The notes under the pieces were generated by a model that searched no databases, was not told where the DNA came from, and worked only from the letters and a program-made list of their open reading frames with translations. From an uncultured Gemmatimonadota bacterium (GTDB taxonomy: Bacteria; ARS69): a DNA stretch of 64,000 bases. Location of the stretch: contig CAYYFX010000002.1 of NCBI GenBank assembly GCA_964471155.1, forward strand, positions 9,852 through 73,851, given 5' to 3'. The translations under genes and the position numbers were made by a program. Position 1 is the stretch's first letter. Each line of letters opens with the position of its first letter. Of the stretch, positions 1 through 64,000 are shown piece by piece.

Positions 1-36
1 TCCACTTCATCGCGATCGGCCCGCGCTGACGGACCG

Positions 37-1266
37 CTAGGACTCCGGGGGCGGCGGCGGGTCGAACGCCATGGCCACCTGCGTGCCGTAGATCGGGTAG
101 TCGATGGCGCAACGGTAGCCGCGGAACGCGCGGTCGTCCCAGCCCAGCTTGCCGAAGACGTGGCGGAGCATCCCGGCGTAGCCCGGCACCTGCGCGTTGC
201 GGCCGGTCGCGGCGCCGCGCCCCAGGGGCTGGATCGTCTCCGCGACCTGCAGCCGATCGACGTCGCGCGCCGGGTCGTTCACGTTCGCCACGCCTTCGAG
301 CGCCGTGTCGTAGATGACGAGCTGCGGTTCCGAGCCGGGGTACACGTCCTCGTGGACGAACACATCGAAGAGCAGGGACTTCGCCGGAGCCGAGACCTCG
401 GCGAAGACGTTGCCCTTGCGGCCGGAACCCCGGGGGACGAAGCGGGGAATCTCGCGGAAGTTGACCTCCACGAGCACGAGGTCCACGGCGGAGCGGGGGC
501 CGAACCCGTCGCCGCCCAGCATGTAGTGCACCACGTCCCCGGCCTGCCGCACGTCCAGCGGCGCGGGCGGGGCCTCGCAGAACTCGTCCAGCCGCGCGTC
601 CTCGACGTGCGTGATGGGGCGCCCGTCCAGGTTCACCGGCTGCCGGGGACCGCCCTGTGGCGTCATGCGGCGCGTGGTCACCTTGGCGCTCACGCCCGGG
701 CGCAGTCGCTGGAAACCGAGCAGCCCGAAGACCCAGACCACGTCCAGGTTCTTCCCGTCGTCCGAGGGATGCAGCAGCACGCACGCCAGGTTGGTCTCCG
801 CCATCGTCCCGCGCAACTGGCTCATCGCCTTGAAGGCCGCCTGCTTCCGCCGCAGCTCGAAGTCCCGGCGCGTCTCCGGCAGCCACGCGCTGATCACGGC
901 GTCCAGGGAGCTGCGATCCCCGCCGTCCTGACGGATGAGCCGCTCGAAGCGGTCGACGGCCGCGCCGGCTCGCTTGGCCGCCTCGGGCGCCCCGCCGCTG
1001 CGGGCCACGGAGCGCACCAGGCGTCGCAAGGGCTCCGGACCCGGCGCGTGGAAGAGGACCGCGATGGGCTCCTTGACCCGGGCCGCCTTGAGCACCCGGC
1101 TCGTGAGGACCTTGTCCAACCCCAGGACCCGCGCCAGCTGCTGCGGGCCGCGGGGGGAGCCCGGGAGCCCCTCGAGCAGCTCACGCAAGCACTGGCCCAG
1201 TTCACGGCCCACGTCCGCCGCGCGCGCCTCCAGGCCGCTGGCCGTATCTCCTTCGTTTCGCGTCAC
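37..1266 (-). CDS. hypothetical protein (about 409 aa) with an HTH-like N-terminal segment (QQLARVLGLDKVLTSRVLK)
   Basis: ORF 37..1299 has a balanced, non-repetitive translation, unlike the overlapping frames. The GTG at 1266 follows a GAAGGGAAGGG purine tract. An alternative start at 1299 is possible. Confidence 0.7.
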   Translation of the reverse strand: MTRNEGDTASGLEARAADVGRELGQCLRELLEGLPGSPRGPQQLARVLGLDKVLTSRVLKAARVKEPIAVLFHAPGPEPLRRLVRSVARSGGAPEAAKRAGAAVDRFERLIRQDGGDRSSLDAVISAWLPETRRDFELRRKQAAFKAMSQLRGTMAETNLACVLLHPSDDGKNLDVVWVFGLLGFQRLRPGVSAKVTTRRMTPQGGPRQPVNLDGRPITHVEDARLDEFCEAPPAPLDVRQAGDVVHYMLGGDGFGPRSAVDLVLVEVNFREIPRFVPRGSGRKGNVFAEVSAPAKSLLFDVFVHEDVYPGSEPQLVIYDTALEGVANVNDPARDVDRLQVAETIQPLGRGAATGRNAQVPGYAGMLRHVFGKLGWDDRAFRGYRCAIDYPIYGTQVAMAFDPPPPPES

Positions 1267-1469
1267 TTGACCCTTCCCTTCGCCTCCGCCGGGGCACACG
1301 GCAACCGGCAGTATAGCGGACCCTCGGGGCGAGTACCAGACGATCCGGGTGATTTCCGGGGTGTTTCCAGGAAACTTCCTTGACCCCGTTCGACCGGCTG
1401 TCGGAGACTGCCTGGCGTCCGGGGTCCGCGGATCCGCGCGACCCCGCTTCCCCAGGAGGACGCAACACG

Positions 1470-2162
1470 ATGTCGAGAACCGGTGTGATCGCAGCGCTGC
1501 TCTGCTTCCCGGGCATGGCCCTCGCCGGGGGCGGGATCTTCCTCGATGGCTTCGAGGGCGGCACGAACCACGGCGGCTGGTACTACAACCACGGCGAGAC
1601 GCTGGAGTCCTCCGGCGGCACGCCCGGCTGGTGGCTGCACAACGACTTCATCGACAACTTCGCGCCGATCTTCCAGACCGACTGGAACGCGCCCTACTTC
1701 ACCGGCGACTTCCGGACGATGGGCGTGACGCACTTCTCCTTCGACGCGCGGCTCTTCGGCTACAGCGTGCCGATCGAGATGTCCATCCTCCTCCGGAACA
1801 CGCACGGGACGCCGGGGGACTTCGACGACGACGACTACGCCTACTACCCCGGCGCGCTCATCCCCGCGGGCGACGGGACGTGGACGCACTACGACTTCCC
1901 GATCCCCAGCCAGGACACCTCGGCGGTGCCGGCGGGATGGTCCGGCGGCTGGTCGGGAGACCTCGAGAACTTCCGCCCCGGCGTGGACTGGAACGACGTG
2001 GTCACGAACGTGGATCGCGTGGAGATCTGGTTCTGGCACCCGGCCTACTTCGGGCTCTTCACCGTGTGGGACGCGGGGCTGGACAACATCGCGATCACGA
2101 CGGACGGCACGGTGTCCGTCGAGCCCTCGACCTGGGCGGGGATCAAGGGCCTGTATCGCTGA
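1470..2162 (+). CDS. secreted hypothetical protein (230 aa), Trp/Gly/Asp-rich jelly-roll-like domain, ends TWAGIKGLYR
   Basis: ATG at 1470 lies 8-9 nt downstream of AGGAGGA. Signal peptide is MSRTGVIAALLCFPGMALAGG. It is in frame with ORF 1380..2162. Confidence 0.8.
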   Translation: MSRTGVIAALLCFPGMALAGGGIFLDGFEGGTNHGGWYYNHGETLESSGGTPGWWLHNDFIDNFAPIFQTDWNAPYFTGDFRTMGVTHFSFDARLFGYSVPIEMSILLRNTHGTPGDFDDDDYAYYPGALIPAGDGTWTHYDFPIPSQDTSAVPAGWSGGWSGDLENFRPGVDWNDVVTNVDRVEIWFWHPAYFGLFTVWDAGLDNIAITTDGTVSVEPSTWAGIKGLYR

Positions 2163-2194
2163 CCGGGCAGGACCGGCGGTCAGGCGCCGTCGTC

Positions 2195-2224
2195 GCGGCC
2201 ACCTTCGTCCTCGGAGGTGGCCGC
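2195..2224. terminator. GC-rich hairpin between convergent genes (GCGGCCACCT - 10 nt loop - AGGTGGCCGC)
   Basis: Perfect 10-bp inverted repeat lying between the stop at 2162 (+) and the stop at 2238 (-). There is no clear U-tract. Confidence 0.4.
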
Positions 2225-2237
2225 TTCCCTGTCGCGG

Positions 2238-5200
2238 CTAGCCCGCGCGCGGAAGCCCGTCCAGCGCCCGCCGCGCCTCCCCGTTCGACGGCTGCAGCAG
2301 GAGCACCTGCTCCCACGCCTGCCGCGCGCCGTCCACGTCCCCGAGAGCCAATCGCGCCTTCCCCAGTTCGAGGTGGGCGCGCCAGAAGTTCGGCCGCAGC
2401 TCGATCGCGGACTCGAACCACGGCGCGGCGTCGGCCCAGCGTCCCTCCTGCGCGTAGCTCACGCCCAGGTTGAACGACGCCCAGGGCTTGTCCGGCTCGA
2501 GCCGGTGCGCGGCCTCGAACTGCTCGCGCGCCTGCGGCAGCTCGTTCGTGTCCAGGTGCGAGCGGCCGAGGTTCGTGCGCGCCTCGTAGTTGTCCGGGTT
2601 CGCGCGCACCGCCGCGCGGTAGGCGTCGCGCGCCTCCGCCGCGCGGCCCGAGCGCTCGTGGCACACGCCCAGCAGCAGCAGCGCCCCGTCGTCCCGCGGG
2701 GTCTTCGCGAGCAGGGTGCGCAGGGTGGCCGCGGCGTCGTCCAGCCGGTCCTCGAGGAAGAGGCACTCGCCCAGGAGCCGCAGCGCCTCGACGGCGTCCG
2801 GCCGGACCGCCAGCACCTGCTCGAACTGGCCGCGCGCGGCCTCCAGCCGGCGCGCCGCCAGCAGCCGCCGGCCCGCCACGAGCGCCGCCTCCCAGTCGTC
2901 GGCGGCCGCGGGCGCGGTCTGCTCCAGCGCATCCACCGTCGCCTCCGCCCGCCGGAGGCTCCGCGTCGCCACGCCGTCGTCCGGGTCGATGGCCAGCGCC
3001 CGGCGGTACCAGCTCTGCGCGAGCGCCGCGTTCTCCGTCAACCAGGCCATGTGGCCGCGGATCACGCGGTCCGAGATCTCCATCCGCTCCCGGATCGCGG
3101 CGGTCACCATCGCCGTGTCCGCCCCGGCGGCCTCCAGGTTCACGATCCGGCGGAGCGGATCCGCGCGCACGGCGAGCATGTCGTCCATGTTCGCGCTGAG
3201 GTAGTTCAGCGTGATCCCGCGCCGCGCGATCCCGAACTCCAGGAGCGGCCGGTCGTCCGTGTTCAGGGGGATGCCCTCGGTCAGCTTCGCCACGCCGTCC
3301 CCGTCCAGCAGCAGGCAGGACGTGAGCTCCACGGGGTCGGGCACGCCGATCTCCTCCAGGTCCGCCCGCAGCCCCGGCTCCCGGTACGCCTCCATGAGCC
3401 GCGCGAAGTCGATCTCCACCGGCGCGTCCTTGCGCCCGAGGAGCAGCGCGTGCTGGGTCTGGTCCGCCCAGCCGAACCACACGGTCATCTCCGGGAACGC
3501 CTCGTGGAACGAGCGCAGGATCATCCGGAGGTCCCGCGGGCTCATGTCCAGCGGCAGCCAGCAGGACAGCACGCCCCCGGGGGAGAGCCGCTCGCGGCCC
3601 GCGCGGAAGTGGTCGTACGTGTACAGCGCCGATCCCGCGTGGCCCACGCCGGGGTACACGGAGTCCGTCATGATCGTGTCGTAGGTCTCGCCGGTGAGGC
3701 GGGTCCAGTTCTTCCCGTCCATGTAGACGATGTGCACCTCCGGGCGCTCGAAGGCGTTCCGGTTGATCGCGCCGAAGTGCCGCTGCGACATCGCCACGAT
3801 GTCCCGGCAGATCTCGATGCCCTGGATGTGCGGGATGTCGTACGAGGTCAGCACGCGAAGGGTCTCGCCCGTGCCGAACCCGATGTGCGCCACGCGCTGC
3901 GGGTGCCCGGTCATCAGCACCGGCAGGTGCGCCTGCAGCTTCTGCGTGATCCGCAGCATGAAGCTCGTGCCGGCCACGTCCACCCCGTCCACCGCGATGA
4001 GGTCGTAGTCCAGGTAGCGGTGGATCGTGACGGTGCCGGTGACGCCCTCGCGGAAGTCCACGAGGCGACTCTCGTCGTGGCCGATGTTGAACGTCCGCGC
4101 GAAGATGGCCGGATCCGTGCGGGCGATCCCGGCCACGGTGAGGCCGAGCACGGCGACGGCCGCGGGGATCCACACGCGGCGCCGGCCCGCGACCGAGAAC
4201 AGCAGCAGCCCGATCGCCACGTTCGCCCCGGCGGCGAGCGCGAAGGACCGCGCGGTGCCGAGCGTCGGGACGAGCACGAACCCGGCGAGCAGCGAGCCCG
4301 CGACGGCGCCGATCGTGTTGTAGAAGTACAGCCGGCCGATGGAGCGGGACGCGTCCTTCGTGGAGCGCACCAGCAGGCGGGTCACGAGCGGGAAGGTGGC
4401 GCCGAGGAGCAGCGTGGGCAGGAGCAGCGTGGACGCGGCCTGGAGGAAGCTGGCGCCGCGGTTGTGCAGCAGATCCCCGCCGCCCATGCGCAGGATCCCG
4501 AAGGCGTGGTGCGTGCGCGCCAGCTCCGCGAGCACGAGGACGGAGCCGACCACCGACAGCCCGACCGCGACCTCCACGATGCCGAAGGCGATCGCCGGAT
4601 TGCGCCACCGGTCCACGAACCGCGAGACGACGAAGCTGCCGAGCGCGAGGCCGACGAGGAACGTCCCCAGCATCACCGCGAAGGCGTGCGCGGAGGAGCC
4701 GAGGGTGAACACCAGGACGCGCGTGTACAGCACCTCGTAGGCGAGCGCGAGCGCCCCCGAGACGGCAAAGGCCGCGAGCACGACGCGGGAGGTGCCGGCG
4801 GACGAGCCGCCGGACGAGGCGGCCGGCGGTCCCGCCGCGGGCGCGGGGGCCGCCTCGCCCCGTTCCCCGGTGGCCTCCGGGATCCGCGAGCCCACCGCCA
4901 TCGCCAGGAGCCCGATGCCGACGTTCAGCGCGGCGGACAGGTACACGGAGCGGCTGACGCCGAGCACCTCGAGCAGGACGAACCCCGCGAGGATCGTCCC
5001 GATCACGGCGCCCAGCGTGTTCACGGCGTACAGGGCGCCGATGCGCCGTCCCACGTGGGGCAGCTCGCGCGCGGCGAACTTGCTCAGGACCGGAAGCGTG
5101 CCGCCCATCAGCGTGGTGGGCACGAGCACCATCAGGAACGACATCAGGAACCGGATGGTGATCAGCGGCACCGTGTTCTCCCCGAAGGTGCGGTGCACCC

Positions 5201-5504
5201 CGGCGTACACGGACTCGAGCGCGGCGAGCAGCCACGGGAAGGCGAACGCGAAGAGCCCGACGAGCAGCTCGAGAATGCCGTAGGCCCGGATCGGCCGGCC
5301 GATCCGCTCCCCCGCCCGACCCAGGAGGAGGCTGCCGAGCGCGAGACCGCCCATGAACGCGGCCAGGACCGTGCTCACGGCATGGGTCGTGTTGCCGAAC
5401 ACGACCCCGAACATCCGGACCCATGCGACCTGGTAGACGAGGCCGGTGAGGCCCGACACGAAGAAGAGGAGGTAGACGAGGGCGGTCAGCCGGCGCAGTG
5501 ACAT
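2238..5504 (-). CDS. fused polytopic membrane (MFS-like) / spermidine synthase-like methyltransferase-fold / TPR-repeat protein (1088 aa)
   Basis: N-terminus MSLRRLTALVYLLFFVSGLTGLVYQVAWVRMFG, followed by many TM helices. A central spermidine-synthase-like core is present (HIGFGTGETL...YDTIMTDSVYP). The C-terminal region carries several TPR repeats. Confidence 0.9.
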   Translation of the reverse strand: MSLRRLTALVYLLFFVSGLTGLVYQVAWVRMFGVVFGNTTHAVSTVLAAFMGGLALGSLLLGRAGERIGRPIRAYGILELLVGLFAFAFPWLLAALESVYAGVHRTFGENTVPLITIRFLMSFLMVLVPTTLMGGTLPVLSKFAARELPHVGRRIGALYAVNTLGAVIGTILAGFVLLEVLGVSRSVYLSAALNVGIGLLAMAVGSRIPEATGERGEAAPAPAAGPPAASSGGSSAGTSRVVLAAFAVSGALALAYEVLYTRVLVFTLGSSAHAFAVMLGTFLVGLALGSFVVSRFVDRWRNPAIAFGIVEVAVGLSVVGSVLVLAELARTHHAFGILRMGGGDLLHNRGASFLQAASTLLLPTLLLGATFPLVTRLLVRSTKDASRSIGRLYFYNTIGAVAGSLLAGFVLVPTLGTARSFALAAGANVAIGLLLFSVAGRRRVWIPAAVAVLGLTVAGIARTDPAIFARTFNIGHDESRLVDFREGVTGTVTIHRYLDYDLIAVDGVDVAGTSFMLRITQKLQAHLPVLMTGHPQRVAHIGFGTGETLRVLTSYDIPHIQGIEICRDIVAMSQRHFGAINRNAFERPEVHIVYMDGKNWTRLTGETYDTIMTDSVYPGVGHAGSALYTYDHFRAGRERLSPGGVLSCWLPLDMSPRDLRMILRSFHEAFPEMTVWFGWADQTQHALLLGRKDAPVEIDFARLMEAYREPGLRADLEEIGVPDPVELTSCLLLDGDGVAKLTEGIPLNTDDRPLLEFGIARRGITLNYLSANMDDMLAVRADPLRRIVNLEAAGADTAMVTAAIRERMEISDRVIRGHMAWLTENAALAQSWYRRALAIDPDDGVATRSLRRAEATVDALEQTAPAAADDWEAALVAGRRLLAARRLEAARGQFEQVLAVRPDAVEALRLLGECLFLEDRLDDAAATLRTLLAKTPRDDGALLLLGVCHERSGRAAEARDAYRAAVRANPDNYEARTNLGRSHLDTNELPQAREQFEAAHRLEPDKPWASFNLGVSYAQEGRWADAAPWFESAIELRPNFWRAHLELGKARLALGDVDGARQAWEQVLLLQPSNGEARRALDGLPRAG

Positions 5505-5816
5505 GGCACCGTGAACCTTATCATCGTGGTGATTCCAGGCACAACCGTCCGGGGGTGTGAGCGAGAGTCGCCAAGACCCGCCCCCGGGTGTGGCGCCGCC
5601 GTCCGGACGGCGGGAGCCGGCGGCTCACCGGCGAGAAGATCCGGAGGCACGGACCCTCGGGGGGGAAGCGCTCGACCCGTTTGCCGTGGCCGGGCCATGG
5701 GATACCTTGCGGAAGCGGACTCCGGTCGCGGAGTCCGGGAACGCACCCGCGAGCGCCGCCGCAACGGGGGGCGACGACCGCGTGGTTCCCTCGGCCCTCG
5801 AGCGGAAGAGGTCCCG

Positions 5817-8800
5817 GTGAAGCGCTTCCATCCCTCGCGCGCCGCCCGCGCGCGGTACGCCATCGAGTCCACCCTGTTCGCCACGAACGGGGATCTCGTC
5901 GTGGCGAACGGGCCGGCCGCGCGGCGGCTCGCGGCGCGCATGAACGCGGCGCGCGGGCGGGACGAGCCGCCCGTGAATGCGGGCGACCTCGCCGCGATGG
6001 GGCTGCTCCACGAGATCTTCCACCTCGTCGTCGAGCGGTACGAGGCGGACGTGCGTCCCGCGGCCCTCCGCGCCGCGCTCTCCCACCTCGACGAGCGGCT
6101 CGGCGCGGACTCCGCCCGGCTCCTGGACGCCTTCGGCCTCGAGTTCCCCGGCCCCGGACCGGAAGCCGAGCCGCGCGTCCACCGCCTCGAGGAGATGCTG
6201 CTGAACCGGGTGATGAACGAGAACCCCGCGGTCGGCCCGCTGCGGGAGCTGATCGACGACACGCCGCTGGCCGCCGCGGCGCGCTACCCGGACGCCCTCG
6301 CGACGCTGGACGCGTTCTTCGCCGTCCTGCCCCCCTTCGGCCCCGAGGGCGAGACGCTGCTCGAGCTGCTCCGGGCCCCCGCCCGGCACGCGCCGGGGTC
6401 CCTCGCCGAGCAGCTCCGCTACGTCCGCGAGCACTGGCTCGGGATCCTCGGCGCCGCGCTCGAGCGGCTGCTGCGGCGCATCGACGTGGCGCTCGGCGTG
6501 CTCGCGGAGGAGGCGCGCGGGCGCTGGATGCGCTTCCAGGGTCCCGGACCGGGCGACGCCGGCGTCCACGCCCCGTCCTTCGCGGGCCTGGACGAGGAGC
6601 CGGAGCGCTTCAGCGCCGACCTGGACTGGATGCCGCGGCTCGTCCTGATCGCGAAGAGCACCTACGTGTGGTTGCACCAGCTCTCGCGCCGGTACGGGCG
6701 GGACATCCGCACGCTGGACGCGATCCCGGATCCGGAGCTGGACCAGCTCGCGCGCTGGGGCGTCACGGGGCTCTGGCTGATCGGCGTGTGGGAGCGGAGC
6801 CCGGCGTCCGAGCGCATCAAGCGCATGATGGGCAACCCGGACGCCGCAGCGTCCGCCTACTCCCTGCTGGACTACCGGATCGCCGCGGACCTCGGCGGCG
6901 AGGCGGCGCTGGCCGACCTGCGCGAGCGGGCGTGGCGGCGCGGCCTCCGCATGGCCGCGGACATGGTGCCGAACCACGTGGGCATCGACTCGCGCTGGGT
7001 GGTGCAGCACCCGGACTGGTTCCTGTCGCTGCGCGAGAGCCCGTATCCGGCGTACTCCTTCACCGGCGCGGACCTGTCCAACGACGAGCGCGTCGGCATC
7101 CGGATCGAGGACCACTACTGGGACCACTCGGACGCGGCCGTGGTGTTCCAGCGCGTGGACCGCTGGACGGGGGACGTGCGCTACATCTACCACGGCAACG
7201 ACGGCACCTCGGTCCCGTGGAACGACACGGCGCAACTGGACTACCGGCGCGCGGACGCCCGCGAGGCCGTGATCCGGACGATCCTGCACGTCGCCCGGCA
7301 GTTCCCGGTCATCCGCTTCGACGCGGCCATGACGCTCACGAAGCGCCACATCCAGCGCCTCTGGTTCCCGCTGCCGGGCAGCGGGGACGCCGTCCCCTCC
7401 CGCGCGGAGCACGGGCTCACGAAGGAGGAATTCGACGCGGCCATGCCCGTGGAGTTCTGGCGCGAGGTGGTGGACCGCGTGGCCGCGGAGGCGCCGGACA
7501 CGCTGCTGCTGGCCGAGGCGTTCTGGATGCTGGAGGGCTACTTCGTGCGCACGCTGGGCATGCACCGCGTGTACAACAGCGCGTTCATGCACATGCTCCG
7601 CGACGAGGACAACGCCGGCTACCGCCGCGTGCTGAAGGACACGCTGGAGTTCGACCCGGAGATCCTCAAGCGCTACGTGAACTTCATGAGCAACCCGGAC
7701 GAACGGATAGCGGTGGAGCAGTTCGGGAAGGGCGACAAGTACTTCGGCGTGTGCACCCTGATGGCCACGCTGCCGGGGCTGCCCATGTTCGGGCACGGAC
7801 AGATCGAGGGCTTCGCCGAGAAGTACGGCATGGAGTACCGCCGCCCGCGGCAGGACGAGGTCGCGGACGAGGGGTTGGTGCGCTGCCACGAGCAGCGGAT
7901 CTTCCCGCTGCTGCACCGGCGCGCGCTGTTCGCCGAGGCGCGCCACTTCCTGCTGTACGACGTCTCCACCGGCGACGGCGGCGTGAACGAGGACGTCTTC
8001 GCCTTCTCGAACCGGCGGGGCGGCGAACGCGCGCTCGTCGTGTACCACAACCGCTTCGCGAGCGCGCAGGGCTGGATCCGGAGCTCGGCCGCGTACGCGA
8101 CGAAGGACGGCGAGGGCGGCGCGAAGGTGCTGCGGCAGCGCACGCTGGGCGAGGGGCTCGGGCTGTCCGCGGAGGAGGGGCGCTGGGTCGTCTTCCGCGA
8201 CGCGGTGGCGGGGCTCGAGTACCTGCGGGAGTCGCGGAAGCTCGTGGAGGAGGGGCTGTGGGTGGACCTCGGCGCGTACGCGTGCCACGTGTTCCTGGAC
8301 TTCCGCGAACTCGTGGACGGTCCCACCGGGCAGATCCGGCGGCTGGCCGAACGCCTCGGCGGCGCGGGCGTCGCGTCCGTGGAGGACGCGCTGCGGGAGC
8401 TGCAGCTCGAGCCGGTGCACCGCCCGCTGCTCGCGCTGCTGCAGGCGACGGCGACGTCCGCGGTGCGCGAACGCTACGAGGAGTTCCTGGACGCGCTCGC
8501 CGGCGCGACCGGGGTGGCGCGGGACGAGCCGGCGCGGCGCGGGATCGTGGACGCGGCGTGCGCGGACCTGCCGGCGACGGGCGGCGATCCGGTCCTTCGC
8601 GCCTGGTCGCTCCTGCGCCGTATGGGGCGCCTGGCCGACCCGCGCGCCGCGGCGCCGGCGGCGGCGCGCACGAGCCTCGCGTGGTTCGACGAGCTGCGCA
8701 TGCAGCCCGTCGTCGCGCGCGCGCTCGGGGACGGCGGCCCGGTCCGCCTCCTCCTCGCCCTGCCCGGCATCGCATCCCTCGACGGCCCGCGCCGTCGCCC

Positions 8801-9086
8801 CCAGCGCCTGTGCGCGCTCTGGCTCGCGGACGGCGACGTGCGCGCCGCCCTGCGCGTCAACCGCTGGGACGGCGCGGAGTGGTTCCACCGCGAGAGCTTC
8901 GAGGAGCTCACGCGGTGGCTCGCGCGCGCGGACGCGATCGAGCGCGGGCAGGCCGCGCAGGCGGAAGCCCTGCGGGTCGCGCGGGCGATGCGGCGCGCGG
9001 CCGCGGCGGCGGGCTACCGCGTGGACCGGCTGGTCCACTGGGCGGCCCGCTCGGAGGCGCGCGCGGAGCGCCCGGTCCGTTCCTGA
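5817..9086 (+). CDS. alpha-amylase family (GH13-like) glycosyl hydrolase, large ~1090 aa form
   Basis: GH13-like regions are present: DMVPNHVG, IRFDAAMTL, LLLAEAFW, YVNFMSNPDE. The GTG at 5817 (VKRFHPSRAARARY) follows GGAAGAGG. The upstream part of ORF 5511..9086 looks non-coding; an alternative ATG lies at 5697. Confidence 0.85.
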   Translation: MKRFHPSRAARARYAIESTLFATNGDLVVANGPAARRLAARMNAARGRDEPPVNAGDLAAMGLLHEIFHLVVERYEADVRPAALRAALSHLDERLGADSARLLDAFGLEFPGPGPEAEPRVHRLEEMLLNRVMNENPAVGPLRELIDDTPLAAAARYPDALATLDAFFAVLPPFGPEGETLLELLRAPARHAPGSLAEQLRYVREHWLGILGAALERLLRRIDVALGVLAEEARGRWMRFQGPGPGDAGVHAPSFAGLDEEPERFSADLDWMPRLVLIAKSTYVWLHQLSRRYGRDIRTLDAIPDPELDQLARWGVTGLWLIGVWERSPASERIKRMMGNPDAAASAYSLLDYRIAADLGGEAALADLRERAWRRGLRMAADMVPNHVGIDSRWVVQHPDWFLSLRESPYPAYSFTGADLSNDERVGIRIEDHYWDHSDAAVVFQRVDRWTGDVRYIYHGNDGTSVPWNDTAQLDYRRADAREAVIRTILHVARQFPVIRFDAAMTLTKRHIQRLWFPLPGSGDAVPSRAEHGLTKEEFDAAMPVEFWREVVDRVAAEAPDTLLLAEAFWMLEGYFVRTLGMHRVYNSAFMHMLRDEDNAGYRRVLKDTLEFDPEILKRYVNFMSNPDERIAVEQFGKGDKYFGVCTLMATLPGLPMFGHGQIEGFAEKYGMEYRRPRQDEVADEGLVRCHEQRIFPLLHRRALFAEARHFLLYDVSTGDGGVNEDVFAFSNRRGGERALVVYHNRFASAQGWIRSSAAYATKDGEGGAKVLRQRTLGEGLGLSAEEGRWVVFRDAVAGLEYLRESRKLVEEGLWVDLGAYACHVFLDFRELVDGPTGQIRRLAERLGGAGVASVEDALRELQLEPVHRPLLALLQATATSAVRERYEEFLDALAGATGVARDEPARRGIVDAACADLPATGGDPVLRAWSLLRRMGRLADPRAAAPAAARTSLAWFDELRMQPVVARALGDGGPVRLLLALPGIASLDGPRRRPQRLCALWLADGDVRAALRVNRWDGAEWFHRESFEELTRWLARADAIERGQAAQAEALRVARAMRRAAAAAGYRVDRLVHWAARSEARAERPVRS

Positions 9087-9248
9087 GGCGGCGGATCCGG
9101 CCCGGCCCGGGACCGACGCGGGTTCGGCGGGACGCCCGGCGGAACCGGGACCGTCCGGGACGGCCCTGGGTCCGCCCGGACTCCGTTCGGGCCCTGCGGG
9201 GAAACAAACGGGGCCCTCGGGACGTCTCAAGCCTCAGGAGGACGGGAG

Positions 9249-9470
9249 ATGTCACGGATCGAGATGGACCATCCCCACGTCCCGGGGCACGGGATCGCGG
9301 GGACGCTTGCCGCGCTGGACTTCGCGAAGCGGCTGACCGCCGCGCACGGGCGGGCCTCCGGGGACGACATCGCACGGCTGCGTGCCGCGGGGTTCAGCGA
9401 GCACGAGATCGGGGAGATCGTGTCGGCCGTGCGCACCGGACACCGCGGACCCGCGGCGCCGGGGCGCTGA
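9249..9470 (+). pseudogene. carboxymuconolactone decarboxylase/AhpD-family C-terminal fragment (73 aa)
   Basis: LDFAKRLT...DDIARLRAAGFSEHEIGEIV matches the C-terminal helices of CMD/AhpD-like proteins. The CxxC-bearing part is absent and the tail (AVRTGHRGPAAPGR) is atypical. A strong GGAGGA RBS lies about 7 nt upstream of the ATG. Confidence 0.4.
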
Positions 9471-9491
9471 GCCGCCGCTGAACCGCCGGCC

Positions 9492-9953
9492 TCAGCCGCC
9501 GAACTGGCGCAGGTGGTGATCCAGGTGGAGGTAGGCCCACCGGAGCCACTCGGGCCCCGACATGGGCCCGAACACGGGGTGCTCGGGCCATGCCCGCGTG
9601 CCGGAGCGCGCCGCGACGCGGCGCACGAGCGCCAGCACCTCGGCCACGTCCGCATCGAAGCTCGACGGCGCCGTGCCGCCCGCGCCCGGATCCAGTTCGG
9701 GACTGGTGCGGATCCTCCCGCGCGGCCATCGCACGGGGACGAACAGGACCAGCCACTTCCATGCCGTCCGCCCGAAGGGGCCGCCCACGCGGGACACCGC
9801 GCGGGCGCCGAGGGCCATGCGGAGCGCGTCGGCCACGTGACACATCATCCCGTGCGGCGTCATGGTGCCCCACCGGCGCGGCGCGTCCGCGCGCACCGCC
9901 CGCACGCGACGCAGGATCTCCTCGACGTCCGCGGCATCGGCCAGCGACTTCAT
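9492..9953 (-). CDS. DinB-like / DUF1569 family protein (153 aa)
   Basis: The translation from MKSLADAADVEEILRRV to HPVFGPMSGPEWLRWAYLHLDHHLRQFGG is typical of DUF1569/DinB four-helix-bundle proteins. Its ATG overlaps the stop of the upstream kinase gene (ATGA). Confidence 0.8.
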   Translation of the reverse strand: MKSLADAADVEEILRRVRAVRADAPRRWGTMTPHGMMCHVADALRMALGARAVSRVGGPFGRTAWKWLVLFVPVRWPRGRIRTSPELDPGAGGTAPSSFDADVAEVLALVRRVAARSGTRAWPEHPVFGPMSGPEWLRWAYLHLDHHLRQFGG

Positions 9954-12379
9954 CGCCCCGGGGCGGCCACCGCGCAGCGGCATCCCCGGAGCAGGCGCTC
10001 GCCGCCGCGCTGGCGGAACAACGCCAGCGCCTCCTGCCGCCCGGCGTCCGCGATCCCCAGGATCTCCGCGAAGGCGGGGTGGCTCCGCAGCGGATCGAAC
10101 ACCGGGCTCCACCGCAGGGTGGGCGCGGCGAAGTAGCCGCCGGTCACCGCGCGGCGGATCAGCTCGAGCGACGCCTCGTGTCCGCCGGCGTCGCAGAGGA
10201 GCCACCCCGTCTGGAACACCGCTTCGGGGTCCTCCTTGATGCGGCCGCGGAACGCCTGCGCGTACGCGACCATGTCGGCCGGACGGCGGTCCAGCCACGC
10301 CATCAGCAGATCGGCCCACGTCTGGAACGTCGGCAGAGCCTCCGTGCCGCGACGCATCTCCGTGACGAGGACGCGCGCGTGATCGCGGCGTCCGGCGAGG
10401 CCGACCGCGATCGCGCGCAGGGCCTCGCCCCCCGTCCGGCCGCGCGCGGCCCCCTCTCCCGCTTCGAGGCGATCCAGTTCGCCCTTGCACAGCAGCGTCT
10501 GCCCCAGGCTCGTGGGCACGTTCGGGTCCAGGCGCCGGGCCTCCTCGTGCGCGGCCACGGCCTCGTCCAGGAGACCGCAGTAGCGGCACACCTGCCCCAG
10601 CCCGGCGAACAGCTCGGGGTCGTTCCCGTGCCGCGCCGCCTGGTCCAGGAGCCGCCCGAGTGCGGACCGCCACTGGCCCATGCCCGCCTCGATGTTCGCG
10701 TAGAACTTGTGCGCGAGCGCGAGGCGCGGGTCCAGCTCCAGCGCGCGCTGCAGCGCCTTCACGGCCTGCTCGTCGCTTCCCTCCGTGTCCGCGAGATAGC
10801 GACCGATCAGCCAGTGGCAGCGGCCCAGCGCCGCCCACGCCGGCGCGAAGTCCGGGTCCGCCTCCAGGCTGCGCAGGTACAGGTCGCGCGCGCGGGGGGC
10901 GTGCTCGTACTTCAGCGCCACCTCGTTCGCCTGCAGGTACAGGAGGTACGCGCGGTCGTCGGGCGGCGTGTCCGGCGCGGGCGTGGGCCGCGGGCCGGCG
11001 AGCGGCAGCGATAGCGCGTCCACCACGCGCCGCGCGAGATCATCCTGGAGCTGGAACAGGTCTCCCAGCGGGACCTGGATCGTCTCCGACGTGAGCAGGG
11101 CGCCGCTCGGGGCGTCCACGAGCTGCGCGGTGGCGCGGAGCTGGTCCCCCGCGCGCAGCACGGAGCCGAGCACCACGCGATCCACGTCCATCTCGGCCGC
11201 GAGCGCCTTCAGGTCCGGCGTCTCGCCGGTGAAGCGCGCGGCGGCCGCGCTCGAGCGCACGAGCAGCGACTCGCGTCCCGACAAGGACGTGGCGATGGCA
11301 TCCGGCAGGCTGAACGCCAGGAAGTCCGTCTCCGTGTCGGGACGCAGCACGCGGAACGGCAGCACCACGAGTCGCGTGAGCGCGCGGATCGCCGTGGGGG
11401 TCTCGTCGCCGGCGTCGCGGCCGGCGGCGCGCAGCGCGTCCGCCATCTCCTCCGCCGACGCCGGGCGCTCCTCGGGTCGCTTCGCGAGCGCGCGCCGGAT
11501 CACGCGGTCCACCGCGGCTGCCGCCGGCGACCCCGTGAGCGCGGGCGGCTGCTCGTGCAGCACCGCGTGCAGGACCCCCACGACGTTGCTGCCGCGGAAC
11601 GCGGGACGCCCCGCCAGCATCTCGAACAGCACGGCACCCACCGCGAAGAGATCGCTGCGGCCGTCCAGCGCCTCGTCGTTCACGCGCTCCGGCGCCATGT
11701 AGCCCGGCGTGCCCACGAGCACGCCCGCGCGCGTGAGGTCCGCGTCCGCGCCGGCGAAGGGCGCGGTCTCGCCGCCGGGGGAGCGCGCGAGGCCGAAGTC
11801 CAGCAGCTTCACGCCGTGCGGCGTCAGGATCACGTTCGAAGGCTTGAGGTCCCGGTGCACGATGCCGCGCGCGTGCAGCGCGGAGAGTGCGGCGAGGATG
11901 CCGAGCCCCACCGACACCGTCTCCGCCACGCCCACGGGTCCGCGCCGCAGCCGATCGGCGAGCGACTCCCCCTCGAGCAGCTCCATCGCGAGGAAGAGCC
12001 GCCCGTCCTCCTCGCCGATCTCGTGGATCTGGCAGACGTTCGGATGGTTCACGCTGGCGGCGGCGCGCGCCTCGCGCCAGAACCGCTGCCGCGCGACCTC
12101 GTCGTGCTCCGGAAGGGACATCACCTTGACGGCCACGGTGCGCTCGAGCCGGTCATCCCGCGCCGCGTACACCACGCCCATGCCGCCCTGCCCCAGCTTG
12201 CGCAGCACGGTGTACCGGCCGATGCGCGCGGGGTCGGCCCGGTCGGGCTCCGCGGCGAACTCCCCGCCGCCGGCCAGCGACGGCGGCGTGCCGCGGCGGA
12301 ACCAGTCGGCGAGGGCCCGCCACGGGCTGCCGGGGGACTGCGACCGCTTGTCCGTCACGGAGTGTCGTCTCCCCGGCAT
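9950..12379 (-). CDS. serine/threonine protein kinase with TolB-N-like and TPR C-terminal region (809 aa)
   Basis: Hanks kinase motifs are present: GQGGMGVVY, VAVKV, HRDLKPSN, DFGLA, GTPGYMAPE. TPR-like repeats follow. The ATG at 12379 (MPGRRHS) is the first start before the kinase domain; the upstream part of ORF 9950..13105 is Arg/Pro-rich noise. Confidence 0.9.
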   Translation of the reverse strand: MPGRRHSVTDKRSQSPGSPWRALADWFRRGTPPSLAGGGEFAAEPDRADPARIGRYTVLRKLGQGGMGVVYAARDDRLERTVAVKVMSLPEHDEVARQRFWREARAAASVNHPNVCQIHEIGEEDGRLFLAMELLEGESLADRLRRGPVGVAETVSVGLGILAALSALHARGIVHRDLKPSNVILTPHGVKLLDFGLARSPGGETAPFAGADADLTRAGVLVGTPGYMAPERVNDEALDGRSDLFAVGAVLFEMLAGRPAFRGSNVVGVLHAVLHEQPPALTGSPAAAAVDRVIRRALAKRPEERPASAEEMADALRAAGRDAGDETPTAIRALTRLVVLPFRVLRPDTETDFLAFSLPDAIATSLSGRESLLVRSSAAAARFTGETPDLKALAAEMDVDRVVLGSVLRAGDQLRATAQLVDAPSGALLTSETIQVPLGDLFQLQDDLARRVVDALSLPLAGPRPTPAPDTPPDDRAYLLYLQANEVALKYEHAPRARDLYLRSLEADPDFAPAWAALGRCHWLIGRYLADTEGSDEQAVKALQRALELDPRLALAHKFYANIEAGMGQWRSALGRLLDQAARHGNDPELFAGLGQVCRYCGLLDEAVAAHEEARRLDPNVPTSLGQTLLCKGELDRLEAGEGAARGRTGGEALRAIAVGLAGRRDHARVLVTEMRRGTEALPTFQTWADLLMAWLDRRPADMVAYAQAFRGRIKEDPEAVFQTGWLLCDAGGHEASLELIRRAVTGGYFAAPTLRWSPVFDPLRSHPAFAEILGIADAGRQEALALFRQRGGERLLRGCRCAVAAPGR

Positions 12380-12531
12380 GGTGGCCGTGGTCCGCGGGGC
12401 CGGAAGCGTGCGAAGGGGCGTCCGCGCCGCGCGGCCTTGCTGCCGGTGCGGAGCGGTGCCGGGGAGCCTAGCAGAACGGGGCGTTCCGATCACCCGACGC
12501 TTCCGCCCCTTGCGAAAGTGACGCGAGCCGG

Positions 12532-12561
12532 TTGCGACGCACCGGACCGCTTCCGTATGCT
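12532..12561 (+). promoter_or_regulatory. candidate sigma70-type promoter (TTGCGA - 18 nt - TATGCT)
   Basis: Hexamers were read directly in the divergent kinase/secreted-protein intergenic region. A second TTGCGA lies 22 nt upstream. Confidence 0.25.
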
Positions 12562-12677
12562 CGCGAGGTCCGCACGGGATGCTGCGCCGGCCGCGACCGC
12601 CGGCCGCGCAAGACCCCGACCTCGTCCTCGGCGTCCATCCCTCCGCCCGGACCGCGGTCCCTGCAGGGAGGTCGTCG

Positions 12678-13256
12678 ATGTGCAGTCCGATCCCGCGAGG
12701 GGCACGCCGCCCTTCGCGTCCGACCCTCGTTCTTCTCGCCGCCGGGTTCCTGGCATGGCCCGCGGGCGTCACGGCCCAGGAACTGGAACGCGCCGCGTTC
12801 TCCGGCGGGGCCGCGGACGGCGCCGGCGGAGGACTGCGCCTGCGCGGCACGCTCGGCGAGGCCGGGTTCGTGGGCCGCACGTCCGGCCCGTCCCTCTCCC
12901 TGAGCGAGGGATTCTGGGCGCGGGCGTTCTTCTCGATCGCGTCCGACGCCCCGGGTTCACCGGTCACCGCGCCGGCTTTCGTGAACGAGCTGCTGCCGGG
13001 CTTCCCGAACCCGTTCCGCGACGCGACGACGTTCGCCTTCGGCGTGGAGCAGCCGTCCCCCGTGCGCTTCCGGGTCTTCGACGTCGCCGGTCGGCGCGTG
13101 GCCACGCTGCTGGACGAAGGCCTCCCCGCCGGACGCCACGAGCTCCGGTGGACGGGTCGAGACGATCTCGGCCGCAGCGTCGCTTCCGGCGTCTACTTCT
13201 ACCGGCTGGACATCGGCGATTGGTCGCGCACCGAGCGCGTGCTGAAGCTGCGATGA
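12678..13256 (+). CDS. small secreted protein: Gly-rich N-terminal unit plus FlgD-Ig/T9SS-type C-terminal domain (192 aa)
   Basis: GGGAGG RBS before the ATG at 12678. Signal peptide is RPTLVLLAAGFLAWPAGVTAQ. The CTD runs FPNPF...GVYFYRL...VLKLR. Confidence 0.85.
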   Translation: MCSPIPRGARRPSRPTLVLLAAGFLAWPAGVTAQELERAAFSGGAADGAGGGLRLRGTLGEAGFVGRTSGPSLSLSEGFWARAFFSIASDAPGSPVTAPAFVNELLPGFPNPFRDATTFAFGVEQPSPVRFRVFDVAGRRVATLLDEGLPAGRHELRWTGRDDLGRSVASGVYFYRLDIGDWSRTERVLKLR

Positions 13257-13333
13257 CGGCGCCCGCCCTCGTCTTCCGGTCCATGTTCCCGGGCTCCCGT
13301 CCCGGCCACCGACACATCCCGTGGAGGTCCCCC

Positions 13334-15256
13334 ATGTTCCGCATCCCTCCCGTCGTCGCGGCCCCGGTCGCGCTCGTGCTCATGTTCGCCACCTCGCTGC
13401 ACGCGGCGGATCGCGCGCCGACCGACGCCGCTGCCGCACCTCCGGCCCCCGCGAACCTCGCGGCCGACGTCCCCGACGCGACCGTGCTCGGCGCGCCGGC
13501 CGGCGTCCCCTTCCAGGGTTTCCTCACCGACGCCGGCGGCAACCCGCTCGGCGTTCCTTCGCCCGTGAACGTCACGGTGGACTTCCGCTTCTACGACGCG
13601 GCCGGCGGCGGCACGCTCCTGCACAGCGAGGCGCACGTCGTCCCGGTGTCCGAGGGCGTGTTCCAGGCGGCGCTGAGCCCGCCGGCGAACCTCTTCCACG
13701 ACACGCCGCGGTTCCTCGGCCTCGCCGTCGACGGCGGCGCCGAGCTCACGCCCCGCACCGAGGTGCTGTCCGCGCCCTTCGCGCTCGTGAGCGAGACGCT
13801 GTCGGGATTCGGGACCGTGGACGCCCAGGTGACGGACAGCCGGGGGCTGACCGCGATCGTGGCGGGCACGACGGACCAGAACGTGCGCCGCTTCTACCTG
13901 GAGGCGGCCGGCGGCTCCTCGTGGACGGGCCGCGACGGCCGGCTCGTCGTCTCCGCGAACGGTCCGGGCGGCGCCGACGGCACGATCACCGTGCGCCGGC
14001 AGGGGGTCACGATCGCCACGCTCGACGTGCCGGCGGGTGGCGCGCGCCCGTGGACGTGGATCGTGGATGTGCCCTCGCTCGTGAACGGGGAGGTCATCGA
14101 CGTCCTGGCCCGCGCGGACGTGGCCACGGCGCCGCTGCTCGTGTGCCCGGTCACCCTGGAAACCGCGGCCACCGGAGCCGGGACGGACGGGGACTGGACC
14201 GTCGTGGGAGCCGACATGAACTCGGCTGTGGCCGGGAACGTCGGCATCGGCGTCGCCGCGGCCGCGACCGACGCGAAGCTGGACATCGACTCCGGGACCG
14301 GCAAGGGGGTCGAGATCCGGAACTCCGGCACCGGGAACAACGTGGCGCTCTTCGCGCAGAACTCGGCGGGCGTGTCCGCGCGGTTCCACAGCGCGTCGAA
14401 CTTCTTCACCGGAACGCTGGCCACGCCTACCGCCCTCGTGGCCTCCGCGGGCGGGTCGGACTGGGGCTCGTTCTTCTTCGCCGAGGACAACACCGCCGTG
14501 GTCGCCCATGTGGCCGGCTCCGGCACGGCGCTCGTGGCGCGGGACGTGGGCGGGTTCGGCAAGGCCGCCGAGTTCCAGGGCGACGTGGACATGCTCGACG
14601 ATCTCACGGTCGACCGGGTCGTGCGGACGGACTCGTTGAACGCGCCGAGCGGCACGTTCGCGGTGACGGGCAACCTCACCTCCACGAACGGGGACTTCTA
14701 CGCCGCCTCGCTCAACGGCGTGATCAACTGCGGCGGCGGCTTCATGGGCGACTTCTCCAACATCATCTCCGACGTGGTCCCGACGATCACGTTCGCGGTC
14801 GGCGACGAGGACCTGTACATCCAGGACGACCTGGAGGTGCTCGGCCAGGGCTACAAGCCCGGCGGCGGCTCGTGGGCCACGGTGTCCGACGCGCGGCTGA
14901 AGAGGGACATCCGGGACTTCGAGGACGGCCTGGACGCGGTGCTGAAGCTCAACCCGGTCTGGTACCGCTACAGCGAGGCCTCGCCGTTCGCGGACGAGCG
15001 CGAGTACGTGGGCGTCGTGGCGCAGGACGTGCGCGAGGTCGCCCCGTACATGGTGGAGGAGAAGGCGCTGCAGCAGGTCGTCCGCGAGGATGAGCAGGGC
15101 AACGAGGTCATCCTGGATCCCGGCGAGCGGTACCTGACCTACGACCCCTCCGCGCTCGTGTACCTGCTCGTGAACGCCGTGCAGCAGCAGCAGGCGATGC
15201 TCGAGGAGCAGCGCGGGCGGATCGAGGCGCTGGAGCGGTCGTTGGGCGGGCGGTAG
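13334..15256 (+). CDS. tail fibre domain-containing secreted protein with C-terminal peptidase S74 intramolecular chaperone domain (640 aa)
   Basis: GGAGG RBS before the ATG at 13334. Signal peptide is MFRIPPVVAAPVALVLMFATSLHA. The C-terminus reads TVSDARLKRDIRDF...GVVAQDVREVAPYMV...ALVYLLVNAVQQQQAMLEEQ, which is the endosialidase-chaperone pattern. Confidence 0.9.
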   Translation: MFRIPPVVAAPVALVLMFATSLHAADRAPTDAAAAPPAPANLAADVPDATVLGAPAGVPFQGFLTDAGGNPLGVPSPVNVTVDFRFYDAAGGGTLLHSEAHVVPVSEGVFQAALSPPANLFHDTPRFLGLAVDGGAELTPRTEVLSAPFALVSETLSGFGTVDAQVTDSRGLTAIVAGTTDQNVRRFYLEAAGGSSWTGRDGRLVVSANGPGGADGTITVRRQGVTIATLDVPAGGARPWTWIVDVPSLVNGEVIDVLARADVATAPLLVCPVTLETAATGAGTDGDWTVVGADMNSAVAGNVGIGVAAAATDAKLDIDSGTGKGVEIRNSGTGNNVALFAQNSAGVSARFHSASNFFTGTLATPTALVASAGGSDWGSFFFAEDNTAVVAHVAGSGTALVARDVGGFGKAAEFQGDVDMLDDLTVDRVVRTDSLNAPSGTFAVTGNLTSTNGDFYAASLNGVINCGGGFMGDFSNIISDVVPTITFAVGDEDLYIQDDLEVLGQGYKPGGGSWATVSDARLKRDIRDFEDGLDAVLKLNPVWYRYSEASPFADEREYVGVVAQDVREVAPYMVEEKALQQVVREDEQGNEVILDPGERYLTYDPSALVYLLVNAVQQQQAMLEEQRGRIEALERSLGGR

Positions 15257-15274
15257 ATCGGTCAGCCGGCGGGG

Positions 15275-15303
15275 TTGCGCGACGGACGTTGTTTCGATAT
15301 ATA
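15275..15303 (+). promoter_or_regulatory. candidate sigma70-type promoter (TTGCGC - 17 nt - TATATA) upstream of the ArsR-family gene
   Basis: This is the only AT-rich island in the neighbourhood. The hexamers and the 17-nt spacer were read directly. Confidence 0.35.
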
Positions 15304-15309
15304 TCAAAC
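15291..15309. promoter_or_regulatory. candidate operator: imperfect palindrome GTTTCGATATATATCAAAC (core GATATATATC is perfect)
   Basis: The inverted repeat overlaps the putative -10 element, 38 nt upstream of the ArsR-family start codon. Confidence 0.35.
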
Positions 15310-15346
15310 CAACGATGTCTAACGCGACGCCCCCGGAGGACGCGCC

Positions 15347-15970
15347 ATGACCCCGACCGGACCGCAGGACCGCACCGAAGCCCCCGACCTGGACCGCGCC
15401 GTGGACCTCTTCAAGGCGCTCGCGGACCCCGTCCGCCTGCGCATCCTGGGGCTCCTCGTCGAGGAGGAGCGCTGCGGGCAGGAGCTCGCGGAGACGCTGC
15501 ACCTCGCCCCGGGCACGGTGACCCACCACCTCCGCATGCTGCGCGACCTGGGTCTCCTCACCGAGGAGCGGCGGCCGCCGTACACCTACGTGCGGCTGGA
15601 CCACGCGAAGCTGCGCGAGGCCGTCGTGCCCTTCCTGAAGAAGGAGCGGATGCAGCAGTTCGCCGCGGGGCCGGACGTGGACGCGGAGCGGCGCAAGGTG
15701 CTGCGCGCGTTCTTCGACGGGCCGAAGCTCCTGGCCATCCCGGCGCAGCGGCGCAAGAAGGAGATCGTGTTCGAGGAGATCCTGCGGCGACTGCCGAACC
15801 AGACCTCGTTCGACGAGGCCACGCTCAGCCGGTTGATCGAGGAGATCCACCCGGACTTCTGCACGATCCGGCGGGAGTTCATCATGTGCCGGTACATGGA
15901 ACGCGAGGGCGGCATGTACCGCTGGACGGATCGCGGTCGCGCCGTGCGCAAGGCGGGCCGGCGGGGCTGA
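15347..15970 (+). CDS. ArsR/SmtB-family transcriptional regulator fused to a DUF2087-like C-terminal domain (207 aa)
   Basis: The winged HTH is FKALADPVRLRILGLLVEEERCGQELAETLHLAPGTVTHHLRMLRDLGLL. The C-terminal part (RKKEIVFEEILRRL...FIMCRYMEREGGMYR) is DUF2087-like. GGAGG lies 7 nt before the ATG. Confidence 0.9.
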   Translation: MTPTGPQDRTEAPDLDRAVDLFKALADPVRLRILGLLVEEERCGQELAETLHLAPGTVTHHLRMLRDLGLLTEERRPPYTYVRLDHAKLREAVVPFLKKERMQQFAAGPDVDAERRKVLRAFFDGPKLLAIPAQRRKKEIVFEEILRRLPNQTSFDEATLSRLIEEIHPDFCTIRREFIMCRYMEREGGMYRWTDRGRAVRKAGRRG

Positions 15971-16012
15971 TCCCGCCGGCCCCCGGCCGCCGCGCCTCCC
16001 GCCCGCCGTTCG

Positions 16013-18664
16013 CTACAGGCTGAACCAGCGGTTCATCTTGATCAGGAACACGTTGTGCGGGTGGACGTCGAAGAGCGCGTCCACGTCCCCGGTCAGGTCG
16101 AAGCTCCCGTCCGGCTCGTAGCCGAACCGCGCCTGCGACCACACCAGGTACAGGCTGGAGCCCGGCGAGTACTGCCAGCGCACCACCAGGTTCGAGTTGA
16201 AGTCCCGCACGTTGAAGTCCGGGTTGCCGAAGGAGTAGTCGGCCGCGTCGTCGCCGTCCTCGTCCACGCGGTACGCGCCGGCCGCCGCGTCGTAGGTCAC
16301 GTCGCCTTCCAGCCGGCGGAAGCGGTCCGCGTAGCGCTCCGCGCGCGGCGCGGTCACCCGCTTGAAGTCCCGGTACCGTCCCGCGGACACGAACGGCGCC
16401 CCGTAGTACTGCACGGTCAGCGTGGGCGTGATGCTGTAGTCCAGCCGCAGGGACATCTCCACCGTCTTCTGGTCCAGCGCGCCGTACACGTAGCCGCGCT
16501 CGCCGCCCAGGTCCACCGAGCGCACGAACTGGAAGTCCGGCTCCGAGTGCCGCCACGACGGCTCGGCCTGGATCCGCAGCGCGTCGTTCGGCCGCCACGC
16601 CAGGTACGTCCACGCGTTGCGCGACTTCCCGGCGTCGTCGTCCGTCCAGCCCAGCCCGCCGCCCACGCCGCCGGACAGCTTGCGCCGCGAGTCCGAGTTG
16701 AGCCCGGCGTTCGCGCCCACGTCCCCCGGCATGCGGATGGACGGGCCGCCGCGCAGTTCGTACGCGGAGATGCGCTCGTTCTGCCGCGTGACCGACGCGT
16801 TGTAGTTCCAGTTGTTCCGGAACGCCGCGTTCGTGTTGAAGTTGAACGCCTGGTACAGGTTCTCCCCGCCGTACTCGAAGTCCAGCCACTGGTTCGCGTT
16901 GAACGACATCCGGCGGAAGATCCCGAACGGGTTCCGCAAGGAGTAGCCCAGCCAGCCGAACTGGTTGATCTCGTCCGTGTTGCGCACGAAGCCCGCGTCG
17001 TTGATCTCGAACCCGGCGGAGCGCCACGCCACGCCGGTGTCCGCGTTCAGCTTCCCGCTGGACCTCCCCACCCGCACGCTCCCGGAGTGCCCCGCGAGGC
17101 TGGTCCGCGTGCTGTCCACGGACTGGCCCTCGTTGTCCGGGCGCTGGAAATAGTGCGCCGGAGCGGTCTGCGTGCGGAGGATGGCCTCCCGGCTCCCGGC
17201 CACGCGGCTGCCCAGCACGTTCACCGCCAGGTAGTACTCCCGCTGCCCGAAGTAGTGGAAGAGGTCCATCCCGCCCGCGTACGCGCTCTCGTGCAGGAAG
17301 TCCACCTCGTCGTCGTCGATGGCGCGGTTCACCGCGGTCACCATGGCGCCGATGCGCGTGTCGCCGCGCCGCAGGTCCTTCTGCACGCGACCCACCGCGA
17401 AGTTCGCCGCCGGCTCCACCGTGACGTCCCGTCGCGTCCCGTCCTCCGCCTCCACCCGCGCCCGCTCCCGCGCCGTGACGCTCTCCAGGAAGCCCACGGA
17501 CCAGCCGGACGGCGTCTTCCCCGTCAGCTTCGCCGCGCCCACGATGGACGTGTTCTCCGGCTGGTCCACGAAGCCGGCCTCGGAGAAGTCCGCGCGGTAC
17601 TGCGGCGCGCGCCCGATGCGCCGCGAGTAGAACAGCCGGTCCGTCGTGTGCGTGCCGAACGCGACCGACGGCGCGATCCGGAACTCCAGGATGTTCGCGC
17701 CCTCGATGAAGAACGGGCGGCGCTCGTCGAAGAACGATTCGAAGGCGGTGAGGTTGACCTCGGACGGATCCGCCTCCACCTGGCCGAAGTCCGGGTTGAC
17801 GGTGAGGTCCAGCGTGAGGGCCGTGGTCACGCCGAACTTCCCGTCCAGCCCGCCGGAGAGCTTCCCGCGCGACCCGTCCGCGAACGGATCGCCCGAGACC
17901 TGCTCGAACCGCTCGCCCTGGGCCACCACGTACGGCAGCACCTCCAGCCGCCGCGGCGCCTCGATGCCGCGGATCCCGCGCAGCTCGCCGAACCGGCTCA
18001 CCCAGCCGTCCTGGTCGCGCGGGATCTCCTGCCACACGGACCGCTCCTCCTGCCGGTGGATGCGCCGCTGCACCTGGATGCCCCACACGTGCTCCGGCTT
18101 GTCCGCGTACCGGAGCTGGCTGAGCGGGATGCGGGCCTCCGCGGTCCAGCCCTCCTCGTCGATGGCCGTGCGGTGCTCCCACACCGGATCCCAGTTGCCG
18201 TCCCAGTTCTGGCCGTCCTCGGAGACGAACTCGTCCCCCTGCGTCCCCGACACGCTCGCGGTGAACGAGAACGCGGTGCGGTGGTCGTGGTAGCTGTCGA
18301 TGTTGATCTCCACCCAGTCGCCCGGGAACTGGTCGCGGCGCCCGAGGATGCTCGCGATGCGCTGCGGCTCCGGGTCGAGCGCGCGGAACGCGACGTACAG
18401 GTTGGCGTCGTCGTACAGGATCTTGAACCGGGTGTCCGCGGTGGGCGGGGCGCCCTCCGTGGGCTCGCGCTGCGTGAAGCCGCCGGACCACTCCACCGCG
18501 TCCCAGACCGCGTCGTCGACGCGTCCGTCCAGGTGCGGGGCCGCGGGGGTGCGCGCGGTCGTATACGTGCGCGGGGCGCTCTCCGCGGAGGACGCGGCCA
18601 GGAGGAGGAGGGGGAGCAGGAAGAGGCGGACGCCGCGTCGCGACAGGGCGGGGAGTGCGCGCAT
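16013..18664 (-). CDS. DUF5916 / carbohydrate-binding family 9-like domain protein, probable outer-membrane barrel (883 aa)
   Basis: A signal peptide is present. The N-terminal part reads HLDGRVDDAVWD...FTQREP...DANLYVAFRA...GDWVEINIDSYHD. A long beta-rich C-terminal region ends in a terminal aromatic motif (NRWFSL). Confidence 0.85.
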   Translation of the reverse strand: MRALPALSRRGVRLFLLPLLLLAASSAESAPRTYTTARTPAAPHLDGRVDDAVWDAVEWSGGFTQREPTEGAPPTADTRFKILYDDANLYVAFRALDPEPQRIASILGRRDQFPGDWVEINIDSYHDHRTAFSFTASVSGTQGDEFVSEDGQNWDGNWDPVWEHRTAIDEEGWTAEARIPLSQLRYADKPEHVWGIQVQRRIHRQEERSVWQEIPRDQDGWVSRFGELRGIRGIEAPRRLEVLPYVVAQGERFEQVSGDPFADGSRGKLSGGLDGKFGVTTALTLDLTVNPDFGQVEADPSEVNLTAFESFFDERRPFFIEGANILEFRIAPSVAFGTHTTDRLFYSRRIGRAPQYRADFSEAGFVDQPENTSIVGAAKLTGKTPSGWSVGFLESVTARERARVEAEDGTRRDVTVEPAANFAVGRVQKDLRRGDTRIGAMVTAVNRAIDDDEVDFLHESAYAGGMDLFHYFGQREYYLAVNVLGSRVAGSREAILRTQTAPAHYFQRPDNEGQSVDSTRTSLAGHSGSVRVGRSSGKLNADTGVAWRSAGFEINDAGFVRNTDEINQFGWLGYSLRNPFGIFRRMSFNANQWLDFEYGGENLYQAFNFNTNAAFRNNWNYNASVTRQNERISAYELRGGPSIRMPGDVGANAGLNSDSRRKLSGGVGGGLGWTDDDAGKSRNAWTYLAWRPNDALRIQAEPSWRHSEPDFQFVRSVDLGGERGYVYGALDQKTVEMSLRLDYSITPTLTVQYYGAPFVSAGRYRDFKRVTAPRAERYADRFRRLEGDVTYDAAAGAYRVDEDGDDAADYSFGNPDFNVRDFNSNLVVRWQYSPGSSLYLVWSQARFGYEPDGSFDLTGDVDALFDVHPHNVFLIKMNRWFSL

Positions 18665-18788
18665 CAGGGGCCTCCGGGGACCGGGAGGGCCCGCGTCGGC
18701 GCGGACCCCCGCTTTCCCCTGAGACGCCGGCGCCGGACGGACCGTTCAGCGCTCCGGATCGCCGCCGTGCCGGTTCGTCCTCGGCCGG

Positions 18789-18858
18789 CGCCGGTCGGTC
18801 CCCGGCCCGCGCATCCGCGGCGACGCCGGTCGGTCCCCGGCCCGCGCGTCCGTGGCGG
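18789..18858. repeat. tandem direct repeat, 2 x 35 bp (32/35 identical)
   Basis: CGCCGGTCGGTCCCCGGCCCGCGCATCCGCGGCGA is followed immediately by CGCCGGTCGGTCCCCGGCCCGCGCGTCCGTGGCGG. It sits in the intergenic region between the TonB-receptor stop and the DUF5916 start. Confidence 0.7.
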
Positions 18859-18896
18859 CACGGGGCCGCTCCCGCCCGCCGCCGGATGCGTCCGGA

Positions 18897-20996
18897 CTAG
18901 TAGCTGGCGCCGAGGCCGATCCGGAACGTGCGCCCCGGCTCCCACACCCGGGTTCCCGAGGCGAACGGGTCCCGCAAGTACGACAGGTGCTGCGAGTACA
19001 GCTCGTTCGTCACGTTCTCCAGTTCCGCGACGACCTGGATGCGACGCGCGTACCGGACGCCGAGATCCAGGCGATCCCACGCGGGCGTCCGCGCCTCGCC
19101 CAGCGCCACATCCACCCGCTCCTGCGAGGCCGCGGCCGTGTACCGCGCCCATGGCGTCCACGGGCCCAGCGGCGCCTTCAGCGTGCAGGCCCCCTGCAGC
19201 GGCTGGACCTCGGCGAGCGGTCCGCCGCGGTCGACGTTCTGCCCGGAGTGGTAGGAGGCGTGCAGCTCCGCCCACCGGTGTTCGACGTCGAGGTTGACCC
19301 CGAGGAGCCGGGCGTCGACGTTGCCGAAGGTCAGCCAGGGGCGGCCGCCCGCCATCGCCCGCACGAGGGACACGTGGTCGGCGACGTAGGTGCCGAACGC
19401 CTCGAGCGCGACCGCCCGCGCGCGGGTGCGGACGCGGATCGTCGCGCGCCGCGGGGCGTCGAGCTCCGGGTTCCCGGTCCACGACGGCTTGCCTTCGGGC
19501 TTCGCCACGGAGATCCAGAGCTGCTCCGCCTCCGGAGCGCGGGAGGCGACCTCGAGGGTCACGCTGCCCGACACCGGCCCGATGGGCTTCGTCCAGCCCA
19601 GGGTCGCGCCGAACGGGACGAAGGTGCGCCGGTCGCCCGCGCCTTCGTGCACCCGGCGGTGGAATGCGAGCCGGTCGGGATCGCCCGGCCACTGGTGCTC
19701 CACGCCCACGAGTCCGCCGATCTCCCAGGCGTTCCCCAGCCGCCACGACCGGGAGAACGCGGCGTGACCGAGGTGCACGTCCGGCATCAGGTGGTTGTCG
19801 ATGCGTCCCATCGGCATGACGAACCGGTTGTCCGCGTCCCACCCGCGGTAGTAGCCCTCCCAGCCGTCGCCCACCGCGCCGACCGTGGTGTTCCGCGCGA
19901 CCGTCTCCATGAACATGGGGCCGGTGCGAAGCCCGTTGTCCATCACGTGGTACGTGTGGTTCGCGTAGAGCTTGGCCCCCCACCGCGAGACGTGCGCGCT
20001 CCACAGGTCGTTCTCGCGTTCGTCCATCTGCAGGTACGGGAAGAGGACGTCGCGCGTCCGCGCGAACCCCGCGCCCGGGGCCCAGCCGCCCCGGGTCCCG
20101 TACACGGAGAACTCCAGCGCCTCGTGGCGCACGATCTCCCGGTACCCGTACAGCGTGGCGAAGTCACGGCCGTCCGCGTCCTCGTAGGGTCCGCCGTGCG
20201 CCCAGCGGCCGGTCCCGCGGAAACCACGCCCGTCCAGCGCGACCGCGACGTCCTCGCCGTCGGAGGCGCCGCGCGACGAGGACGCGCTCCCTTGCATGCG
20301 CCAGTCCCCGGACGGCGTCTCGCGGTGGAACGTCACGCCGCCGCCCAGCCCGCAGGACGGCGCCGCCGCGCCCTTGTCCAGTTCGACCGACGCCATCTCC
20401 AGCGGGTTCAGGCGCGTGGCCGGCGGGTCCATGCGATTCGGGCACGCGTTCGGATAGCGCTCGCCGTCGATCGTGAGCGTGAGGTCCCCGCGCTTGAAGC
20501 CGTCGGCGTAGAGATCCCCCGCGAAGTCCGACCCGCGGCGCACGAGGAACCACCCGTCGGTCGTGAACACGCGTGCGGGATAGGACTTGTCCAGGATGGC
20601 GCGCCGGCCCGCGAGCGGCCGCCGGTCGGCGGTGATGCGCAGCGGCGGCAGGGCGATCGGGTCCTCGTGCAGCGCCACCTCGAGGCGTGCCTCCTGCCCG
20701 ACCCGCACCGGGACCTCCGCCGAGTGCGTGGCATAGCCCACGAAGGAGACCTCCACCCGCACCGTGCCCGGGGGCACGTTCTCGAGGCGGAAGACGCCGT
20801 CGGCCCCGGCCAGGACGCGCCGGCCGAGGTCGGGCATCCGGACGTCCGCGTACGCCAGCGGCTCTCCCGACGGGAACGCCGTCACGCGCCCCTCCAGGGA
20901 CGCCGCCGCGACCACGCCGGGGACGGATGCGAGCAGGAACAGCAGTGCCAGCCGGGACGCGGCACCGGGGCACGCGGGCGACGGAAGGAAGCGCAT
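18897..20996 (-). CDS. TonB-dependent receptor with N-terminal carboxypeptidase-regulatory-like domain (699 aa)
   Basis: Signal peptide is MRFLPSPACPGAASRLALLFLLASVPGVVAA. A CarbopepD_reg-like segment is present (LEGRVTAF...GVFRLENVPPGTVRVEVSFVGY). A plug and barrel follow, with a C-terminal aromatic residue. GAGG lies before the ATG at 20996. Confidence 0.85.
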   Translation of the reverse strand: MRFLPSPACPGAASRLALLFLLASVPGVVAAASLEGRVTAFPSGEPLAYADVRMPDLGRRVLAGADGVFRLENVPPGTVRVEVSFVGYATHSAEVPVRVGQEARLEVALHEDPIALPPLRITADRRPLAGRRAILDKSYPARVFTTDGWFLVRRGSDFAGDLYADGFKRGDLTLTIDGERYPNACPNRMDPPATRLNPLEMASVELDKGAAAPSCGLGGGVTFHRETPSGDWRMQGSASSSRGASDGEDVAVALDGRGFRGTGRWAHGGPYEDADGRDFATLYGYREIVRHEALEFSVYGTRGGWAPGAGFARTRDVLFPYLQMDERENDLWSAHVSRWGAKLYANHTYHVMDNGLRTGPMFMETVARNTTVGAVGDGWEGYYRGWDADNRFVMPMGRIDNHLMPDVHLGHAAFSRSWRLGNAWEIGGLVGVEHQWPGDPDRLAFHRRVHEGAGDRRTFVPFGATLGWTKPIGPVSGSVTLEVASRAPEAEQLWISVAKPEGKPSWTGNPELDAPRRATIRVRTRARAVALEAFGTYVADHVSLVRAMAGGRPWLTFGNVDARLLGVNLDVEHRWAELHASYHSGQNVDRGGPLAEVQPLQGACTLKAPLGPWTPWARYTAAASQERVDVALGEARTPAWDRLDLGVRYARRIQVVAELENVTNELYSQHLSYLRDPFASGTRVWEPGRTFRIGLGASY

Positions 20997-21014
20997 GACA
21001 ACCTCGGGATTCGA

Positions 21015-21048
21015 CGTGACCGGCCGCACGCCGGCGGCCACGGTCACG
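21015..21048 (-). other. strong stem-loop in the 5' leader of the TonB-dependent receptor gene
   Basis: Minus strand reads C-GTGACC-GT-GGCCGC-CGGCGT-GCGGCC-GGTCAC-G. This gives 13 bp with a 2-nt bulge, ending about 8 nt before the GAGG RBS. Confidence 0.45.
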
Positions 21049-21171
21049 GTACCCGAACGTCCGAGTTTCGGACAAGGATGTCCGCTTTTAGGCGCCGCCC
21101 GGTTCCCGGGCTACGGGGTGAGGAGGACGTTTCCACGCTTGTGCCCGCGCTCCACGCACCGCACCGCGCAT

Positions 21172-23706
21172 CTACCCGAAGATCCGCTCCAGGATCGTGG
21201 CGAAGTCGATCTTCGTGAACGCGATGCCCACCCCCGTGAGGCTCTCGCCGGCCACGATCCCGGCGCAGACCACCACGAGGTACTTCGACGTCCACTTCCC
21301 GTTCGCACGCGCGAGCAGCAGCCCGATCACGGCGCCGAGGAACATGGTCACGCTGTAGTGCGCGTGGACCACGAACGCCAGGCCGAGACTGGCGGGCGAG
21401 AGCGTCCACTTGCGCCACTTCGCCGGCGCGAGCTTCTCCACCAGCACCAGCACCACCGCGGCCACGGCCGCGACGAGCATGGCCGCGGGCGTGCCCTCGG
21501 GAATCGCCTGCAATCCCACCTGGAACAGCTCCGCCACGGCCTTCCACGTGGCCACCGCCGGCGCCGGCCAGTCCCCGGTCATGAGCTGGTCCGCGGGCCG
21601 CGGGAAGAGGATGAGGTACACGAACGACCCGGCCATCGCCCCGGCCAGCGCCCCGCACACCTGCGCCATGGCCTGGAGCCTCGGGGACGCGCCGAGCAGC
21701 CACCCCGTCTTCAGATCGTGCAGCAGGTCCGCGCACTGGCTGGACGCTCCGCCGGTCACGTTCGCGGCCATGAGGTTCGGCGCGGGCTGGCTCGGCGCGA
21801 TGAGCCCGAACATCAGCTGCGTCACCTTCCCCATCGCGCCCACCGGCGTGATGTTGGTCTCCCCGGAGACCCGGCCCGCCACGAGCGCGAGCACGAACGT
21901 GACGAGCACGCCGAGCGCGGCGGTCCACCAGACGATCGCGAAGAGCGAGACCTGCAGCACGGTCGACAGGATCAGCGCCGCGACGATGGCCGCGATGAAC
22001 ACGTTGCGCGGCACGTCGTCGGACGCCGCCTCCGCGGGGCCGCCGGCGGCGCGGCGCCGGAACGATCCCGCGATCGAGCGCCACGAGAACGCGAACGACA
22101 GCAGCGACGCCACCACCATCAGCGTGACGCCCGGCCACAGCAGCCACGTCACCAGGTCGCGGAAGTCCGGGCGGATGGACGAGAACCGGGCGCCGCTCTT
22201 CAGGGAGTCCACGGTCTCCTTCGAGAGCCCCAGCGCCGACGCGGCCTCCGCCAGCGCGCCGCCCTCCGCGGGCAGGAGCCCGGTCACCCGCACGGTCTTC
22301 GCGAGGTCGTCGTACTCCACGCTCCCGTCGCCGAAGACCGACGCCGTCCGCCCCTCCGGCAGCCTCGGCGCGTTCGACGCGACGTGCAGCGCGTCCAGCG
22401 CGGCGCGCACGCGATCCATCGCGGCCGCGTGCCTCGGCTCGGCCGCCTGCACCTCGTCGGCGATGGCCCGCACCTCCGCGCGCGTCCCGTCCGACATCGC
22501 GCCGAGCGCCACGAGGGTCCCCGCGGACCGGTCCATCTGCACGCGGCTCGTGAGGCGGCGCGGCAGGTCGAACGCGTAGGGCACCTCGCCCACGCTCTCG
22601 CGGAACTGCAGCGGGCGCGTCGTGGTCCACCGCGACGGGTCCGCGGGGGCCTCGGAGTGGCGGTCCGAGCGCATCCACAGGCGATGCACCACCTCGGTCC
22701 ACGCCGGATCGTCGCTCTGGGCGAGGAGTCCGTCCCGCTCCGCCGCCGTCATGATCCCCTGGAAGCGGATGCGCCCGGCCTGCGCGTCGTACGCGGCGTA
22801 CCCGTCGGGCGGCGCGGGCAGCACGACGCCCGGCGGCAGGATCGGGAGGGGCTCCGAGACCTCGAGCCGGATCTTCCCCTGGTTCAGCATGGCGGGCGCG
22901 ACGATCGCCCAGGCCAGCACGGCACCGATGAGCAGCGAGACGCACGCGCGCAGCCCGATCAGCGCGCCGACGCCGTACATGAGCAGGTTCGTGTCGAAGC
23001 GGAACGTGAGCTGCGACAGCGGGATCCCGCTGACCGCGCCCGCGTACCCGATCCCGGCGGAGAACCACGCCTTCACGTCGGTGGCGTACTTCAGGATGCC
23101 GGCCACCACGCCCGCGCCGGCCAGCCACTGCACGCGCTTCATCGCCTCGGCGCCGTGCGCGTACATCTCCTTCAACGTCTCCCCGGACGCGATGCCCGAG
23201 ACGAACGGCAGCTTCTCCTCGAGGATCATCTGCCGCCGCAGCGCCACCGCCACGGTGATGCCCACCAGGCAGACGCTGAACACCCACAGCGCCAGGTACG
23301 GCCAGCCCAGCGTCTGCCCGGTGAGCATGGCCAGCGCCGGGATGGGCGCCACGAGGCCCGCCGACGAGACGGACGCGCCGGACGAGGCCGCCGTCTGGTT
23401 CACGTTGTTCTCGAGGATGCCCCACTCGCGCGTGCGCGCCGTCTTCTCCAGGATCTTCCAGAAGCCGAACGAGAGCAGCGCCGCGGTGATGGACATGTTG
23501 AGGCTCCAGCCGATCTTGAGCCCCGTGTAGATGTTGCACATCGACAGGAGCGCCGCCAGGGTCATGCCGGTCAGGACGGCGCGCGGCGTGAACTGCGGGG
23601 ACGTGAGGTCCAGCGGGCGCGGCTCGATGGCGTGCGCGGGATCGCCGGACGCGGAGGCGACCGGCTGCGCCGCCTCCGGGGAGGGCTTGGCGGGGTCGGG
23701 GGTCAC
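21172..23706 (-). CDS. OPT family oligopeptide transporter with a large soluble insertion (844 aa)
   Basis: The N-terminal OPT signature is FTPRAVLTGMTLAALLSMCNIYTGLKIGWSLNMSITAALLSFGFW. There are many TM helices. The GTG start is preceded by GGAGG at 7 nt. Confidence 0.9.
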   Translation of the reverse strand: MTPDPAKPSPEAAQPVASASGDPAHAIEPRPLDLTSPQFTPRAVLTGMTLAALLSMCNIYTGLKIGWSLNMSITAALLSFGFWKILEKTARTREWGILENNVNQTAASSGASVSSAGLVAPIPALAMLTGQTLGWPYLALWVFSVCLVGITVAVALRRQMILEEKLPFVSGIASGETLKEMYAHGAEAMKRVQWLAGAGVVAGILKYATDVKAWFSAGIGYAGAVSGIPLSQLTFRFDTNLLMYGVGALIGLRACVSLLIGAVLAWAIVAPAMLNQGKIRLEVSEPLPILPPGVVLPAPPDGYAAYDAQAGRIRFQGIMTAAERDGLLAQSDDPAWTEVVHRLWMRSDRHSEAPADPSRWTTTRPLQFRESVGEVPYAFDLPRRLTSRVQMDRSAGTLVALGAMSDGTRAEVRAIADEVQAAEPRHAAAMDRVRAALDALHVASNAPRLPEGRTASVFGDGSVEYDDLAKTVRVTGLLPAEGGALAEAASALGLSKETVDSLKSGARFSSIRPDFRDLVTWLLWPGVTLMVVASLLSFAFSWRSIAGSFRRRAAGGPAEAASDDVPRNVFIAAIVAALILSTVLQVSLFAIVWWTAALGVLVTFVLALVAGRVSGETNITPVGAMGKVTQLMFGLIAPSQPAPNLMAANVTGGASSQCADLLHDLKTGWLLGASPRLQAMAQVCGALAGAMAGSFVYLILFPRPADQLMTGDWPAPAVATWKAVAELFQVGLQAIPEGTPAAMLVAAVAAVVLVLVEKLAPAKWRKWTLSPASLGLAFVVHAHYSVTMFLGAVIGLLLARANGKWTSKYLVVVCAGIVAGESLTGVGIAFTKIDFATILERIFG

Positions 23707-23731
23707 GAAACGCCTCCGGTGACTGCGGGGG

Positions 23732-23762
23732 CCCGAGTGTTCCCGGATCCTAGGAACTCGGG
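23732..23762 (-). terminator. hairpin between the FHA gene and the OPT gene (CCCGAG-TG-TTCC / GGAA-CTCGGG, 9-nt loop)
   Basis: A 10-bp interrupted inverted repeat lies 29 nt downstream of the FHA gene stop. There is no U-tract. Confidence 0.3.
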
Positions 23763-23790
23763 ACCGTCACCGTCAACGATTCGCGGTCGG

Positions 23791-24501
23791 TCACTCCCCG
23801 GCGGCGCGCTCGTCCGCGCGGCGACTCGCCTCGAGCAGCACGTGCGTCATCGTGGCGTCGATCGTGCGCTCCGGGACCGTGGCGGTCGGATCGAACGCGA
23901 AGCGTCCCGATTCGGCGCGGGCGATGGCCATGGCCGCGTCGAACCCGCGCCGGCCGGCCGCTTCCGCATGGACGGGGCGTCCGTCCGCGATCCAGAGGCG
24001 ACCCGGGCACTCGCCGTCCTCCACGGCGAGGACGCCGCTCTGCGCGCCGAGCTCCAGCATCTGCAGCACCGCGAACGCCGGGATGCGGTCGAAGCTCCCG
24101 TGCAACGCCCCGCCGGACGCCGCCTCCGGCCCCATGACCATCGTGCGGTCGTCGGCGCCGGCCCCGGCCGCGGGCGCGGCCAGCGCCTCCTCGACATGGC
24201 AGAACGTCACGAGGATGTCCCCGATGCCGATGCGATCGCCCGGATGCAGCGGGTGCTCGCCGGCGATGCGCGCGCCGTTCACCAGCGTGCCGTTCGTGCT
24301 GCCGAGGTCGCGCACCCAGAAGCGGTCCCCCTGCCGGCGCACTTCCGCGTGCCGGCGCGAGGCCCGCGCCGAGTCCACCGGCAGATCGCAGTCGGGCGCG
24401 CGCCCGAGCACCACGTCGCGCCGGTCGTACAGGCGCACCGGCGGGCGCGGCGGGGCGAACAGCATGGGCAGGACGGTTCCCCGGGCGTCGGACATGCCCA
24501 T
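23791..24501 (-). CDS. FHA domain protein with C-terminal DUF4388 (PatA-N-like) domain (236 aa)
   Basis: FHA pattern: LGRAPDCDLPVDSARASRRHAEV...FWVRDLGSTNGTLVNG. DUF4388-like pattern: GSFDRIPAFAVLQMLELGAQSGVLAV...GRLWIADGRPVHAE...GRFAF. Confidence 0.85.
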   Translation of the reverse strand: MGMSDARGTVLPMLFAPPRPPVRLYDRRDVVLGRAPDCDLPVDSARASRRHAEVRRQGDRFWVRDLGSTNGTLVNGARIAGEHPLHPGDRIGIGDILVTFCHVEEALAAPAAGAGADDRTMVMGPEAASGGALHGSFDRIPAFAVLQMLELGAQSGVLAVEDGECPGRLWIADGRPVHAEAAGRRGFDAAMAIARAESGRFAFDPTATVPERTIDATMTHVLLEASRRADERAAGE

Positions 24502-24558
24502 CGGTCGGCAACCGGACGGCCGGACTGGAGCGCTATCGCGAGGCCCCGGCGCGGCGAC

Positions 24559-24586
24559 TTGACGGAGCCGGGGACGGACCTACATT
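24559..24586 (+). promoter_or_regulatory. candidate sigma70-type promoter (TTGACG - 16 nt - TACATT)
   Basis: Near-consensus hexamers were read directly, about 165 nt upstream of the 24753 start codon. Confidence 0.35.
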
Positions 24587-24752
24587 CCGGTTCGATGGCG
24601 CCCGTCGGCGCGCGGTCTCGCCCCCCGAGCGAGCCGCCCGCTTCCCTCTCCCGCCGCACGCGGGCACGGGCGCCCCGCGGCTCCGTCCCCCGGGCCGCGC
24701 AGGACCATTCGCCCAATCACCGGGTCCGTCCCGCAAGCCGGGGGAGTCCGTC

Positions 24753-26096
24753 ATGCAGCGTCCCGATCGCGCCGTGTCCAGGCGTTCCGTGTCCTTGTCC
24801 GCGCCGCAGGTCGCGGCAGGCGCCGTGCTTTCCATCCTCTGCGCGTGCATCGCGGGCGTCGAGCCCGCCGGCGCCGCCGCGCCCTATCCGCAGAGTCCCG
24901 TGCTCGGCGGCCTCGAGTGGCACGAGACCGTGAACATGGGCACGGACAGCGACAACTGGCCCACCACCTGGTCGGACGACAACCAAGTGTACACGGCGGC
25001 GGGGGACGGCACCGCGTTCGGCGGCGAGCGCGGGAACTGGATCTGCCGGCTCACGGGAATGCCGGGGAACCTCGCCGGGGAGAACCTCTCGCGCATCTCC
25101 ACGGAGTCCGGGGCGGAGGGCGAGAAGGGCTCCGGCATCGTCTCCGTCGGCGGCACCCTGTACCTCTGGGCGCGCAACGCCGACAACGACGGCAACCACG
25201 CCGACATCGGCCGCTCCACCGACAAGGGCGAGACCTGGAGCTGGGGCCCCACGTTCACGCTGCTCGGCTACCCCACGTTCCTGAACTTCGGCAAGGACAA
25301 CGCGGGCGCGCGCGACGGCTACGTCTACACCGTGTCCCACGATCACCCGAGCGCGTACACGTCCAGCGAGCGCTTCCTTCTCCTGCGCGTGCCGGCCGGG
25401 CAGATCATGAACCAGGGCGCGTACCAGTACTTCACCGGCACGGACGGATCGGGGAACCCGCAGTGGTCGTACGACCCGGCGCGGCGCGGCGCCGTGTTCA
25501 CGTACGTGGAGCAGGGCGAAGGCCGCTGCCGCCGCTCCGGGATCAGCTACCACGCGTCCCTCGGGCGGTACCTCTGGTACCAGCGGTACCAGGAGTCGGG
25601 CGGGTTCGGCGTGTACGACGCGCCCGAGCCGTGGGGACCGTGGACCACCGTCTACTTCACGGAGGACTGGGACGAGGACCCCGGCGAGTGCGGCGGCTTC
25701 TGCACGAAGTTCACGAGCGGCGACACGGTGTGGCTGGTCTACTCCGGCGGGGACAACCTGCGGCTCCGTCGCGCCACGATCTCCGGCGGCTCGACCGGGA
25801 CGCCCGTCCCGGCCGCGGCGGTTCGGGCGCCGCTGACCGCGTTCCCGAACCCGTTCACGGCGGCGACGCGCGCGGAGTTCCGCCTGGACACCGCGCGTCC
25901 CGTGCGCGTGGACGTGCGCGACGTGCACGGCCGCGCCGTGGTCACGCTGCTGGACGGCGCGCTGGAGGCGGGCGCGCACTCCGTGGCGTGGAACGGGCGC
26001 GACGCGCGCGGCGGGCGCGTGCCGGCGGGCGTGTATTTCGTGCGCGTGGACGCCGGCGGCGACGTGCAGTCGAAGCGCGTGGTGCACCTGCGGTAG
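24753..26096 (+). CDS. secreted BNR/Asp-box beta-propeller-like (DUF4185/sialidase-like) protein with FlgD-Ig/T9SS-type CTD (447 aa)
   Basis: Carries an Asp-box (STDKGETW), a hydrophobic N-terminus, and the CTD FPNPF...GVYFVRV...VVHLR. GGGGGAG lies before the ATG. Confidence 0.85.
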   Translation: MQRPDRAVSRRSVSLSAPQVAAGAVLSILCACIAGVEPAGAAAPYPQSPVLGGLEWHETVNMGTDSDNWPTTWSDDNQVYTAAGDGTAFGGERGNWICRLTGMPGNLAGENLSRISTESGAEGEKGSGIVSVGGTLYLWARNADNDGNHADIGRSTDKGETWSWGPTFTLLGYPTFLNFGKDNAGARDGYVYTVSHDHPSAYTSSERFLLLRVPAGQIMNQGAYQYFTGTDGSGNPQWSYDPARRGAVFTYVEQGEGRCRRSGISYHASLGRYLWYQRYQESGGFGVYDAPEPWGPWTTVYFTEDWDEDPGECGGFCTKFTSGDTVWLVYSGGDNLRLRRATISGGSTGTPVPAAAVRAPLTAFPNPFTAATRAEFRLDTARPVRVDVRDVHGRAVVTLLDGALEAGAHSVAWNGRDARGGRVPAGVYFVRVDAGGDVQSKRVVHLR

Positions 26097-26164
26097 CGCG
26101 TCCGGGAAACAACGCGGCCCGGATCCCGAAGGACCCGGGCCGCCGGCACCCGCCGCGGCGGAGC

Positions 26165-26599
26165 CTAGAGCTTGCCGCTCCGGACGTGCTTGCCGGTCTT
26201 CGCGTCGTAGAAGTCCAGCGAGGCGATCTTGTTCGGCTGCTGCGGGTCGTACGTGGTCACCTGGACCACGGTCTCGTCCGCGCTCGGCCGGTACAGCACC
26301 CACGCGCCGGCGGGGACGTTGCGCAGCAGGGAGAAGCAGGAGCACGGATCCGGCTGCTGCGCCGCGGGCGTGCCGGGCATCCACACGCGGCACGACCCGG
26401 CCGGCGGGAACTGCGCCGGCGGGATGCCGAGCACCGCCACGGGACCCTGCATCGAGTGGACCGTGGCCGCGGCCGCGGGCCGCGCCGGCGCGGACTCGGG
26501 GCGGCCGGCGTCGGGCTCGCCGCCCGCCACCGAGACGCGGCCCGAGGAGCAGCCACCGAGCACGAGCGCACCGGCCACGAGGATCATCGGGAAACGCAT
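26165..26599 (-). CDS. hypothetical lipoprotein (144 aa)
   Basis: GGAGG RBS before the ATG at 26599. The lipobox is MRFPMILVAGALVLGGC. Confidence 0.65.
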   Translation of the reverse strand: MRFPMILVAGALVLGGCSSGRVSVAGGEPDAGRPESAPARPAAAATVHSMQGPVAVLGIPPAQFPPAGSCRVWMPGTPAAQQPDPCSCFSLLRNVPAGAWVLYRPSADETVVQVTTYDPQQPNKIASLDFYDAKTGKHVRSGKL

Positions 26600-26866
26600 G
26601 TCGACCTCCAGGGGGGCGGCTCCTCCCGGATCGGCGCCTGCGCGGCGCGATGTGATGCCCGTTCTCCGCGGCGCCGCGCTCCCCTGGTGACCGGCAGCAG
26701 ACTGTGGCTTCGCGTGGGGATTCCTGCGATCCGCGGACACCCGATCCGGGAGCCGGGTCCGCTTGACCGTCGCGCGCGGGCTGTTCTACGGTCGTTCCTC
26801 GCCCGATCCGGTCACCCCGCCGGCTCGCCCCGCGGCCCCGCCGGCCCGCCGCTTCCGGAGGCCTCC

Positions 26867-28996
26867 TTGCGCTCGGCCGTCCCCTACTTCGCCGTCTTCA
26901 TGTCCGGGCTCTGCGTGATGGTCGTGGAGCTCGTGGCCGGGCGGCTCATCGCCAAGCACCTCGGCGTGTCCATCTACACGTGGACCGCGGTGATCGGCAT
27001 CATCCTGGCCGGCATCGCCGGCGGGAACTACGTGGGGGGCCGGCTGGCGGACCGGTACACGCCGCGGCGCGCGCTGAGCGTGCTCTTCCTGCTGTCCTCG
27101 GTGCTCACCGCGTCCATCCTGCTCTCCGAGCGCATCGTGGCGGACTGGGTCACGCTGTGGATGCTGGACTGGCCGCTGCGGGTCGCGCTGCACGTGGCCG
27201 CGGTGTTCCTCGTGCCGTCCCTCCTGCTGGGCACGGTCTCCCCCATCGCGGCGAAGGCCGTGCTGGTGGACGCGCGCCACACCGGCCGGGCGCTCGGCAG
27301 CATCTACGCCTGGGGCGTGATCGGCAGCATCCTCGGCACGTTCCTCTCCGGCTTCCTCCTCATCCCGTCGTTCGGCACCGAGACCGTGATCTGGATGGTC
27401 GTGGTGGCGCTCGCGTTGATGAGCCTGCTCGTGGCCGGCGCGTCGATCACCTCCGGCGCCTGGATCGTCGTGATCGCGGCGGCCGGCGTGCTCCGCTTCG
27501 CTCCGTGGGCCTGGGCGGCGGACGCCGGCACGAAGGCGGGACTGCGCGCCGCCCTCTCCCCGGACGTGGTGGCGGAGCGCGAGAGCCTGTACAGCCACAT
27601 CCGCGTGCTCCGCAGCGAGAAGGACGGCGTGGAGCGGCACCACCTCCTGCTGGACAAGATGATGCACAACACGGTCGTGGTGGGCCGCCCCCTCGACCTG
27701 CAGGACGCGTACGCGCGCATGTTCGCGGGCCTCACGGCCTTGTTCGCCCCGGAGGACGGGCGGCTCGCCACGCTCTCCATCGGCGGCGGCGGCTACGTCT
27801 TCCCCGGGTACCTGAAGAACGTGTACCCGGGCAGCCGCATCGACGTGGTGGAGATCGACCCCGCGGTCACCGCCGTGGCGGCCGAGGCCCTGCAGGTCCC
27901 GCTGGACGGGATCACGTCGTTCCACGAGGACGGCCGCGTGTTCGTGAACCGCATGGCGCGCGAGACCGGCGCGGGGCGCGGCCTGTACGACTTCGTGTAC
28001 CTCGACGCCTTCAACGACTACACCGTCCCCTGGCAGCTCACGACGCGCGAGTTCTTCCTCGGGATCCGGACGCTGCTGAAGCCGTCCGGCGCGCTCCTGA
28101 TCAACTTCATCGACTCCGGCGAGAGCGGCCGGCTGCTCGGGGGGCTGTTGAACACGCTGGACGAGGTCTTCCCGCACACGGACGTGTTCCTCGAGGGCAC
28201 GCTGCTGCGCTTCGCGCAGCGCAACACGTTCGTGACCTGCTCGTACGCGGGCGCGCGCGATCTCTCCGGTCTCGTGGAGACGGATCCCGCGCGCTTCGGC
28301 GTGCATCGGCTCACCGCGCAGGAGCTCGCGCCGGTCCGCCGCCGCACCGAGGGGCTGGTGCTCACGGACCGCTGGGCGCCCACGGACAACCTGCTGGGGC
28401 CGGTGATCCTGGGCTCGTCGCGGGGGCTCGCGGCCGGCGCGCTCGTCACGAAGGGCGTGGGGCTGTTGAACGGGAACCGCCCGGCGGACGCGGAGTCCGA
28501 CTTCCTGCGCGCGCTGGAGCTGGATCCGGCGAGCCATGCCGCGCACCGCTACCTCGGCTACGTGTACGAGGCGCTCGGCGACCGGGAGCGCTCGCGCGAG
28601 CACTACCGGCGGTCGCTGCAGATCAACCCGTACCAGAAGGAGCTGTGCATCGAGCTGGCGCTGGCGGCGGAGAAGCGCGGCGACCCCGCCGAGTCGGCGC
28701 AGTACCTGCAGGCCGCGCTGAACGCGGACCCGCGGGATGCCGACGTCCGCGTGAACCTCGCCATCAGCTTCGCGATGCAGAAGCGCTTCCCCGAGGCGGT
28801 GGCGCAGCTGGAACAGGTGCTGGCCGCGGTTCCGGACCATTTCGGCGCGCGCAAGACGCTGGGGCGCGCGCTTCTGGAGATGGGCGATGTCGCCCGCGCG
28901 GAGCGGGAGCTCTCGGCGGCCCGCGCGCTGGTCCCCGCGGATCCCTCCCTCGACGCCCTGCTTCAGCGCATCGCCGCCGGGCGCGGCGCGCGCTGA
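26867..28996 (+). CDS. fused polytopic membrane / spermidine synthase-like / TPR protein, shorter paralog of 2238..5504 (709 aa)
   Basis: VPYFAVFMSGLCVMVVELVAGRL aligns with the N-terminus of the 2238..5504 protein. It has a spermidine-synthase-like core (LSIGGGGYVFP...YDFVYLDAFND) and C-terminal TPRs. The only in-frame start upstream of the first TM helix is the TTG at 26867, with GGAG 6 nt upstream. Confidence 0.8.
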   Translation: MRSAVPYFAVFMSGLCVMVVELVAGRLIAKHLGVSIYTWTAVIGIILAGIAGGNYVGGRLADRYTPRRALSVLFLLSSVLTASILLSERIVADWVTLWMLDWPLRVALHVAAVFLVPSLLLGTVSPIAAKAVLVDARHTGRALGSIYAWGVIGSILGTFLSGFLLIPSFGTETVIWMVVVALALMSLLVAGASITSGAWIVVIAAAGVLRFAPWAWAADAGTKAGLRAALSPDVVAERESLYSHIRVLRSEKDGVERHHLLLDKMMHNTVVVGRPLDLQDAYARMFAGLTALFAPEDGRLATLSIGGGGYVFPGYLKNVYPGSRIDVVEIDPAVTAVAAEALQVPLDGITSFHEDGRVFVNRMARETGAGRGLYDFVYLDAFNDYTVPWQLTTREFFLGIRTLLKPSGALLINFIDSGESGRLLGGLLNTLDEVFPHTDVFLEGTLLRFAQRNTFVTCSYAGARDLSGLVETDPARFGVHRLTAQELAPVRRRTEGLVLTDRWAPTDNLLGPVILGSSRGLAAGALVTKGVGLLNGNRPADAESDFLRALELDPASHAAHRYLGYVYEALGDRERSREHYRRSLQINPYQKELCIELALAAEKRGDPAESAQYLQAALNADPRDADVRVNLAISFAMQKRFPEAVAQLEQVLAAVPDHFGARKTLGRALLEMGDVARAERELSAARALVPADPSLDALLQRIAAGRGAR

Positions 28997-29035
28997 CACC
29001 TGTTCGGCGCGCCCGGCGCCGGCTACCTTCCCCGC

Positions 29036-29605
29036 ATGCGCGCCGGCTCGCTCCTCCTCCCCGCCGTCCTCCTGGCCGTGAACCCGGCCCACGCGGCCGG
29101 CGCGGGCGGGGCGGGGCCCACGGGGACCGAGGAGACGACGATGGCGGTGATGCCGGTCGCGGCCGTGGACCTGGACCGCTACCTGGGGCGCTGGCACGAG
29201 ATCGCGAAGATCCCGAACCGCTTCCAGGACGACTGCGCGCGCGGCACGACCGCCGAGTACGCGCGCCGCGAGGACGGACGCATCGACGTGCGGAACCGCT
29301 GCGTGAAGGCCGACGGGTCGGTAACCGGGGCCGACGGCGTGGCCGAGGTCGTGGCGGGTTCCGGCAACGCACGGCTTCGCGTGAGCTTCGTGAGCTTCCT
29401 CGGCTGGCGCCCGTTCTGGGGGGACTACTGGATCCTCGGCCTGGACCCGGAGTACCGCTGGGCCGCCGTGGGCACCCCGAACCGCAAGTACGGCTGGATC
29501 CTGGCGCGGTCCCCGGAACTGGACGCCGCCACCCTGGACGCGGTCTTCGCGATCCTGGAACGCAACGGGTACGCGCGGAGCGCGTTCGTCCGCGGCCTCC
29601 CGTAG
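29036..29605 (+). CDS. blc: lipocalin family protein (Blc-like), signal peptide without lipobox Cys (189 aa)
   Basis: DLDRYLGRWHEIAKIPNRFQ and YWILGLDPEYRWAAVGTPNRKYGWILAR are classic bacterial lipocalin motifs. Confidence 0.85.
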   Translation: MRAGSLLLPAVLLAVNPAHAAGAGGAGPTGTEETTMAVMPVAAVDLDRYLGRWHEIAKIPNRFQDDCARGTTAEYARREDGRIDVRNRCVKADGSVTGADGVAEVVAGSGNARLRVSFVSFLGWRPFWGDYWILGLDPEYRWAAVGTPNRKYGWILARSPELDAATLDAVFAILERNGYARSAFVRGLP

Positions 29606-29787
29606 CGCGTCTCCTGCGACCGGATCGCTTCGCGGGCGGCGCGCCGGGAATCTCCACGGAGTGGCTGCACGAGGGCGACACGGTGCTGATCGTCTTCACG
29701 AACCGGGATCCGGAGGTCACGCGGGGGATCCTGCGGCCGCTGCGCAATCTGGTGCAGCGGATCGGCGCATGACGGCGGCCGCCGGCG

Positions 29788-30903
29788 TCAGGGCCGGCGA
29801 CTCTCGTTGTAGATGCGGAAGCACGCGAGGAACAACGCCAGCGCCGCCGGCCCCACGAGCAGGCCGAGCAGGCCGAAGACGCGGATGCCGCCCAGGATGG
29901 CGAGGAAGAGCCACAGGATGGGCAGGCGCGTCTCCCGGCCGATGAGATACGGGCGTAGGAAGTTGTCGATCAGGCTGACGACGAGCGTTCCCCAGAGGAG
30001 CAGCCCGACCCCGGCGGCCACGCGGCCCGTGGCCAGCAGCGCCAGCGCCACGGGAAGCCACACGGCCACGGGCCCCACGAACGGCACGAGCGCGGCGACG
30101 AACGTGATGGCGCCGAGGACCACCGGCGCCGGCGCCCCCGCCACGGCGAAGCCGACGCCGGCCAGGACGGCCTGCAGCACCGCGGTGATGATGACCCCGC
30201 GGAACACCGCGTTGATCGTGCGGGCGGCGATGTCCAGCAGGTTCGCGGCATGCTCGGGCTCCAGCGGGAGCGCCCGTTCGAACTGCTCCAGCCAGCCCGG
30301 CCCGTGCCGCAGGAAGAAGAAGTAGATGAAGATCGTCACGCCGGCGTAGAGGAGTCGCTGCGGCGCCGACCGGCCCACCTCCTCGAGGTAGCCGGAGGCG
30401 AGCTGCCCGAACCCGGAGACCGCCTGCCGCAGCGCATCCTCGATGCCCTCGGAGCCGGGCTGCGGCGCCTCCGGAAGCAGGCGCACGACCAGGAAGCGAA
30501 GGCGGGACGCGTCCACCCACCGGGCGACCCGCTCGAACGTCTCCCCGCCGAGGTAGTCGCGCACGGAGGGCCACAGGTTCTCGACCTGGGACGTGAAGTG
30601 CAGCACGAGAAGCACGGCGGGCCCGGCCAGGATGATCAGCGTGAGCGCTGTCGAGATCGTGGCGGCCACCCGCTCCCGCCGGCCCGTGAGACGCAGGACG
30701 CGCCGATGCAGGGGGAACAGCAGGGTGGCCAGCGCCGCCGCCCAGAGCAGGGGCCGGAGCACGGGAAGGAGGATGACGATCAGGAGGGCGAGAAGACCGA
30801 CGGCCGTGGCGCCGAAGCCGAGCGCCAACGCCACGCGGCGGAACTCCGCGACGCCGACGCCCGGAACGGTCGGCCGTCCCCCCTCCTCATGCGCCGTCGT
30901 CAT
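29788..30903 (-). CDS. AI-2E family transporter (PerM/UPF0118) (371 aa)
   Basis: A multi-TM protein with the typical C-terminal core GAITFVAALVPFVGPVAVWLPVAL...VSLIDNFLRPYLIG. The ATG at 30903 is the first start before TM1. Confidence 0.85.
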   Translation of the reverse strand: MTTAHEEGGRPTVPGVGVAEFRRVALALGFGATAVGLLALLIVILLPVLRPLLWAAALATLLFPLHRRVLRLTGRRERVAATISTALTLIILAGPAVLLVLHFTSQVENLWPSVRDYLGGETFERVARWVDASRLRFLVVRLLPEAPQPGSEGIEDALRQAVSGFGQLASGYLEEVGRSAPQRLLYAGVTIFIYFFFLRHGPGWLEQFERALPLEPEHAANLLDIAARTINAVFRGVIITAVLQAVLAGVGFAVAGAPAPVVLGAITFVAALVPFVGPVAVWLPVALALLATGRVAAGVGLLLWGTLVVSLIDNFLRPYLIGRETRLPILWLFLAILGGIRVFGLLGLLVGPAALALFLACFRIYNESRRP

Positions 30904-30995
30904 GGGCGGGGAGTATATCCGGCAGTCCCGGAGTCGGCCATCGCCGCGCGGATCCGCGATGGCGCGGGCCGGCGCGCCGCGCACGACGAGGCGGC

Positions 30996-33428
30996 TCACT
31001 CCATCCGGATGACGCGGAGCGCGCGGCTCCCCGCCGCCGTCTCGATGCGGACGAAATACACGCCGCCGGCCGCGCGGCGCCCGTCCGCATCCGTCCCGTC
31101 CCACGCCTGCCGGTGCACGCCCGCCTCCAGCCGCCCGTCCACGAGCGTCCGCAGGCGGCGGCCCGCCACGTCGTGGACGGCGATGCGCACGTCCGCGGGG
31201 CGTCGCAGCGTGAACGTGAGGCCGGTCCCGCCGCGGAAGGGATTCGGCGCGACGCCCTGCACGGACACGGCCGCGCGCGGCCAGTCCGGCGTGGTCACGA
31301 TCGCGGGCGGCCCCGTCTGCTCCGCGCCGCCGAACTCCACCGCGACGAGGCGGTACGCGTAGGTCCGGTCCGCGTCCACCTCCGCGTCGGTCCAACGGTA
31401 CGGACTCCGCCCGCGCACGAGGCCGCTGGAGACCGCGTGCCACGCCCCTCCGGCCACGTCCCGCCGCTCCACGCGGAAGCCGTCGTGGTCCGACTCGTAC
31501 GACGTGGACCATGCCAGGTCCACCGTCCAGAACCCGGCGCTCGCGGCGAAGCCGGAGAAGCCGACCGCCGTGGTCACCGGACACTGCTTCGGATAGCTGA
31601 CGGCCTGCGCCGTCAGGTCCGCCGTCCACAGCGCGTCGCTCCCCACCGCCACGGCGAACGGCTGCCGGTCCGGGTGCGTGGCGCCCAGGTACCGCGGAGC
31701 GGCGGGCAGGGTGAGGTCGAGGACATGCACCGAGCGCTGATCCGGCACGTAGGCCAGATGCCCGTCGACGGCGATGTCCTGCGTGAACTCGGGGATCGGC
31801 ACGAACGCCGCGACGGCCAGGGTGGCGAAGTCGTGGATGCGCACGCCCCGCATCCCGTCGGACACGAGCAGGTGGTCGTCCGTCGCGGCCACGGCCATCG
31901 CGCGATCCTCCACCGCGATCGTCCCCAGGTGGTCCGGGTGCGCGGGGTCGGCGACGTCGAACACCTGCACGCCGGGGAACTCGTCGGCCACGTAGGCCAC
32001 CTGGTCGTGGACCTCCACGTCCAGGGCGAAGCCGGGCGTGTCCGCACCGCCGATCACGGCGGGGTTCGCGGGATCGGAGACATCCACGACCACGAGACCG
32101 GCCGCGCCGTCGGCCAGGTACGCCAGGTCCTGCGCGCGCCGGGACTCCACGAAGAGGCGCGCGCGCCCGCCGCCGGGCGTGGCGACATGCCCGAGCTCGT
32201 CCAGCGCGCGCGGGCTGGCCGTGTCCACCGTGCGGATCCCGTCGTCCGCAACGACGGCGACATCGGTGCCGGGAACCAGGCGGACGTGCCGCGTGATCGT
32301 GCGCGGCACGATCCCCCCGATCCACTGCGGGTCGGCCCGGCTCTTCGTGACGATCTGCAGCCCGCCCGTGCCGCAGGCGTACATCGCATGCGCGCCGTCG
32401 CGCAGCACGACGATGTCGGTGGTGGCGAACCCGGGGAGGTCCGCGCTCCCGGCCGCCTTCGGCGAGTTCCGCGAGGCGATGTCCACCGTGGTCACCTCCA
32501 GGGTCGAGACGAGGTAGGCGACCTCCGCGCTGAGGACGAGACCGGTGCCGTCGCCCCGGTTGTCCGCGGCCCCGTCCCACGAGAGTTCGTCCGCCGTCAC
32601 GGAGACGGCGCTCAGCCCGCGCCGCCCGGCGAGCCACAGCGATCCCGCGGACCACTGCACGTCGACCGCCCCGGTGATCCGCGACTCGGTGTCCAGCGTC
32701 ACGGGGAAGTCGAGGTCGGAGATGTCCACGAGCCCCACGCCGAAGTCCAGACCGGCCACCGCGGCGCGGTTCCCCGAGACCGCCACGTCCCACGCCTGGG
32801 ACACCGGCCCGGCCACCCCGCGCTCGTCCGGGTTCCCGGGGTCGGTGAAGTCCACCATCGTGTAGCTCAGGAGGTCGGCGACGTGCGCGATCGGCCAGCG
32901 CAGGTCCACGCGCTTCGAGATCCCGAAGGTGTCGTAACGGCCCAGCTCCGCCGGCGCGAAGGGGTCGCTGATGTCCAGCAGCGCCACGCCGTCCAGGCCG
33001 TTCGCCACGGCGAGATGATCCCCGTCCACGTCCACGCCCGTGGCCTCGTCGTACGCGCCGAGCGAGCCCACGAACGCGGGCGCCGCCGGGTTCGCGAGGT
33101 CGACGAGGTGCACGCCGCCCGCCGACCCCGCCACGTAGGCCACGGTGCCGGCGAGGGCCAGGTCCAGTCCCGCGGTCGGCAGGGCCACCGAGCCGACGCG
33201 CTGCGGATCGCGCGGATCGCTCACGTCCAGGGTCTCCAGCGCGGTGTCCCCGGCCAGCACCAGGGTCTCCCCGAGAAGCGCGGCGGCGTTCCCCCCGGGG
33301 AAGTCCCGGTCGATCACGTGCAGGTGGTCGCGGTACAGGATGCAGTCGGCCGCGCGCGCCGCCGCGGGCCCGAGGCCCAGCGCGGACAGGAGCGGGATCA
33401 CGACGGGGCGCAGGCGGCGGTCGGTCAC
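30996..33428 (-). CDS. LVIVD-repeat beta-propeller protein with FlgD-Ig/T9SS-type CTD (810 aa)
   Basis: Carries repeated units of the form A..G(L/V).(L/V)(V/L)D(I/V)S(D/N)P. The CTD is APNPF...GVYFVRI...VIRME. The GTG at 33428 lies 5 nt after GGGAGGA; an alternative ATG is at 33467. Confidence 0.85.
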   Translation of the reverse strand: MTDRRLRPVVIPLLSALGLGPAAARAADCILYRDHLHVIDRDFPGGNAAALLGETLVLAGDTALETLDVSDPRDPQRVGSVALPTAGLDLALAGTVAYVAGSAGGVHLVDLANPAAPAFVGSLGAYDEATGVDVDGDHLAVANGLDGVALLDISDPFAPAELGRYDTFGISKRVDLRWPIAHVADLLSYTMVDFTDPGNPDERGVAGPVSQAWDVAVSGNRAAVAGLDFGVGLVDISDLDFPVTLDTESRITGAVDVQWSAGSLWLAGRRGLSAVSVTADELSWDGAADNRGDGTGLVLSAEVAYLVSTLEVTTVDIASRNSPKAAGSADLPGFATTDIVVLRDGAHAMYACGTGGLQIVTKSRADPQWIGGIVPRTITRHVRLVPGTDVAVVADDGIRTVDTASPRALDELGHVATPGGGRARLFVESRRAQDLAYLADGAAGLVVVDVSDPANPAVIGGADTPGFALDVEVHDQVAYVADEFPGVQVFDVADPAHPDHLGTIAVEDRAMAVAATDDHLLVSDGMRGVRIHDFATLAVAAFVPIPEFTQDIAVDGHLAYVPDQRSVHVLDLTLPAAPRYLGATHPDRQPFAVAVGSDALWTADLTAQAVSYPKQCPVTTAVGFSGFAASAGFWTVDLAWSTSYESDHDGFRVERRDVAGGAWHAVSSGLVRGRSPYRWTDAEVDADRTYAYRLVAVEFGGAEQTGPPAIVTTPDWPRAAVSVQGVAPNPFRGGTGLTFTLRRPADVRIAVHDVAGRRLRTLVDGRLEAGVHRQAWDGTDADGRRAAGGVYFVRIETAAGSRALRVIRME

Positions 33429-33577
33429 GAAAGTCCTCCCGGGGTTCGGGCGTTCAAGGCACGTCACGTTCGGTTCCCTCCTCCCAGCCGTAATCCGCGC
33501 ATGGAGTCCGCCATCCGGGCGGACCGCCGTGCTACCCTTCCCGTCCGCCAGGGCTGCGATCCCCCCAGGAGAGTGCC

Positions 33578-35803
33578 ATGCGGAGGAATCGCCTCCCCCT
33601 TGCGACCGCCGGCCTGCTGGCGGCTGCCGCCGTGTCCGTTCCGGTCCCCGCGCCCGCCGGGTCGTTCGTCCACGCCTGGGGCCATCCCCGGCCGCAGGGC
33701 AACACGATCTTCGCCATGGCCTTCGCCACGGCGTCCGACGGCTGGGCCGTGGGCGGGTCCGGATTCGTGCTCCGGACGACGGACGGCGGCGCGAGCTGGA
33801 CCCTGCAGCACGGGATCGACGAGGTGGCGCCGGACCTCTGGGATCTCCTCGTCACGCCGGGCGGCGCGCTGCTCGCGTGCGGCGCCGGCGTCGGCCTGTA
33901 CCGCAGCACGGACGACGGCGCGACCTGGACGGCCGTGGCGAACCCCGCGCCCGCGGGGCTGCGCGACCTCGCCGTCCGCCCGGACGGCGCGCTGTCCGCC
34001 GCAGGCGAGAGCGGCGCGCTCGTCCTGTCCACCGATGACGGGCTCACGTGGACGTCGGCCGGACCGGGCACGGGGGTCATCCGGCACCACGCGTGGCGGA
34101 CCGTGGACGAGGCCTACGCCGTGGGCGAGCAGGTGGCGCATCGCACGACCGACGGCGGCGCGACCTGGTCCCCGTTCCTCCCGATCGAGTTCCTGGGCTA
34201 CAACGAGGTCCTCTTCACGGATCCATCCACGGGGTACGTGGTGGAGGACTTCGGAACCTGGTCCACCACGGACGGCGGGGCCACCTGGACGGAGCACTTC
34301 TCGCCGGTGCCCCCGCTGTACCGGTTCCGCACGCTCGCGCTGACCGCGACGCACTGGCTCATCGTGTGCCACGGCGAGGGCGGCGAGCTGTGGGAGACGA
34401 CCGATGCCGGCGCGACCTGGACGAGCCACCTCTTCACGGACTCCGTGGGCTTCCCCTGCCTGGTGCAGGCGCCCGGGGGACGGGTGCACTTCGGCTCGGA
34501 CGTGGGCGAGCTCTTCCGGACGGACGACTTCGGGCAGACGATCGTCGACGCGTTGGAGTCCTTCGGAGGCGACGCCCCGTTCGCCTCCGTGACCACGATC
34601 CTCCCGCGGCCCGACGGCGTCCTCTTCGCGGCGAACCGGCCCACGTCCGGGGAGGACGGCATGTGGATCCGCAGCGACGACGGCGGGCGGACGTGGACGG
34701 AGCCGGCCGGGTCGCCCGGCTTCCAGCAGGTGGGCGCGGGAGTGTTCCGCGATGCGGCGCACGGGATCGTCGCGCGCCGCGACTCCGTGCGCGTGACCAC
34801 GGACGGCGGCGACACGTGGGCGCCGTCGGGCCTGGGCCTGCCGGACCACTCGATCACGAGCGTGGCCTGGCCGGTCCCGGGACGGGTGTTCGCGGCGACG
34901 CTCACGCCGGCCTCGACCGGCGGGCTGTTCACGAGCACCGACGGCGGCTTCGGCTGGGCACCGGTGGGCGGCGGGATCCCCGCGGAAGCGGTCGCGTTCT
35001 CCGACGTCTCCTTCCCCGCGGCGTCCGTGGGCTATGCGGTCGGGTACACGCCGGCGCAGGCGTCGCGGGTCTACCGCACCACCGACGGCGGCAGCACCTG
35101 GACCGCGTGCGCCGCGGCCGGCCTCGCCGGACCGCTGGTCTCGGCGGTCTGGTTCGGACCGGAGACGGGCGTGGCAAGCCGCGCGGGATCGGAGCCGGAG
35201 ACCTACCGCACGACCGACGGCGGCGCATCCTTCGCACCCGTGTTCCCCGATCGCGCCGCGCGACTCGTGCGGCGGAACGCGAGCGAGGCGGTGGCCATCC
35301 TCGCCTTCAGCAACTCCTTCCTGCACACGACGGACGCGGGCGCGACGTGGACCGTGCAGGTCACGCCGCTCAGCGGGTCGTTCCCGCGGCTCACGGACGT
35401 GTGCAGCGCCGCCGCGCCGACGGACGCGGGCTGGGTGCTGGGCGGCGGGAGGAACCGCCTGCTCACCGCGATCCCCGTCCCGGCCACGGCCGCGCCGCCG
35501 CCGCCGATCGCCGCGGCGGGGGACGGCCTCGGCTTCGCGGTCGGACCGAACCCGTCGCGCCGGGGAGCGGCGGTCCGGCTCTCGTTCCGGCTGCCGCACG
35601 ACGCCGCGTGCCGGCTCACGGTCCATGACGTGTCGGGGCGTCGCGTCCGCGAGCTCGCCGCCGCGCGGCTGCCGCGCGGGGAGCACGCCGTCGCCTGGGA
35701 CGGACGCGACGACGCGGGCCGCCCGGCGACGTCCGGCGTGTACTTCGCACGCCTGACGGCTTCCGGACGGACCGCGGGGTGCCGCGTCGTGCGGATCGAG
35801 TGA
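33578..35803 (+). CDS. BNR/Asp-box (Ycf48/sortilin-like) multi-propeller protein with FlgD-Ig/T9SS-type CTD (741 aa)
   Basis: Contains about 12 Asp-boxes (TTDGGASWT, STDDGATWT, TTDGGATWS and others), a signal peptide, and the CTD GPNP...GVYFARL...VVRIE. Confidence 0.9.
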   Translation: MRRNRLPLATAGLLAAAAVSVPVPAPAGSFVHAWGHPRPQGNTIFAMAFATASDGWAVGGSGFVLRTTDGGASWTLQHGIDEVAPDLWDLLVTPGGALLACGAGVGLYRSTDDGATWTAVANPAPAGLRDLAVRPDGALSAAGESGALVLSTDDGLTWTSAGPGTGVIRHHAWRTVDEAYAVGEQVAHRTTDGGATWSPFLPIEFLGYNEVLFTDPSTGYVVEDFGTWSTTDGGATWTEHFSPVPPLYRFRTLALTATHWLIVCHGEGGELWETTDAGATWTSHLFTDSVGFPCLVQAPGGRVHFGSDVGELFRTDDFGQTIVDALESFGGDAPFASVTTILPRPDGVLFAANRPTSGEDGMWIRSDDGGRTWTEPAGSPGFQQVGAGVFRDAAHGIVARRDSVRVTTDGGDTWAPSGLGLPDHSITSVAWPVPGRVFAATLTPASTGGLFTSTDGGFGWAPVGGGIPAEAVAFSDVSFPAASVGYAVGYTPAQASRVYRTTDGGSTWTACAAAGLAGPLVSAVWFGPETGVASRAGSEPETYRTTDGGASFAPVFPDRAARLVRRNASEAVAILAFSNSFLHTTDAGATWTVQVTPLSGSFPRLTDVCSAAAPTDAGWVLGGGRNRLLTAIPVPATAAPPPPIAAAGDGLGFAVGPNPSRRGAAVRLSFRLPHDAACRLTVHDVSGRRVRELAAARLPRGEHAVAWDGRDDAGRPATSGVYFARLTASGRTAGCRVVRIE

Positions 35804-36370
35804 CTACGGCAGGCCGATGGCCAGGCCCGCGTTCACGGTGATCTGGTCCGCATCCACCTCGCCGACCGACTCCGGGATCTCCTCGAAGTCGTAGTCGAGG
35901 TACAGCCAGCGGATGTCGGACGTGATGCTGACGTCGCCCGCGATCGGGATCTCGAGGCCGGCCCCGAAGTGGTACCCGAGCACCGAGTCGGTCTCGTCGT
36001 CCACCGGGAAGCCGCCCGGGTAGTCGAGGGTGGCGTTGTACCAGCCCACGCCCGCGAGCGCGTACAGCGGCGGCAGCGGATAGAGGAGCAGCGAGGCGCG
36101 CACCGGCCACGAGCGGAGCTCCGCGTCGAACGGCAGCTCCTCCTCGTGGTAGTCGATGGCACCCTCGATCCCGACGAACGCGGAGCGGACGCGGACGAAC
36201 GCGCCGCCCATGTGCAGGCTCTCGTCGGAGCCCTGGATGTTCACGTAGGTGTACCTCGGCCCGATGCCGACGCCCCAGGTCTCCCTCCGCTCGTCCCAGA
36301 CATCCGCGGTCGAGGCACGGGGGAACGCGGCGACGAACACGACGCCCGCTGCGATGAGGTTCCGAATCAT
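35804..36370 (-). CDS. small outer-membrane beta-barrel protein (188 aa)
   Basis: Signal peptide is MIRNLIAAGVVFVAAFPRASTA. The pattern of alternating beta-strands with Gly/aromatic girdles is present. The start was chosen at the ATG at 36370 (M53 of ORF 35804..36526). Confidence 0.6.
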   Translation of the reverse strand: MIRNLIAAGVVFVAAFPRASTADVWDERRETWGVGIGPRYTYVNIQGSDESLHMGGAFVRVRSAFVGIEGAIDYHEEELPFDAELRSWPVRASLLLYPLPPLYALAGVGWYNATLDYPGGFPVDDETDSVLGYHFGAGLEIPIAGDVSITSDIRWLYLDYDFEEIPESVGEVDADQITVNAGLAIGLP

Positions 36371-36546
36371 GGAGTCCACCTTTCCTGCGGTTGCGTCGGG
36401 GGACGGCATCTCGCGGCGACGCCGGGAGCTCAACGCAAGGCGCGTGCCACGCAGCATTGTGGAACGTGAATTGCATGGGAGTCGGTTGCCGGGTGCCCGC
36501 GACGTTCGCGGGGCCGCCCGGACCACTCGAACTCCGGAGGATCGCC

Positions 36547-36699
36547 ATGCTGTGGACCCTCTTCGTCATCTTCCTGGTGCTCTGGCTCCTGGGAATGGTG
36601 AGCTCGTACACGCTCGGCGGCTTCATCCACCTGCTCCTGCTCGCCGCCCTCGCGGCCGTCCTGATCCGCGTGATCCAGGGCCGGAACCCGATCCGGTGA
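36547..36699 (+). CDS. lmo0937-family small membrane protein (50 aa)
   Basis: MLWTLFVIFLVLWLLGMVSSYTLGGFIHLLLLAALAAVLIRVIQGR is the characteristic sequence of this family. GGAGG lies before the ATG at 36547. Confidence 0.8.
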   Translation: MLWTLFVIFLVLWLLGMVSSYTLGGFIHLLLLAALAAVLIRVIQGRNPIR

Positions 36700-36840
36700 C
36701 CGCGACGTCCGTGGTTCCTCCGGAAACGCGGCGGCGCTTTCTCCACGCACGCGCCGCCCCCGCAACGGGACGCGCCCCGGCGCGACGCGCGGTGACGAGC
36801 GACGGGCATCCGCTCGTGGACCGGGCCCGCTGAGCGCCGC

Positions 36841-37299
36841 ATGGACGTCCATCCGTCGTTCGAGGAGATGGTGCTGCGGTTGGCCCTGGCCACGGTCTTC
36901 GGCGGGGTGCTCGGGCTCGAGCGCGAGTGGCGCAAGCGGCCGGCGGGGTTGCGCACGCACATGATGGTGTCGCTGGGATCGGCCGCGTTCACGCTCATCG
37001 GACTGGACCTGTTCGCGGTGGTCGGGCCGGCCGGGTCGAGCGCGGCACGCGTCGATCCCCTCCGCCTCGTGGAAGCCGTGGCCACCGGCATCGGGTTCCT
37101 CGGCGCCGGCAGCATCATCCGGCACAACGGCACGGTGGAGGGCCTCACGACCGCGGGCAGCCTGTGGCTCGCGGGCGCGATGGGGCTGTGCACGGGCGGG
37201 GGGCTGTACGGGCTCGCCGGCGTGACCGTCGTCCTCGCGTGGATCATTCTGGCCGCGCTCGGCCTTCTGGAGGCCCGCTTCGAGGAGCGACGCGGATAG
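36841..37299 (+). CDS. mgtC: MgtC/SapB family protein (152 aa)
   Basis: LRLALATVFGGVLGLEREWRKRPAGLRTHMMVSLGSAAF...ATGIGFLGAGSI is the MgtC family signature. Confidence 0.9.
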   Translation: MDVHPSFEEMVLRLALATVFGGVLGLEREWRKRPAGLRTHMMVSLGSAAFTLIGLDLFAVVGPAGSSAARVDPLRLVEAVATGIGFLGAGSIIRHNGTVEGLTTAGSLWLAGAMGLCTGGGLYGLAGVTVVLAWIILAALGLLEARFEERRG

Positions 37300-37418
37300 C
37301 CGGGCGATTCCCGCGTGACCCGCGGCCCGGCGGGACGGTACAGTGGCCGGGTCGCGGGTCGGCCCCCCGTCCTCCGCCCGGCCCCGTCCTTCGTGTCCGC
37401 TGCGAGGGAGGGATCTTC

Positions 37419-38333
37419 ATGCGCAGGCTTCCGCGCTCCGCAACGTTCCTGCTGTCGCTCGCGTGCGTCCCCGCGTCGCACGCGGATCTCGTGGTGGTCT
37501 CCGAGACTCGGCGCGCCGCCACCACCGCGTTCGCCTTCTCGGCCACCGACACCGACAACGAGGACCGGTTCGCGGTGGCGCCACCCGCGGCGCCGTTCGA
37601 CGTGTCCCTGTTCGCCGACGCGGCGCTTCCCGAGGGCGGCGCCACGGCCACCGCCACGCAGACCTCGTCCCTCGACGCGTCGTCGGTGCGCGCCGCGGGC
37701 AGCGTGACGGGCGACTCGCAGGTGCTGGTCGCCGGCGCCACGGCGTACGGCATCGCGCAATCCAACGTGGCGGTCCGGTTCACGCTGGCCGAACCCGCGG
37801 AGTTCGCCGTCACCGGCTTCCTGGATGCCGAGGGCGACGCGGTGCTGAACGTGGCCCTCTCCCGTCCGTTCGAGACGCTGGTGTGGGTGACCGCGCAGGA
37901 CGGCGACACCGCCCTGGACGAATCGGGCGTCCTGGAGGCCGGCGAGTACGACCTGAACGTGAGCTGCACGGCGAACGGCACGTCCTTCGCGGTGGACGAG
38001 ATCGGGCATGCCGCGGCGGAGTACGAGGTGCACCTCGTGCTCGGCGGCGCCACGGACGCGCCCGTCCTCGCGTCCGACGCGCCGGTGCGCGCCGCCCCGA
38101 ACCCGTTCCGCACGAGCACGCGGCTGACCGTGCCGGCCGGCACGAGCGGCCTGCGCATCCTCGATGCGCGCGGGCGGATCGTCCGCGCGCTGGACGTCGC
38201 CTCGACGACCCCGGTGTTCGACGGCCGCGACGCCGCGGGGCGCCCGCTCCCCGGGGGCGTGTACTGGGCGGCGCCCGTGGGCGCGGACGGCCTGCAGGCG
38301 CGCGAAGCGGTCCGGCTCGTGCGGCTCCGGTAG
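37419..38333 (+). CDS. secreted hypothetical protein with degenerate FlgD-Ig/T9SS-type CTD (304 aa)
   Basis: GAGGGAGGGA lies before the ATG at 37419. Signal peptide is MRRLPRSATFLLSLACVPASHA. The CTD is APNPF...GGVYW...VRLVRLR. Confidence 0.8.
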   Translation: MRRLPRSATFLLSLACVPASHADLVVVSETRRAATTAFAFSATDTDNEDRFAVAPPAAPFDVSLFADAALPEGGATATATQTSSLDASSVRAAGSVTGDSQVLVAGATAYGIAQSNVAVRFTLAEPAEFAVTGFLDAEGDAVLNVALSRPFETLVWVTAQDGDTALDESGVLEAGEYDLNVSCTANGTSFAVDEIGHAAAEYEVHLVLGGATDAPVLASDAPVRAAPNPFRTSTRLTVPAGTSGLRILDARGRIVRALDVASTTPVFDGRDAAGRPLPGGVYWAAPVGADGLQAREAVRLVRLR

Positions 38334-38464
38334 CCCGGCGCGGGCGCGGGGAACTTCGCGGGCGGCGGGGAGTAGAGGGAACGGACCCTCGGGCGCCCCG
38401 GTCTGCGGACCGGCCAGTCCACATCCTCTGGACCCGCGGAACGGACGGTGAGACCCTTTCCGGC

Positions 38465-39775
38465 ATGCCGACCCTTCGCCCGAGCCGCCGTAGCGGCCAC
38501 GCCATGCCCCGCCCCGCAGTCCTCCTCCTCCTTCCGCTTGTCCTGGCTGGCGCCGGGTTCGCCGGTTGCGGCCGGGGTTCCTCCGCCGAGGGCGGTGCCG
38601 GAGGCCGGACGCCGGCCGTCGAGGCCGTCCAGGCGCGCGAGGGCGCGCTGCCCCTCACGCAGCGCCTCAGCGGGGTGGTCCGGGCGCGCAACCAGGTCGG
38701 GATCTACCCGCAGATCACGGCCGTCGTCACCGATGTCCTGGTCCAGGACGGCGAGATCGTGCGCGCCGGACAAGCGCTGGTCCGGCTGCGGGACACGGAG
38801 TTCCGCGAGCGACTGAAGCAGGCGCAGGCCAACCACCGCATCGCCGCGGCGCAGTTGCGGAAGGCGGAGGCGCAGGCGAAGGAGGCGCGCGCGGATCTCG
38901 CGCGGATGCGGTCGCTGGCGGAGAACGACCTCGCGTCCGGGGCGGAGCTGGAGACGGTGGAGGCGCGGACCGAGGCCGCCGAGGCGGAGGTGGCGCTGGC
39001 GGAAGCGCGCGTGGAGCAGGCGCTGGCCGAGACGCAGGAGCAGGAGGAGAACCTCGCGCAGACCGTGGTGCGCGCGCCGGTGGCCGGCCATGTCGGCGGC
39101 CGCGACGCGGAGGTCGGCATGCTGGCCGGTCCGGGAGCGCGCCTGTTCACGGTGGGCAAGCTCGACAGCGTCCGCGTGCAGGTCGTGCTGACCGACCGGA
39201 TGCTCGCGTACATCGAGGAGGGACAGCGCGCCGAGGTCTCCGCGTCCGGCCTCACGACGTCGGCCACGCTGTCGCGGATCTCGCCCTTCCTGCATCCGGT
39301 CACGCACACCACCGAGGCCGAGATCGACCTGGCGAACCCGGAGACGGCGCTCAAGCCGGGGATGTTCGTGACCGTGGACGTGTTCCACGGCGAGAGCGAA
39401 CGGGCCACGCTCGTGCCGCTCGCCGCCGTGTACGAGTCCCCCGTCACCGGGCTGACCGGCGTGTGGGTGACGGACGCCTCCATCGAGCAGGAGCCCGTGG
39501 AGGTGGTGGACACGGCGGTCCCCGCGGCGTTCACCGAACCGCTCGCGTTCGCGTTCGTGCCCACCGAGGTCGTGGCGCAGGGCCACATGGAGGCGGCCGT
39601 GCGCGGCATCGCCCCCGGCGCGTGGGTGGTCACCCTGGGTCAGGACCTGCTCGAGGGCGAGAAGGCGCAGGCGCGCGTCCGCCCCGTGAAGTGGACCCGG
39701 GTGGAGCGGCTGCAGCAGCTCCAGCGCGAGGACATGATGGACGAGGTCCTCGCGCGGAAGGCGCCGCTGCCGTGA
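38465..39775 (+). CDS. efflux RND transporter periplasmic adaptor (MFP) subunit, probable lipoprotein (436 aa)
   Basis: Lipobox LVLAGAGFAGC, a coiled-coil hairpin, and a VRAPVAGHV lipoyl-like motif are present. An alternative start lies at 38504. Confidence 0.85.
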   Translation: MPTLRPSRRSGHAMPRPAVLLLLPLVLAGAGFAGCGRGSSAEGGAGGRTPAVEAVQAREGALPLTQRLSGVVRARNQVGIYPQITAVVTDVLVQDGEIVRAGQALVRLRDTEFRERLKQAQANHRIAAAQLRKAEAQAKEARADLARMRSLAENDLASGAELETVEARTEAAEAEVALAEARVEQALAETQEQEENLAQTVVRAPVAGHVGGRDAEVGMLAGPGARLFTVGKLDSVRVQVVLTDRMLAYIEEGQRAEVSASGLTTSATLSRISPFLHPVTHTTEAEIDLANPETALKPGMFVTVDVFHGESERATLVPLAAVYESPVTGLTGVWVTDASIEQEPVEVVDTAVPAAFTEPLAFAFVPTEVVAQGHMEAAVRGIAPGAWVVTLGQDLLEGEKAQARVRPVKWTRVERLQQLQREDMMDEVLARKAPLP

Positions 39776-42700
39776 GGATCACCGAGGTCGCGGTCCACCG
39801 CCCCATCGCCACCTCGATGGTGTTCCTCATCATCATCGTGGTTGGCATCATGGGGCTCCGCTTCCTCCCCGTGGACCTCCTCCCCGCCATCGAGTACCCG
39901 CAGCTCACGATCCGCACCGAGTACCCGAACGTGGGCCCGGAGGAGATCGAGCGGATCATCACGGACCGCGTGGAGAACGCGCTGTCCGGCGTGCCGAACG
40001 TGGAGGAGATGCGCTCCCAGTCCGAGGAGGGGCGGAGCTCGGTGACCCTGGAGTTCTCCCAGGGCACGAACATCGACGAGGCCGCGAACGACGTGCGCGC
40101 CGCGATCGACCGGATCCGCGACAGCTTCCCGCCCGAGGTGGAGTCGCCGCGCCTGTGGAAGTTCGACCCGGACAACTTCCCGGTGGTGATCCTGGGGGCG
40201 CGCTCCGACAAGGGCATGGAGGAGCTGACCCTGCTCCTCGAGCGGGAGATCGCGCAGCACTTCGAGCAGATCCCGGGCGCCGGATCCGTGGACGTCTGGG
40301 GCGGCGTGTACCGGGAGGTGCAGGTGCGGCTGAAGCGGGACCGCCTCGCCTCCAGCGGCCTGGCCGCCTCCGACGTGCGCGAGGCCCTGGAGCGCGAGAA
40401 CACCACGCTCCCGGGCGGCGACATGCGCGAGGGCACGCGCGACCTCTACGTCCGCACGCGCGGGGAGTACGTGTCCCTGGCCGAGATCGCGGAGACCATC
40501 ATCACCACGGTGGACGGGCGGCCCATCCGCGTCCGCGACGTGGCCGAGGTGGTGGACGGCTACGAGGACGTGGACCGCCTGGTGCAGATCGACGGCCGCC
40601 CCATGGTGCGCCTCGGGATCCGGAAGCAGTCGGGCGCGAACACCGTGGCCGTGGCCGAGGAGGCGCGCGCGGTGATGGAGCGCATCAACCGCGACCGCGA
40701 CGACCTCGAGCTGATGATGGTCATCGACCAGAGCGACTTCATCAGGAACTCCATCCGCAACGTGCAGTCGTCCGCGATCTGGGGCGGCATCCTCGCCGTC
40801 CTCGTGCTGTACGTCTTCCTGCGGAACGGATCCACCACGTTCATCATCGCGCTGGCCATCCCGATCTCGCTCATCGCCACGTTCGGGCTGCTGTTCTTCA
40901 ACGGCCTGACCCTGAACCAGATGAGCTTCGGCGGCCTCGCGCTCGGGGTGGGCATGATCGTGGACAACGCCATCGTGGTGCTGGACAACATCGTCCGGCT
41001 GCGCGAGGGCAAACGCCCGCTCCAGGAGAGCGCCCTGACCGGGACGAAGCAGGTGGGCGGCGCCATCGTGGCGTCCACCCTGACCACGTGCGTGATCTTC
41101 CTCCCCGTCGTCTTCATGCGCACGGTCTCCGGCATGCTGTTCCGGGAGCTGGCGCTCGTGATCGTGTTCGCGCTCCTCTGCTCCCTGCTCGCGGCGCTGA
41201 CGCTCGTGCCGATGCTGGCCAGCCGGTACCTCACGGTGGGCCGGGAGGGGCACTCGCGCGCCCGGCCGCTGCTGGACCGCCTGGGCGCGTGGTTCACGCG
41301 CGTGGAGGATCGGTACGAGGCCCTCCTGCAGCGCCTCCTGCACCACCGCGCGATGGTGCTCGCGGGGGCCGGAGTGATGCTGCTGGCGGCGTTCCTGATG
41401 TGGCCGCTCCTGCCGGTGGAGCTGGCGCCGCAGACGGACGCGGACGAGATCGACGTGGACCTCGAGATGGCGCAGGGCACGAGCATCGCGGTGGTGAACG
41501 AGTACCTGCACGAGCTGGAGGCGCTCGTGCGGGAGGCCGCCCCGATGGACGAGGTGAAGCACCTCACCATCGAGATCCGCGGCGGCGACGCGGAGGTGGA
41601 GCTGGCCCTGCACGACGCGGACGAGCGCTCCATGGACAGCTACGACATCGCGGACCGGATCCGCAGCCACGTGGCCGGGCGGATCCCCGGCGCGGAGCTG
41701 CGGGTGCAGGCGCAGTCCGGGCTGTGGATGCTGCGGCGGCTGTTCGGGACCGGCGAGGGCGCCATGCAGCTGGAACTGCGCGGCTACGACCTGGCCAAGG
41801 CCGACGCGGTGGCGCTGGACCTGAAGCGGATCATGGAGAGCGTGCCGGGCATCGAGGACGTGCGGGTGAGCCGGCGCGAGGGCCGGCCGGAACAGAACCT
41901 GATCGTGGACCGCGAGAAGATCGCGAACGTGGGTCTCTCCGTGCAGGACATCGCGGAGGTGATCCAGACGAACGTGGGCGGCAGCCGCGCCGGCGTGTTC
42001 CGCGAGGGCGGCGACGAGTTCCCCATCGTGGTCCGTTTGCAGCCGGACGACCGGCTCACCACGCTGGACCTCGGCAGCGTATCGGTGCGCACCGACCGGG
42101 GCACGATCCTGCCGGTGTCGGCGGTGGTGCACACGGAGCGGCGGCGCAGCCCGACGTCCATCGACCGGGTGGACGGCCAGCGCGTGACCTACCTCACGGC
42201 GAACCTGCAGAGCGGCGTGGCGCTGGGCGACGTGATGGAGGAGCTGCGCGCGCGGCTGGCCGGGTTCACCCTGCCGCCGGACATCACGCTCCTGTTCGGC
42301 GGGGAGTACGAGGAGCAGCAGAAGGCGCAGCGGGACTTCGTGCTGTCCATCGTGATGGCCGTGGTGCTGATCTACATGGTCATGGCCGCGCAGTTCGAGC
42401 GGTTCGTGGACCCCCTCATCGTCATGGTCACCGTGCCGCTGGCGATCGTGGGCGTGGTGCCCACGCTGCTGCTCACCGGGACGACGCTGAACGTGCAGAG
42501 CCTCATGGGGATCGTGATGCTGGTGGGCATCGTGGTGAACAACGCCATCGTGCTGGTGGACTACATCAACCTCATGCGGCGCGAGCGGGGCCTGGACGTG
42601 GCCGCGGCCGTGGTCCGGTCGGGCCGCATGCGCCTGCGCCCCATCCTGATGACCACGTGCACCACGGTGCTCGGCATGCTGCCCCTGGCCGTGGGCGGCG

Positions 42701-42864
42701 GCGCCGGCGGCGAGATCCAGGCGTCGCTGGCCCGCGCCGTGATCGGCGGGCTGAGCGTGTCCACGCTGATCACGCTGGTCGTGATCCCGTCCGTGTACAC
42801 CGGCGTGCACGACCTGGGCGAGGCCATCCGCGCCCGGCGCGCGCGCCCCGCCCCGGCCGCCTAG
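39772..42864 (+). CDS. efflux RND transporter permease subunit (AcrB-like) (1030 aa)
   Basis: The N-terminus is RITEVAVHRPIATSMVFLIIIVVGIMGLRFLPVDLLP. It has 12-TM RND architecture. The GTG start overlaps the MFP stop (GTGA). Confidence 0.9.
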   Translation: MRITEVAVHRPIATSMVFLIIIVVGIMGLRFLPVDLLPAIEYPQLTIRTEYPNVGPEEIERIITDRVENALSGVPNVEEMRSQSEEGRSSVTLEFSQGTNIDEAANDVRAAIDRIRDSFPPEVESPRLWKFDPDNFPVVILGARSDKGMEELTLLLEREIAQHFEQIPGAGSVDVWGGVYREVQVRLKRDRLASSGLAASDVREALERENTTLPGGDMREGTRDLYVRTRGEYVSLAEIAETIITTVDGRPIRVRDVAEVVDGYEDVDRLVQIDGRPMVRLGIRKQSGANTVAVAEEARAVMERINRDRDDLELMMVIDQSDFIRNSIRNVQSSAIWGGILAVLVLYVFLRNGSTTFIIALAIPISLIATFGLLFFNGLTLNQMSFGGLALGVGMIVDNAIVVLDNIVRLREGKRPLQESALTGTKQVGGAIVASTLTTCVIFLPVVFMRTVSGMLFRELALVIVFALLCSLLAALTLVPMLASRYLTVGREGHSRARPLLDRLGAWFTRVEDRYEALLQRLLHHRAMVLAGAGVMLLAAFLMWPLLPVELAPQTDADEIDVDLEMAQGTSIAVVNEYLHELEALVREAAPMDEVKHLTIEIRGGDAEVELALHDADERSMDSYDIADRIRSHVAGRIPGAELRVQAQSGLWMLRRLFGTGEGAMQLELRGYDLAKADAVALDLKRIMESVPGIEDVRVSRREGRPEQNLIVDREKIANVGLSVQDIAEVIQTNVGGSRAGVFREGGDEFPIVVRLQPDDRLTTLDLGSVSVRTDRGTILPVSAVVHTERRRSPTSIDRVDGQRVTYLTANLQSGVALGDVMEELRARLAGFTLPPDITLLFGGEYEEQQKAQRDFVLSIVMAVVLIYMVMAAQFERFVDPLIVMVTVPLAIVGVVPTLLLTGTTLNVQSLMGIVMLVGIVVNNAIVLVDYINLMRRERGLDVAAAVVRSGRMRLRPILMTTCTTVLGMLPLAVGGGAGGEIQASLARAVIGGLSVSTLITLVVIPSVYTGVHDLGEAIRARRARPAPAA

Positions 42865-42872
42865 CTCGCCGC

Positions 42873-42893
42873 GCGCCCGGTTTCCCCCGGCGC
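42873..42893. terminator. short bulged hairpin in the 29-bp gap between the two convergent RND permease genes
   Basis: GCGCC(C)GG - TTTCCC - CCGGCGC gives 7 bp with one bulge. Confidence 0.25.
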
Positions 42894-45800
42894 CTACCGC
42901 CCCGCGGCTCCGGCGAGCGCGGGCTCCGTCGCCTCCGACACCGCAACCCGGGACTTCGCCACCAGCATGTAGATGGACGGGACGATCAGCAGGGTGAACG
43001 CGGTACCGATGATCATGCCCGACACCAGCATGATGCCGATGCTGTTCCTCGCCCCGGCGCCCGGCCCCGATGCGAACACGAGCGGCAGGTGGCCGAACAC
43101 CGTGGCGGCCGTGGTCATGAGGATCGGGCGAAGCCGCGTGCCCGACGCCTCGATCACGGCCTCCAGCTTGCCCATGCCGGTCTCCTGCAGGTGGTTCGCG
43201 AACTCCACGATCAGGATGCCGTTCTTCGCCACCAGTCCCACCAGGGTGATGAGCCCGACCTGGCTGTAGATGTTCAGCGTGGTGAAGCCCAGGAACGAGA
43301 ACATCAGCGCCCCGCAGATCGCCAGCGGGGCCGAGCCCGCGAGGATCACGAACGGGTCCCGGAAGCTCTCGAACTGCGCGGAGAGCACGAGGAAGATCAG
43401 CACCGCCGACAGGAGGAAGATGCCGAGGAACCGGCTCCCCTCCGTCCGGAGCTGCCGGGACTCCCCGGCGTAGTCCACCGTGAATCCCGGCGGCAGGATC
43501 CTCGCGGCCTCGTCCTCCAGGAACGTGAGCGCCTGGTCCAGCGACACGTTCGGCGGCACCACGCCCTGGATCCGCACCGCGTTGAGCTGCTGGAACCGCT
43601 TCAGCTCCCGCGGTTCCGTGGACGTCTCCAGCGTCGCGAACGTGGCCAGCGGCACCAGCCGCCCGTCCGTCCCGGTCACGTAGATGTCCTGCAGCTGGTC
43701 CGGCGTGAGGCGCTCGCTCCGCTTGACCTGCGGGATCACCTTGTAGCTCCGGCCCTGGATGCTGAACCGGTTCACGTGGTTCCCGCCCAGCAGCGTGGAC
43801 AGATCGCGGCCCGCCCGGCTCATCTCGACGCCCTGCGAACGGACCTTGTCGCGGTTGAACACCACCTCGGCCTGGGGCTGGTCCAGCTTCACGTCCGCGT
43901 CCGCGAACATGAACAGCCCGGACTCGAAGGCCCTCCCCACCAGCCGGTTCGCCAGGTCCACCAGCTCCCGCGGCTCCGCCGTGGACGCGATCACGAAGTC
44001 CACCGGGAAGTCGCCCCCGCCCGGCAGCGCGGGCGGGATCAGCGAGATCACGCGGATGCCGGGGATCCCCGCCAGCCCGGCGGAGGCCTCCATCTGGAGC
44101 TGTTCGGAGGTCTTCTCCCGCTCGCTCCACGGCTTCGTGACCATGCCGCCGAAGCCGCCGGTGGCGGACATGAGCTGGAACGTGTTCTGGTACTCGGGGA
44201 AGCCGCGGTACACCTCCTCCACCTGCGCCGCGTAGAGCTTCGTCTGGTCCAGGGTGGAGTTCGCCGCCGCCTGCACGATGCCGAAGACCACGCTCTGGTC
44301 CTCGTTCGGCGCCAGCTCCCGCTGCGAGAACATGTAGAACGGCACGATGAGCAGCATGACCGCGCCCCAGACGACGTAGACCACCGGCCGGTACCGGAGC
44401 GTCCCCGCGAGCTGCCGCTTGTAGGTCTCGCGGATGCGCGCGAACTGCCGGTTCACCCAGCCGGCGAAGCCGCGCTCGGCGTCCCCGGCGCGCAGCAGCC
44501 TCGACCCCATCATGGGCGACAGCGTGAGCGCCACCACGCCGGACACGAGCACCGCGCCCGCCAGCGTGAACGCGAACTCCCGGAACAGGGACCCGGTCAG
44601 CCCGCCCTGGATCGCCACCGGCGTGTACACGGCCACCAGCGTGACCGTCATGGCCACGATGGGACCGATCAGCTCCCGCGCCCCCTCGATGGCCGCCTGC
44701 AGCGGCGGCTGTCCGGCCTGCAGGTGCCGCTCCACGTTCTCCACCATGACGATGGCGTCGTCCACGACCAGACCCACCGCCAGCACGATGGCGAGCAGCG
44801 TGAGGAGGTTGACGGTGAATCCGGCCAGGAGCATCACGAACACCGCGCCGATCAGCGAGATCGGGATGGCCACCACCGGGATGAGCACCGCCCGCACCGA
44901 GCCCATGAACAGGAAGATCACCAGGATCACGATGGCCAGCGTCTCGGCGAGCGTGTGCAGCACCTCGTGGATGGCGCTGTCGATGTACTCGGTGGAATCG
45001 TACGGGATGCCCGAGGTCATGCCGGCGGGGAGCTGCGCCTGGATGGCGGGCAGGGCCTCGCGGACCCGCGCGATCACCTCGAGCGAGTTCGCGGTCGGCA
45101 GCACCCATACGCCCATGAACGTGGCGCCCTGGCCGTTGAACCGCACGTCCTGCTCGTAGTTGTCCGCGCCGAGCGCCACGTCGGCGATCTCGCCGAGCCG
45201 CACCACCGTCCCGTCGTCCTCCTTGACGACGAGCTGCCGGAACTCCTCCGGCGTCCGCAGGTCCGTGTTCGCCACCAGGTTCACCGACACCATGGAGCCC
45301 TTGGTACGCCCCAGCGCCGACAGGTAGTTGTTGTCGGCCAGGGCCTCGCGCACGTCGGACGCGGAGATCCCCATGGCCGCCATCCGGTCCGGCTTCAGCC
45401 AGATGCGCATCGCGAACGTGCGCCCGCCCAGGATGTCCGCGCGCTGCACCCCCTCGATCGCGCTCAGCTTCGGCTGCACCACGCGCGTCAGGTAGTCGGT
45501 GATCTGGTTCTGGTCCAGCTCGTCGGACGCGAACCCGATGTACATGGCCGCGAACCGGTTGTCGGCGGTCTCGAGGTTGATGATCGGCGCCTCGGCCTCC
45601 GGCGGCAGCTCGTTGCGGACCTGCGCCACCTTGGACTGGATCTGCGTGAGCGCGGCGTTCGTGTCGTAGTTCAGCTTCAGGTGGACCGTGATGGTGCTGA
45701 GCCCCTGCGCGCTGGACGACTCCATGTAGTCGATGCCGTCCGCGCTCGCGATCACTCGCTCCAGCGGCGTGGTGATGAATCCGCGCACGAGGTCCGCGCC

Positions 45801-45962
45801 CGCCCCCACGTACGCGGTGCTCACCGTCACCACGGCCATGTCGCTGCGGGGGTACTGCCGCACGCTCAGGGCGCGGATGGACTGCAGCCCGGCGATCAGG
45901 ATCACCAGGTTCACCACCATCGCGAGGACGGGGCGCTTGACGAAGACGTCGGTGAACTTCAT
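42894..45962 (-). CDS. multidrug-type efflux RND transporter permease subunit (1022 aa)
   Basis: The N-terminus is MKFTDVFVKRPVLAMVVNLVILIAGLQSIRALSVRQYP. GGAGGA lies upstream. The ATG shares its A with the MFP stop (TGATG). Confidence 0.92.
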   Translation of the reverse strand: MKFTDVFVKRPVLAMVVNLVILIAGLQSIRALSVRQYPRSDMAVVTVSTAYVGAGADLVRGFITTPLERVIASADGIDYMESSSAQGLSTITVHLKLNYDTNAALTQIQSKVAQVRNELPPEAEAPIINLETADNRFAAMYIGFASDELDQNQITDYLTRVVQPKLSAIEGVQRADILGGRTFAMRIWLKPDRMAAMGISASDVREALADNNYLSALGRTKGSMVSVNLVANTDLRTPEEFRQLVVKEDDGTVVRLGEIADVALGADNYEQDVRFNGQGATFMGVWVLPTANSLEVIARVREALPAIQAQLPAGMTSGIPYDSTEYIDSAIHEVLHTLAETLAIVILVIFLFMGSVRAVLIPVVAIPISLIGAVFVMLLAGFTVNLLTLLAIVLAVGLVVDDAIVMVENVERHLQAGQPPLQAAIEGARELIGPIVAMTVTLVAVYTPVAIQGGLTGSLFREFAFTLAGAVLVSGVVALTLSPMMGSRLLRAGDAERGFAGWVNRQFARIRETYKRQLAGTLRYRPVVYVVWGAVMLLIVPFYMFSQRELAPNEDQSVVFGIVQAAANSTLDQTKLYAAQVEEVYRGFPEYQNTFQLMSATGGFGGMVTKPWSEREKTSEQLQMEASAGLAGIPGIRVISLIPPALPGGGDFPVDFVIASTAEPRELVDLANRLVGRAFESGLFMFADADVKLDQPQAEVVFNRDKVRSQGVEMSRAGRDLSTLLGGNHVNRFSIQGRSYKVIPQVKRSERLTPDQLQDIYVTGTDGRLVPLATFATLETSTEPRELKRFQQLNAVRIQGVVPPNVSLDQALTFLEDEAARILPPGFTVDYAGESRQLRTEGSRFLGIFLLSAVLIFLVLSAQFESFRDPFVILAGSAPLAICGALMFSFLGFTTLNIYSQVGLITLVGLVAKNGILIVEFANHLQETGMGKLEAVIEASGTRLRPILMTTAATVFGHLPLVFASGPGAGARNSIGIMLVSGMIIGTAFTLLIVPSIYMLVAKSRVAVSEATEPALAGAAGR

Positions 45963-47086
45963 CAGCTGTCCTCCGGATCCGGCGCGGGATCGTTCGCCGG
46001 CTGGATCGTGTTGTCGACAAGGACGGCGGCGCCGTTCCGGAGCTTGAACACGCCGGAGGTCACGACCTCCTCGCCGGGCTCCACCCCGGACAGCACCGCG
46101 ATCTGGTCGCCGCGGCCGCCGCCCACCTTCACGAAGCGCTGCTCCACGCCGCGGTACGTCGCGCCGTCCGGGTCGGACAGGTCGGCCACGACGAACACGG
46201 AGTTGCCGTACGGGGCGTAGCTGATCGACGGGGCCGGCAGCGCGATCACGGGATCGCTCGTGCCCAGGGCCACACGGACCTCCACGAACATGCCCGGGTG
46301 CAGCCGGCCGTCCGGGTTGCGGAACGTCGCCTGGATGCGCACGTTCCGCGTGGCCTCGTCCACGACGGAGTTCACCGCGGTCACGCGCCCGGTCAGCTCC
46401 CCGCCGGTTCCGTCGGGCGTGACGTGCACGTCGGCCCCGACCGACAGCCTCGCCACCTCCTGCTGCGGCACCGAGAAGTCCACGTACACCGGATCCAGGG
46501 CCTGCAGCGGCACCACCGGATCGCCGGCGGTCAGGTACTGCCCGAGGTTGATCTGGCGGATCCCGAGCGTCCCGGCGAACGGCGCGCGGATCTGCTTCCG
46601 CTCGATCGTCGCCTGGATCTCCCCCGAACGCGCGATCGCCTGCTTCGCCTCCGCCGCCGCCCGGTCGAACTCCGCCTGCGACACGACCTTCTTCTCCCGC
46701 AGGTTCCGCATGCGCTCGAGGTTCAGTCGGGCCAGCTCCTGTTGCGCCTCGGCGGCCGCGAGCTGCGCGCGCTCCTGGCTGGTGTCCAGCCGCGCGAGCA
46801 CGTCGCCCGCCCGGACGTGCCGGCCGGACTCGAACGCGATCTCCTCCACGATGCCCGGCAGGTCCGCGCTGACGGTCACGCCGTGCACTGCCGCCACCGT
46901 CCCGATGACCTCGAGCGTGGCGGGCCACTCCTCGCGCTGCGCCACGATGGTCGTGACCGCCTCCGGGGGCATCCGGAACGCCGCGCCCTGCGCGATCGCC
47001 TCGCGGATCTGCAGGAACTTCACCGAGCCGAGCAGCGTGATGGCCGCCACGAGGATCAGGACCACCACCGTCATGCGCTTTGCCAT
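45962..47086 (-). CDS. efflux RND transporter periplasmic adaptor (MFP) subunit (374 aa)
   Basis: It has an N-terminal TM anchor, a coiled-coil, and an IRAPFAGTLG motif. GGAGG lies 8 nt before the ATG, immediately after the TolC-like stop. Confidence 0.9.
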   Translation of the reverse strand: MAKRMTVVVLILVAAITLLGSVKFLQIREAIAQGAAFRMPPEAVTTIVAQREEWPATLEVIGTVAAVHGVTVSADLPGIVEEIAFESGRHVRAGDVLARLDTSQERAQLAAAEAQQELARLNLERMRNLREKKVVSQAEFDRAAAEAKQAIARSGEIQATIERKQIRAPFAGTLGIRQINLGQYLTAGDPVVPLQALDPVYVDFSVPQQEVARLSVGADVHVTPDGTGGELTGRVTAVNSVVDEATRNVRIQATFRNPDGRLHPGMFVEVRVALGTSDPVIALPAPSISYAPYGNSVFVVADLSDPDGATYRGVEQRFVKVGGGRGDQIAVLSGVEPGEEVVTSGVFKLRNGAAVLVDNTIQPANDPAPDPEDS

Positions 47087-47098
47087 GGCCGTTGCCTC

Positions 47099-48658
47099 CT
47101 AGTCTTCCGTTCCGTCCGCGGCGATGCCGTGGTCCTCGAGCAGCGAGCCCTCCGCACGCGCCATCTCCGCGCGCGCGAGGCGGTAGTCCGTGCGGGCCGA
47201 GATCTCGTCCAGCCGCGCGCGGGACAGGTCATTCTGGCGGGTCAGCACCAGGAAGTTCGTGGAGAGCCCGGTGGCGTAGCGGTCCCGCTCGGCGTCGAGC
47301 TGGACCTCCGCGGCCTCGCGCGCGGCGCGAGCGGCCTCGATCCGCTGTCCCGCCGTCTCCAGCGCGGCCACCGCGTCCAGGACCTCCGCCCGGATCCCCT
47401 TCCGGATCCGCGCGAGGTCCGCTTCGGCCCGGCGCTCCGCGCGGCGCGCCACCTCCGCGGACGCGCGCGCGGTCCGGTTCGGGATCGGCAGCGCCAGCAC
47501 GAGCGCCACGCGCGCCTCGTCGAAGTCGCCGTCGCCCAGCGTCCCGAAGGACCGGCCCAGCCCGCCGTCCAGGCGGGCGGGAAGCGCCTCGTCGCCGGCG
47601 GCCGGGTTCGCCTCGCCCGCCAGCCCGTAGCGGTCGTACGAGAGGACGGCGTCCAGCGACGGCCACACGCCGTCGCGCGCATGGCTCGTCTCGGCCGCGC
47701 GACGCTGCACGACGGCGCGCGCCTCCTCCAGTTCCGGGCGGCGCTCGAGCGCCCGCCGCAGCGCCGCGCCCGCGTCCACCGGCTCCGGATCGGCCGCGGC
47801 GCTGTCCACGGGAACGAGGCCGGTGAGCCATGCGGCATCCTGGTCGTCGCCGAGGATGAGGAGCTTCAGGGTGTTCTCCGTGCGCGCGACCACCTCGCGG
47901 GCGGCCAGCAGCTCGCCGCGCCGGCGCTCCAGCTCCGCGCGCGGCTGCGCCAGCTCCGTCTCCGGCGCCATCCCGCTCGCCACCCGCTCCCCCGTCACCG
48001 CGAGCTGCTCCTCGGCGAGCTGCACGGCCTCGGCCCGCACACCCTCGGCCAGCCGGGTGGCCGCCAGGGTCCAGTACGCCTCCTCCACCGCCGCCACCGT
48101 CTCCGTACGCGCGCGCGCGAGCGCCGCTTCGGCGCCGCGCTCGCCCGCCCGGGACACGCGCACGGCCAGACGCGCCGCATCGATGGAACGGTCGCGCAGC
48201 AGGGGTTGGCGCAGTTCCACGCCGAGCCGCGTCCCGTACGCCGGCGACAGCCGGGCGAACACCCCGTCCGTCTCCTCCCGCTCGCCGCGCGCCCGCAAGG
48301 ACAGGGCGCCGCCGGTGGGCAGGAGCTGCCGCACGGTGACGCCGCCGCCCGCGGTCTCCACCTCGGGCGCCAGCCCGTCGTCCGGCCCGCCGGCGAAGGA
48401 CGAGTTCACGGGCGTGGTGGCCTGCGACCAGCCCGCGTCGATCTCCACCGTGGGGTCGTACGCTCCCCTCGCAGCGGACACCGAGGCCCGGGCCGCGGCC
48501 AGCGCTTCCCGCTCGATCACGAGGGGCTCGCTCTTCTCCAGGGCGAGACGTACGGCCTCGTCGAGGGTCAAGGAACGCTCCGCCCCCGCCGCGGGGAGCC
48601 CGGCCAGCCCCGGCAGGAGCAGCAGGGCCGCGAGGGCCCGGGAGGCGTTCGCGCTCAC
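47099..48658 (-). CDS. TolC-family outer membrane efflux protein (519 aa)
   Basis: Signal peptide is VSANASRALAALLLLPGLAGLPAAGA. It carries LTLDEAVRLALE and two repeated TolC half-domains. The GTG start overlaps the stop of the upstream small gene (GTGA). Confidence 0.88.
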   Translation of the reverse strand: MSANASRALAALLLLPGLAGLPAAGAERSLTLDEAVRLALEKSEPLVIEREALAAARASVSAARGAYDPTVEIDAGWSQATTPVNSSFAGGPDDGLAPEVETAGGGVTVRQLLPTGGALSLRARGEREETDGVFARLSPAYGTRLGVELRQPLLRDRSIDAARLAVRVSRAGERGAEAALARARTETVAAVEEAYWTLAATRLAEGVRAEAVQLAEEQLAVTGERVASGMAPETELAQPRAELERRRGELLAAREVVARTENTLKLLILGDDQDAAWLTGLVPVDSAAADPEPVDAGAALRRALERRPELEEARAVVQRRAAETSHARDGVWPSLDAVLSYDRYGLAGEANPAAGDEALPARLDGGLGRSFGTLGDGDFDEARVALVLALPIPNRTARASAEVARRAERRAEADLARIRKGIRAEVLDAVAALETAGQRIEAARAAREAAEVQLDAERDRYATGLSTNFLVLTRQNDLSRARLDEISARTDYRLARAEMARAEGSLLEDHGIAADGTED

Positions 48659-48891
48659 GAGACACCTCCTTCGAGATCCGTCTTCTGCAGCCGCGGGTCG
48701 ATCGCCCCGGCGAACCGGTTCAACTCCCCGGGATCGAGCGCGGCCAGCGACCGGCACTCCGAGGGCGTCAGGTCCACGCCGTTCTCCCGCATCATGCGCA
48801 GCGCCTCCCGGGGATTCCGGGAGAAGTGGCGGCGGGCCATCTCGTCCGTCGCCAGCCGTCCGATCACGCGTTCCACATTCACTTGGCTCAT
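48655..48891 (-). CDS. small cytoplasmic NHLP/Nif11-leader-like protein (78 aa; Os1348-type NHLP-clan-like from memory)
   Basis: Sequence: MSQVNVERVIGRLATDEMARRHFSRNPREALRMMRENGVDLTPSECRSLAALDPGELNRFAGAIDPRLQKTDLEGGVS. A GGAGAA RBS is present. There is no signal peptide. It is translationally coupled to the TolC-like gene. Confidence 0.7.
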   Translation of the reverse strand: MSQVNVERVIGRLATDEMARRHFSRNPREALRMMRENGVDLTPSECRSLAALDPGELNRFAGAIDPRLQKTDLEGGVS

Positions 48892-48923
48892 TCCCCGTTC
48901 TCCGTGGTTCCGCCCTTGCCATC

Positions 48924-48938
48924 TCAAGGGACGTGCCA
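48924..48938 (-). promoter_or_regulatory. sigma54-type -24/-12 promoter candidate (TGGCACG-TCCC-TTGA)
   Basis: Minus strand reads TTTGGCACGTCCCTTGAGA, against consensus TGGCACG-N4-TTGCW. The only deviation is C to A at -12. The element ends 33 nt upstream of the small-gene ATG. Confidence 0.5.
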
Positions 48939-49032
48939 AACCGCGGGAGACGGGAAGGAATCGCGCAGCGTGCGGCGGGGACTCGACTTGCGCACGAGCG
49001 CGCGAGCGGCGTCGCGATGCGGACGGGCGGGG

Positions 49033-49073
49033 CGGTGTCGGCGGATCGACACCGGTGTCGGTGCATCCGCACC
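49033..49073 (-). promoter_or_regulatory. candidate enhancer (UAS) for the adjacent sigma54 activator
   Basis: There is a perfect 8-6-8 palindrome CGGTGTCG-GCGGAT-CGACACCG (49033..49054). A third CGGTGTCGG copy sits at 49053..49061, 20 bp from the first. A GGTGC-ATCC-GCACC palindrome lies at 49060..49073. All are about 100-135 bp upstream of the -24 element. Confidence 0.35.
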
Positions 49074-49183
49074 GTCGCCGACGGGACGACCACCGCAAGA
49101 CGACGCGCCGGACCCGCTCGGGAGTCCGGCGCCCGTGGATGTTGAGGATCCGGTCAAGGAGCCCCGCGGCGCGGGGCCCGCGA

Positions 49184-51307
49184 TCAGCGGATGCCGTGCT
49201 TCTCCAGCCGCCAGTAGAGCTGCGCGCGGCTCAGTCCGAGCGCGCGCGCGGCCTGCGACTTGTTGCCGTTCGACTGCGCGAGCGCCTTCACGACGAGATC
49301 GCGCTCGGCCGCGTCGAGATTCAGTCCGCCGCCGGCGGGCGCCGGATGGGCCGGGCGGGGCGCGTTCCCGTTCGTCCCGGTGCGCGACTCGGCCTCCGGT
49401 TCGTCCTCCGGCGCGGCCGGCGGGCGCGGCGCCGGCAAGTGCTCGCGCGTGATCAGCCCGCCGTCGGAGAGGAGGATCGCCCGCTCGATGGCGTTCCGGA
49501 GCTCCCGCACGTTCCCCGGCCACGCGTACGTCAACAGGGCTTCCCGCGCGTCCCGCGAGATGCCGGCCGCGGGCCGGGTCATCGTGCGTCCCAGGTCCTG
49601 CAGGAAGACCTCCGCCAGCGGGAGGATGTCCTCGGGACGTTCACGCAGCGGCGCGATGTGGATGGTGAACACGTTCAGCCGGTAGTAGAGGTCCTCGCGG
49701 AACGTGCGCCGCGCGATGCCGGCCGCGAGATCGCGGTTCGTGGCCGCGATGATCCGCACGTCGGCCGCCAGCGTGGCGGTGCCGCCCACGCGCTGGAACT
49801 CCCGCTGCTCCAGGACGCGCAGGAGCTTCGCCTGGACGGCCGGACTCATCTCCGCGATCTCGTCCAGGAACAGGGTGCCGCCCGACGCCTGCTCGATCTT
49901 CCCCACCTTCGTGGCGATCGCGCCGGTGAACGCGCCCTTCTCGTGCCCGAAGAGCTCGGACTCCAGCAACTGCTCCGGCAGGGCCGCGCAGTTGATCGCC
50001 ACGAGCGGCCTCCCCGCGCGCGGCGACCCCTGGTGCAGGAGCTGGGAGACGACCTCCTTGCCGGTGCCCGACTCGCCGGTGACGAGCACGGTGGTCTCGG
50101 ACGGGGCCACGCGTCCCACGTCCCGCAGGGTCGCCCGCCAGGACCGCGACACGCCCGCGATACGGCCGCGGCCCCGCGTCTGCAGCTCCCGGGAGAGCGT
50201 CTCCACCGTGGCCTCCAGCCGCTGGGCGCGCTCCCGCGCCTCCGCCGCCACGCGCGCCTCCTCGGCCAGCCGCTGGTGCGAGAGGGCCACCGCCAGGCGA
50301 TCCGCGAAGCGGCGCGCCACCTCCACGTCCTCCATGGTGTAGCGGCCCGGCTCGCGGTGCAGAATCACGAGCGACCCCTTCACCTCCTCCCACAGCCGGA
50401 CCGGAACGCGAAGCCACGAGCGCATGCCCGTACCGAGCAGCACACGGTTGCGCTCGGTGTCCGGCGCGAGCTCCTCCTTCAGGTCCCGCACGATCTCGTG
50501 GTCCAGCAGGCGCCGGCGGGACTCCTCCTCGGTGAAGCGGATCGGCCGGTCCGGGGCGGGGCCGTCCGACTCGCCGGCATAGGCCACGACGCGGAAGGTG
50601 CGCGTGTCCTCGTCCAGCTCCGTGAGGCTGATCAGGTGGTGCGGCAGCACCGGCTTGACGGCCTCGGAGATCGTCTCGAACACCGCCGTCACGTCCAGCG
50701 TGTCCGCAAGCGACCGGAGCGCCACCTCCAGGAGGTCCAGCCGTTCGCGGCGGCGCCGATCCGCATCCCAGATGCGCCAGTGCTCCACCGCGGACCCGAG
50801 CAGCGCCGCGATCGGTTGCAGCACCTGCTGGTGCTCCTCGGTGAACGCGGACGGCTGGTACGAGGACAGCCAGACCCCGCCGCGGAACGTGTCCCGGGAG
50901 CGGAAGGGCTCCCACATCCCGGACCGCACGCCCCCCTGCAGCGCCTTGGCGTCCACCGGGAAGTGCGCGTCGAATTCCTCCCACGCGTCGTCGATGCGCG
51001 GGTTCGGCCCGGGGCGCGGGCGCATGCGCGGCGACCAGGACGTCAGCGGGATGGGCTCCATGCACTCCAGGGAGCTGCCGCCGCACGGGAACGTGCTGGC
51101 GTGGATGACCGCGCGATCGCCGTCCACGACGCGCACGACGCCCATGTGATCGAACGGGATCAGCTCGCGGACGCAGGTGGCCACGCGGTCGAAGACCTCC
51201 TGCAGCTCCAGGGTCTCCGACGCGATGTCCGCGATCCGGGCCAGGCAACGGGCGACACGCTGGGCATCGACCGCGCTCGGGGTCAGTTCACCGACGGTGA
51301 GGCTCAT
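49184..51307 (-). CDS. sigma54-dependent Fis-family transcriptional activator with two N-terminal GAF-like domains (707 aa)
   Basis: AAA+ core: [14 protein letters not shown]...[13 protein letters not shown] (GAFTGA loop)...[10 protein letters not shown]-terminal HTH: [27 protein letters not shown]. There is no receiver domain. GGAGAA lies before the ATG at 51307. Confidence 0.92.
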
Positions 51308-51512
51308 GAGGTTCTCCGATGCGCCCACGCACCCGAGCGATTCCGGAAGAAACGGCGCGCGGAACGTCGCGTCAAGGGAACGAAAGATGAGCGCACGATC
51401 CCGTTCTCTCGCGGGCCGCTCGCCCTTTCCGGACGACGAACGGAGTCGGATCGGATCGACACGCGACGCGAGGAAGCGAGGCGGACAGCGACCGGGATCC
51501 CGGACGCGCCGA

Positions 51513-52964
51513 TCAGGAATGCGCGCGCATCGCCGCCGCGATCGCGGCGCTGAGGATGCGGTTGCCCTCGCCGTTGAAGTGGCAGCAGCTGTCCACGTAC
51601 AGCGTGCCGCCGGCCTCCTCGAAGGCCATGGTCAGGTCGTGGAACTCCACGCCCGCGTCGCGCAGGTCCCGTCCGGCGGCGCGAAGCAGCGGGTACCCCT
51701 CCTCCACCACCGGCCGGTACGGGCTCCCGGCATCGAACGCGTTCGCGCGCTCCGTGGCCGACAGCGGCTTCGAGCCCGGCAGGTACTGGTTCGGCTGCAG
51801 GACGTGCACGTAGCGGATGCCGTGCGCGTCGCACAGCGCCTTCAGCTGCAGGGAGGAGCGGCGCCAGACCTCCACGCACCACGGCACCAGGCCGCCCGCC
51901 GGGGCGTGATCCCGCTCCGGGCCCCGCACGAAGTACGGGATCTCGTCCACGGGGAAGGTCCGCAACTCCCACGCGTAGCGCGCGGCCTTGCGTTCGAGGT
52001 CGCGGTCCGAGAGCTTCCAGAGCAGACGCGCGGTGGCGGAGCGCGAGGCCGGCGACGCGCGGAAGCGCGCCGCGCGCACACGCCGCTCGTCCGTGACGTA
52101 GGCCATCGCCCCGAGCGCCCGCCGGACGCCGGGATCGGGCGTGTCCAGCGCCACCATGCTCCAGTTCATCGGGTACAGCGGGTGCGCGCCCTGCGCCGCG
52201 TTGAGCGCCACGGGCACGGCGATCTCGTTGAACCCGTCCAGGTTCAGCACGATGTCGAAGGCGCCGCCCTGCGCGAGGACGGATGCGAGCTGGATGACCT
52301 GCTGCGGCTGGTGGTAGCCGGGCATCCCGAGACGGACGAACTCGATCTCCTTCCCCTCGAACGCGCCGCCCTCGCGCAGCGCCCGCTCCAGGTGCGCCAG
52401 GTGGAAGCTGCCGAGCTGCCCTGCCACGGACCCGCCCAGGATCCCGATCAGGACCGTGCCGTTCCGGCGGGCGCGGACTGCCGGGCGGTCGTCCAGGAAA
52501 CCGTCCGCGGAGATGTGGATGCCCGGGGGCAGCGGCGGGTCGCCCTCCTTGCGCGGCGTGTAGACGTAGCCCAGGTAGGGGTGCAGGGACATCGCGGGGT
52601 CGCGGAAGCCGAGGCCGGCGCGCTCGCGCGCGGCGCGGACGTCGGGAACCGCGGGATCGGCCGCCGCGGAGGAGTCGGCCGGCGCGGCGCTGTCGGCAGC
52701 GGCACCGCCGCCGGCCGCCGCGGAATCGGGGGCCGTGGACGAGTCCGCGCGGTCCCGTCGCGTCCCGTCCCCGTCGCGATCCGCTTCGTCCTCCCGGGGG
52801 ACGGCTTCGTCCCCGCTCGCGGCCGAGGCGATCGCGTCCGCGCCGCCGGCCACGCGCGCGTACAGCGCGGCGGACACGAGCTCGATCACCACGATCGCCA
52901 GCGCGATTGCCGCCAGCGGGAACAGGATGCGCCGGCGTGCCGGCGCCCGGGACTCGTTCGTCAT
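51513..52964 (-). CDS. membrane-anchored hypothetical protein, possible SGNH/DltD-like acyl-esterase fold (483 aa)
   Basis: It has an N-terminal TM helix ([23 protein letters not shown]) and an acidic Ala/Asp-rich linker. The globular domain carries ILGGSVAGQ near its start and [12 protein letters not shown] near its end, reminiscent of SGNH blocks I and V. Confidence 0.7.
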
Positions 52965-53038
52965 GAGCGGAGCATGCACGGTCCCCCCTCGTCCCGCTTT
53001 CACGATCCTGCACGCGCCGCGCGTGCTAGCATCCCGGC

Positions 53039-53959
53039 ATGCAACGTCCCGCGCGCCGCGCGCACGAGCCCTGGCCGCTTCCCGTGGTCGCCGCCTCCGC
53101 GCCGGCGACGGAGGGCGCCGCCACGCGCCTCGTGCACGACGACGGCGCGGTGCAGATCCTCTCCTGGGCGTGCCGCGCGGACTGCGCGGCGCTGCGCGCC
53201 GAGCGTACCCACTCGCACCACGTGATCTCGATCCTGCGGCGCGGCGCGTGCACGGTGCGCCAGGCCGGGCGCACCGTCACCGTGGACCCCGCCGCGATCC
53301 TGGTGCACCGGCCCGGCGCCACCTACCACACGCGGCACCCCTGGGGCTTCGTCGACGCGGGATGGAGCCTGGCGTACGACGATGCCGTGGCGGACGAGGT
53401 GCTCGACGTCTGCGGGGCCGGGCGCAGGACGTGGCCGCCGTCGCGCCTCGTGCGCCCGCGGGGTGCGCGCGAGCTCGCCGGCGTGTTCGCGGCGCTGTGC
53501 CGGCTCGAGGCGGGCGCGCCGCCCGATCCTCTCGTGGCGCAGGGTGCGGCCCTGCACCTGCTCGCGAGCGCGCACGATCCCGACGCCTTCGCTTGGTCCG
53601 CCTCCGACCCCTCGCGCGCCGCGGAGCGTGCGCTCGTGGATCGCGCGTGCGAGTCGCTGCGCGCGCGCATGGGGGATCCCGTGCGGCTGAGCGAGGTCGC
53701 GCGGGACTGCGGCGTCTCGGAGTTCCGGCTCTACCGCGCGTTCCGCCGGCAGCGCGGCGCCACGCCGGGCGCGGTGCTGCGGGATCTGCGCGTGGCGGCG
53801 GTGCTGGACGCCCTGTCCCGCGGCGCGCGGTCGCTCGCGGACGTGGCGCTGGACGCCGGCTTCGCCAGCCACAGCCACATGACGGCCACGTTCACCCGGC
53901 ACGTGGGCCGCACGCCCGGCGGCATGCGGCGCGCGATGCGCCCGTCAGCGGCGGTCTGA
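53039..53959 (+). CDS. AraC family transcriptional regulator (306 aa)
   Basis: The C-terminal double HTH reads VRLSEVARDCGVSEFRLYRAFRRQRGATPGAVLRDLRV...LADVALDAGFASHSHMTATFTRHVGRTPG. Confidence 0.88.
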   Translation: MQRPARRAHEPWPLPVVAASAPATEGAATRLVHDDGAVQILSWACRADCAALRAERTHSHHVISILRRGACTVRQAGRTVTVDPAAILVHRPGATYHTRHPWGFVDAGWSLAYDDAVADEVLDVCGAGRRTWPPSRLVRPRGARELAGVFAALCRLEAGAPPDPLVAQGAALHLLASAHDPDAFAWSASDPSRAAERALVDRACESLRARMGDPVRLSEVARDCGVSEFRLYRAFRRQRGATPGAVLRDLRVAAVLDALSRGARSLADVALDAGFASHSHMTATFTRHVGRTPGGMRRAMRPSAAV

Positions 53960-54991
53960 CGCGGCGCGCTCCCCCGCCGCGCTCCCCGCCGTCCCGTCGG
54001 GACAGCGGTGCGTCTCCACGATCGTGTGCACGAGGCCCAGATCCTCCGGGAGCCGGCGCTTGTAGTCGTCCGGGGGCCGCGGGTGCCCTGCCACGACCGA
54101 GATCGTGGCCGCGAACAGGCCCGGCCCCACGGACCAGACGTGCAGGTCGGCGACGCGATCGTCGGTCCCGCGCTCGATCGACTCGCGGATCCGTTGCAGG
54201 ACGGGCGGGGGCGCCTGCTCGTCCAGGAGCACCCGGCTGGTGTCCCGCAGCAGCCCGCGCGACCAGCGCGCCACGAGGAACGCGCCGACGAACCCCATGG
54301 CCGGATCCAGCCACGCCGCCCCGAGGTACTTGCCGGCGAGTAGCGCGGCGATCGCGAGGACGGACGTGAGGGCGTCGGCGAGCACGTGCAGGTACGCCGC
54401 GCGCAGGTTGTGGTCCGCGGGACGCGGGGAGGATGCGTGGTCATGGTGGTGACCGCGGCCGTGGTCGTGCGCGTGGTCGTGCGCGTGATCATGATCGTGC
54501 TCGTGGCCATGGCCGTGGCCATGATCATGCCCGTGGCCCCCGGCGAGGATCAGCGCGCTCGCGCCGTTCACCACCAGCCCGAGCACCGCCACCAGCACGG
54601 CCTGGTCGAAGCGGATGGCCACCGGGTGCAGCATCCGCTCCGCGCTCTCCACGACCATGATGAGCGCGAAGACCGCCAGAAGGACGGCGCTCGTGAAGCC
54701 GCCGAGCGCGTTCACCTTCCCGGTCCCGAAGCTGTACCGCGGATCCCCCGCGCGGCGGCGCGCCACCACGTAGGCCACCGCCGTCACGGTGAGCGCCGCG
54801 GCGTGCGAGGCCATGTGCAGCCCGTCCGCCAGCAGCGCCATGGACCCGAACACGACCCCGGCCACGATCTCGGCCACCATCATGATCGCCGTGACCGCGA
54901 TCACCACGATCGTGCGGCGCTCGCCCTCCCGGCGGACGTCCTGCCCGAACGTGTGGTCGTGCTGCCAGTCCCGCAGCGAGCGCGTGTGCAT
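53945..54991 (-). CDS. dmeF: cation diffusion facilitator family metal efflux transporter, DmeF-like, with His-rich cytoplasmic loop (348 aa)
   Basis: Motifs: WQHDHTFGQD...GSMALLADGLHMASH...FGTGKVNALGGF...HVLADALTSV. The loop is GGHGHDHGHGHGHEHDHDHAHDHAHDHGRGHHHDH. Confidence 0.88.
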   Translation of the reverse strand: MHTRSLRDWQHDHTFGQDVRREGERRTIVVIAVTAIMMVAEIVAGVVFGSMALLADGLHMASHAAALTVTAVAYVVARRRAGDPRYSFGTGKVNALGGFTSAVLLAVFALIMVVESAERMLHPVAIRFDQAVLVAVLGLVVNGASALILAGGHGHDHGHGHGHEHDHDHAHDHAHDHGRGHHHDHASSPRPADHNLRAAYLHVLADALTSVLAIAALLAGKYLGAAWLDPAMGFVGAFLVARWSRGLLRDTSRVLLDEQAPPPVLQRIRESIERGTDDRVADLHVWSVGPGLFAATISVVAGHPRPPDDYKRRLPEDLGLVHTIVETHRCPDGTAGSAAGERAASDRR

Positions 54992-55048
54992 GGGTCCGCC
55001 CCCCTCGGTGCCGCAGGATAGCAGAGGAACGAGCGCGCGCCGGGCCGG

Positions 55049-56539
55049 TCAGCGCGCCGCGCGCTGCAGCACGACCTTCCGGGTCACCGCGCCGCCGTCG
55101 GTCTCGAGGCGGACGAAGTAGATGCCGGAGCCGACCTCGTCGCCGAAGTCGTCCCGGCCGTTCCACTCCACCGTGTGCCGGCCCGCGAGGCGCTCGCCGT
55201 CCAGGAGCGCGCGGATCCTCCGGCCGCCCACGTCGTGCACGGTGACGCGGATGCGGGCGGGGACCGGCGTGTCGAACTGCAGCGTCGTCCGGATGTCGAA
55301 GGGGTTCGGCGCCACGGTGAAGTCCACCGCCGCGGTCGCGACCTCCGGCGCCGCGACCGTCCCCGGCGGATACAGCCAGCGCAGGATGTCCGGGAACCGT
55401 GCCGCCCAGGCCGTCTCGTTGTGGTTCGCGTTCTCGTGCTCGAAGACCCGCAGGTTCGCGCCGGGGGAGAACCCCTGCGCCAGCATCACGTCCCGCATCG
55501 CGCGGAGATCGTCGATGCTGTCGTCCACGCCGTTGCCGTTCGCGTCCACGAGCGAGCCGGACTCGCGCGTGCCCATGTCCATCGACACGCGGACGTCGGG
55601 CTTCGCCTGCGCGTTCGCCCAGGCGACCATCTCGTGGTCCCTCCACCACAGGGACGGGGACAGCGAGGCGATCCGGCCGAACGCCTCGTCGTGCGCGTAC
55701 GCCGCGTACAGGGACATGAGCCCGCCCAGGGACGACCCGGCCAGGCCGGTGGCCGCCGCATCCGGCAGCGTGCGGTACGTGGCGTCCACCCAGGGCTTCA
55801 AGGCGCCGAGGATCTCCTGCAGGTGCTGCTCGCCGCCGCCGCCCGTGCCGCCGCTGCCGGGCCACGGCGTGTACTCGTGCACGCGCGCCGTCTCCCCGTT
55901 CGCCGCGGCCACCACGATCAGCGGCTCGATCTCCCCCGCCGGGATCAACTGCTCGCAGGTCTCGTCCACGTGCCACTCGCCCGCGAAGCTGGTGGCGGCA
56001 TCGAACACGTTCTGCCCGTCGAACATGTACAGCACGGGGAAACGCCGCGCCGGGTCCGCGTGGTAGCCGGGCGGCAGGTACACCCACACGCGGCGTCCGG
56101 CCAGGAAGCCGGGCACCGTGACGAGCGAGACATCCCCGGTGATCGTGGACGGGGCAAGGTCCGCCCAGCGCGCCACGGTGAACGCGTGGGTGCCGCTGCC
56201 GCCGATCGCGAGGATGCGGTTCGCGATCTCCTCCCCGGCCGGCCCCTTCTCCACCCGCGCCCAGGTCCCGCGCGTGAACTTGAACTGGATGGTGACGGGC
56301 GCCGCGAAGGACAGCGTGATCTCGTGCAGCCGCGGCGCCACCTCCGTGAGGCGGTGCGCCGGGCTGCCGGGGTTCCAGTCCTGGAAGTCCCCGGCGATGT
56401 AGACCGCCTCCCCGGCCGGCGTCTCCGCGGGCACGGTGACGCGGAACGTGACGTCGGCGGCGGGCGCCGGCGCGGCGGCGAGGAGGAGCGCGACCAGGAG
56501 CGCGACGGGGCGGAACGACAGCGCGGGCGCGTTGCGCAT
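55049..56539 (-). CDS. secreted CBM20/48-like starch-binding module + esterase-family alpha/beta hydrolase + FlgD-Ig/T9SS-type CTD (496 aa)
   Basis: Signal peptide MRNAPALSFRPVALLVALLLAAAPAPA. CBM-like part: VTFRVTVPAETPAGEAVYIAGDFQDWNP. Esterase part: VWVYLPPGY...FPVLYMFDGQN...GSSLGGLMSL. CTD: APNPF...GIYFVRL. Confidence 0.88.
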   Translation of the reverse strand: MRNAPALSFRPVALLVALLLAAAPAPAADVTFRVTVPAETPAGEAVYIAGDFQDWNPGSPAHRLTEVAPRLHEITLSFAAPVTIQFKFTRGTWARVEKGPAGEEIANRILAIGGSGTHAFTVARWADLAPSTITGDVSLVTVPGFLAGRRVWVYLPPGYHADPARRFPVLYMFDGQNVFDAATSFAGEWHVDETCEQLIPAGEIEPLIVVAAANGETARVHEYTPWPGSGGTGGGGEQHLQEILGALKPWVDATYRTLPDAAATGLAGSSLGGLMSLYAAYAHDEAFGRIASLSPSLWWRDHEMVAWANAQAKPDVRVSMDMGTRESGSLVDANGNGVDDSIDDLRAMRDVMLAQGFSPGANLRVFEHENANHNETAWAARFPDILRWLYPPGTVAAPEVATAAVDFTVAPNPFDIRTTLQFDTPVPARIRVTVHDVGGRRIRALLDGERLAGRHTVEWNGRDDFGDEVGSGIYFVRLETDGGAVTRKVVLQRAAR

Positions 56540-56773
56540 GGCGGGACCTCGCGGGGAGTCGCCGGGGGCGGCGGCGCCCCCAGCGTACTGCAACCGCTCC
56601 CGCCGCTCCACCGCCGCGCGGGGCCGGTGCCGACCCGCGGACGCGAGCCCGCGCGTCGCTTGCGCACCGGCGGGCGTGCTCGAACCGGGCCGCTACTTCC
56701 CGCGAAGGGCGGTCCGGTGGCGCGGGAGGCTCTTCCCGTCTTGCGCCGAATCCGCCGGGGAGATGACAGCGTG

Positions 56774-56798
56774 GGGGCCCCGGGATGCCCGGGGCCCC
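56774..56798 (-). terminator. perfect 11-bp GC hairpin (GGGGCCCCGGG-ATG-CCCGGGGCCCC) 6 nt downstream of the etfA stop
   Basis: The inverted repeat was read directly. It sits at the end of the ACAD/ETF operon. There is no U-tract. Confidence 0.5.
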
Positions 56799-56804
56799 GC
56801 CGGC

Positions 56805-57854
56805 TCAGGAGGACGGGACCTTCGCCCCCGCCGCGAGCATCGCGTTCACCGCGGCCATCACCTCGAACGCGTCGGCCACGTACAGCACGTCGGCCTTGCC
56901 GCGCGCCCAGCCGCAGTTCGGATCCAGGTTGATCGCGCGGCGCTCGGTGATGAACCGCCATCCCACCACGTGCGGCTCCTCGCCGTGGCAGCAGGTGGAC
57001 AGTCCCTTCGGATGGCGCGGGGTGGACCCGGTCTGGCCCACCTGGTTCAGGTGGGTCATGAAGGGGAGCACGTCCTGGCCGGTGCCGGCCTGGTCCACGA
57101 GGGACTTGCTGGACCCCAGCGACGCCTTCGCGACGTCCAGGAAACCGCGGATCAGGCTCTCGGCCTCCTTCGTGTGCGGCTGACCGTCGCGCTGCTTCTT
57201 CGTCCAGCCGGCGCCGGCCACGAACAGGAGCGCCGCGTCCGGCCGGATGGTGCGCGTGCCGGCGGATGCCTCCTCCACACCGACCACCTCGGTCCGGCGG
57301 TGCGCGTCCGCCACGGCCACGGCCACGTCCTCCACCGCGGCCGCCCCGCTCTCCCCGGTCCACGGGGCGAACACGCCGGACTCCACCAGCACCACCCACG
57401 GCCGCGCGGCGCGCGTCTGCACCGCCACCATGCGCTGCCGGTAGTACCAGCGCTGGATCCGCACCTCGCCGCCCTCGGCGGAGAGGCCGGTGGCGCGCGT
57501 GTCCACGCGCCCGCCCGTGCGCGCCGCCGCGCCGGGAAGCGCGCGGGCAAGGCGCGAGGTGGTGGGCGCCACGACGATCGTGGGATCGGCGGCGCGGATC
57601 AGCGCCTCCGCCGCCGCGGCATCCGTGGCGTACCGCGACGCGGAGAAGTCCTCGCCGGCCACGCCGAGGAAGCGCGCGGCGCCGCACGACGCGATCGCGT
57701 CCGCGGCCGCCTCGACCTCGCCTCCGAACAGGGCCGCGGTGAGCGGCGCGCCGAGCGCCGCGGCCAGGTCCATCGCGCCGCGCAGCGCCTCGCGCGCCGG
57801 CGCCGGCAGCGAACCGTCGGCTTCCGTGTGCGTCAGGAAGAGGATCCGTTCCAC
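56805..57854 (-). CDS. etfA: electron transfer flavoprotein subunit alpha (FixB-like) (349 aa)
   Basis: The C-terminal FAD-binding pattern is AALLFVAGAGW...SKSLVDQAGTGQDVLPFMTHLNQVGQTGSTPRHPKGLSTCCHGEEPHVVGW. The GTG start lies 8 nt after GGAGGG. Confidence 0.88.
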   Translation of the reverse strand: MERILFLTHTEADGSLPAPAREALRGAMDLAAALGAPLTAALFGGEVEAAADAIASCGAARFLGVAGEDFSASRYATDAAAAEALIRAADPTIVVAPTTSRLARALPGAAARTGGRVDTRATGLSAEGGEVRIQRWYYRQRMVAVQTRAARPWVVLVESGVFAPWTGESGAAAVEDVAVAVADAHRRTEVVGVEEASAGTRTIRPDAALLFVAGAGWTKKQRDGQPHTKEAESLIRGFLDVAKASLGSSKSLVDQAGTGQDVLPFMTHLNQVGQTGSTPRHPKGLSTCCHGEEPHVVGWRFITERRAINLDPNCGWARGKADVLYVADAFEVMAAVNAMLAAGAKVPSS

Positions 57855-57859
57855 GGCGC

Positions 57860-58669
57860 TTACCCTCCGATCCACGCGACGAGCTCGCGCGCGATCTCGT
57901 CCGCCGGCAGGTCCTTGACGATGCGCGTCTCGCGCCGCTGCGCGGGAACCTCCACGCTCCGGAACGTCACGGCGTCCCGCGCGATCGCCGCCGGCACCGC
58001 CTTCGCGAGCGCGGGCATCACGCCGCGCATGTTCGCCATCCCCACCTTCGGGTTGCTCGGGGGTTCGGGGCGGCTGCCCGTGGCCCAAGCCAGCACGGCC
58101 GGCGCGCCGGCGCAGCGGGACACGAGATAGCGCCCGCCCTCGGCGCGCTCGTGGATCCGCAGCGCGCCCCCGTCCTCGATCGCGAGCGCGTCCACGCCGA
58201 GGAACTGGTCCGGAACGCCGAGCGCTTCGCCCACGAGCTGCATCGTGACGCCCGCATCGCGCGACGCGGAGGCGCAGCCGCCGAACAGAAGGAGACGCGA
58301 CCGGTCGAGCCCCGCGATCCCCTCGATCGCCTTCGCCAGCGCCGCCGCCGTCCCGTGCGCGTCCACGAAGCCGCTGGACGGACCGTCGACCGCCACCAGC
58401 TCGAAGGGCGCCTTCTGCGCCACCGTCATCATGAGCTGCTGCAGCCGCGGCTTCGGTCCCAGGCTCACCAGCCACACCTTCGTGTCCGGCACGGTGGCGG
58501 CCAGGTGCGCCGCCTCGTACAACGCATGCCCCGCCCACGGATCCAGGACCGGCGGCAGCATCGCCTCGTTCTTCAGCGCCGGCCCCTCCGGGCCGGTCAC
58601 CGGCTCGAGGGTCTGCAGCGGATCGGGAACGATCCCGCCGCACACGACGACGTGGAAGCCTGCGCTCAT
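57860..58669 (-). CDS. etfB: electron transfer flavoprotein subunit beta (FixA-like) (269 aa)
   Basis: The sequence HVVVCGGIVPDPLQTLEP...VWLVSLGP...LLLFGGCASASRDAGVTMQLVGEALGVP shows EtfB family architecture. Confidence 0.85.
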   Translation of the reverse strand: MSAGFHVVVCGGIVPDPLQTLEPVTGPEGPALKNEAMLPPVLDPWAGHALYEAAHLAATVPDTKVWLVSLGPKPRLQQLMMTVAQKAPFELVAVDGPSSGFVDAHGTAAALAKAIEGIAGLDRSRLLLFGGCASASRDAGVTMQLVGEALGVPDQFLGVDALAIEDGGALRIHERAEGGRYLVSRCAGAPAVLAWATGSRPEPPSNPKVGMANMRGVMPALAKAVPAAIARDAVTFRSVEVPAQRRETRIVKDLPADEIARELVAWIGG

Positions 58670-58688
58670 CGCGTCTCCTTCGCGGGTT

Positions 58689-60515
58689 CTAGTTCTCCAC
58701 GGAGTGCAGTCCGCCCGCGCCCGTGCGGAACCGCACGTTCTCCTCGGGGCAGTTCCACAGGCACGCCCCGCAGTGCACGCACTTCTCGCGGTCGAACCGC
58801 GGCACGCCGTTCCCCCCGGGCGTGATGGCCTGCCCGGAGCACATCTCGATGCAAAGCCGCTGCCCGCAGTCCGCGCACACGCCCGCGTCCTCGAAGACCA
58901 CGTGGTCCGCGTAGCCGGCCGGCGCCTGCACCTTGCCGCCGAGCAGCAGGGCGTCCTGGTGCGAGACGATCAGGGTCCCGTCCGGCTCCACGGCCGGCCA
59001 GCCGCACCGCTCCATCACGGCGTCGTGCAGGCCGACGCCCTTCGCGGCGCACTCGGCCTCGAGGCGGCGCAGCTCGTCCGGCGCGATGCGGCCCGCGCAC
59101 CATGCGTCGACGGACGGGATGCGCGCCGCCGCCCGCGGACCGCGTCCGCCCAGGTGCAGCCGGCCGCCGGTGAGCCCCGCCAGTCCCATGCCCAGGACGC
59201 CGGTGAGGAAGCCGCGGCGGAAGCCGTCGCGCGCGTGCTCGGCGACGCGGCCTTCGCGCTCCACGCGGCCGGCGCGGCGGCGGCGCACGTACGCGGCGTC
59301 GAGGTCCGCGCCGTCCAGGGGCCGGCCGGCGCGCCACAGCTCGATCACGCCCTCCGCGAGCGAGACGCCCGTGGTCCACGCCTCGTCCACGCCCGAGCCC
59401 GTGAGCACGTTCGTGCTGCCCGAACCCTCGCCGATCCGCGCGAAGCCGTTCCCCACGAGGAACGGCTCGCCGCGCCGGCCGGACTCCTGCAGGGACTTCG
59501 CGCCCCAGGAGCGCATCGTGCCGCCGGCGAGGTGTCGCCAGAGGCGCGGGTGCCGCATCCAGTGCTGCAGGTAGCGGTACGAGCAGCGCACCGGGGACCG
59601 CAGGGTGCTCGGCACGAAGATGCCGAGCGACGCCGCGCCTCCGGGATGCACGTACAGGAACCCGAAGATCCCCGGCTCGGGATAGCCCATCGTGTGCAGC
59701 ACGGTTCCCGGCGCGAGCCCCGAGTCCTTGGGCAGGTCCACGACCATCTTCATCCCCACCGCCCACTCGTCGCGTTCGTGGCCGGCCGGCGCGCCGAAGC
59801 GCTCGTCCAGCCGCCGGCCCACCGGGCCGACCGGGCCGTCGGCGACCACGGTGAGCGCCGCGCGCACGTCCATGCCCGGCATGTAGCCGGCGTCCGGGGC
59901 GCCCGCGCGGTCCGTGCCCTGGTCCAGCAGCCGCACGCCGGCCACGCGGTCCCCTTCGAACAGCGGCTCCGCCACCGGCATGCCCGGCCAGATCTGTACG
60001 ACGCCGTCGGCGGTCAGCCGCGACGCCACCCACTGGTTGAACTGGCCGAGCGAGAGCAGGAAGCCGTCGTGCTTGCGCAGGAAGGGCGGGACCCACGGCA
60101 GCTCCAGCGCGTGGTCGGTGCGCGTGGCCGGCGCGACGCGCAGGACGCCCTCGAGCACGCGCAGCGCGGCGCCGCGCCGGCTCGCGCCGTGCGGATCCAG
60201 CAGGTACAGCACCTTCTCGTCCGTCACCGCGTGCGCCATGGGGATGCCCGAGGGATCGAGATCCGGGAAGGTCTCCCGGATGCCGCGCCCGCGCGTGACC
60301 GCGCCGGACACGCCGAACGCCAGGTCCTCCGCCCGCTCGAAGCACACCACCTGCATCGGCATCCCGGGCATCGCGCGGCTCACCAGCGCGGGCGCGCCGT
60401 CCGCGCCGGCAAGCGCGCGCGACAGCGTGGCGAGGAAGCCGCCGGCCGCAGGGCCGAAGCCCACGCACGCCACGTCCACCTCGAGCGTCTGTCGTTCGAT
60501 GTCCGTGTCCGGCAT
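58689..60515 (-). CDS. ETF-quinone oxidoreductase / FixC-FixX-like flavoprotein with C-terminal 4Fe-4S ferredoxin domain (608 aa)
   Basis: FAD-binding motif VDVACVGFGPAAGG. The C-terminal Cys clusters are CADCGQRLCIEMC and KCVHCGACLWNCP. Confidence 0.85.
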   Translation of the reverse strand: MPDTDIERQTLEVDVACVGFGPAAGGFLATLSRALAGADGAPALVSRAMPGMPMQVVCFERAEDLAFGVSGAVTRGRGIRETFPDLDPSGIPMAHAVTDEKVLYLLDPHGASRRGAALRVLEGVLRVAPATRTDHALELPWVPPFLRKHDGFLLSLGQFNQWVASRLTADGVVQIWPGMPVAEPLFEGDRVAGVRLLDQGTDRAGAPDAGYMPGMDVRAALTVVADGPVGPVGRRLDERFGAPAGHERDEWAVGMKMVVDLPKDSGLAPGTVLHTMGYPEPGIFGFLYVHPGGAASLGIFVPSTLRSPVRCSYRYLQHWMRHPRLWRHLAGGTMRSWGAKSLQESGRRGEPFLVGNGFARIGEGSGSTNVLTGSGVDEAWTTGVSLAEGVIELWRAGRPLDGADLDAAYVRRRRAGRVEREGRVAEHARDGFRRGFLTGVLGMGLAGLTGGRLHLGGRGPRAAARIPSVDAWCAGRIAPDELRRLEAECAAKGVGLHDAVMERCGWPAVEPDGTLIVSHQDALLLGGKVQAPAGYADHVVFEDAGVCADCGQRLCIEMCSGQAITPGGNGVPRFDREKCVHCGACLWNCPEENVRFRTGAGGLHSVEN

Positions 60516-60541
60516 GTCCGCGCTCCTCCGGCCGCTCGCGG

Positions 60542-62746
60542 CTACTGCGGGTAGTCCAGCGCTTCCGGGATGGCCACGCCGGCGAGGGCGTGGGCCGCGC
60601 GGTCCTTCGCCAGCCGCGCGCCCGTGATGCAGCCGTCCAGCCGGCGCCGCAGACGCTCGAACGGCTCCAGGCCGCGGAAGCTCGCGCACGGGCCCGCCTT
60701 CGGCGCGTGCGTGCCGTCCGTCTCCACGACGTCCCCGTACGCGCGCTCGCCCGCGTCGATCCCGGGCATCACGGACTCCAGCCGGATGAGGTCGTCCGCG
60801 CCGAAGCACGACGCCCCGTTCTCCCACGACGGGTGCCGGTTGTAGCCGAACACGAGCTCCGTGCAGATCCGCGCCGCCTCGCCGGCCGCGCGCGCGGCCT
60901 GCACGTGGCAGAGGTCCTGCAGGAAGGCGAACGTTCCCGCGTGCTCCGCGTCGTCCAGCTCCATCGCGTCCAGGATCTGGTAGCGGGACGCCAGCAGCCA
61001 GCACAGCGCGTCCGCCATCGGGAACGTGACGCCCTGGCGCTGCCCGCGGTACAGCGCCTTGCCGTCCGCGTCCGTGGCGCGCAGGAGGTGGCGCAGCGTC
61101 CACTGCCAGAGCTCCATCGCGGAGGCGAGCGCGCACGCGCCCGTGCCGGGGCGTCGCCCGGCGATCCGCCGCAGCTCGGCGATCCAGTCCCGGAGCTGCG
61201 CGAGGAACACCTCGCTCGTCATCGTCACGGAGAGCTGCCGGCGCTGCACGGCCTCCGGCCCCTCGTACGTGGCCTCGAGCTGCGCGTCCATCCACTTGTG
61301 CGCGAGGAAGCCGGGGCAGTCCTCGGTGATGCCGTAGCCGCCCATCAGGCTCACGGCCTCGCGCATCGTGTTCGCGCCGTGGCCCGTGTTCCAGAGCTTG
61401 CAGGCGGGGCAGATCACGTTCGCCACCGCGTCCGCCAGCACGTACTCCACGAGCGGGTCCGCGGTGAGCCCGGCGATGCGCGCGTCGTCCCGCGTGGCGG
61501 CGGGCCGTCGCGCCAGTTCCAGCGCCTCGAGCGCGGCCGCCTCCACCTTCTTCAACTCCCGCATCTCCGCGCGCGGACCGTCCACGCCACGCTCGCGCAG
61601 CAGCTCCTCCTTGCGGTCCTCCACCGGGTCGAAGGCGTCGAAGTGCCGCGCCGCCGCGAACCCGAGCGACGCGCTGGCCTCGCCGGTGGCCCACACGTCC
61701 ACGAGGCGATGCAGCACGTCCTCCTTCTGCTGCAGGCCCATGTCGTAGCGCGGGGTGCCGGGCTTCTCGGCGGCGCCGCCGCGGAAGCGCGCGCGGTGGT
61801 AGCGGATCAGCGGCTCGATCGCGGACAGCAGCTTCGCCGACGTCATCAGGCCCACGGTCACGCGCGTCCGGCGGAAGACGCTCTCGATCACCGCGCCGTG
61901 ATCGTGGTTCGGCACGATCACCCCGTCCCGCACCGTGTACCCGCCCACGATCCGGCTCGCCGGCACCGTGAGCGAGAAGATGGGGTCCGTGGTGGACGAG
62001 AGCTGGTGCACCATCTTCCGCGTGGGCGTGCCCCGGTCGAACGTGCCGGGGTCGTTCTCCTCGAGGAGGATCACGCAGCTTCCGTGGATCCGGGGATCAT
62101 CCGAGGTCACCGCCGCGGTCACGAAGTTCGCGAAGCCCATGTTCGTGATGAAGCGCCCGCGCTTCTCCACGCGCAGGAGCGGCTCCTGTCCGTCGTCCCA
62201 CCGTTCCACCCGGACCTTGCCGGACAGCACGCCGGTCTCCACGCCCACGAACGGCAACGGCTCGGTGAGGCAGAACGCGCCGCGCCACGGCTTCGCGGCG
62301 CCGCCGGGCACGCAGCGCGCCATGGTCTCGCGGCGCTGCTCCGGCGTGCCCTTCTCGTGGATGGGCGCCAGCGCGAGGCAGCCGGCCAGGCTGCACGTGG
62401 CCGCGCCGCCGTCCACCCACGCCAGCTCGAACGCGGCGAGCGCGAGCGCGAAGTTCTTCGGCCCGACGAGGTAGCCGCCGAACTCCGGGTCCATGTACAG
62501 GGACGTCAGTCCCGCGTCGTCGAACGCATCGAGCAGCGCGGACTTCGCCTCGGTCCACTCGTGCGCATGCCGCGCGCCCTCCGCCACCAGCCGCGCCACC
62601 GGCCCGCGGGCCACGGAGCGCGCGGACTGCACGACCATCTGCAGGTCGTACCGGTCCCGGAACCGCCAGAGGATCTGCCGTGCGTCGTCCCCGGGCAGCG
62701 TCTCGAGCGCCGGCCCGGCGGCCGTCCCGGCCACCTTCGCATCCAT
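60542..62746 (-). CDS. large acyl-CoA dehydrogenase family protein (734 aa)
   Basis: The ACAD N-terminal and middle domains read GAFCLTEPLPFVGVETGVLSGKV...RFITNMGFANFVTA. There is an extended C-terminal helical domain. The ATG at 62746 (MDAKVAG) was chosen; the upstream part of the ORF is non-protein-like. Confidence 0.85.
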   Translation of the reverse strand: MDAKVAGTAAGPALETLPGDDARQILWRFRDRYDLQMVVQSARSVARGPVARLVAEGARHAHEWTEAKSALLDAFDDAGLTSLYMDPEFGGYLVGPKNFALALAAFELAWVDGGAATCSLAGCLALAPIHEKGTPEQRRETMARCVPGGAAKPWRGAFCLTEPLPFVGVETGVLSGKVRVERWDDGQEPLLRVEKRGRFITNMGFANFVTAAVTSDDPRIHGSCVILLEENDPGTFDRGTPTRKMVHQLSSTTDPIFSLTVPASRIVGGYTVRDGVIVPNHDHGAVIESVFRRTRVTVGLMTSAKLLSAIEPLIRYHRARFRGGAAEKPGTPRYDMGLQQKEDVLHRLVDVWATGEASASLGFAAARHFDAFDPVEDRKEELLRERGVDGPRAEMRELKKVEAAALEALELARRPAATRDDARIAGLTADPLVEYVLADAVANVICPACKLWNTGHGANTMREAVSLMGGYGITEDCPGFLAHKWMDAQLEATYEGPEAVQRRQLSVTMTSEVFLAQLRDWIAELRRIAGRRPGTGACALASAMELWQWTLRHLLRATDADGKALYRGQRQGVTFPMADALCWLLASRYQILDAMELDDAEHAGTFAFLQDLCHVQAARAAGEAARICTELVFGYNRHPSWENGASCFGADDLIRLESVMPGIDAGERAYGDVVETDGTHAPKAGPCASFRGLEPFERLRRRLDGCITGARLAKDRAAHALAGVAIPEALDYPQ

Positions 62747-62900
62747 GGGGTAGCCCCTTTCGTGGTCGGGGCACGCGCGCCCCGTCGCTGGGGTCGATCG
62801 AGCCAAGGTACGCAAAGGGGAGCAACGAGTCCACTTTGGGGCCGGACGACCCGACCCGTCCCCGGGCGCCGGACTTGCCACCGAAGTCGTTGGGCAGCCG

Positions 62901-64000
62901 CTACTTGGGACCTTGCGCGCCCGCCACGGCCGCCTGCCCGAACGCGATGCCCCCGTCGTTCGGCGGGAAGGCGCGCGGCACGAGCACCCGGACTCCCCGC
63001 CCGGCCAGCCCCGCGGCCGTGCGCTCCAGCAGGCGGACGTTCTGGAAGACCCCGCCGGAGAGGACCACCGTGTCCAGGCCCCGCTCCCCCAGGAGCGCGA
63101 GGCACGCGGCCACCGTCCCGTCCGCGAACCCGTCGTGGAAGCGCGCCGCGATACGCGCCGCCGGCACCCCGGCCGCCGCGTCCCGCTGCACGGCGCGCAC
63201 GAGCGCGCGCGCGTCGAGGATCCGCATCCCCGGCGTTTCCGCGATCGGGAACGCGTACGCTCCGGCCCCGTCGCGACCCGCGTCCGGATCGGCCGCCGCT
63301 TCCAGCTCCGCCGCCGCCTGCCCCTCGTAGGTCACGCGCGCGCGGATCCCGAGCAGCGCGGCCACCGCGTCGAAGAGCCGACCGGCGCTCGTGGTCGCGG
63401 GCGACGCGAAGCCGCCGCGGGCGAGACGCGCGATCGTCGCCCAGGTCGCGGCGTCCACGTCGCCGCGCAGCACTTCCGGAACCGGCGGCACCTCGTCGTC
63501 GCAGGCGACGAGCCACGCGCACGCCATGCGCCATGGCTCGCGGATCGCCGCCGCGCCGCCCGGCATGCGGACCGGCCACAGGTGCGCGACGCGCCCGAAG
63601 CTCCGGAGGTCCCCGGCGAGCAGCTCGCCGCCCCACACGGTCCCGTCCGGGCCGTACCCGGTGCCGTCGTAGATCACGCCGAGCGCCGGCCCGCGCTCCC
63701 CGTGCTCCGCGAGGCACGCCGCGAGGTGCGCATGATGATGCTGCACACCGACCCGCGACACGTCGCCGCGTTGCCGCGCGTACTCGGTGGAGAGGTAGTC
63801 CGGGTGCAGGTCGTGCACCGCGGCCTCCGGAGCCACGGCGCACATCCGCTCGAGGTGCGCGATCCCCTCCCGGTACGAGCGGAGCGTCTCGTAGTTCTCG
63901 AGGTCGCCGATGTGGTGTCCCACCCACACGCGCCGTCCGCGCCCCACGGCGAACGTGCACTTCAGCTCCGGCCCGCACGCCAGGACGGGTCGCGGCAGCG
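62901..64000 (-). CDS. hypF: [NiFe]-hydrogenase maturation carbamoyltransferase HypF, C-terminal part (partial; the gene continues past the window end)
   Basis: The Kae1/YrdC-like C-terminal domain carries VQHHHAHLAACLAEHG, GVIYDGTGYGPDGTVWGGE, LSGGVFQN and PPNDGGIAFGQA. The reading frame stays open to position 64000. Confidence 0.88.
   Translation of the reverse strand, partial: LPRPVLACGPELKCTFAVGRGRRVWVGHHIGDLENYETLRSYREGIAHLERMCAVAPEAAVHDLHPDYLSTEYARQRGDVSRVGVQHHHAHLAACLAEHGERGPALGVIYDGTGYGPDGTVWGGELLAGDLRSFGRVAHLWPVRMPGGAAAIREPWRMACAWLVACDDEVPPVPEVLRGDVDAATWATIARLARGGFASPATTSAGRLFDAVAALLGIRARVTYEGQAAAELEAAADPDAGRDGAGAYAFPIAETPGMRILDARALVRAVQRDAAAGVPAARIAARFHDGFADGTVAACLALLGERGLDTVVLSGGVFQNVRLLERTAAGLAGRGVRVLVPRAFPPNDGGIAFGQAAVAGAQGPK

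Follow-up and report, generated by a model that had tools for sequence, protein, structure and literature searches.

Efflux pumps are, according to textbook knowledge, controlled by repressors and two-component systems. RND pumps take their substrates from the periplasm or the membrane and not from among 9-kDa cytoplasmic proteins, and the known small partners of pumps are either embedded in the membrane (AcrZ) or located in the periplasm (CusF). The consensus of sigma-54 promoters is TGGCACG-N4-TTGCW. The activator NifA recognizes TGT-N10-ACA sites situated approximately 100-135 bp upstream of a -24/-12 promoter, and FhlA has two N-terminal GAF-like domains. Several sigma-54 regulons produce small modulators that exert feedback on the activator, the pairs HycA/FhlA, PspA/PspF and ZraP/ZraSR being examples. 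The gene encoding Os1348 of Pseudomonas sp. Os17 is followed by GNAT, HEXXH-peptidase-like and SagB-type genes and is under Gac/Rsm control, and the product has been proposed to be a modified antibiotic precursor (PMC7726476). In ECOD, Frankia_peptide, Nif11 and NHase-alpha are placed in one LigA-like group (PMC12353581).

The window, the 64-kb stretch of DNA analyzed here, contains a minus-strand string in which the gene encoding a sigma-54 enhancer-binding protein (EBP) is followed by palindromes, a promoter, a gene encoding a 78-aa protein and genes encoding TolC-like, MFP and RND proteins. These elements had been listed in an earlier note on this DNA, and each was found at the place given there. 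The author of the note knew of no described system of this kind, and a literature search likewise found no published description of a sigma-54/EBP-driven pump operon with a small first gene. The layout is real and made of known parts, and it is apparently undescribed. Comparison with related loci indicates that the locus is probably an instance of a self-contained regulon cassette that is conserved and recurs in uncultured soil bacteria.

The EBP (707 aa; 49184..51307, minus strand) has a pair of GAF domains at the N-terminus, followed by an AAA+ domain with GAFTGA and a Fis-type HTH. Matches in Pfam were to GAF_2 (two stretches), Sigma54_activat PF00158 (233.9 bits), AAA_lid_14 and HTH_8 (43.6 bits). 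The translation revealed an intact GAFTGA loop and a Walker A of GESGTGKE, and the combination of Sigma54_activat with GAFTGA and a C-terminal HTH is that of bacterial enhancer-binding proteins. The GAF-AAA+-HTH architecture is common to NifA and FhlA, and the best-scoring named NCBIfam model was that of NifA (TIGR01817), which aligned with residues 272-706 only. The score of 381.4 bits is below the cut-off of 528.85, and identification as the NifA equivalog was rejected; the EBP is NifA-like but orthologous to none of the named EBPs. It further differs from NifA and FhlA in that the two GAF domains belong to a distinct sensor and in that the target is an efflux operon and not nif or hyc genes. 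The sensor region is highly conserved (WSPRLRPRPGP, EHWRIWD), with orthologs adjoining the small gene elsewhere showing 60-70% identity, sensor region included. The rpoN gene was absent from the 64-kb window and from every related locus retrieved. From the intact GAFTGA of the EBP together with a second, canonical promoter at 36449 (TGGCACGCGCCTTGC), we infer that the source organism uses sigma-54.

The three genes after the small gene, all on the minus strand, encode a TolC-type outer-membrane factor (OMF) with a signal peptide (519 aa; 47099..48658; Pfam OEP, 148.7 bits), a periplasmic adaptor (MFP, 374 aa; 45962..47086; TIGR01730 RND_mfp, 265 bits vs a cut-off of 94.9) and an RND permease of the AcrB/MexB (HAE-1) type (1022 aa; 42894..45962; Pfam ACR_tran, 856 bits). 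The closest PDB structures to the permease are AcrB and MexB (∼540 bits), and the RND genes of related loci are 75-87% identical. Genes for OMF, MFP and RND permease thus stand together as a tripartite efflux system of the HAE-1 type, the same components that AcrAB-TolC and MexAB-OprM unite in one operon. The cassette differs from these in its order (OMF-MFP-RND), in the extra cytoplasmic small protein encoded by the first cistron, and in its predicted control by an EBP and sigma-54 instead of TetR, MarR or two-component regulators.

The gene junctions are tight, and those described in the earlier note were confirmed at the sequence level. The GTG start of the TolC-like gene overlaps the TGA stop of the small gene by 4 nt (GTGA), and most loci have an NTGA stop/start overlap with the start of the next gene in frame. 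The MFP start lies 12 nt past the TolC TAG, which is overlapped by AGGAGG, and the MFP stop and RND ATG have one base in common (TGATG). Junctions consisting of a 4-nt overlap, a 12-nt gap and a 1-nt overlap leave no room for internal promoters. The title of the note was correct in placing a small gene before a TolC-MFP-RND operon; the term "translationally fused" was not, as a 4-nt overlap represents coupling. The note had also considered an independent sigma-70 promoter for the pump genes; a sequence scan found no sigma-70-like promoter inside the gene string, and terminator-like sites inside the string were not above chance.

A neighborhood survey of small-gene homologs, also suggested earlier, showed recurrence beside efflux genes and sigma-54 activators. 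The small gene was found in 72 non-redundant loci, all from MAGs and metagenomes, comprising MAGs of Eisenbacteria, Acidobacteriota, Gemmatimonadota and Verrucomicrobiota as well as soil metagenomes. Of the 64 loci in which the sequence extends far enough downstream, 59 have efflux genes directly after the small gene, mostly encoding TolC-MFP-RND; two loci (L037, L041) have an ABC-type tripartite pump behind the same palindrome and promoter, one (L040) has a divergent RND pump (30% identity), and the TolC gene is missing in five loci where the small protein persists. The small gene stands alone behind EBP, palindrome and promoter in L038, which has no pump, and directly before a related EBP in L007, L042 and L043, which have no pump nearby. 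An orthologous EBP is encoded upstream on the same strand in approximately 24 of 36 genome loci belonging to several phyla, the identity being 60-73% overall and 55-65% in the GAF region. The reverse search, starting from EBP orthologs, revealed the small gene and pump downstream in 25 of 29 loci with at least 2.4 kb of flank, and at a distance of 8 kb in two further loci.

The 292-bp intergenic region between the EBP gene and the small gene holds both the TGGCACG-N4-TTGA element and the palindromic repeats reported in the note. The element is a predicted sigma-54-type -24/-12 promoter (TGGCACGTCCCTTGA; 48924..48938, minus strand) located 47 nt upstream of the small-gene ATG, with a predicted transcription start at ∼48912; its -12 element is TTGA and not the canonical TTGC. 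The palindromes are two tandem putative upstream activator sites on the minus strand, a proximal site (TGTCGATCCGCCGACA; 49036..49051) that starts 113 bp upstream of the -24 TGG and a distal, degenerate copy of the TGT-N10-ACA type (TGCGGATGCACCGACA; 49056..49071) that starts 133 bp upstream. The palindromes of the cassette fit the NifA-site pattern and lie at the distance from the promoter at which NifA sites are found. Both motifs are far above chance in the window, TGGCAC-N5-TTG occurring twice in 64 kb (0.15 expected) and the exact palindrome once, at the proximal site (0.02 expected), and the palindrome/promoter pair upstream of the small gene is the only such pair.

Of the 72 loci, 56 have the -24/-12 promoter in front of the small gene, and 77 promoter and palindrome units were found across 63 non-redundant loci with a sharply fixed distance between the two elements. 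The family consensus is TGTCGATnnaTCGACA for the palindrome and cTGGCACGnnnCTTGAgA for the promoter, both partly circular since the counts were obtained with regular expressions in which some letters were fixed, a circularity that does not extend to the distance peak. The main peak, with 57 of 110 sites, lies at 113-117 bp. A second peak at 132-136 bp results from a second copy of the palindrome, frequent in other loci, that lies 19-20 bp farther upstream. Directly after TTG, 49 units have A, 20 have G and only 5 have the canonical C. In some loci an extra OMP gene is present between the EBP gene and the small gene and has a palindrome and promoter unit of its own with equal spacing.

Considered alone, the window is compatible with a coincidental adjacency, or with pump genes transcribed from their own promoter while the activator controls something else, and in some loci the EBP gene is 4-8 kb from the operon. 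Against this stand the synteny found in both search directions and across phyla, the fixed spacing of palindrome and promoter, and gene junctions that have no room for promoters and in which no sigma-70-like site was found. The explanation is extremely improbable and, as far as sequence comparison goes, already refuted; by the same comparison the arrangement of EBP, small gene and pump is not coincidental. The recurrence, conserved promoter, fixed-distance palindrome and tight junctions are strong comparative evidence for the proposal in the note of a single sigma-54 unit in which both small gene and pump genes are driven by the GAF activator.

The first cistron (48655..48891, minus strand) encodes a predicted cytoplasmic all-alpha protein of 78 aa and 8.7 kDa that belongs to the Os1348 family (LigA-like fold). 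The NCBIfam model of this family in the NHLP clan, NF038399, the definition of which does not include genomic context, matched residues 5-69 of 78 with 59.8 bits vs a cut-off of 40. No TM segment or signal peptide was predicted. The AF2 model showed a confident five-helix domain encompassing the whole chain (pLDDT 89.1). Foldseek comparison with the chains of 6lk7 gave a probability of 0.99-1.00, TM of 0.63-0.73, rmsd of 2.2-2.4 A and 22-23% identity, and the family profile matched 6lk7_A (E=5e-4) over query positions 2-68. T15-D16-E17, R20 and F23 are invariant, and alignment showed conservation over the full length, including a [D/G]PRLQK motif (P66-R-L-Q-K70 here); in the model T15-D16-E17 and R67-K70 are in mutual contact. 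The median dN/dS of the small gene is 0.37. The protein therefore shares with Os1348 (PDB 6LK7) the HMM family and the all-alpha fold at a similar length (78 vs 85 aa). It differs in the invariant [D/G]PRLQK motif of its own subfamily, which lies beyond the stretch aligned to Os1348, in the predicted control by sigma-54 and an EBP, in the efflux genes directly after it, and in context, with no GNAT, HEXXH-type or SagB-type genes in the window or related loci.

The earlier label "leader-peptide-like" is not upheld by these results. Of the models proposed for checking the 78-aa protein, the Os1348-type NF038399, a family of folded domains with a crystal structure, was matched and the NHLP model TIGR03793 was not (11.5 bits vs 50.9); with TIGR04509 also failing (21.9 vs 34), identification as an NHLP leader was rejected. 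The protein does share a distantly related helical N-terminal module with RiPP precursors of the NHLP/Nif11 leader type (TIGR03793, TIGR03798). Unlike these, it is far below the NHLP cut-off and has no variable core peptide, and, as the note had remarked, maturases and C39-peptidase ABC exporters are missing, here from the window and from the related loci alike; classification as a RiPP precursor was rejected on these grounds. The protein could still be viewed as a degenerate precursor or exported peptide, cleaved behind the Gly-Gly at its C-terminus, with the pump aiding export or processing. This would accord with the assignment to the NHLP clan, the DLxGGxx C-terminus of many members, the antibiotic-precursor role proposed for the prototype Os1348, and a weak match to Frankia_peptide (PF14407), which at 34.8 bits is below the gathering threshold of 48, although many homologs carry a precomputed PF14407 label. 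However, the whole chain is folded in the model, the tail past the conserved motif is short (median 10 residues), the variable part after the conserved domain amounts to no more than 2-10 residues, the GG is kept in many but not all members, and RND pumps are not known to take cytoplasmic proteins of 9 kDa. Export is accordingly very improbable, close to refuted, and the least tenable of the three roles suggested in the note, the regulator and accessory-factor readings being those that remain. The results indicate that the protein is a folded cytoplasmic helical domain of the Os1348 type and neither a RiPP leader nor a substrate of the pump.

We tentatively suggest, by analogy, that the small protein may act on the activator, either as a feedback anti-activator or as a co-sensor made in step with the pump. 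Its link would be to the EBP more than to one type of pump, as the loci with ABC pumps, with the small gene alone and without a pump suggest. Like HycA, PspA and ZraP, it is small and is the product of a first or neighboring gene in an activator-dependent unit; it has no kinship with these in sequence or fold, and feedback is proposed here as an analogy. A pump-related role would explain the constant place before efflux genes just as well, and the protein might be a cytoplasmic accessory that serves assembly, stability or gating of the pump, coupled to translation of the outer-membrane channel and with no effect on the activator. The promoter-proximal position in the efflux operon (59/64 loci), the conserved 4-nt overlap and the occurrence with ABC-type tripartite pumps and the divergent RND pump are in agreement with such a role. 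It is nevertheless rather unlikely given that the protein lacks TM segments and a signal peptide and differs in location from AcrZ and CusF, that it stays when the inner-membrane component switches from RND to ABC or the TolC gene is lost, and that it accompanies the EBP in the four loci without a pump. Less probable again is a cytoplasmic protein that binds or sequesters the pumped compound as a co-induced second protection, or a true ligand receptor that relays it. The small, stable all-alpha fold related to the dimeric Os1348, the conserved surface patch formed where T15-D16-E17 touches R67-K70, and co-regulation with the efflux genes would suit a binder; no pocket is immediately obvious in the model, and neither a ligand nor a precedent is known in the Os1348 family.

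For the cassette as a whole, the sequence evidence makes the following scheme probable. The NifA-like GAF-GAF activator would form oligomers on the two tandem TGT-N10-ACA-type palindromes approximately 115-135 bp upstream of the predicted sigma-54 promoter, and a signal sensed by the GAF region would lead, by way of ATP hydrolysis and the GAFTGA loop, to opening of the promoter. We infer co-transcription, a single mRNA encoding the small protein, the TolC-like channel, the membrane-fusion adaptor and the AcrB-type RND pump, with overlapping or nearly abutting stop and start codons that would couple translation of the four genes. With the EBP and a sigma-54 promoter driving the pump operon, efflux would therefore be inducible and under positive, enhancer-dependent control in place of the usual control by repressors. 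Somewhat more speculatively, the Os1348-type protein might represent a new kind of sigma-54-activator partner, an anti-activator or co-sensor, which with the NifA-like EBP, TGT-N10-ACA sites and unusual TTGA promoter could constitute a portable induction module placed before RND and ABC tripartite pumps and an outer-membrane protein gene in several uncultured phyla.

The cassette would be a widespread enhancer-dependent alternative for control of efflux, with a readable cis code of palindrome, fixed spacing and -24/-12 promoter, in hosts that include soil-dominating phyla, among them Acidobacteriota and Eisenbacteria, of which few members have been cultured. Activator, binding site, promoter and targets are each defined and offer testable parts for identification of the inducing signal and pump substrate. 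Genome annotation and antiSMASH-type tools would label the small protein "nitrile hydratase alpha chain" or RiPP precursor; it is better regarded as a small folded protein with ties to regulation or efflux, a distinction relevant to mining of natural-product clusters. If the protein is indeed a partner of the activator, the "RiPP-leader-like" LigA/Nif11/NHLP fold would have a stand-alone regulatory use.

Every element of the cassette listed in the earlier note was found on the minus strand of the window (G+C content 73%), running from 51307 to 42894. The small gene (48655..48891, 78 codons) is followed by the TolC-like gene, whose GTG start lies in a GTGA that overlaps the small gene stop by 4 nt, then after a 12-nt gap containing AGGAGG by the MFP gene, and with a 1-nt overlap by the RND gene (42894..45962), which starts at the ATG of TGATG. 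The small gene had been described as translationally fused to the TolC-like gene; the overlap at the GTGA junction was confirmed, for which coupled and not fused is the correct word. In most of the related loci the start codon of the next gene is in frame and falls in the final 4 nt of the small gene (ATGA, GTGA or TTGA). No sigma-70-like promoter was detected in 42500..51700, and terminator-like sites in the same interval were not in excess over chance. When the window and four related loci were compared with Rfam, there were no matches, indicating that no known riboswitch or leader RNA is present in the 5' region. In two proteins from a search of database representatives, P0169 (523 aa) and P0139 (365 aa), the small domain runs on into a longer chain, which in P0169 is a TolC-like protein complete with signal peptide. 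These joins probably stem from loss of the stop codon or from faulty gene calling where the two genes overlap, and not from true fusion.

In the activator, a sigma-54 enhancer-binding protein (EBP) of 707 aa (49184..51307, minus strand), a pair of GAF stretches is followed by a Sigma54_activat AAA+ domain (233.9 bits) with an AAA lid and by an HTH of the Fis type, and the translation carries GESGTGKE and an intact GAFTGA loop. The top named model was NifA with 381 bits against an equivalog cut-off of 529, the match covering residues 272-706 only, which makes the protein a NifA-like EBP to which a distinct sensor region is added at the N-terminus. GAF1 contains a length-variable insert at residues ~70-95 (window about 51020..51100, minus strand; columns 73-100 of the EBP alignment A2), usually with two or more cysteines (PC...xC) and directly ahead of a highly conserved WSPRLRPRPGP. 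The cysteines are not invariant in the alignment; the insert could be a redox or metal-sensing loop. The 496-aa ORF directly upstream of the EBP gene (51513..53003, minus strand, high GC3) was rejected as a maturase, with no family match in Pfam or NCBIfam.

The 292-bp spacer between the EBP and small genes contains the sigma-54-type promoter TGGCACGTCCCTTGA at 48938..48924, 47 nt ahead of the small gene ATG. The pattern TGGCAC-N5-TTG occurs twice in the 64 kb against 0.15 expected, and TGGCAC-N5-TTG(A/G) was found upstream of the small gene in nearly all loci. A 16-bp palindrome, TGTCGATnnaTCGACA, is located about 115 bp upstream of this promoter and is frequently accompanied by another copy 19-20 bp farther upstream. 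The proximal palindrome of the window, TGTCGATCCGCCGACA (49051..49036, minus strand), starts 113 bp from the promoter and is the sole match in 64 kb against 0.02 expected; the distal palindrome, TGCGGATGCACCGACA (49071..49056, minus strand), is degenerate and starts 133 bp from the promoter. Among the promoter-like sites of the window, that of the small gene alone has a palindrome partner. A promoter was located no more than 200 nt from the small gene ATG in 56 of 72 non-redundant loci, together with a palindrome in 52. Counting every promoter-palindrome unit up to 1.4 kb upstream of the small gene gave 77 units in 63 loci. Of 110 palindrome sites, 57 lie 113-117 bp from the promoter, the main peak in distance, and 25 lie 132-136 bp away, the second peak. 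The -12 element was consistently non-canonical, with TTGA in 49 units, TTGG in 20 and TTGC in 5. The palindrome fits TGT-N10-ACA, the NifA upstream activator sequence, in agreement with NifA as the top model for the C-terminal two thirds of the EBP.

Thermoanaerobaculia-type loci (L016, L017, L029, L032, L035, L036, L108 and others) share a further conserved element, TGTCGA-N16-TCGAC(G/C)A, in the 5' leader at a distance of 30-60 nt downstream from the promoter; in L029 it falls among the 60 nt immediately preceding the small gene (at 10001). The element is absent from the window. The half-sites are those of the upstream palindrome, spaced 16 nt apart versus 4, and the sequence between them varies. 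The element resembles an RNA hairpin less than it does a protein-binding site beyond the start, possibly an autoregulatory one.

In the neighbourhoods of three small-protein homologs, a GAF/sigma-54 EBP lies upstream and the small gene stands directly before OEP, MFP and RND genes, while one more distant homolog directly precedes a GAF/sigma-54 EBP without a pump. Scanning one genome per species gave 36 loci, every one from a MAG: Eisenbacteria, Thermoanaerobaculia and other Acidobacteriota, Polarisedimenticolia, Holophagales, Krumholzibacteriia, Gemmatimonadales, Verrucomicrobiia and one Bacteroidota bin. In this survey, of the kind proposed in the earlier note, tblastn with the window proteins recovered the full EBP-small-TolC-MFP-RND string in most of the 36 loci. 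Identity to the window was 60-73% for the EBP (55-65% for the sensor region), 47-72% for the small protein, 51-64% for TolC, 50-69% for the MFP and 75-87% for RND. The reverse search, with an alignment of the EBP sensor region, returned 80 soil-metagenome loci. In 29 of them the sequence extends 2.4 kb or more beyond the EBP, and 25 of the 29 have the small gene and pump there; two of the remaining four are contigs on which both are located 8 kb further on. Between MAGs assigned to different phyla the RND (75-87%) and EBP (60-70%) identities are unusually high (L009-L044, L046-L122), suggesting either horizontal spread of the cassette or binning and taxonomy errors.

Several loci depart from the full string. 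The TolC gene is missing in five, and the MFP/RND pair of L040 is divergent (30% identity). In L037 (548..4578) and L041 (10001..14680) the small gene is followed by genes for a HlyD-type adaptor, DrrA-like ABC ATPases and an OEP, and that of L041 sits behind a palindrome and promoter of the cassette type, results indicating that the induction module has also been joined to ABC-type tripartite pumps. L038 has the small gene alone behind the EBP, and in L007, L042 and L043 a related EBP comes after the small gene and the vicinity contains no pump.

The small protein had been likened to an NHLP leader; however, against the NHLP leader model it reached just 11.5 bits (cut-off 50.9), whereas the score for NCBIfam NF038399, 'Os1348 family NHLP clan protein', was 59.8 bits (cut-off 40). 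The Pfam Frankia_peptide score was 34.8 bits (cut-off 48). AlphaFold2, supplied with an alignment of 28 homologs, modeled a five-helix domain with a mean pLDDT of 89, for which the sole credible Foldseek match in the PDB was 6LK7 (TM 0.63-0.73, probability about 1); the family profile also reaches 6lk7_A by sequence (E=5e-4). A FlhD-like fold (Foldseek probability 0.08) was set aside. Conservation runs the whole length of the chain in the homolog alignment A1, with V6, E7, G11, T15-D16-E17, R20, F23, G38, L41, E45, A61 and P66-R-L-Q-K70 invariant, and the tail after the [D/G/H]PR[L/I]QK motif is short and variable (median 10 residues). No hydrophobic segment was found, and a signal peptide and TM segment were both looked for and rejected. 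The median pairwise dN/dS of the small gene is 0.37, and an exhaustive profile search gave 429 clusters at 50% identity (E<=1e-10), nearly all of 76-100 aa. The small protein is a folded cytoplasmic protein, not a leader peptide with a core. That it is itself an exported peptide is nearly excluded, there being no core, no maturases and a folded domain without an export signal, and RND pumps draw their substrates from the periplasm or membrane. Os1348 of Pseudomonas sp. Os17, of 85 aa, is an all-alpha homodimer in the crystal structure 6LK7; its gene precedes GNAT, HEXXH-type and SagB-type genes, and loss of Os1348 lowers antibiotic activity (PMC7726476).

As to function, the constant place of the small gene ahead of efflux genes speaks for an accessory factor of the pump, a role that we regard as less likely than a partnership with the activator. 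The partnership is favoured, if only tentatively, because the small protein persists when the energising component of the pump changes from RND to ABC, persists without TolC and without any pump, and is always accompanied by the EBP or by the palindrome and promoter of the EBP. The sigma-54 regulons HycA/FhlA, PspA/PspF and ZraP/ZraSR can serve as working analogies for the small protein and EBP, in likeness of logic and not homology. Less probably, the small protein may instead have a ligand-binding role.

In many loci (L018, at 9255..9929, L046, L051, L081, L082, L114, L121 and others) an extra gene encoding an outer-membrane beta-barrel of ~220 aa (PF13505) lies between the EBP and small genes. 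This gene has its own palindrome and sigma-54 promoter unit with the ~116-bp spacing of the cassette, and the small gene usually retains a second such unit; the separate unit indicates that the regulon is modular. The window has no such gene between the EBP and small genes. The PF13505 gene elsewhere in the window (35804..36370, minus strand) was rejected as its equivalent, the similarity being weak and a palindrome lacking. Its ATG is about 65 nt after TGGCACGCGCCTTGC (36435..36449, minus strand), a sigma-54-type promoter with the canonical TTGC and no TGT-N10-ACA palindrome within 160 bp. Promoter and missing palindrome together suggest that a different activator serves this second sigma-54 target and that sigma-54 is in use in the organism. 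The RpoN box had no match in six-frame translations of the window and all 124 loci, a result that carries no weight given how short these fragments are.

A second efflux system (about 38500..42864, plus strand) is convergent with the cassette. It consists of HlyD domains in the ORF 37343..39775 (MFP) and an RND_permease_2-like permease (39781..42864), both on the plus strand, with no adjoining OMF gene, and the stop of its RND gene is 29 bp from that of the sigma-54-driven RND gene.

The best-supported reading of the sequence data is that the cassette would constitute an enhancer-dependent, inducible efflux regulon. The GAF-GAF EBP would bind the tandem palindromes and, so bound, activate the sigma-54 promoter, yielding a single mRNA predicted to encode the small protein, channel, adaptor and AcrB/MexB-type permease. 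We infer EBP binding, sigma-54 dependence, co-transcription and the signal from conservation. A search of the full-text literature found no published description of the cassette, only the Os1348 paper and papers on fold classification. The parts are of known kinds, an Os1348-family protein, a NifA-like EBP and a pump of the AcrAB-TolC type, whereas the combination appears to be new: a tripartite pump operon under predicted sigma-54 and EBP control, opened by a conserved cistron of the Os1348 type and preceded by an atypical -12 element and, at fixed spacing, by a defined palindrome. Its relevance is mainly for efflux regulation, sigma-54 systems, RiPP genome mining and the biology of uncultured soil phyla.
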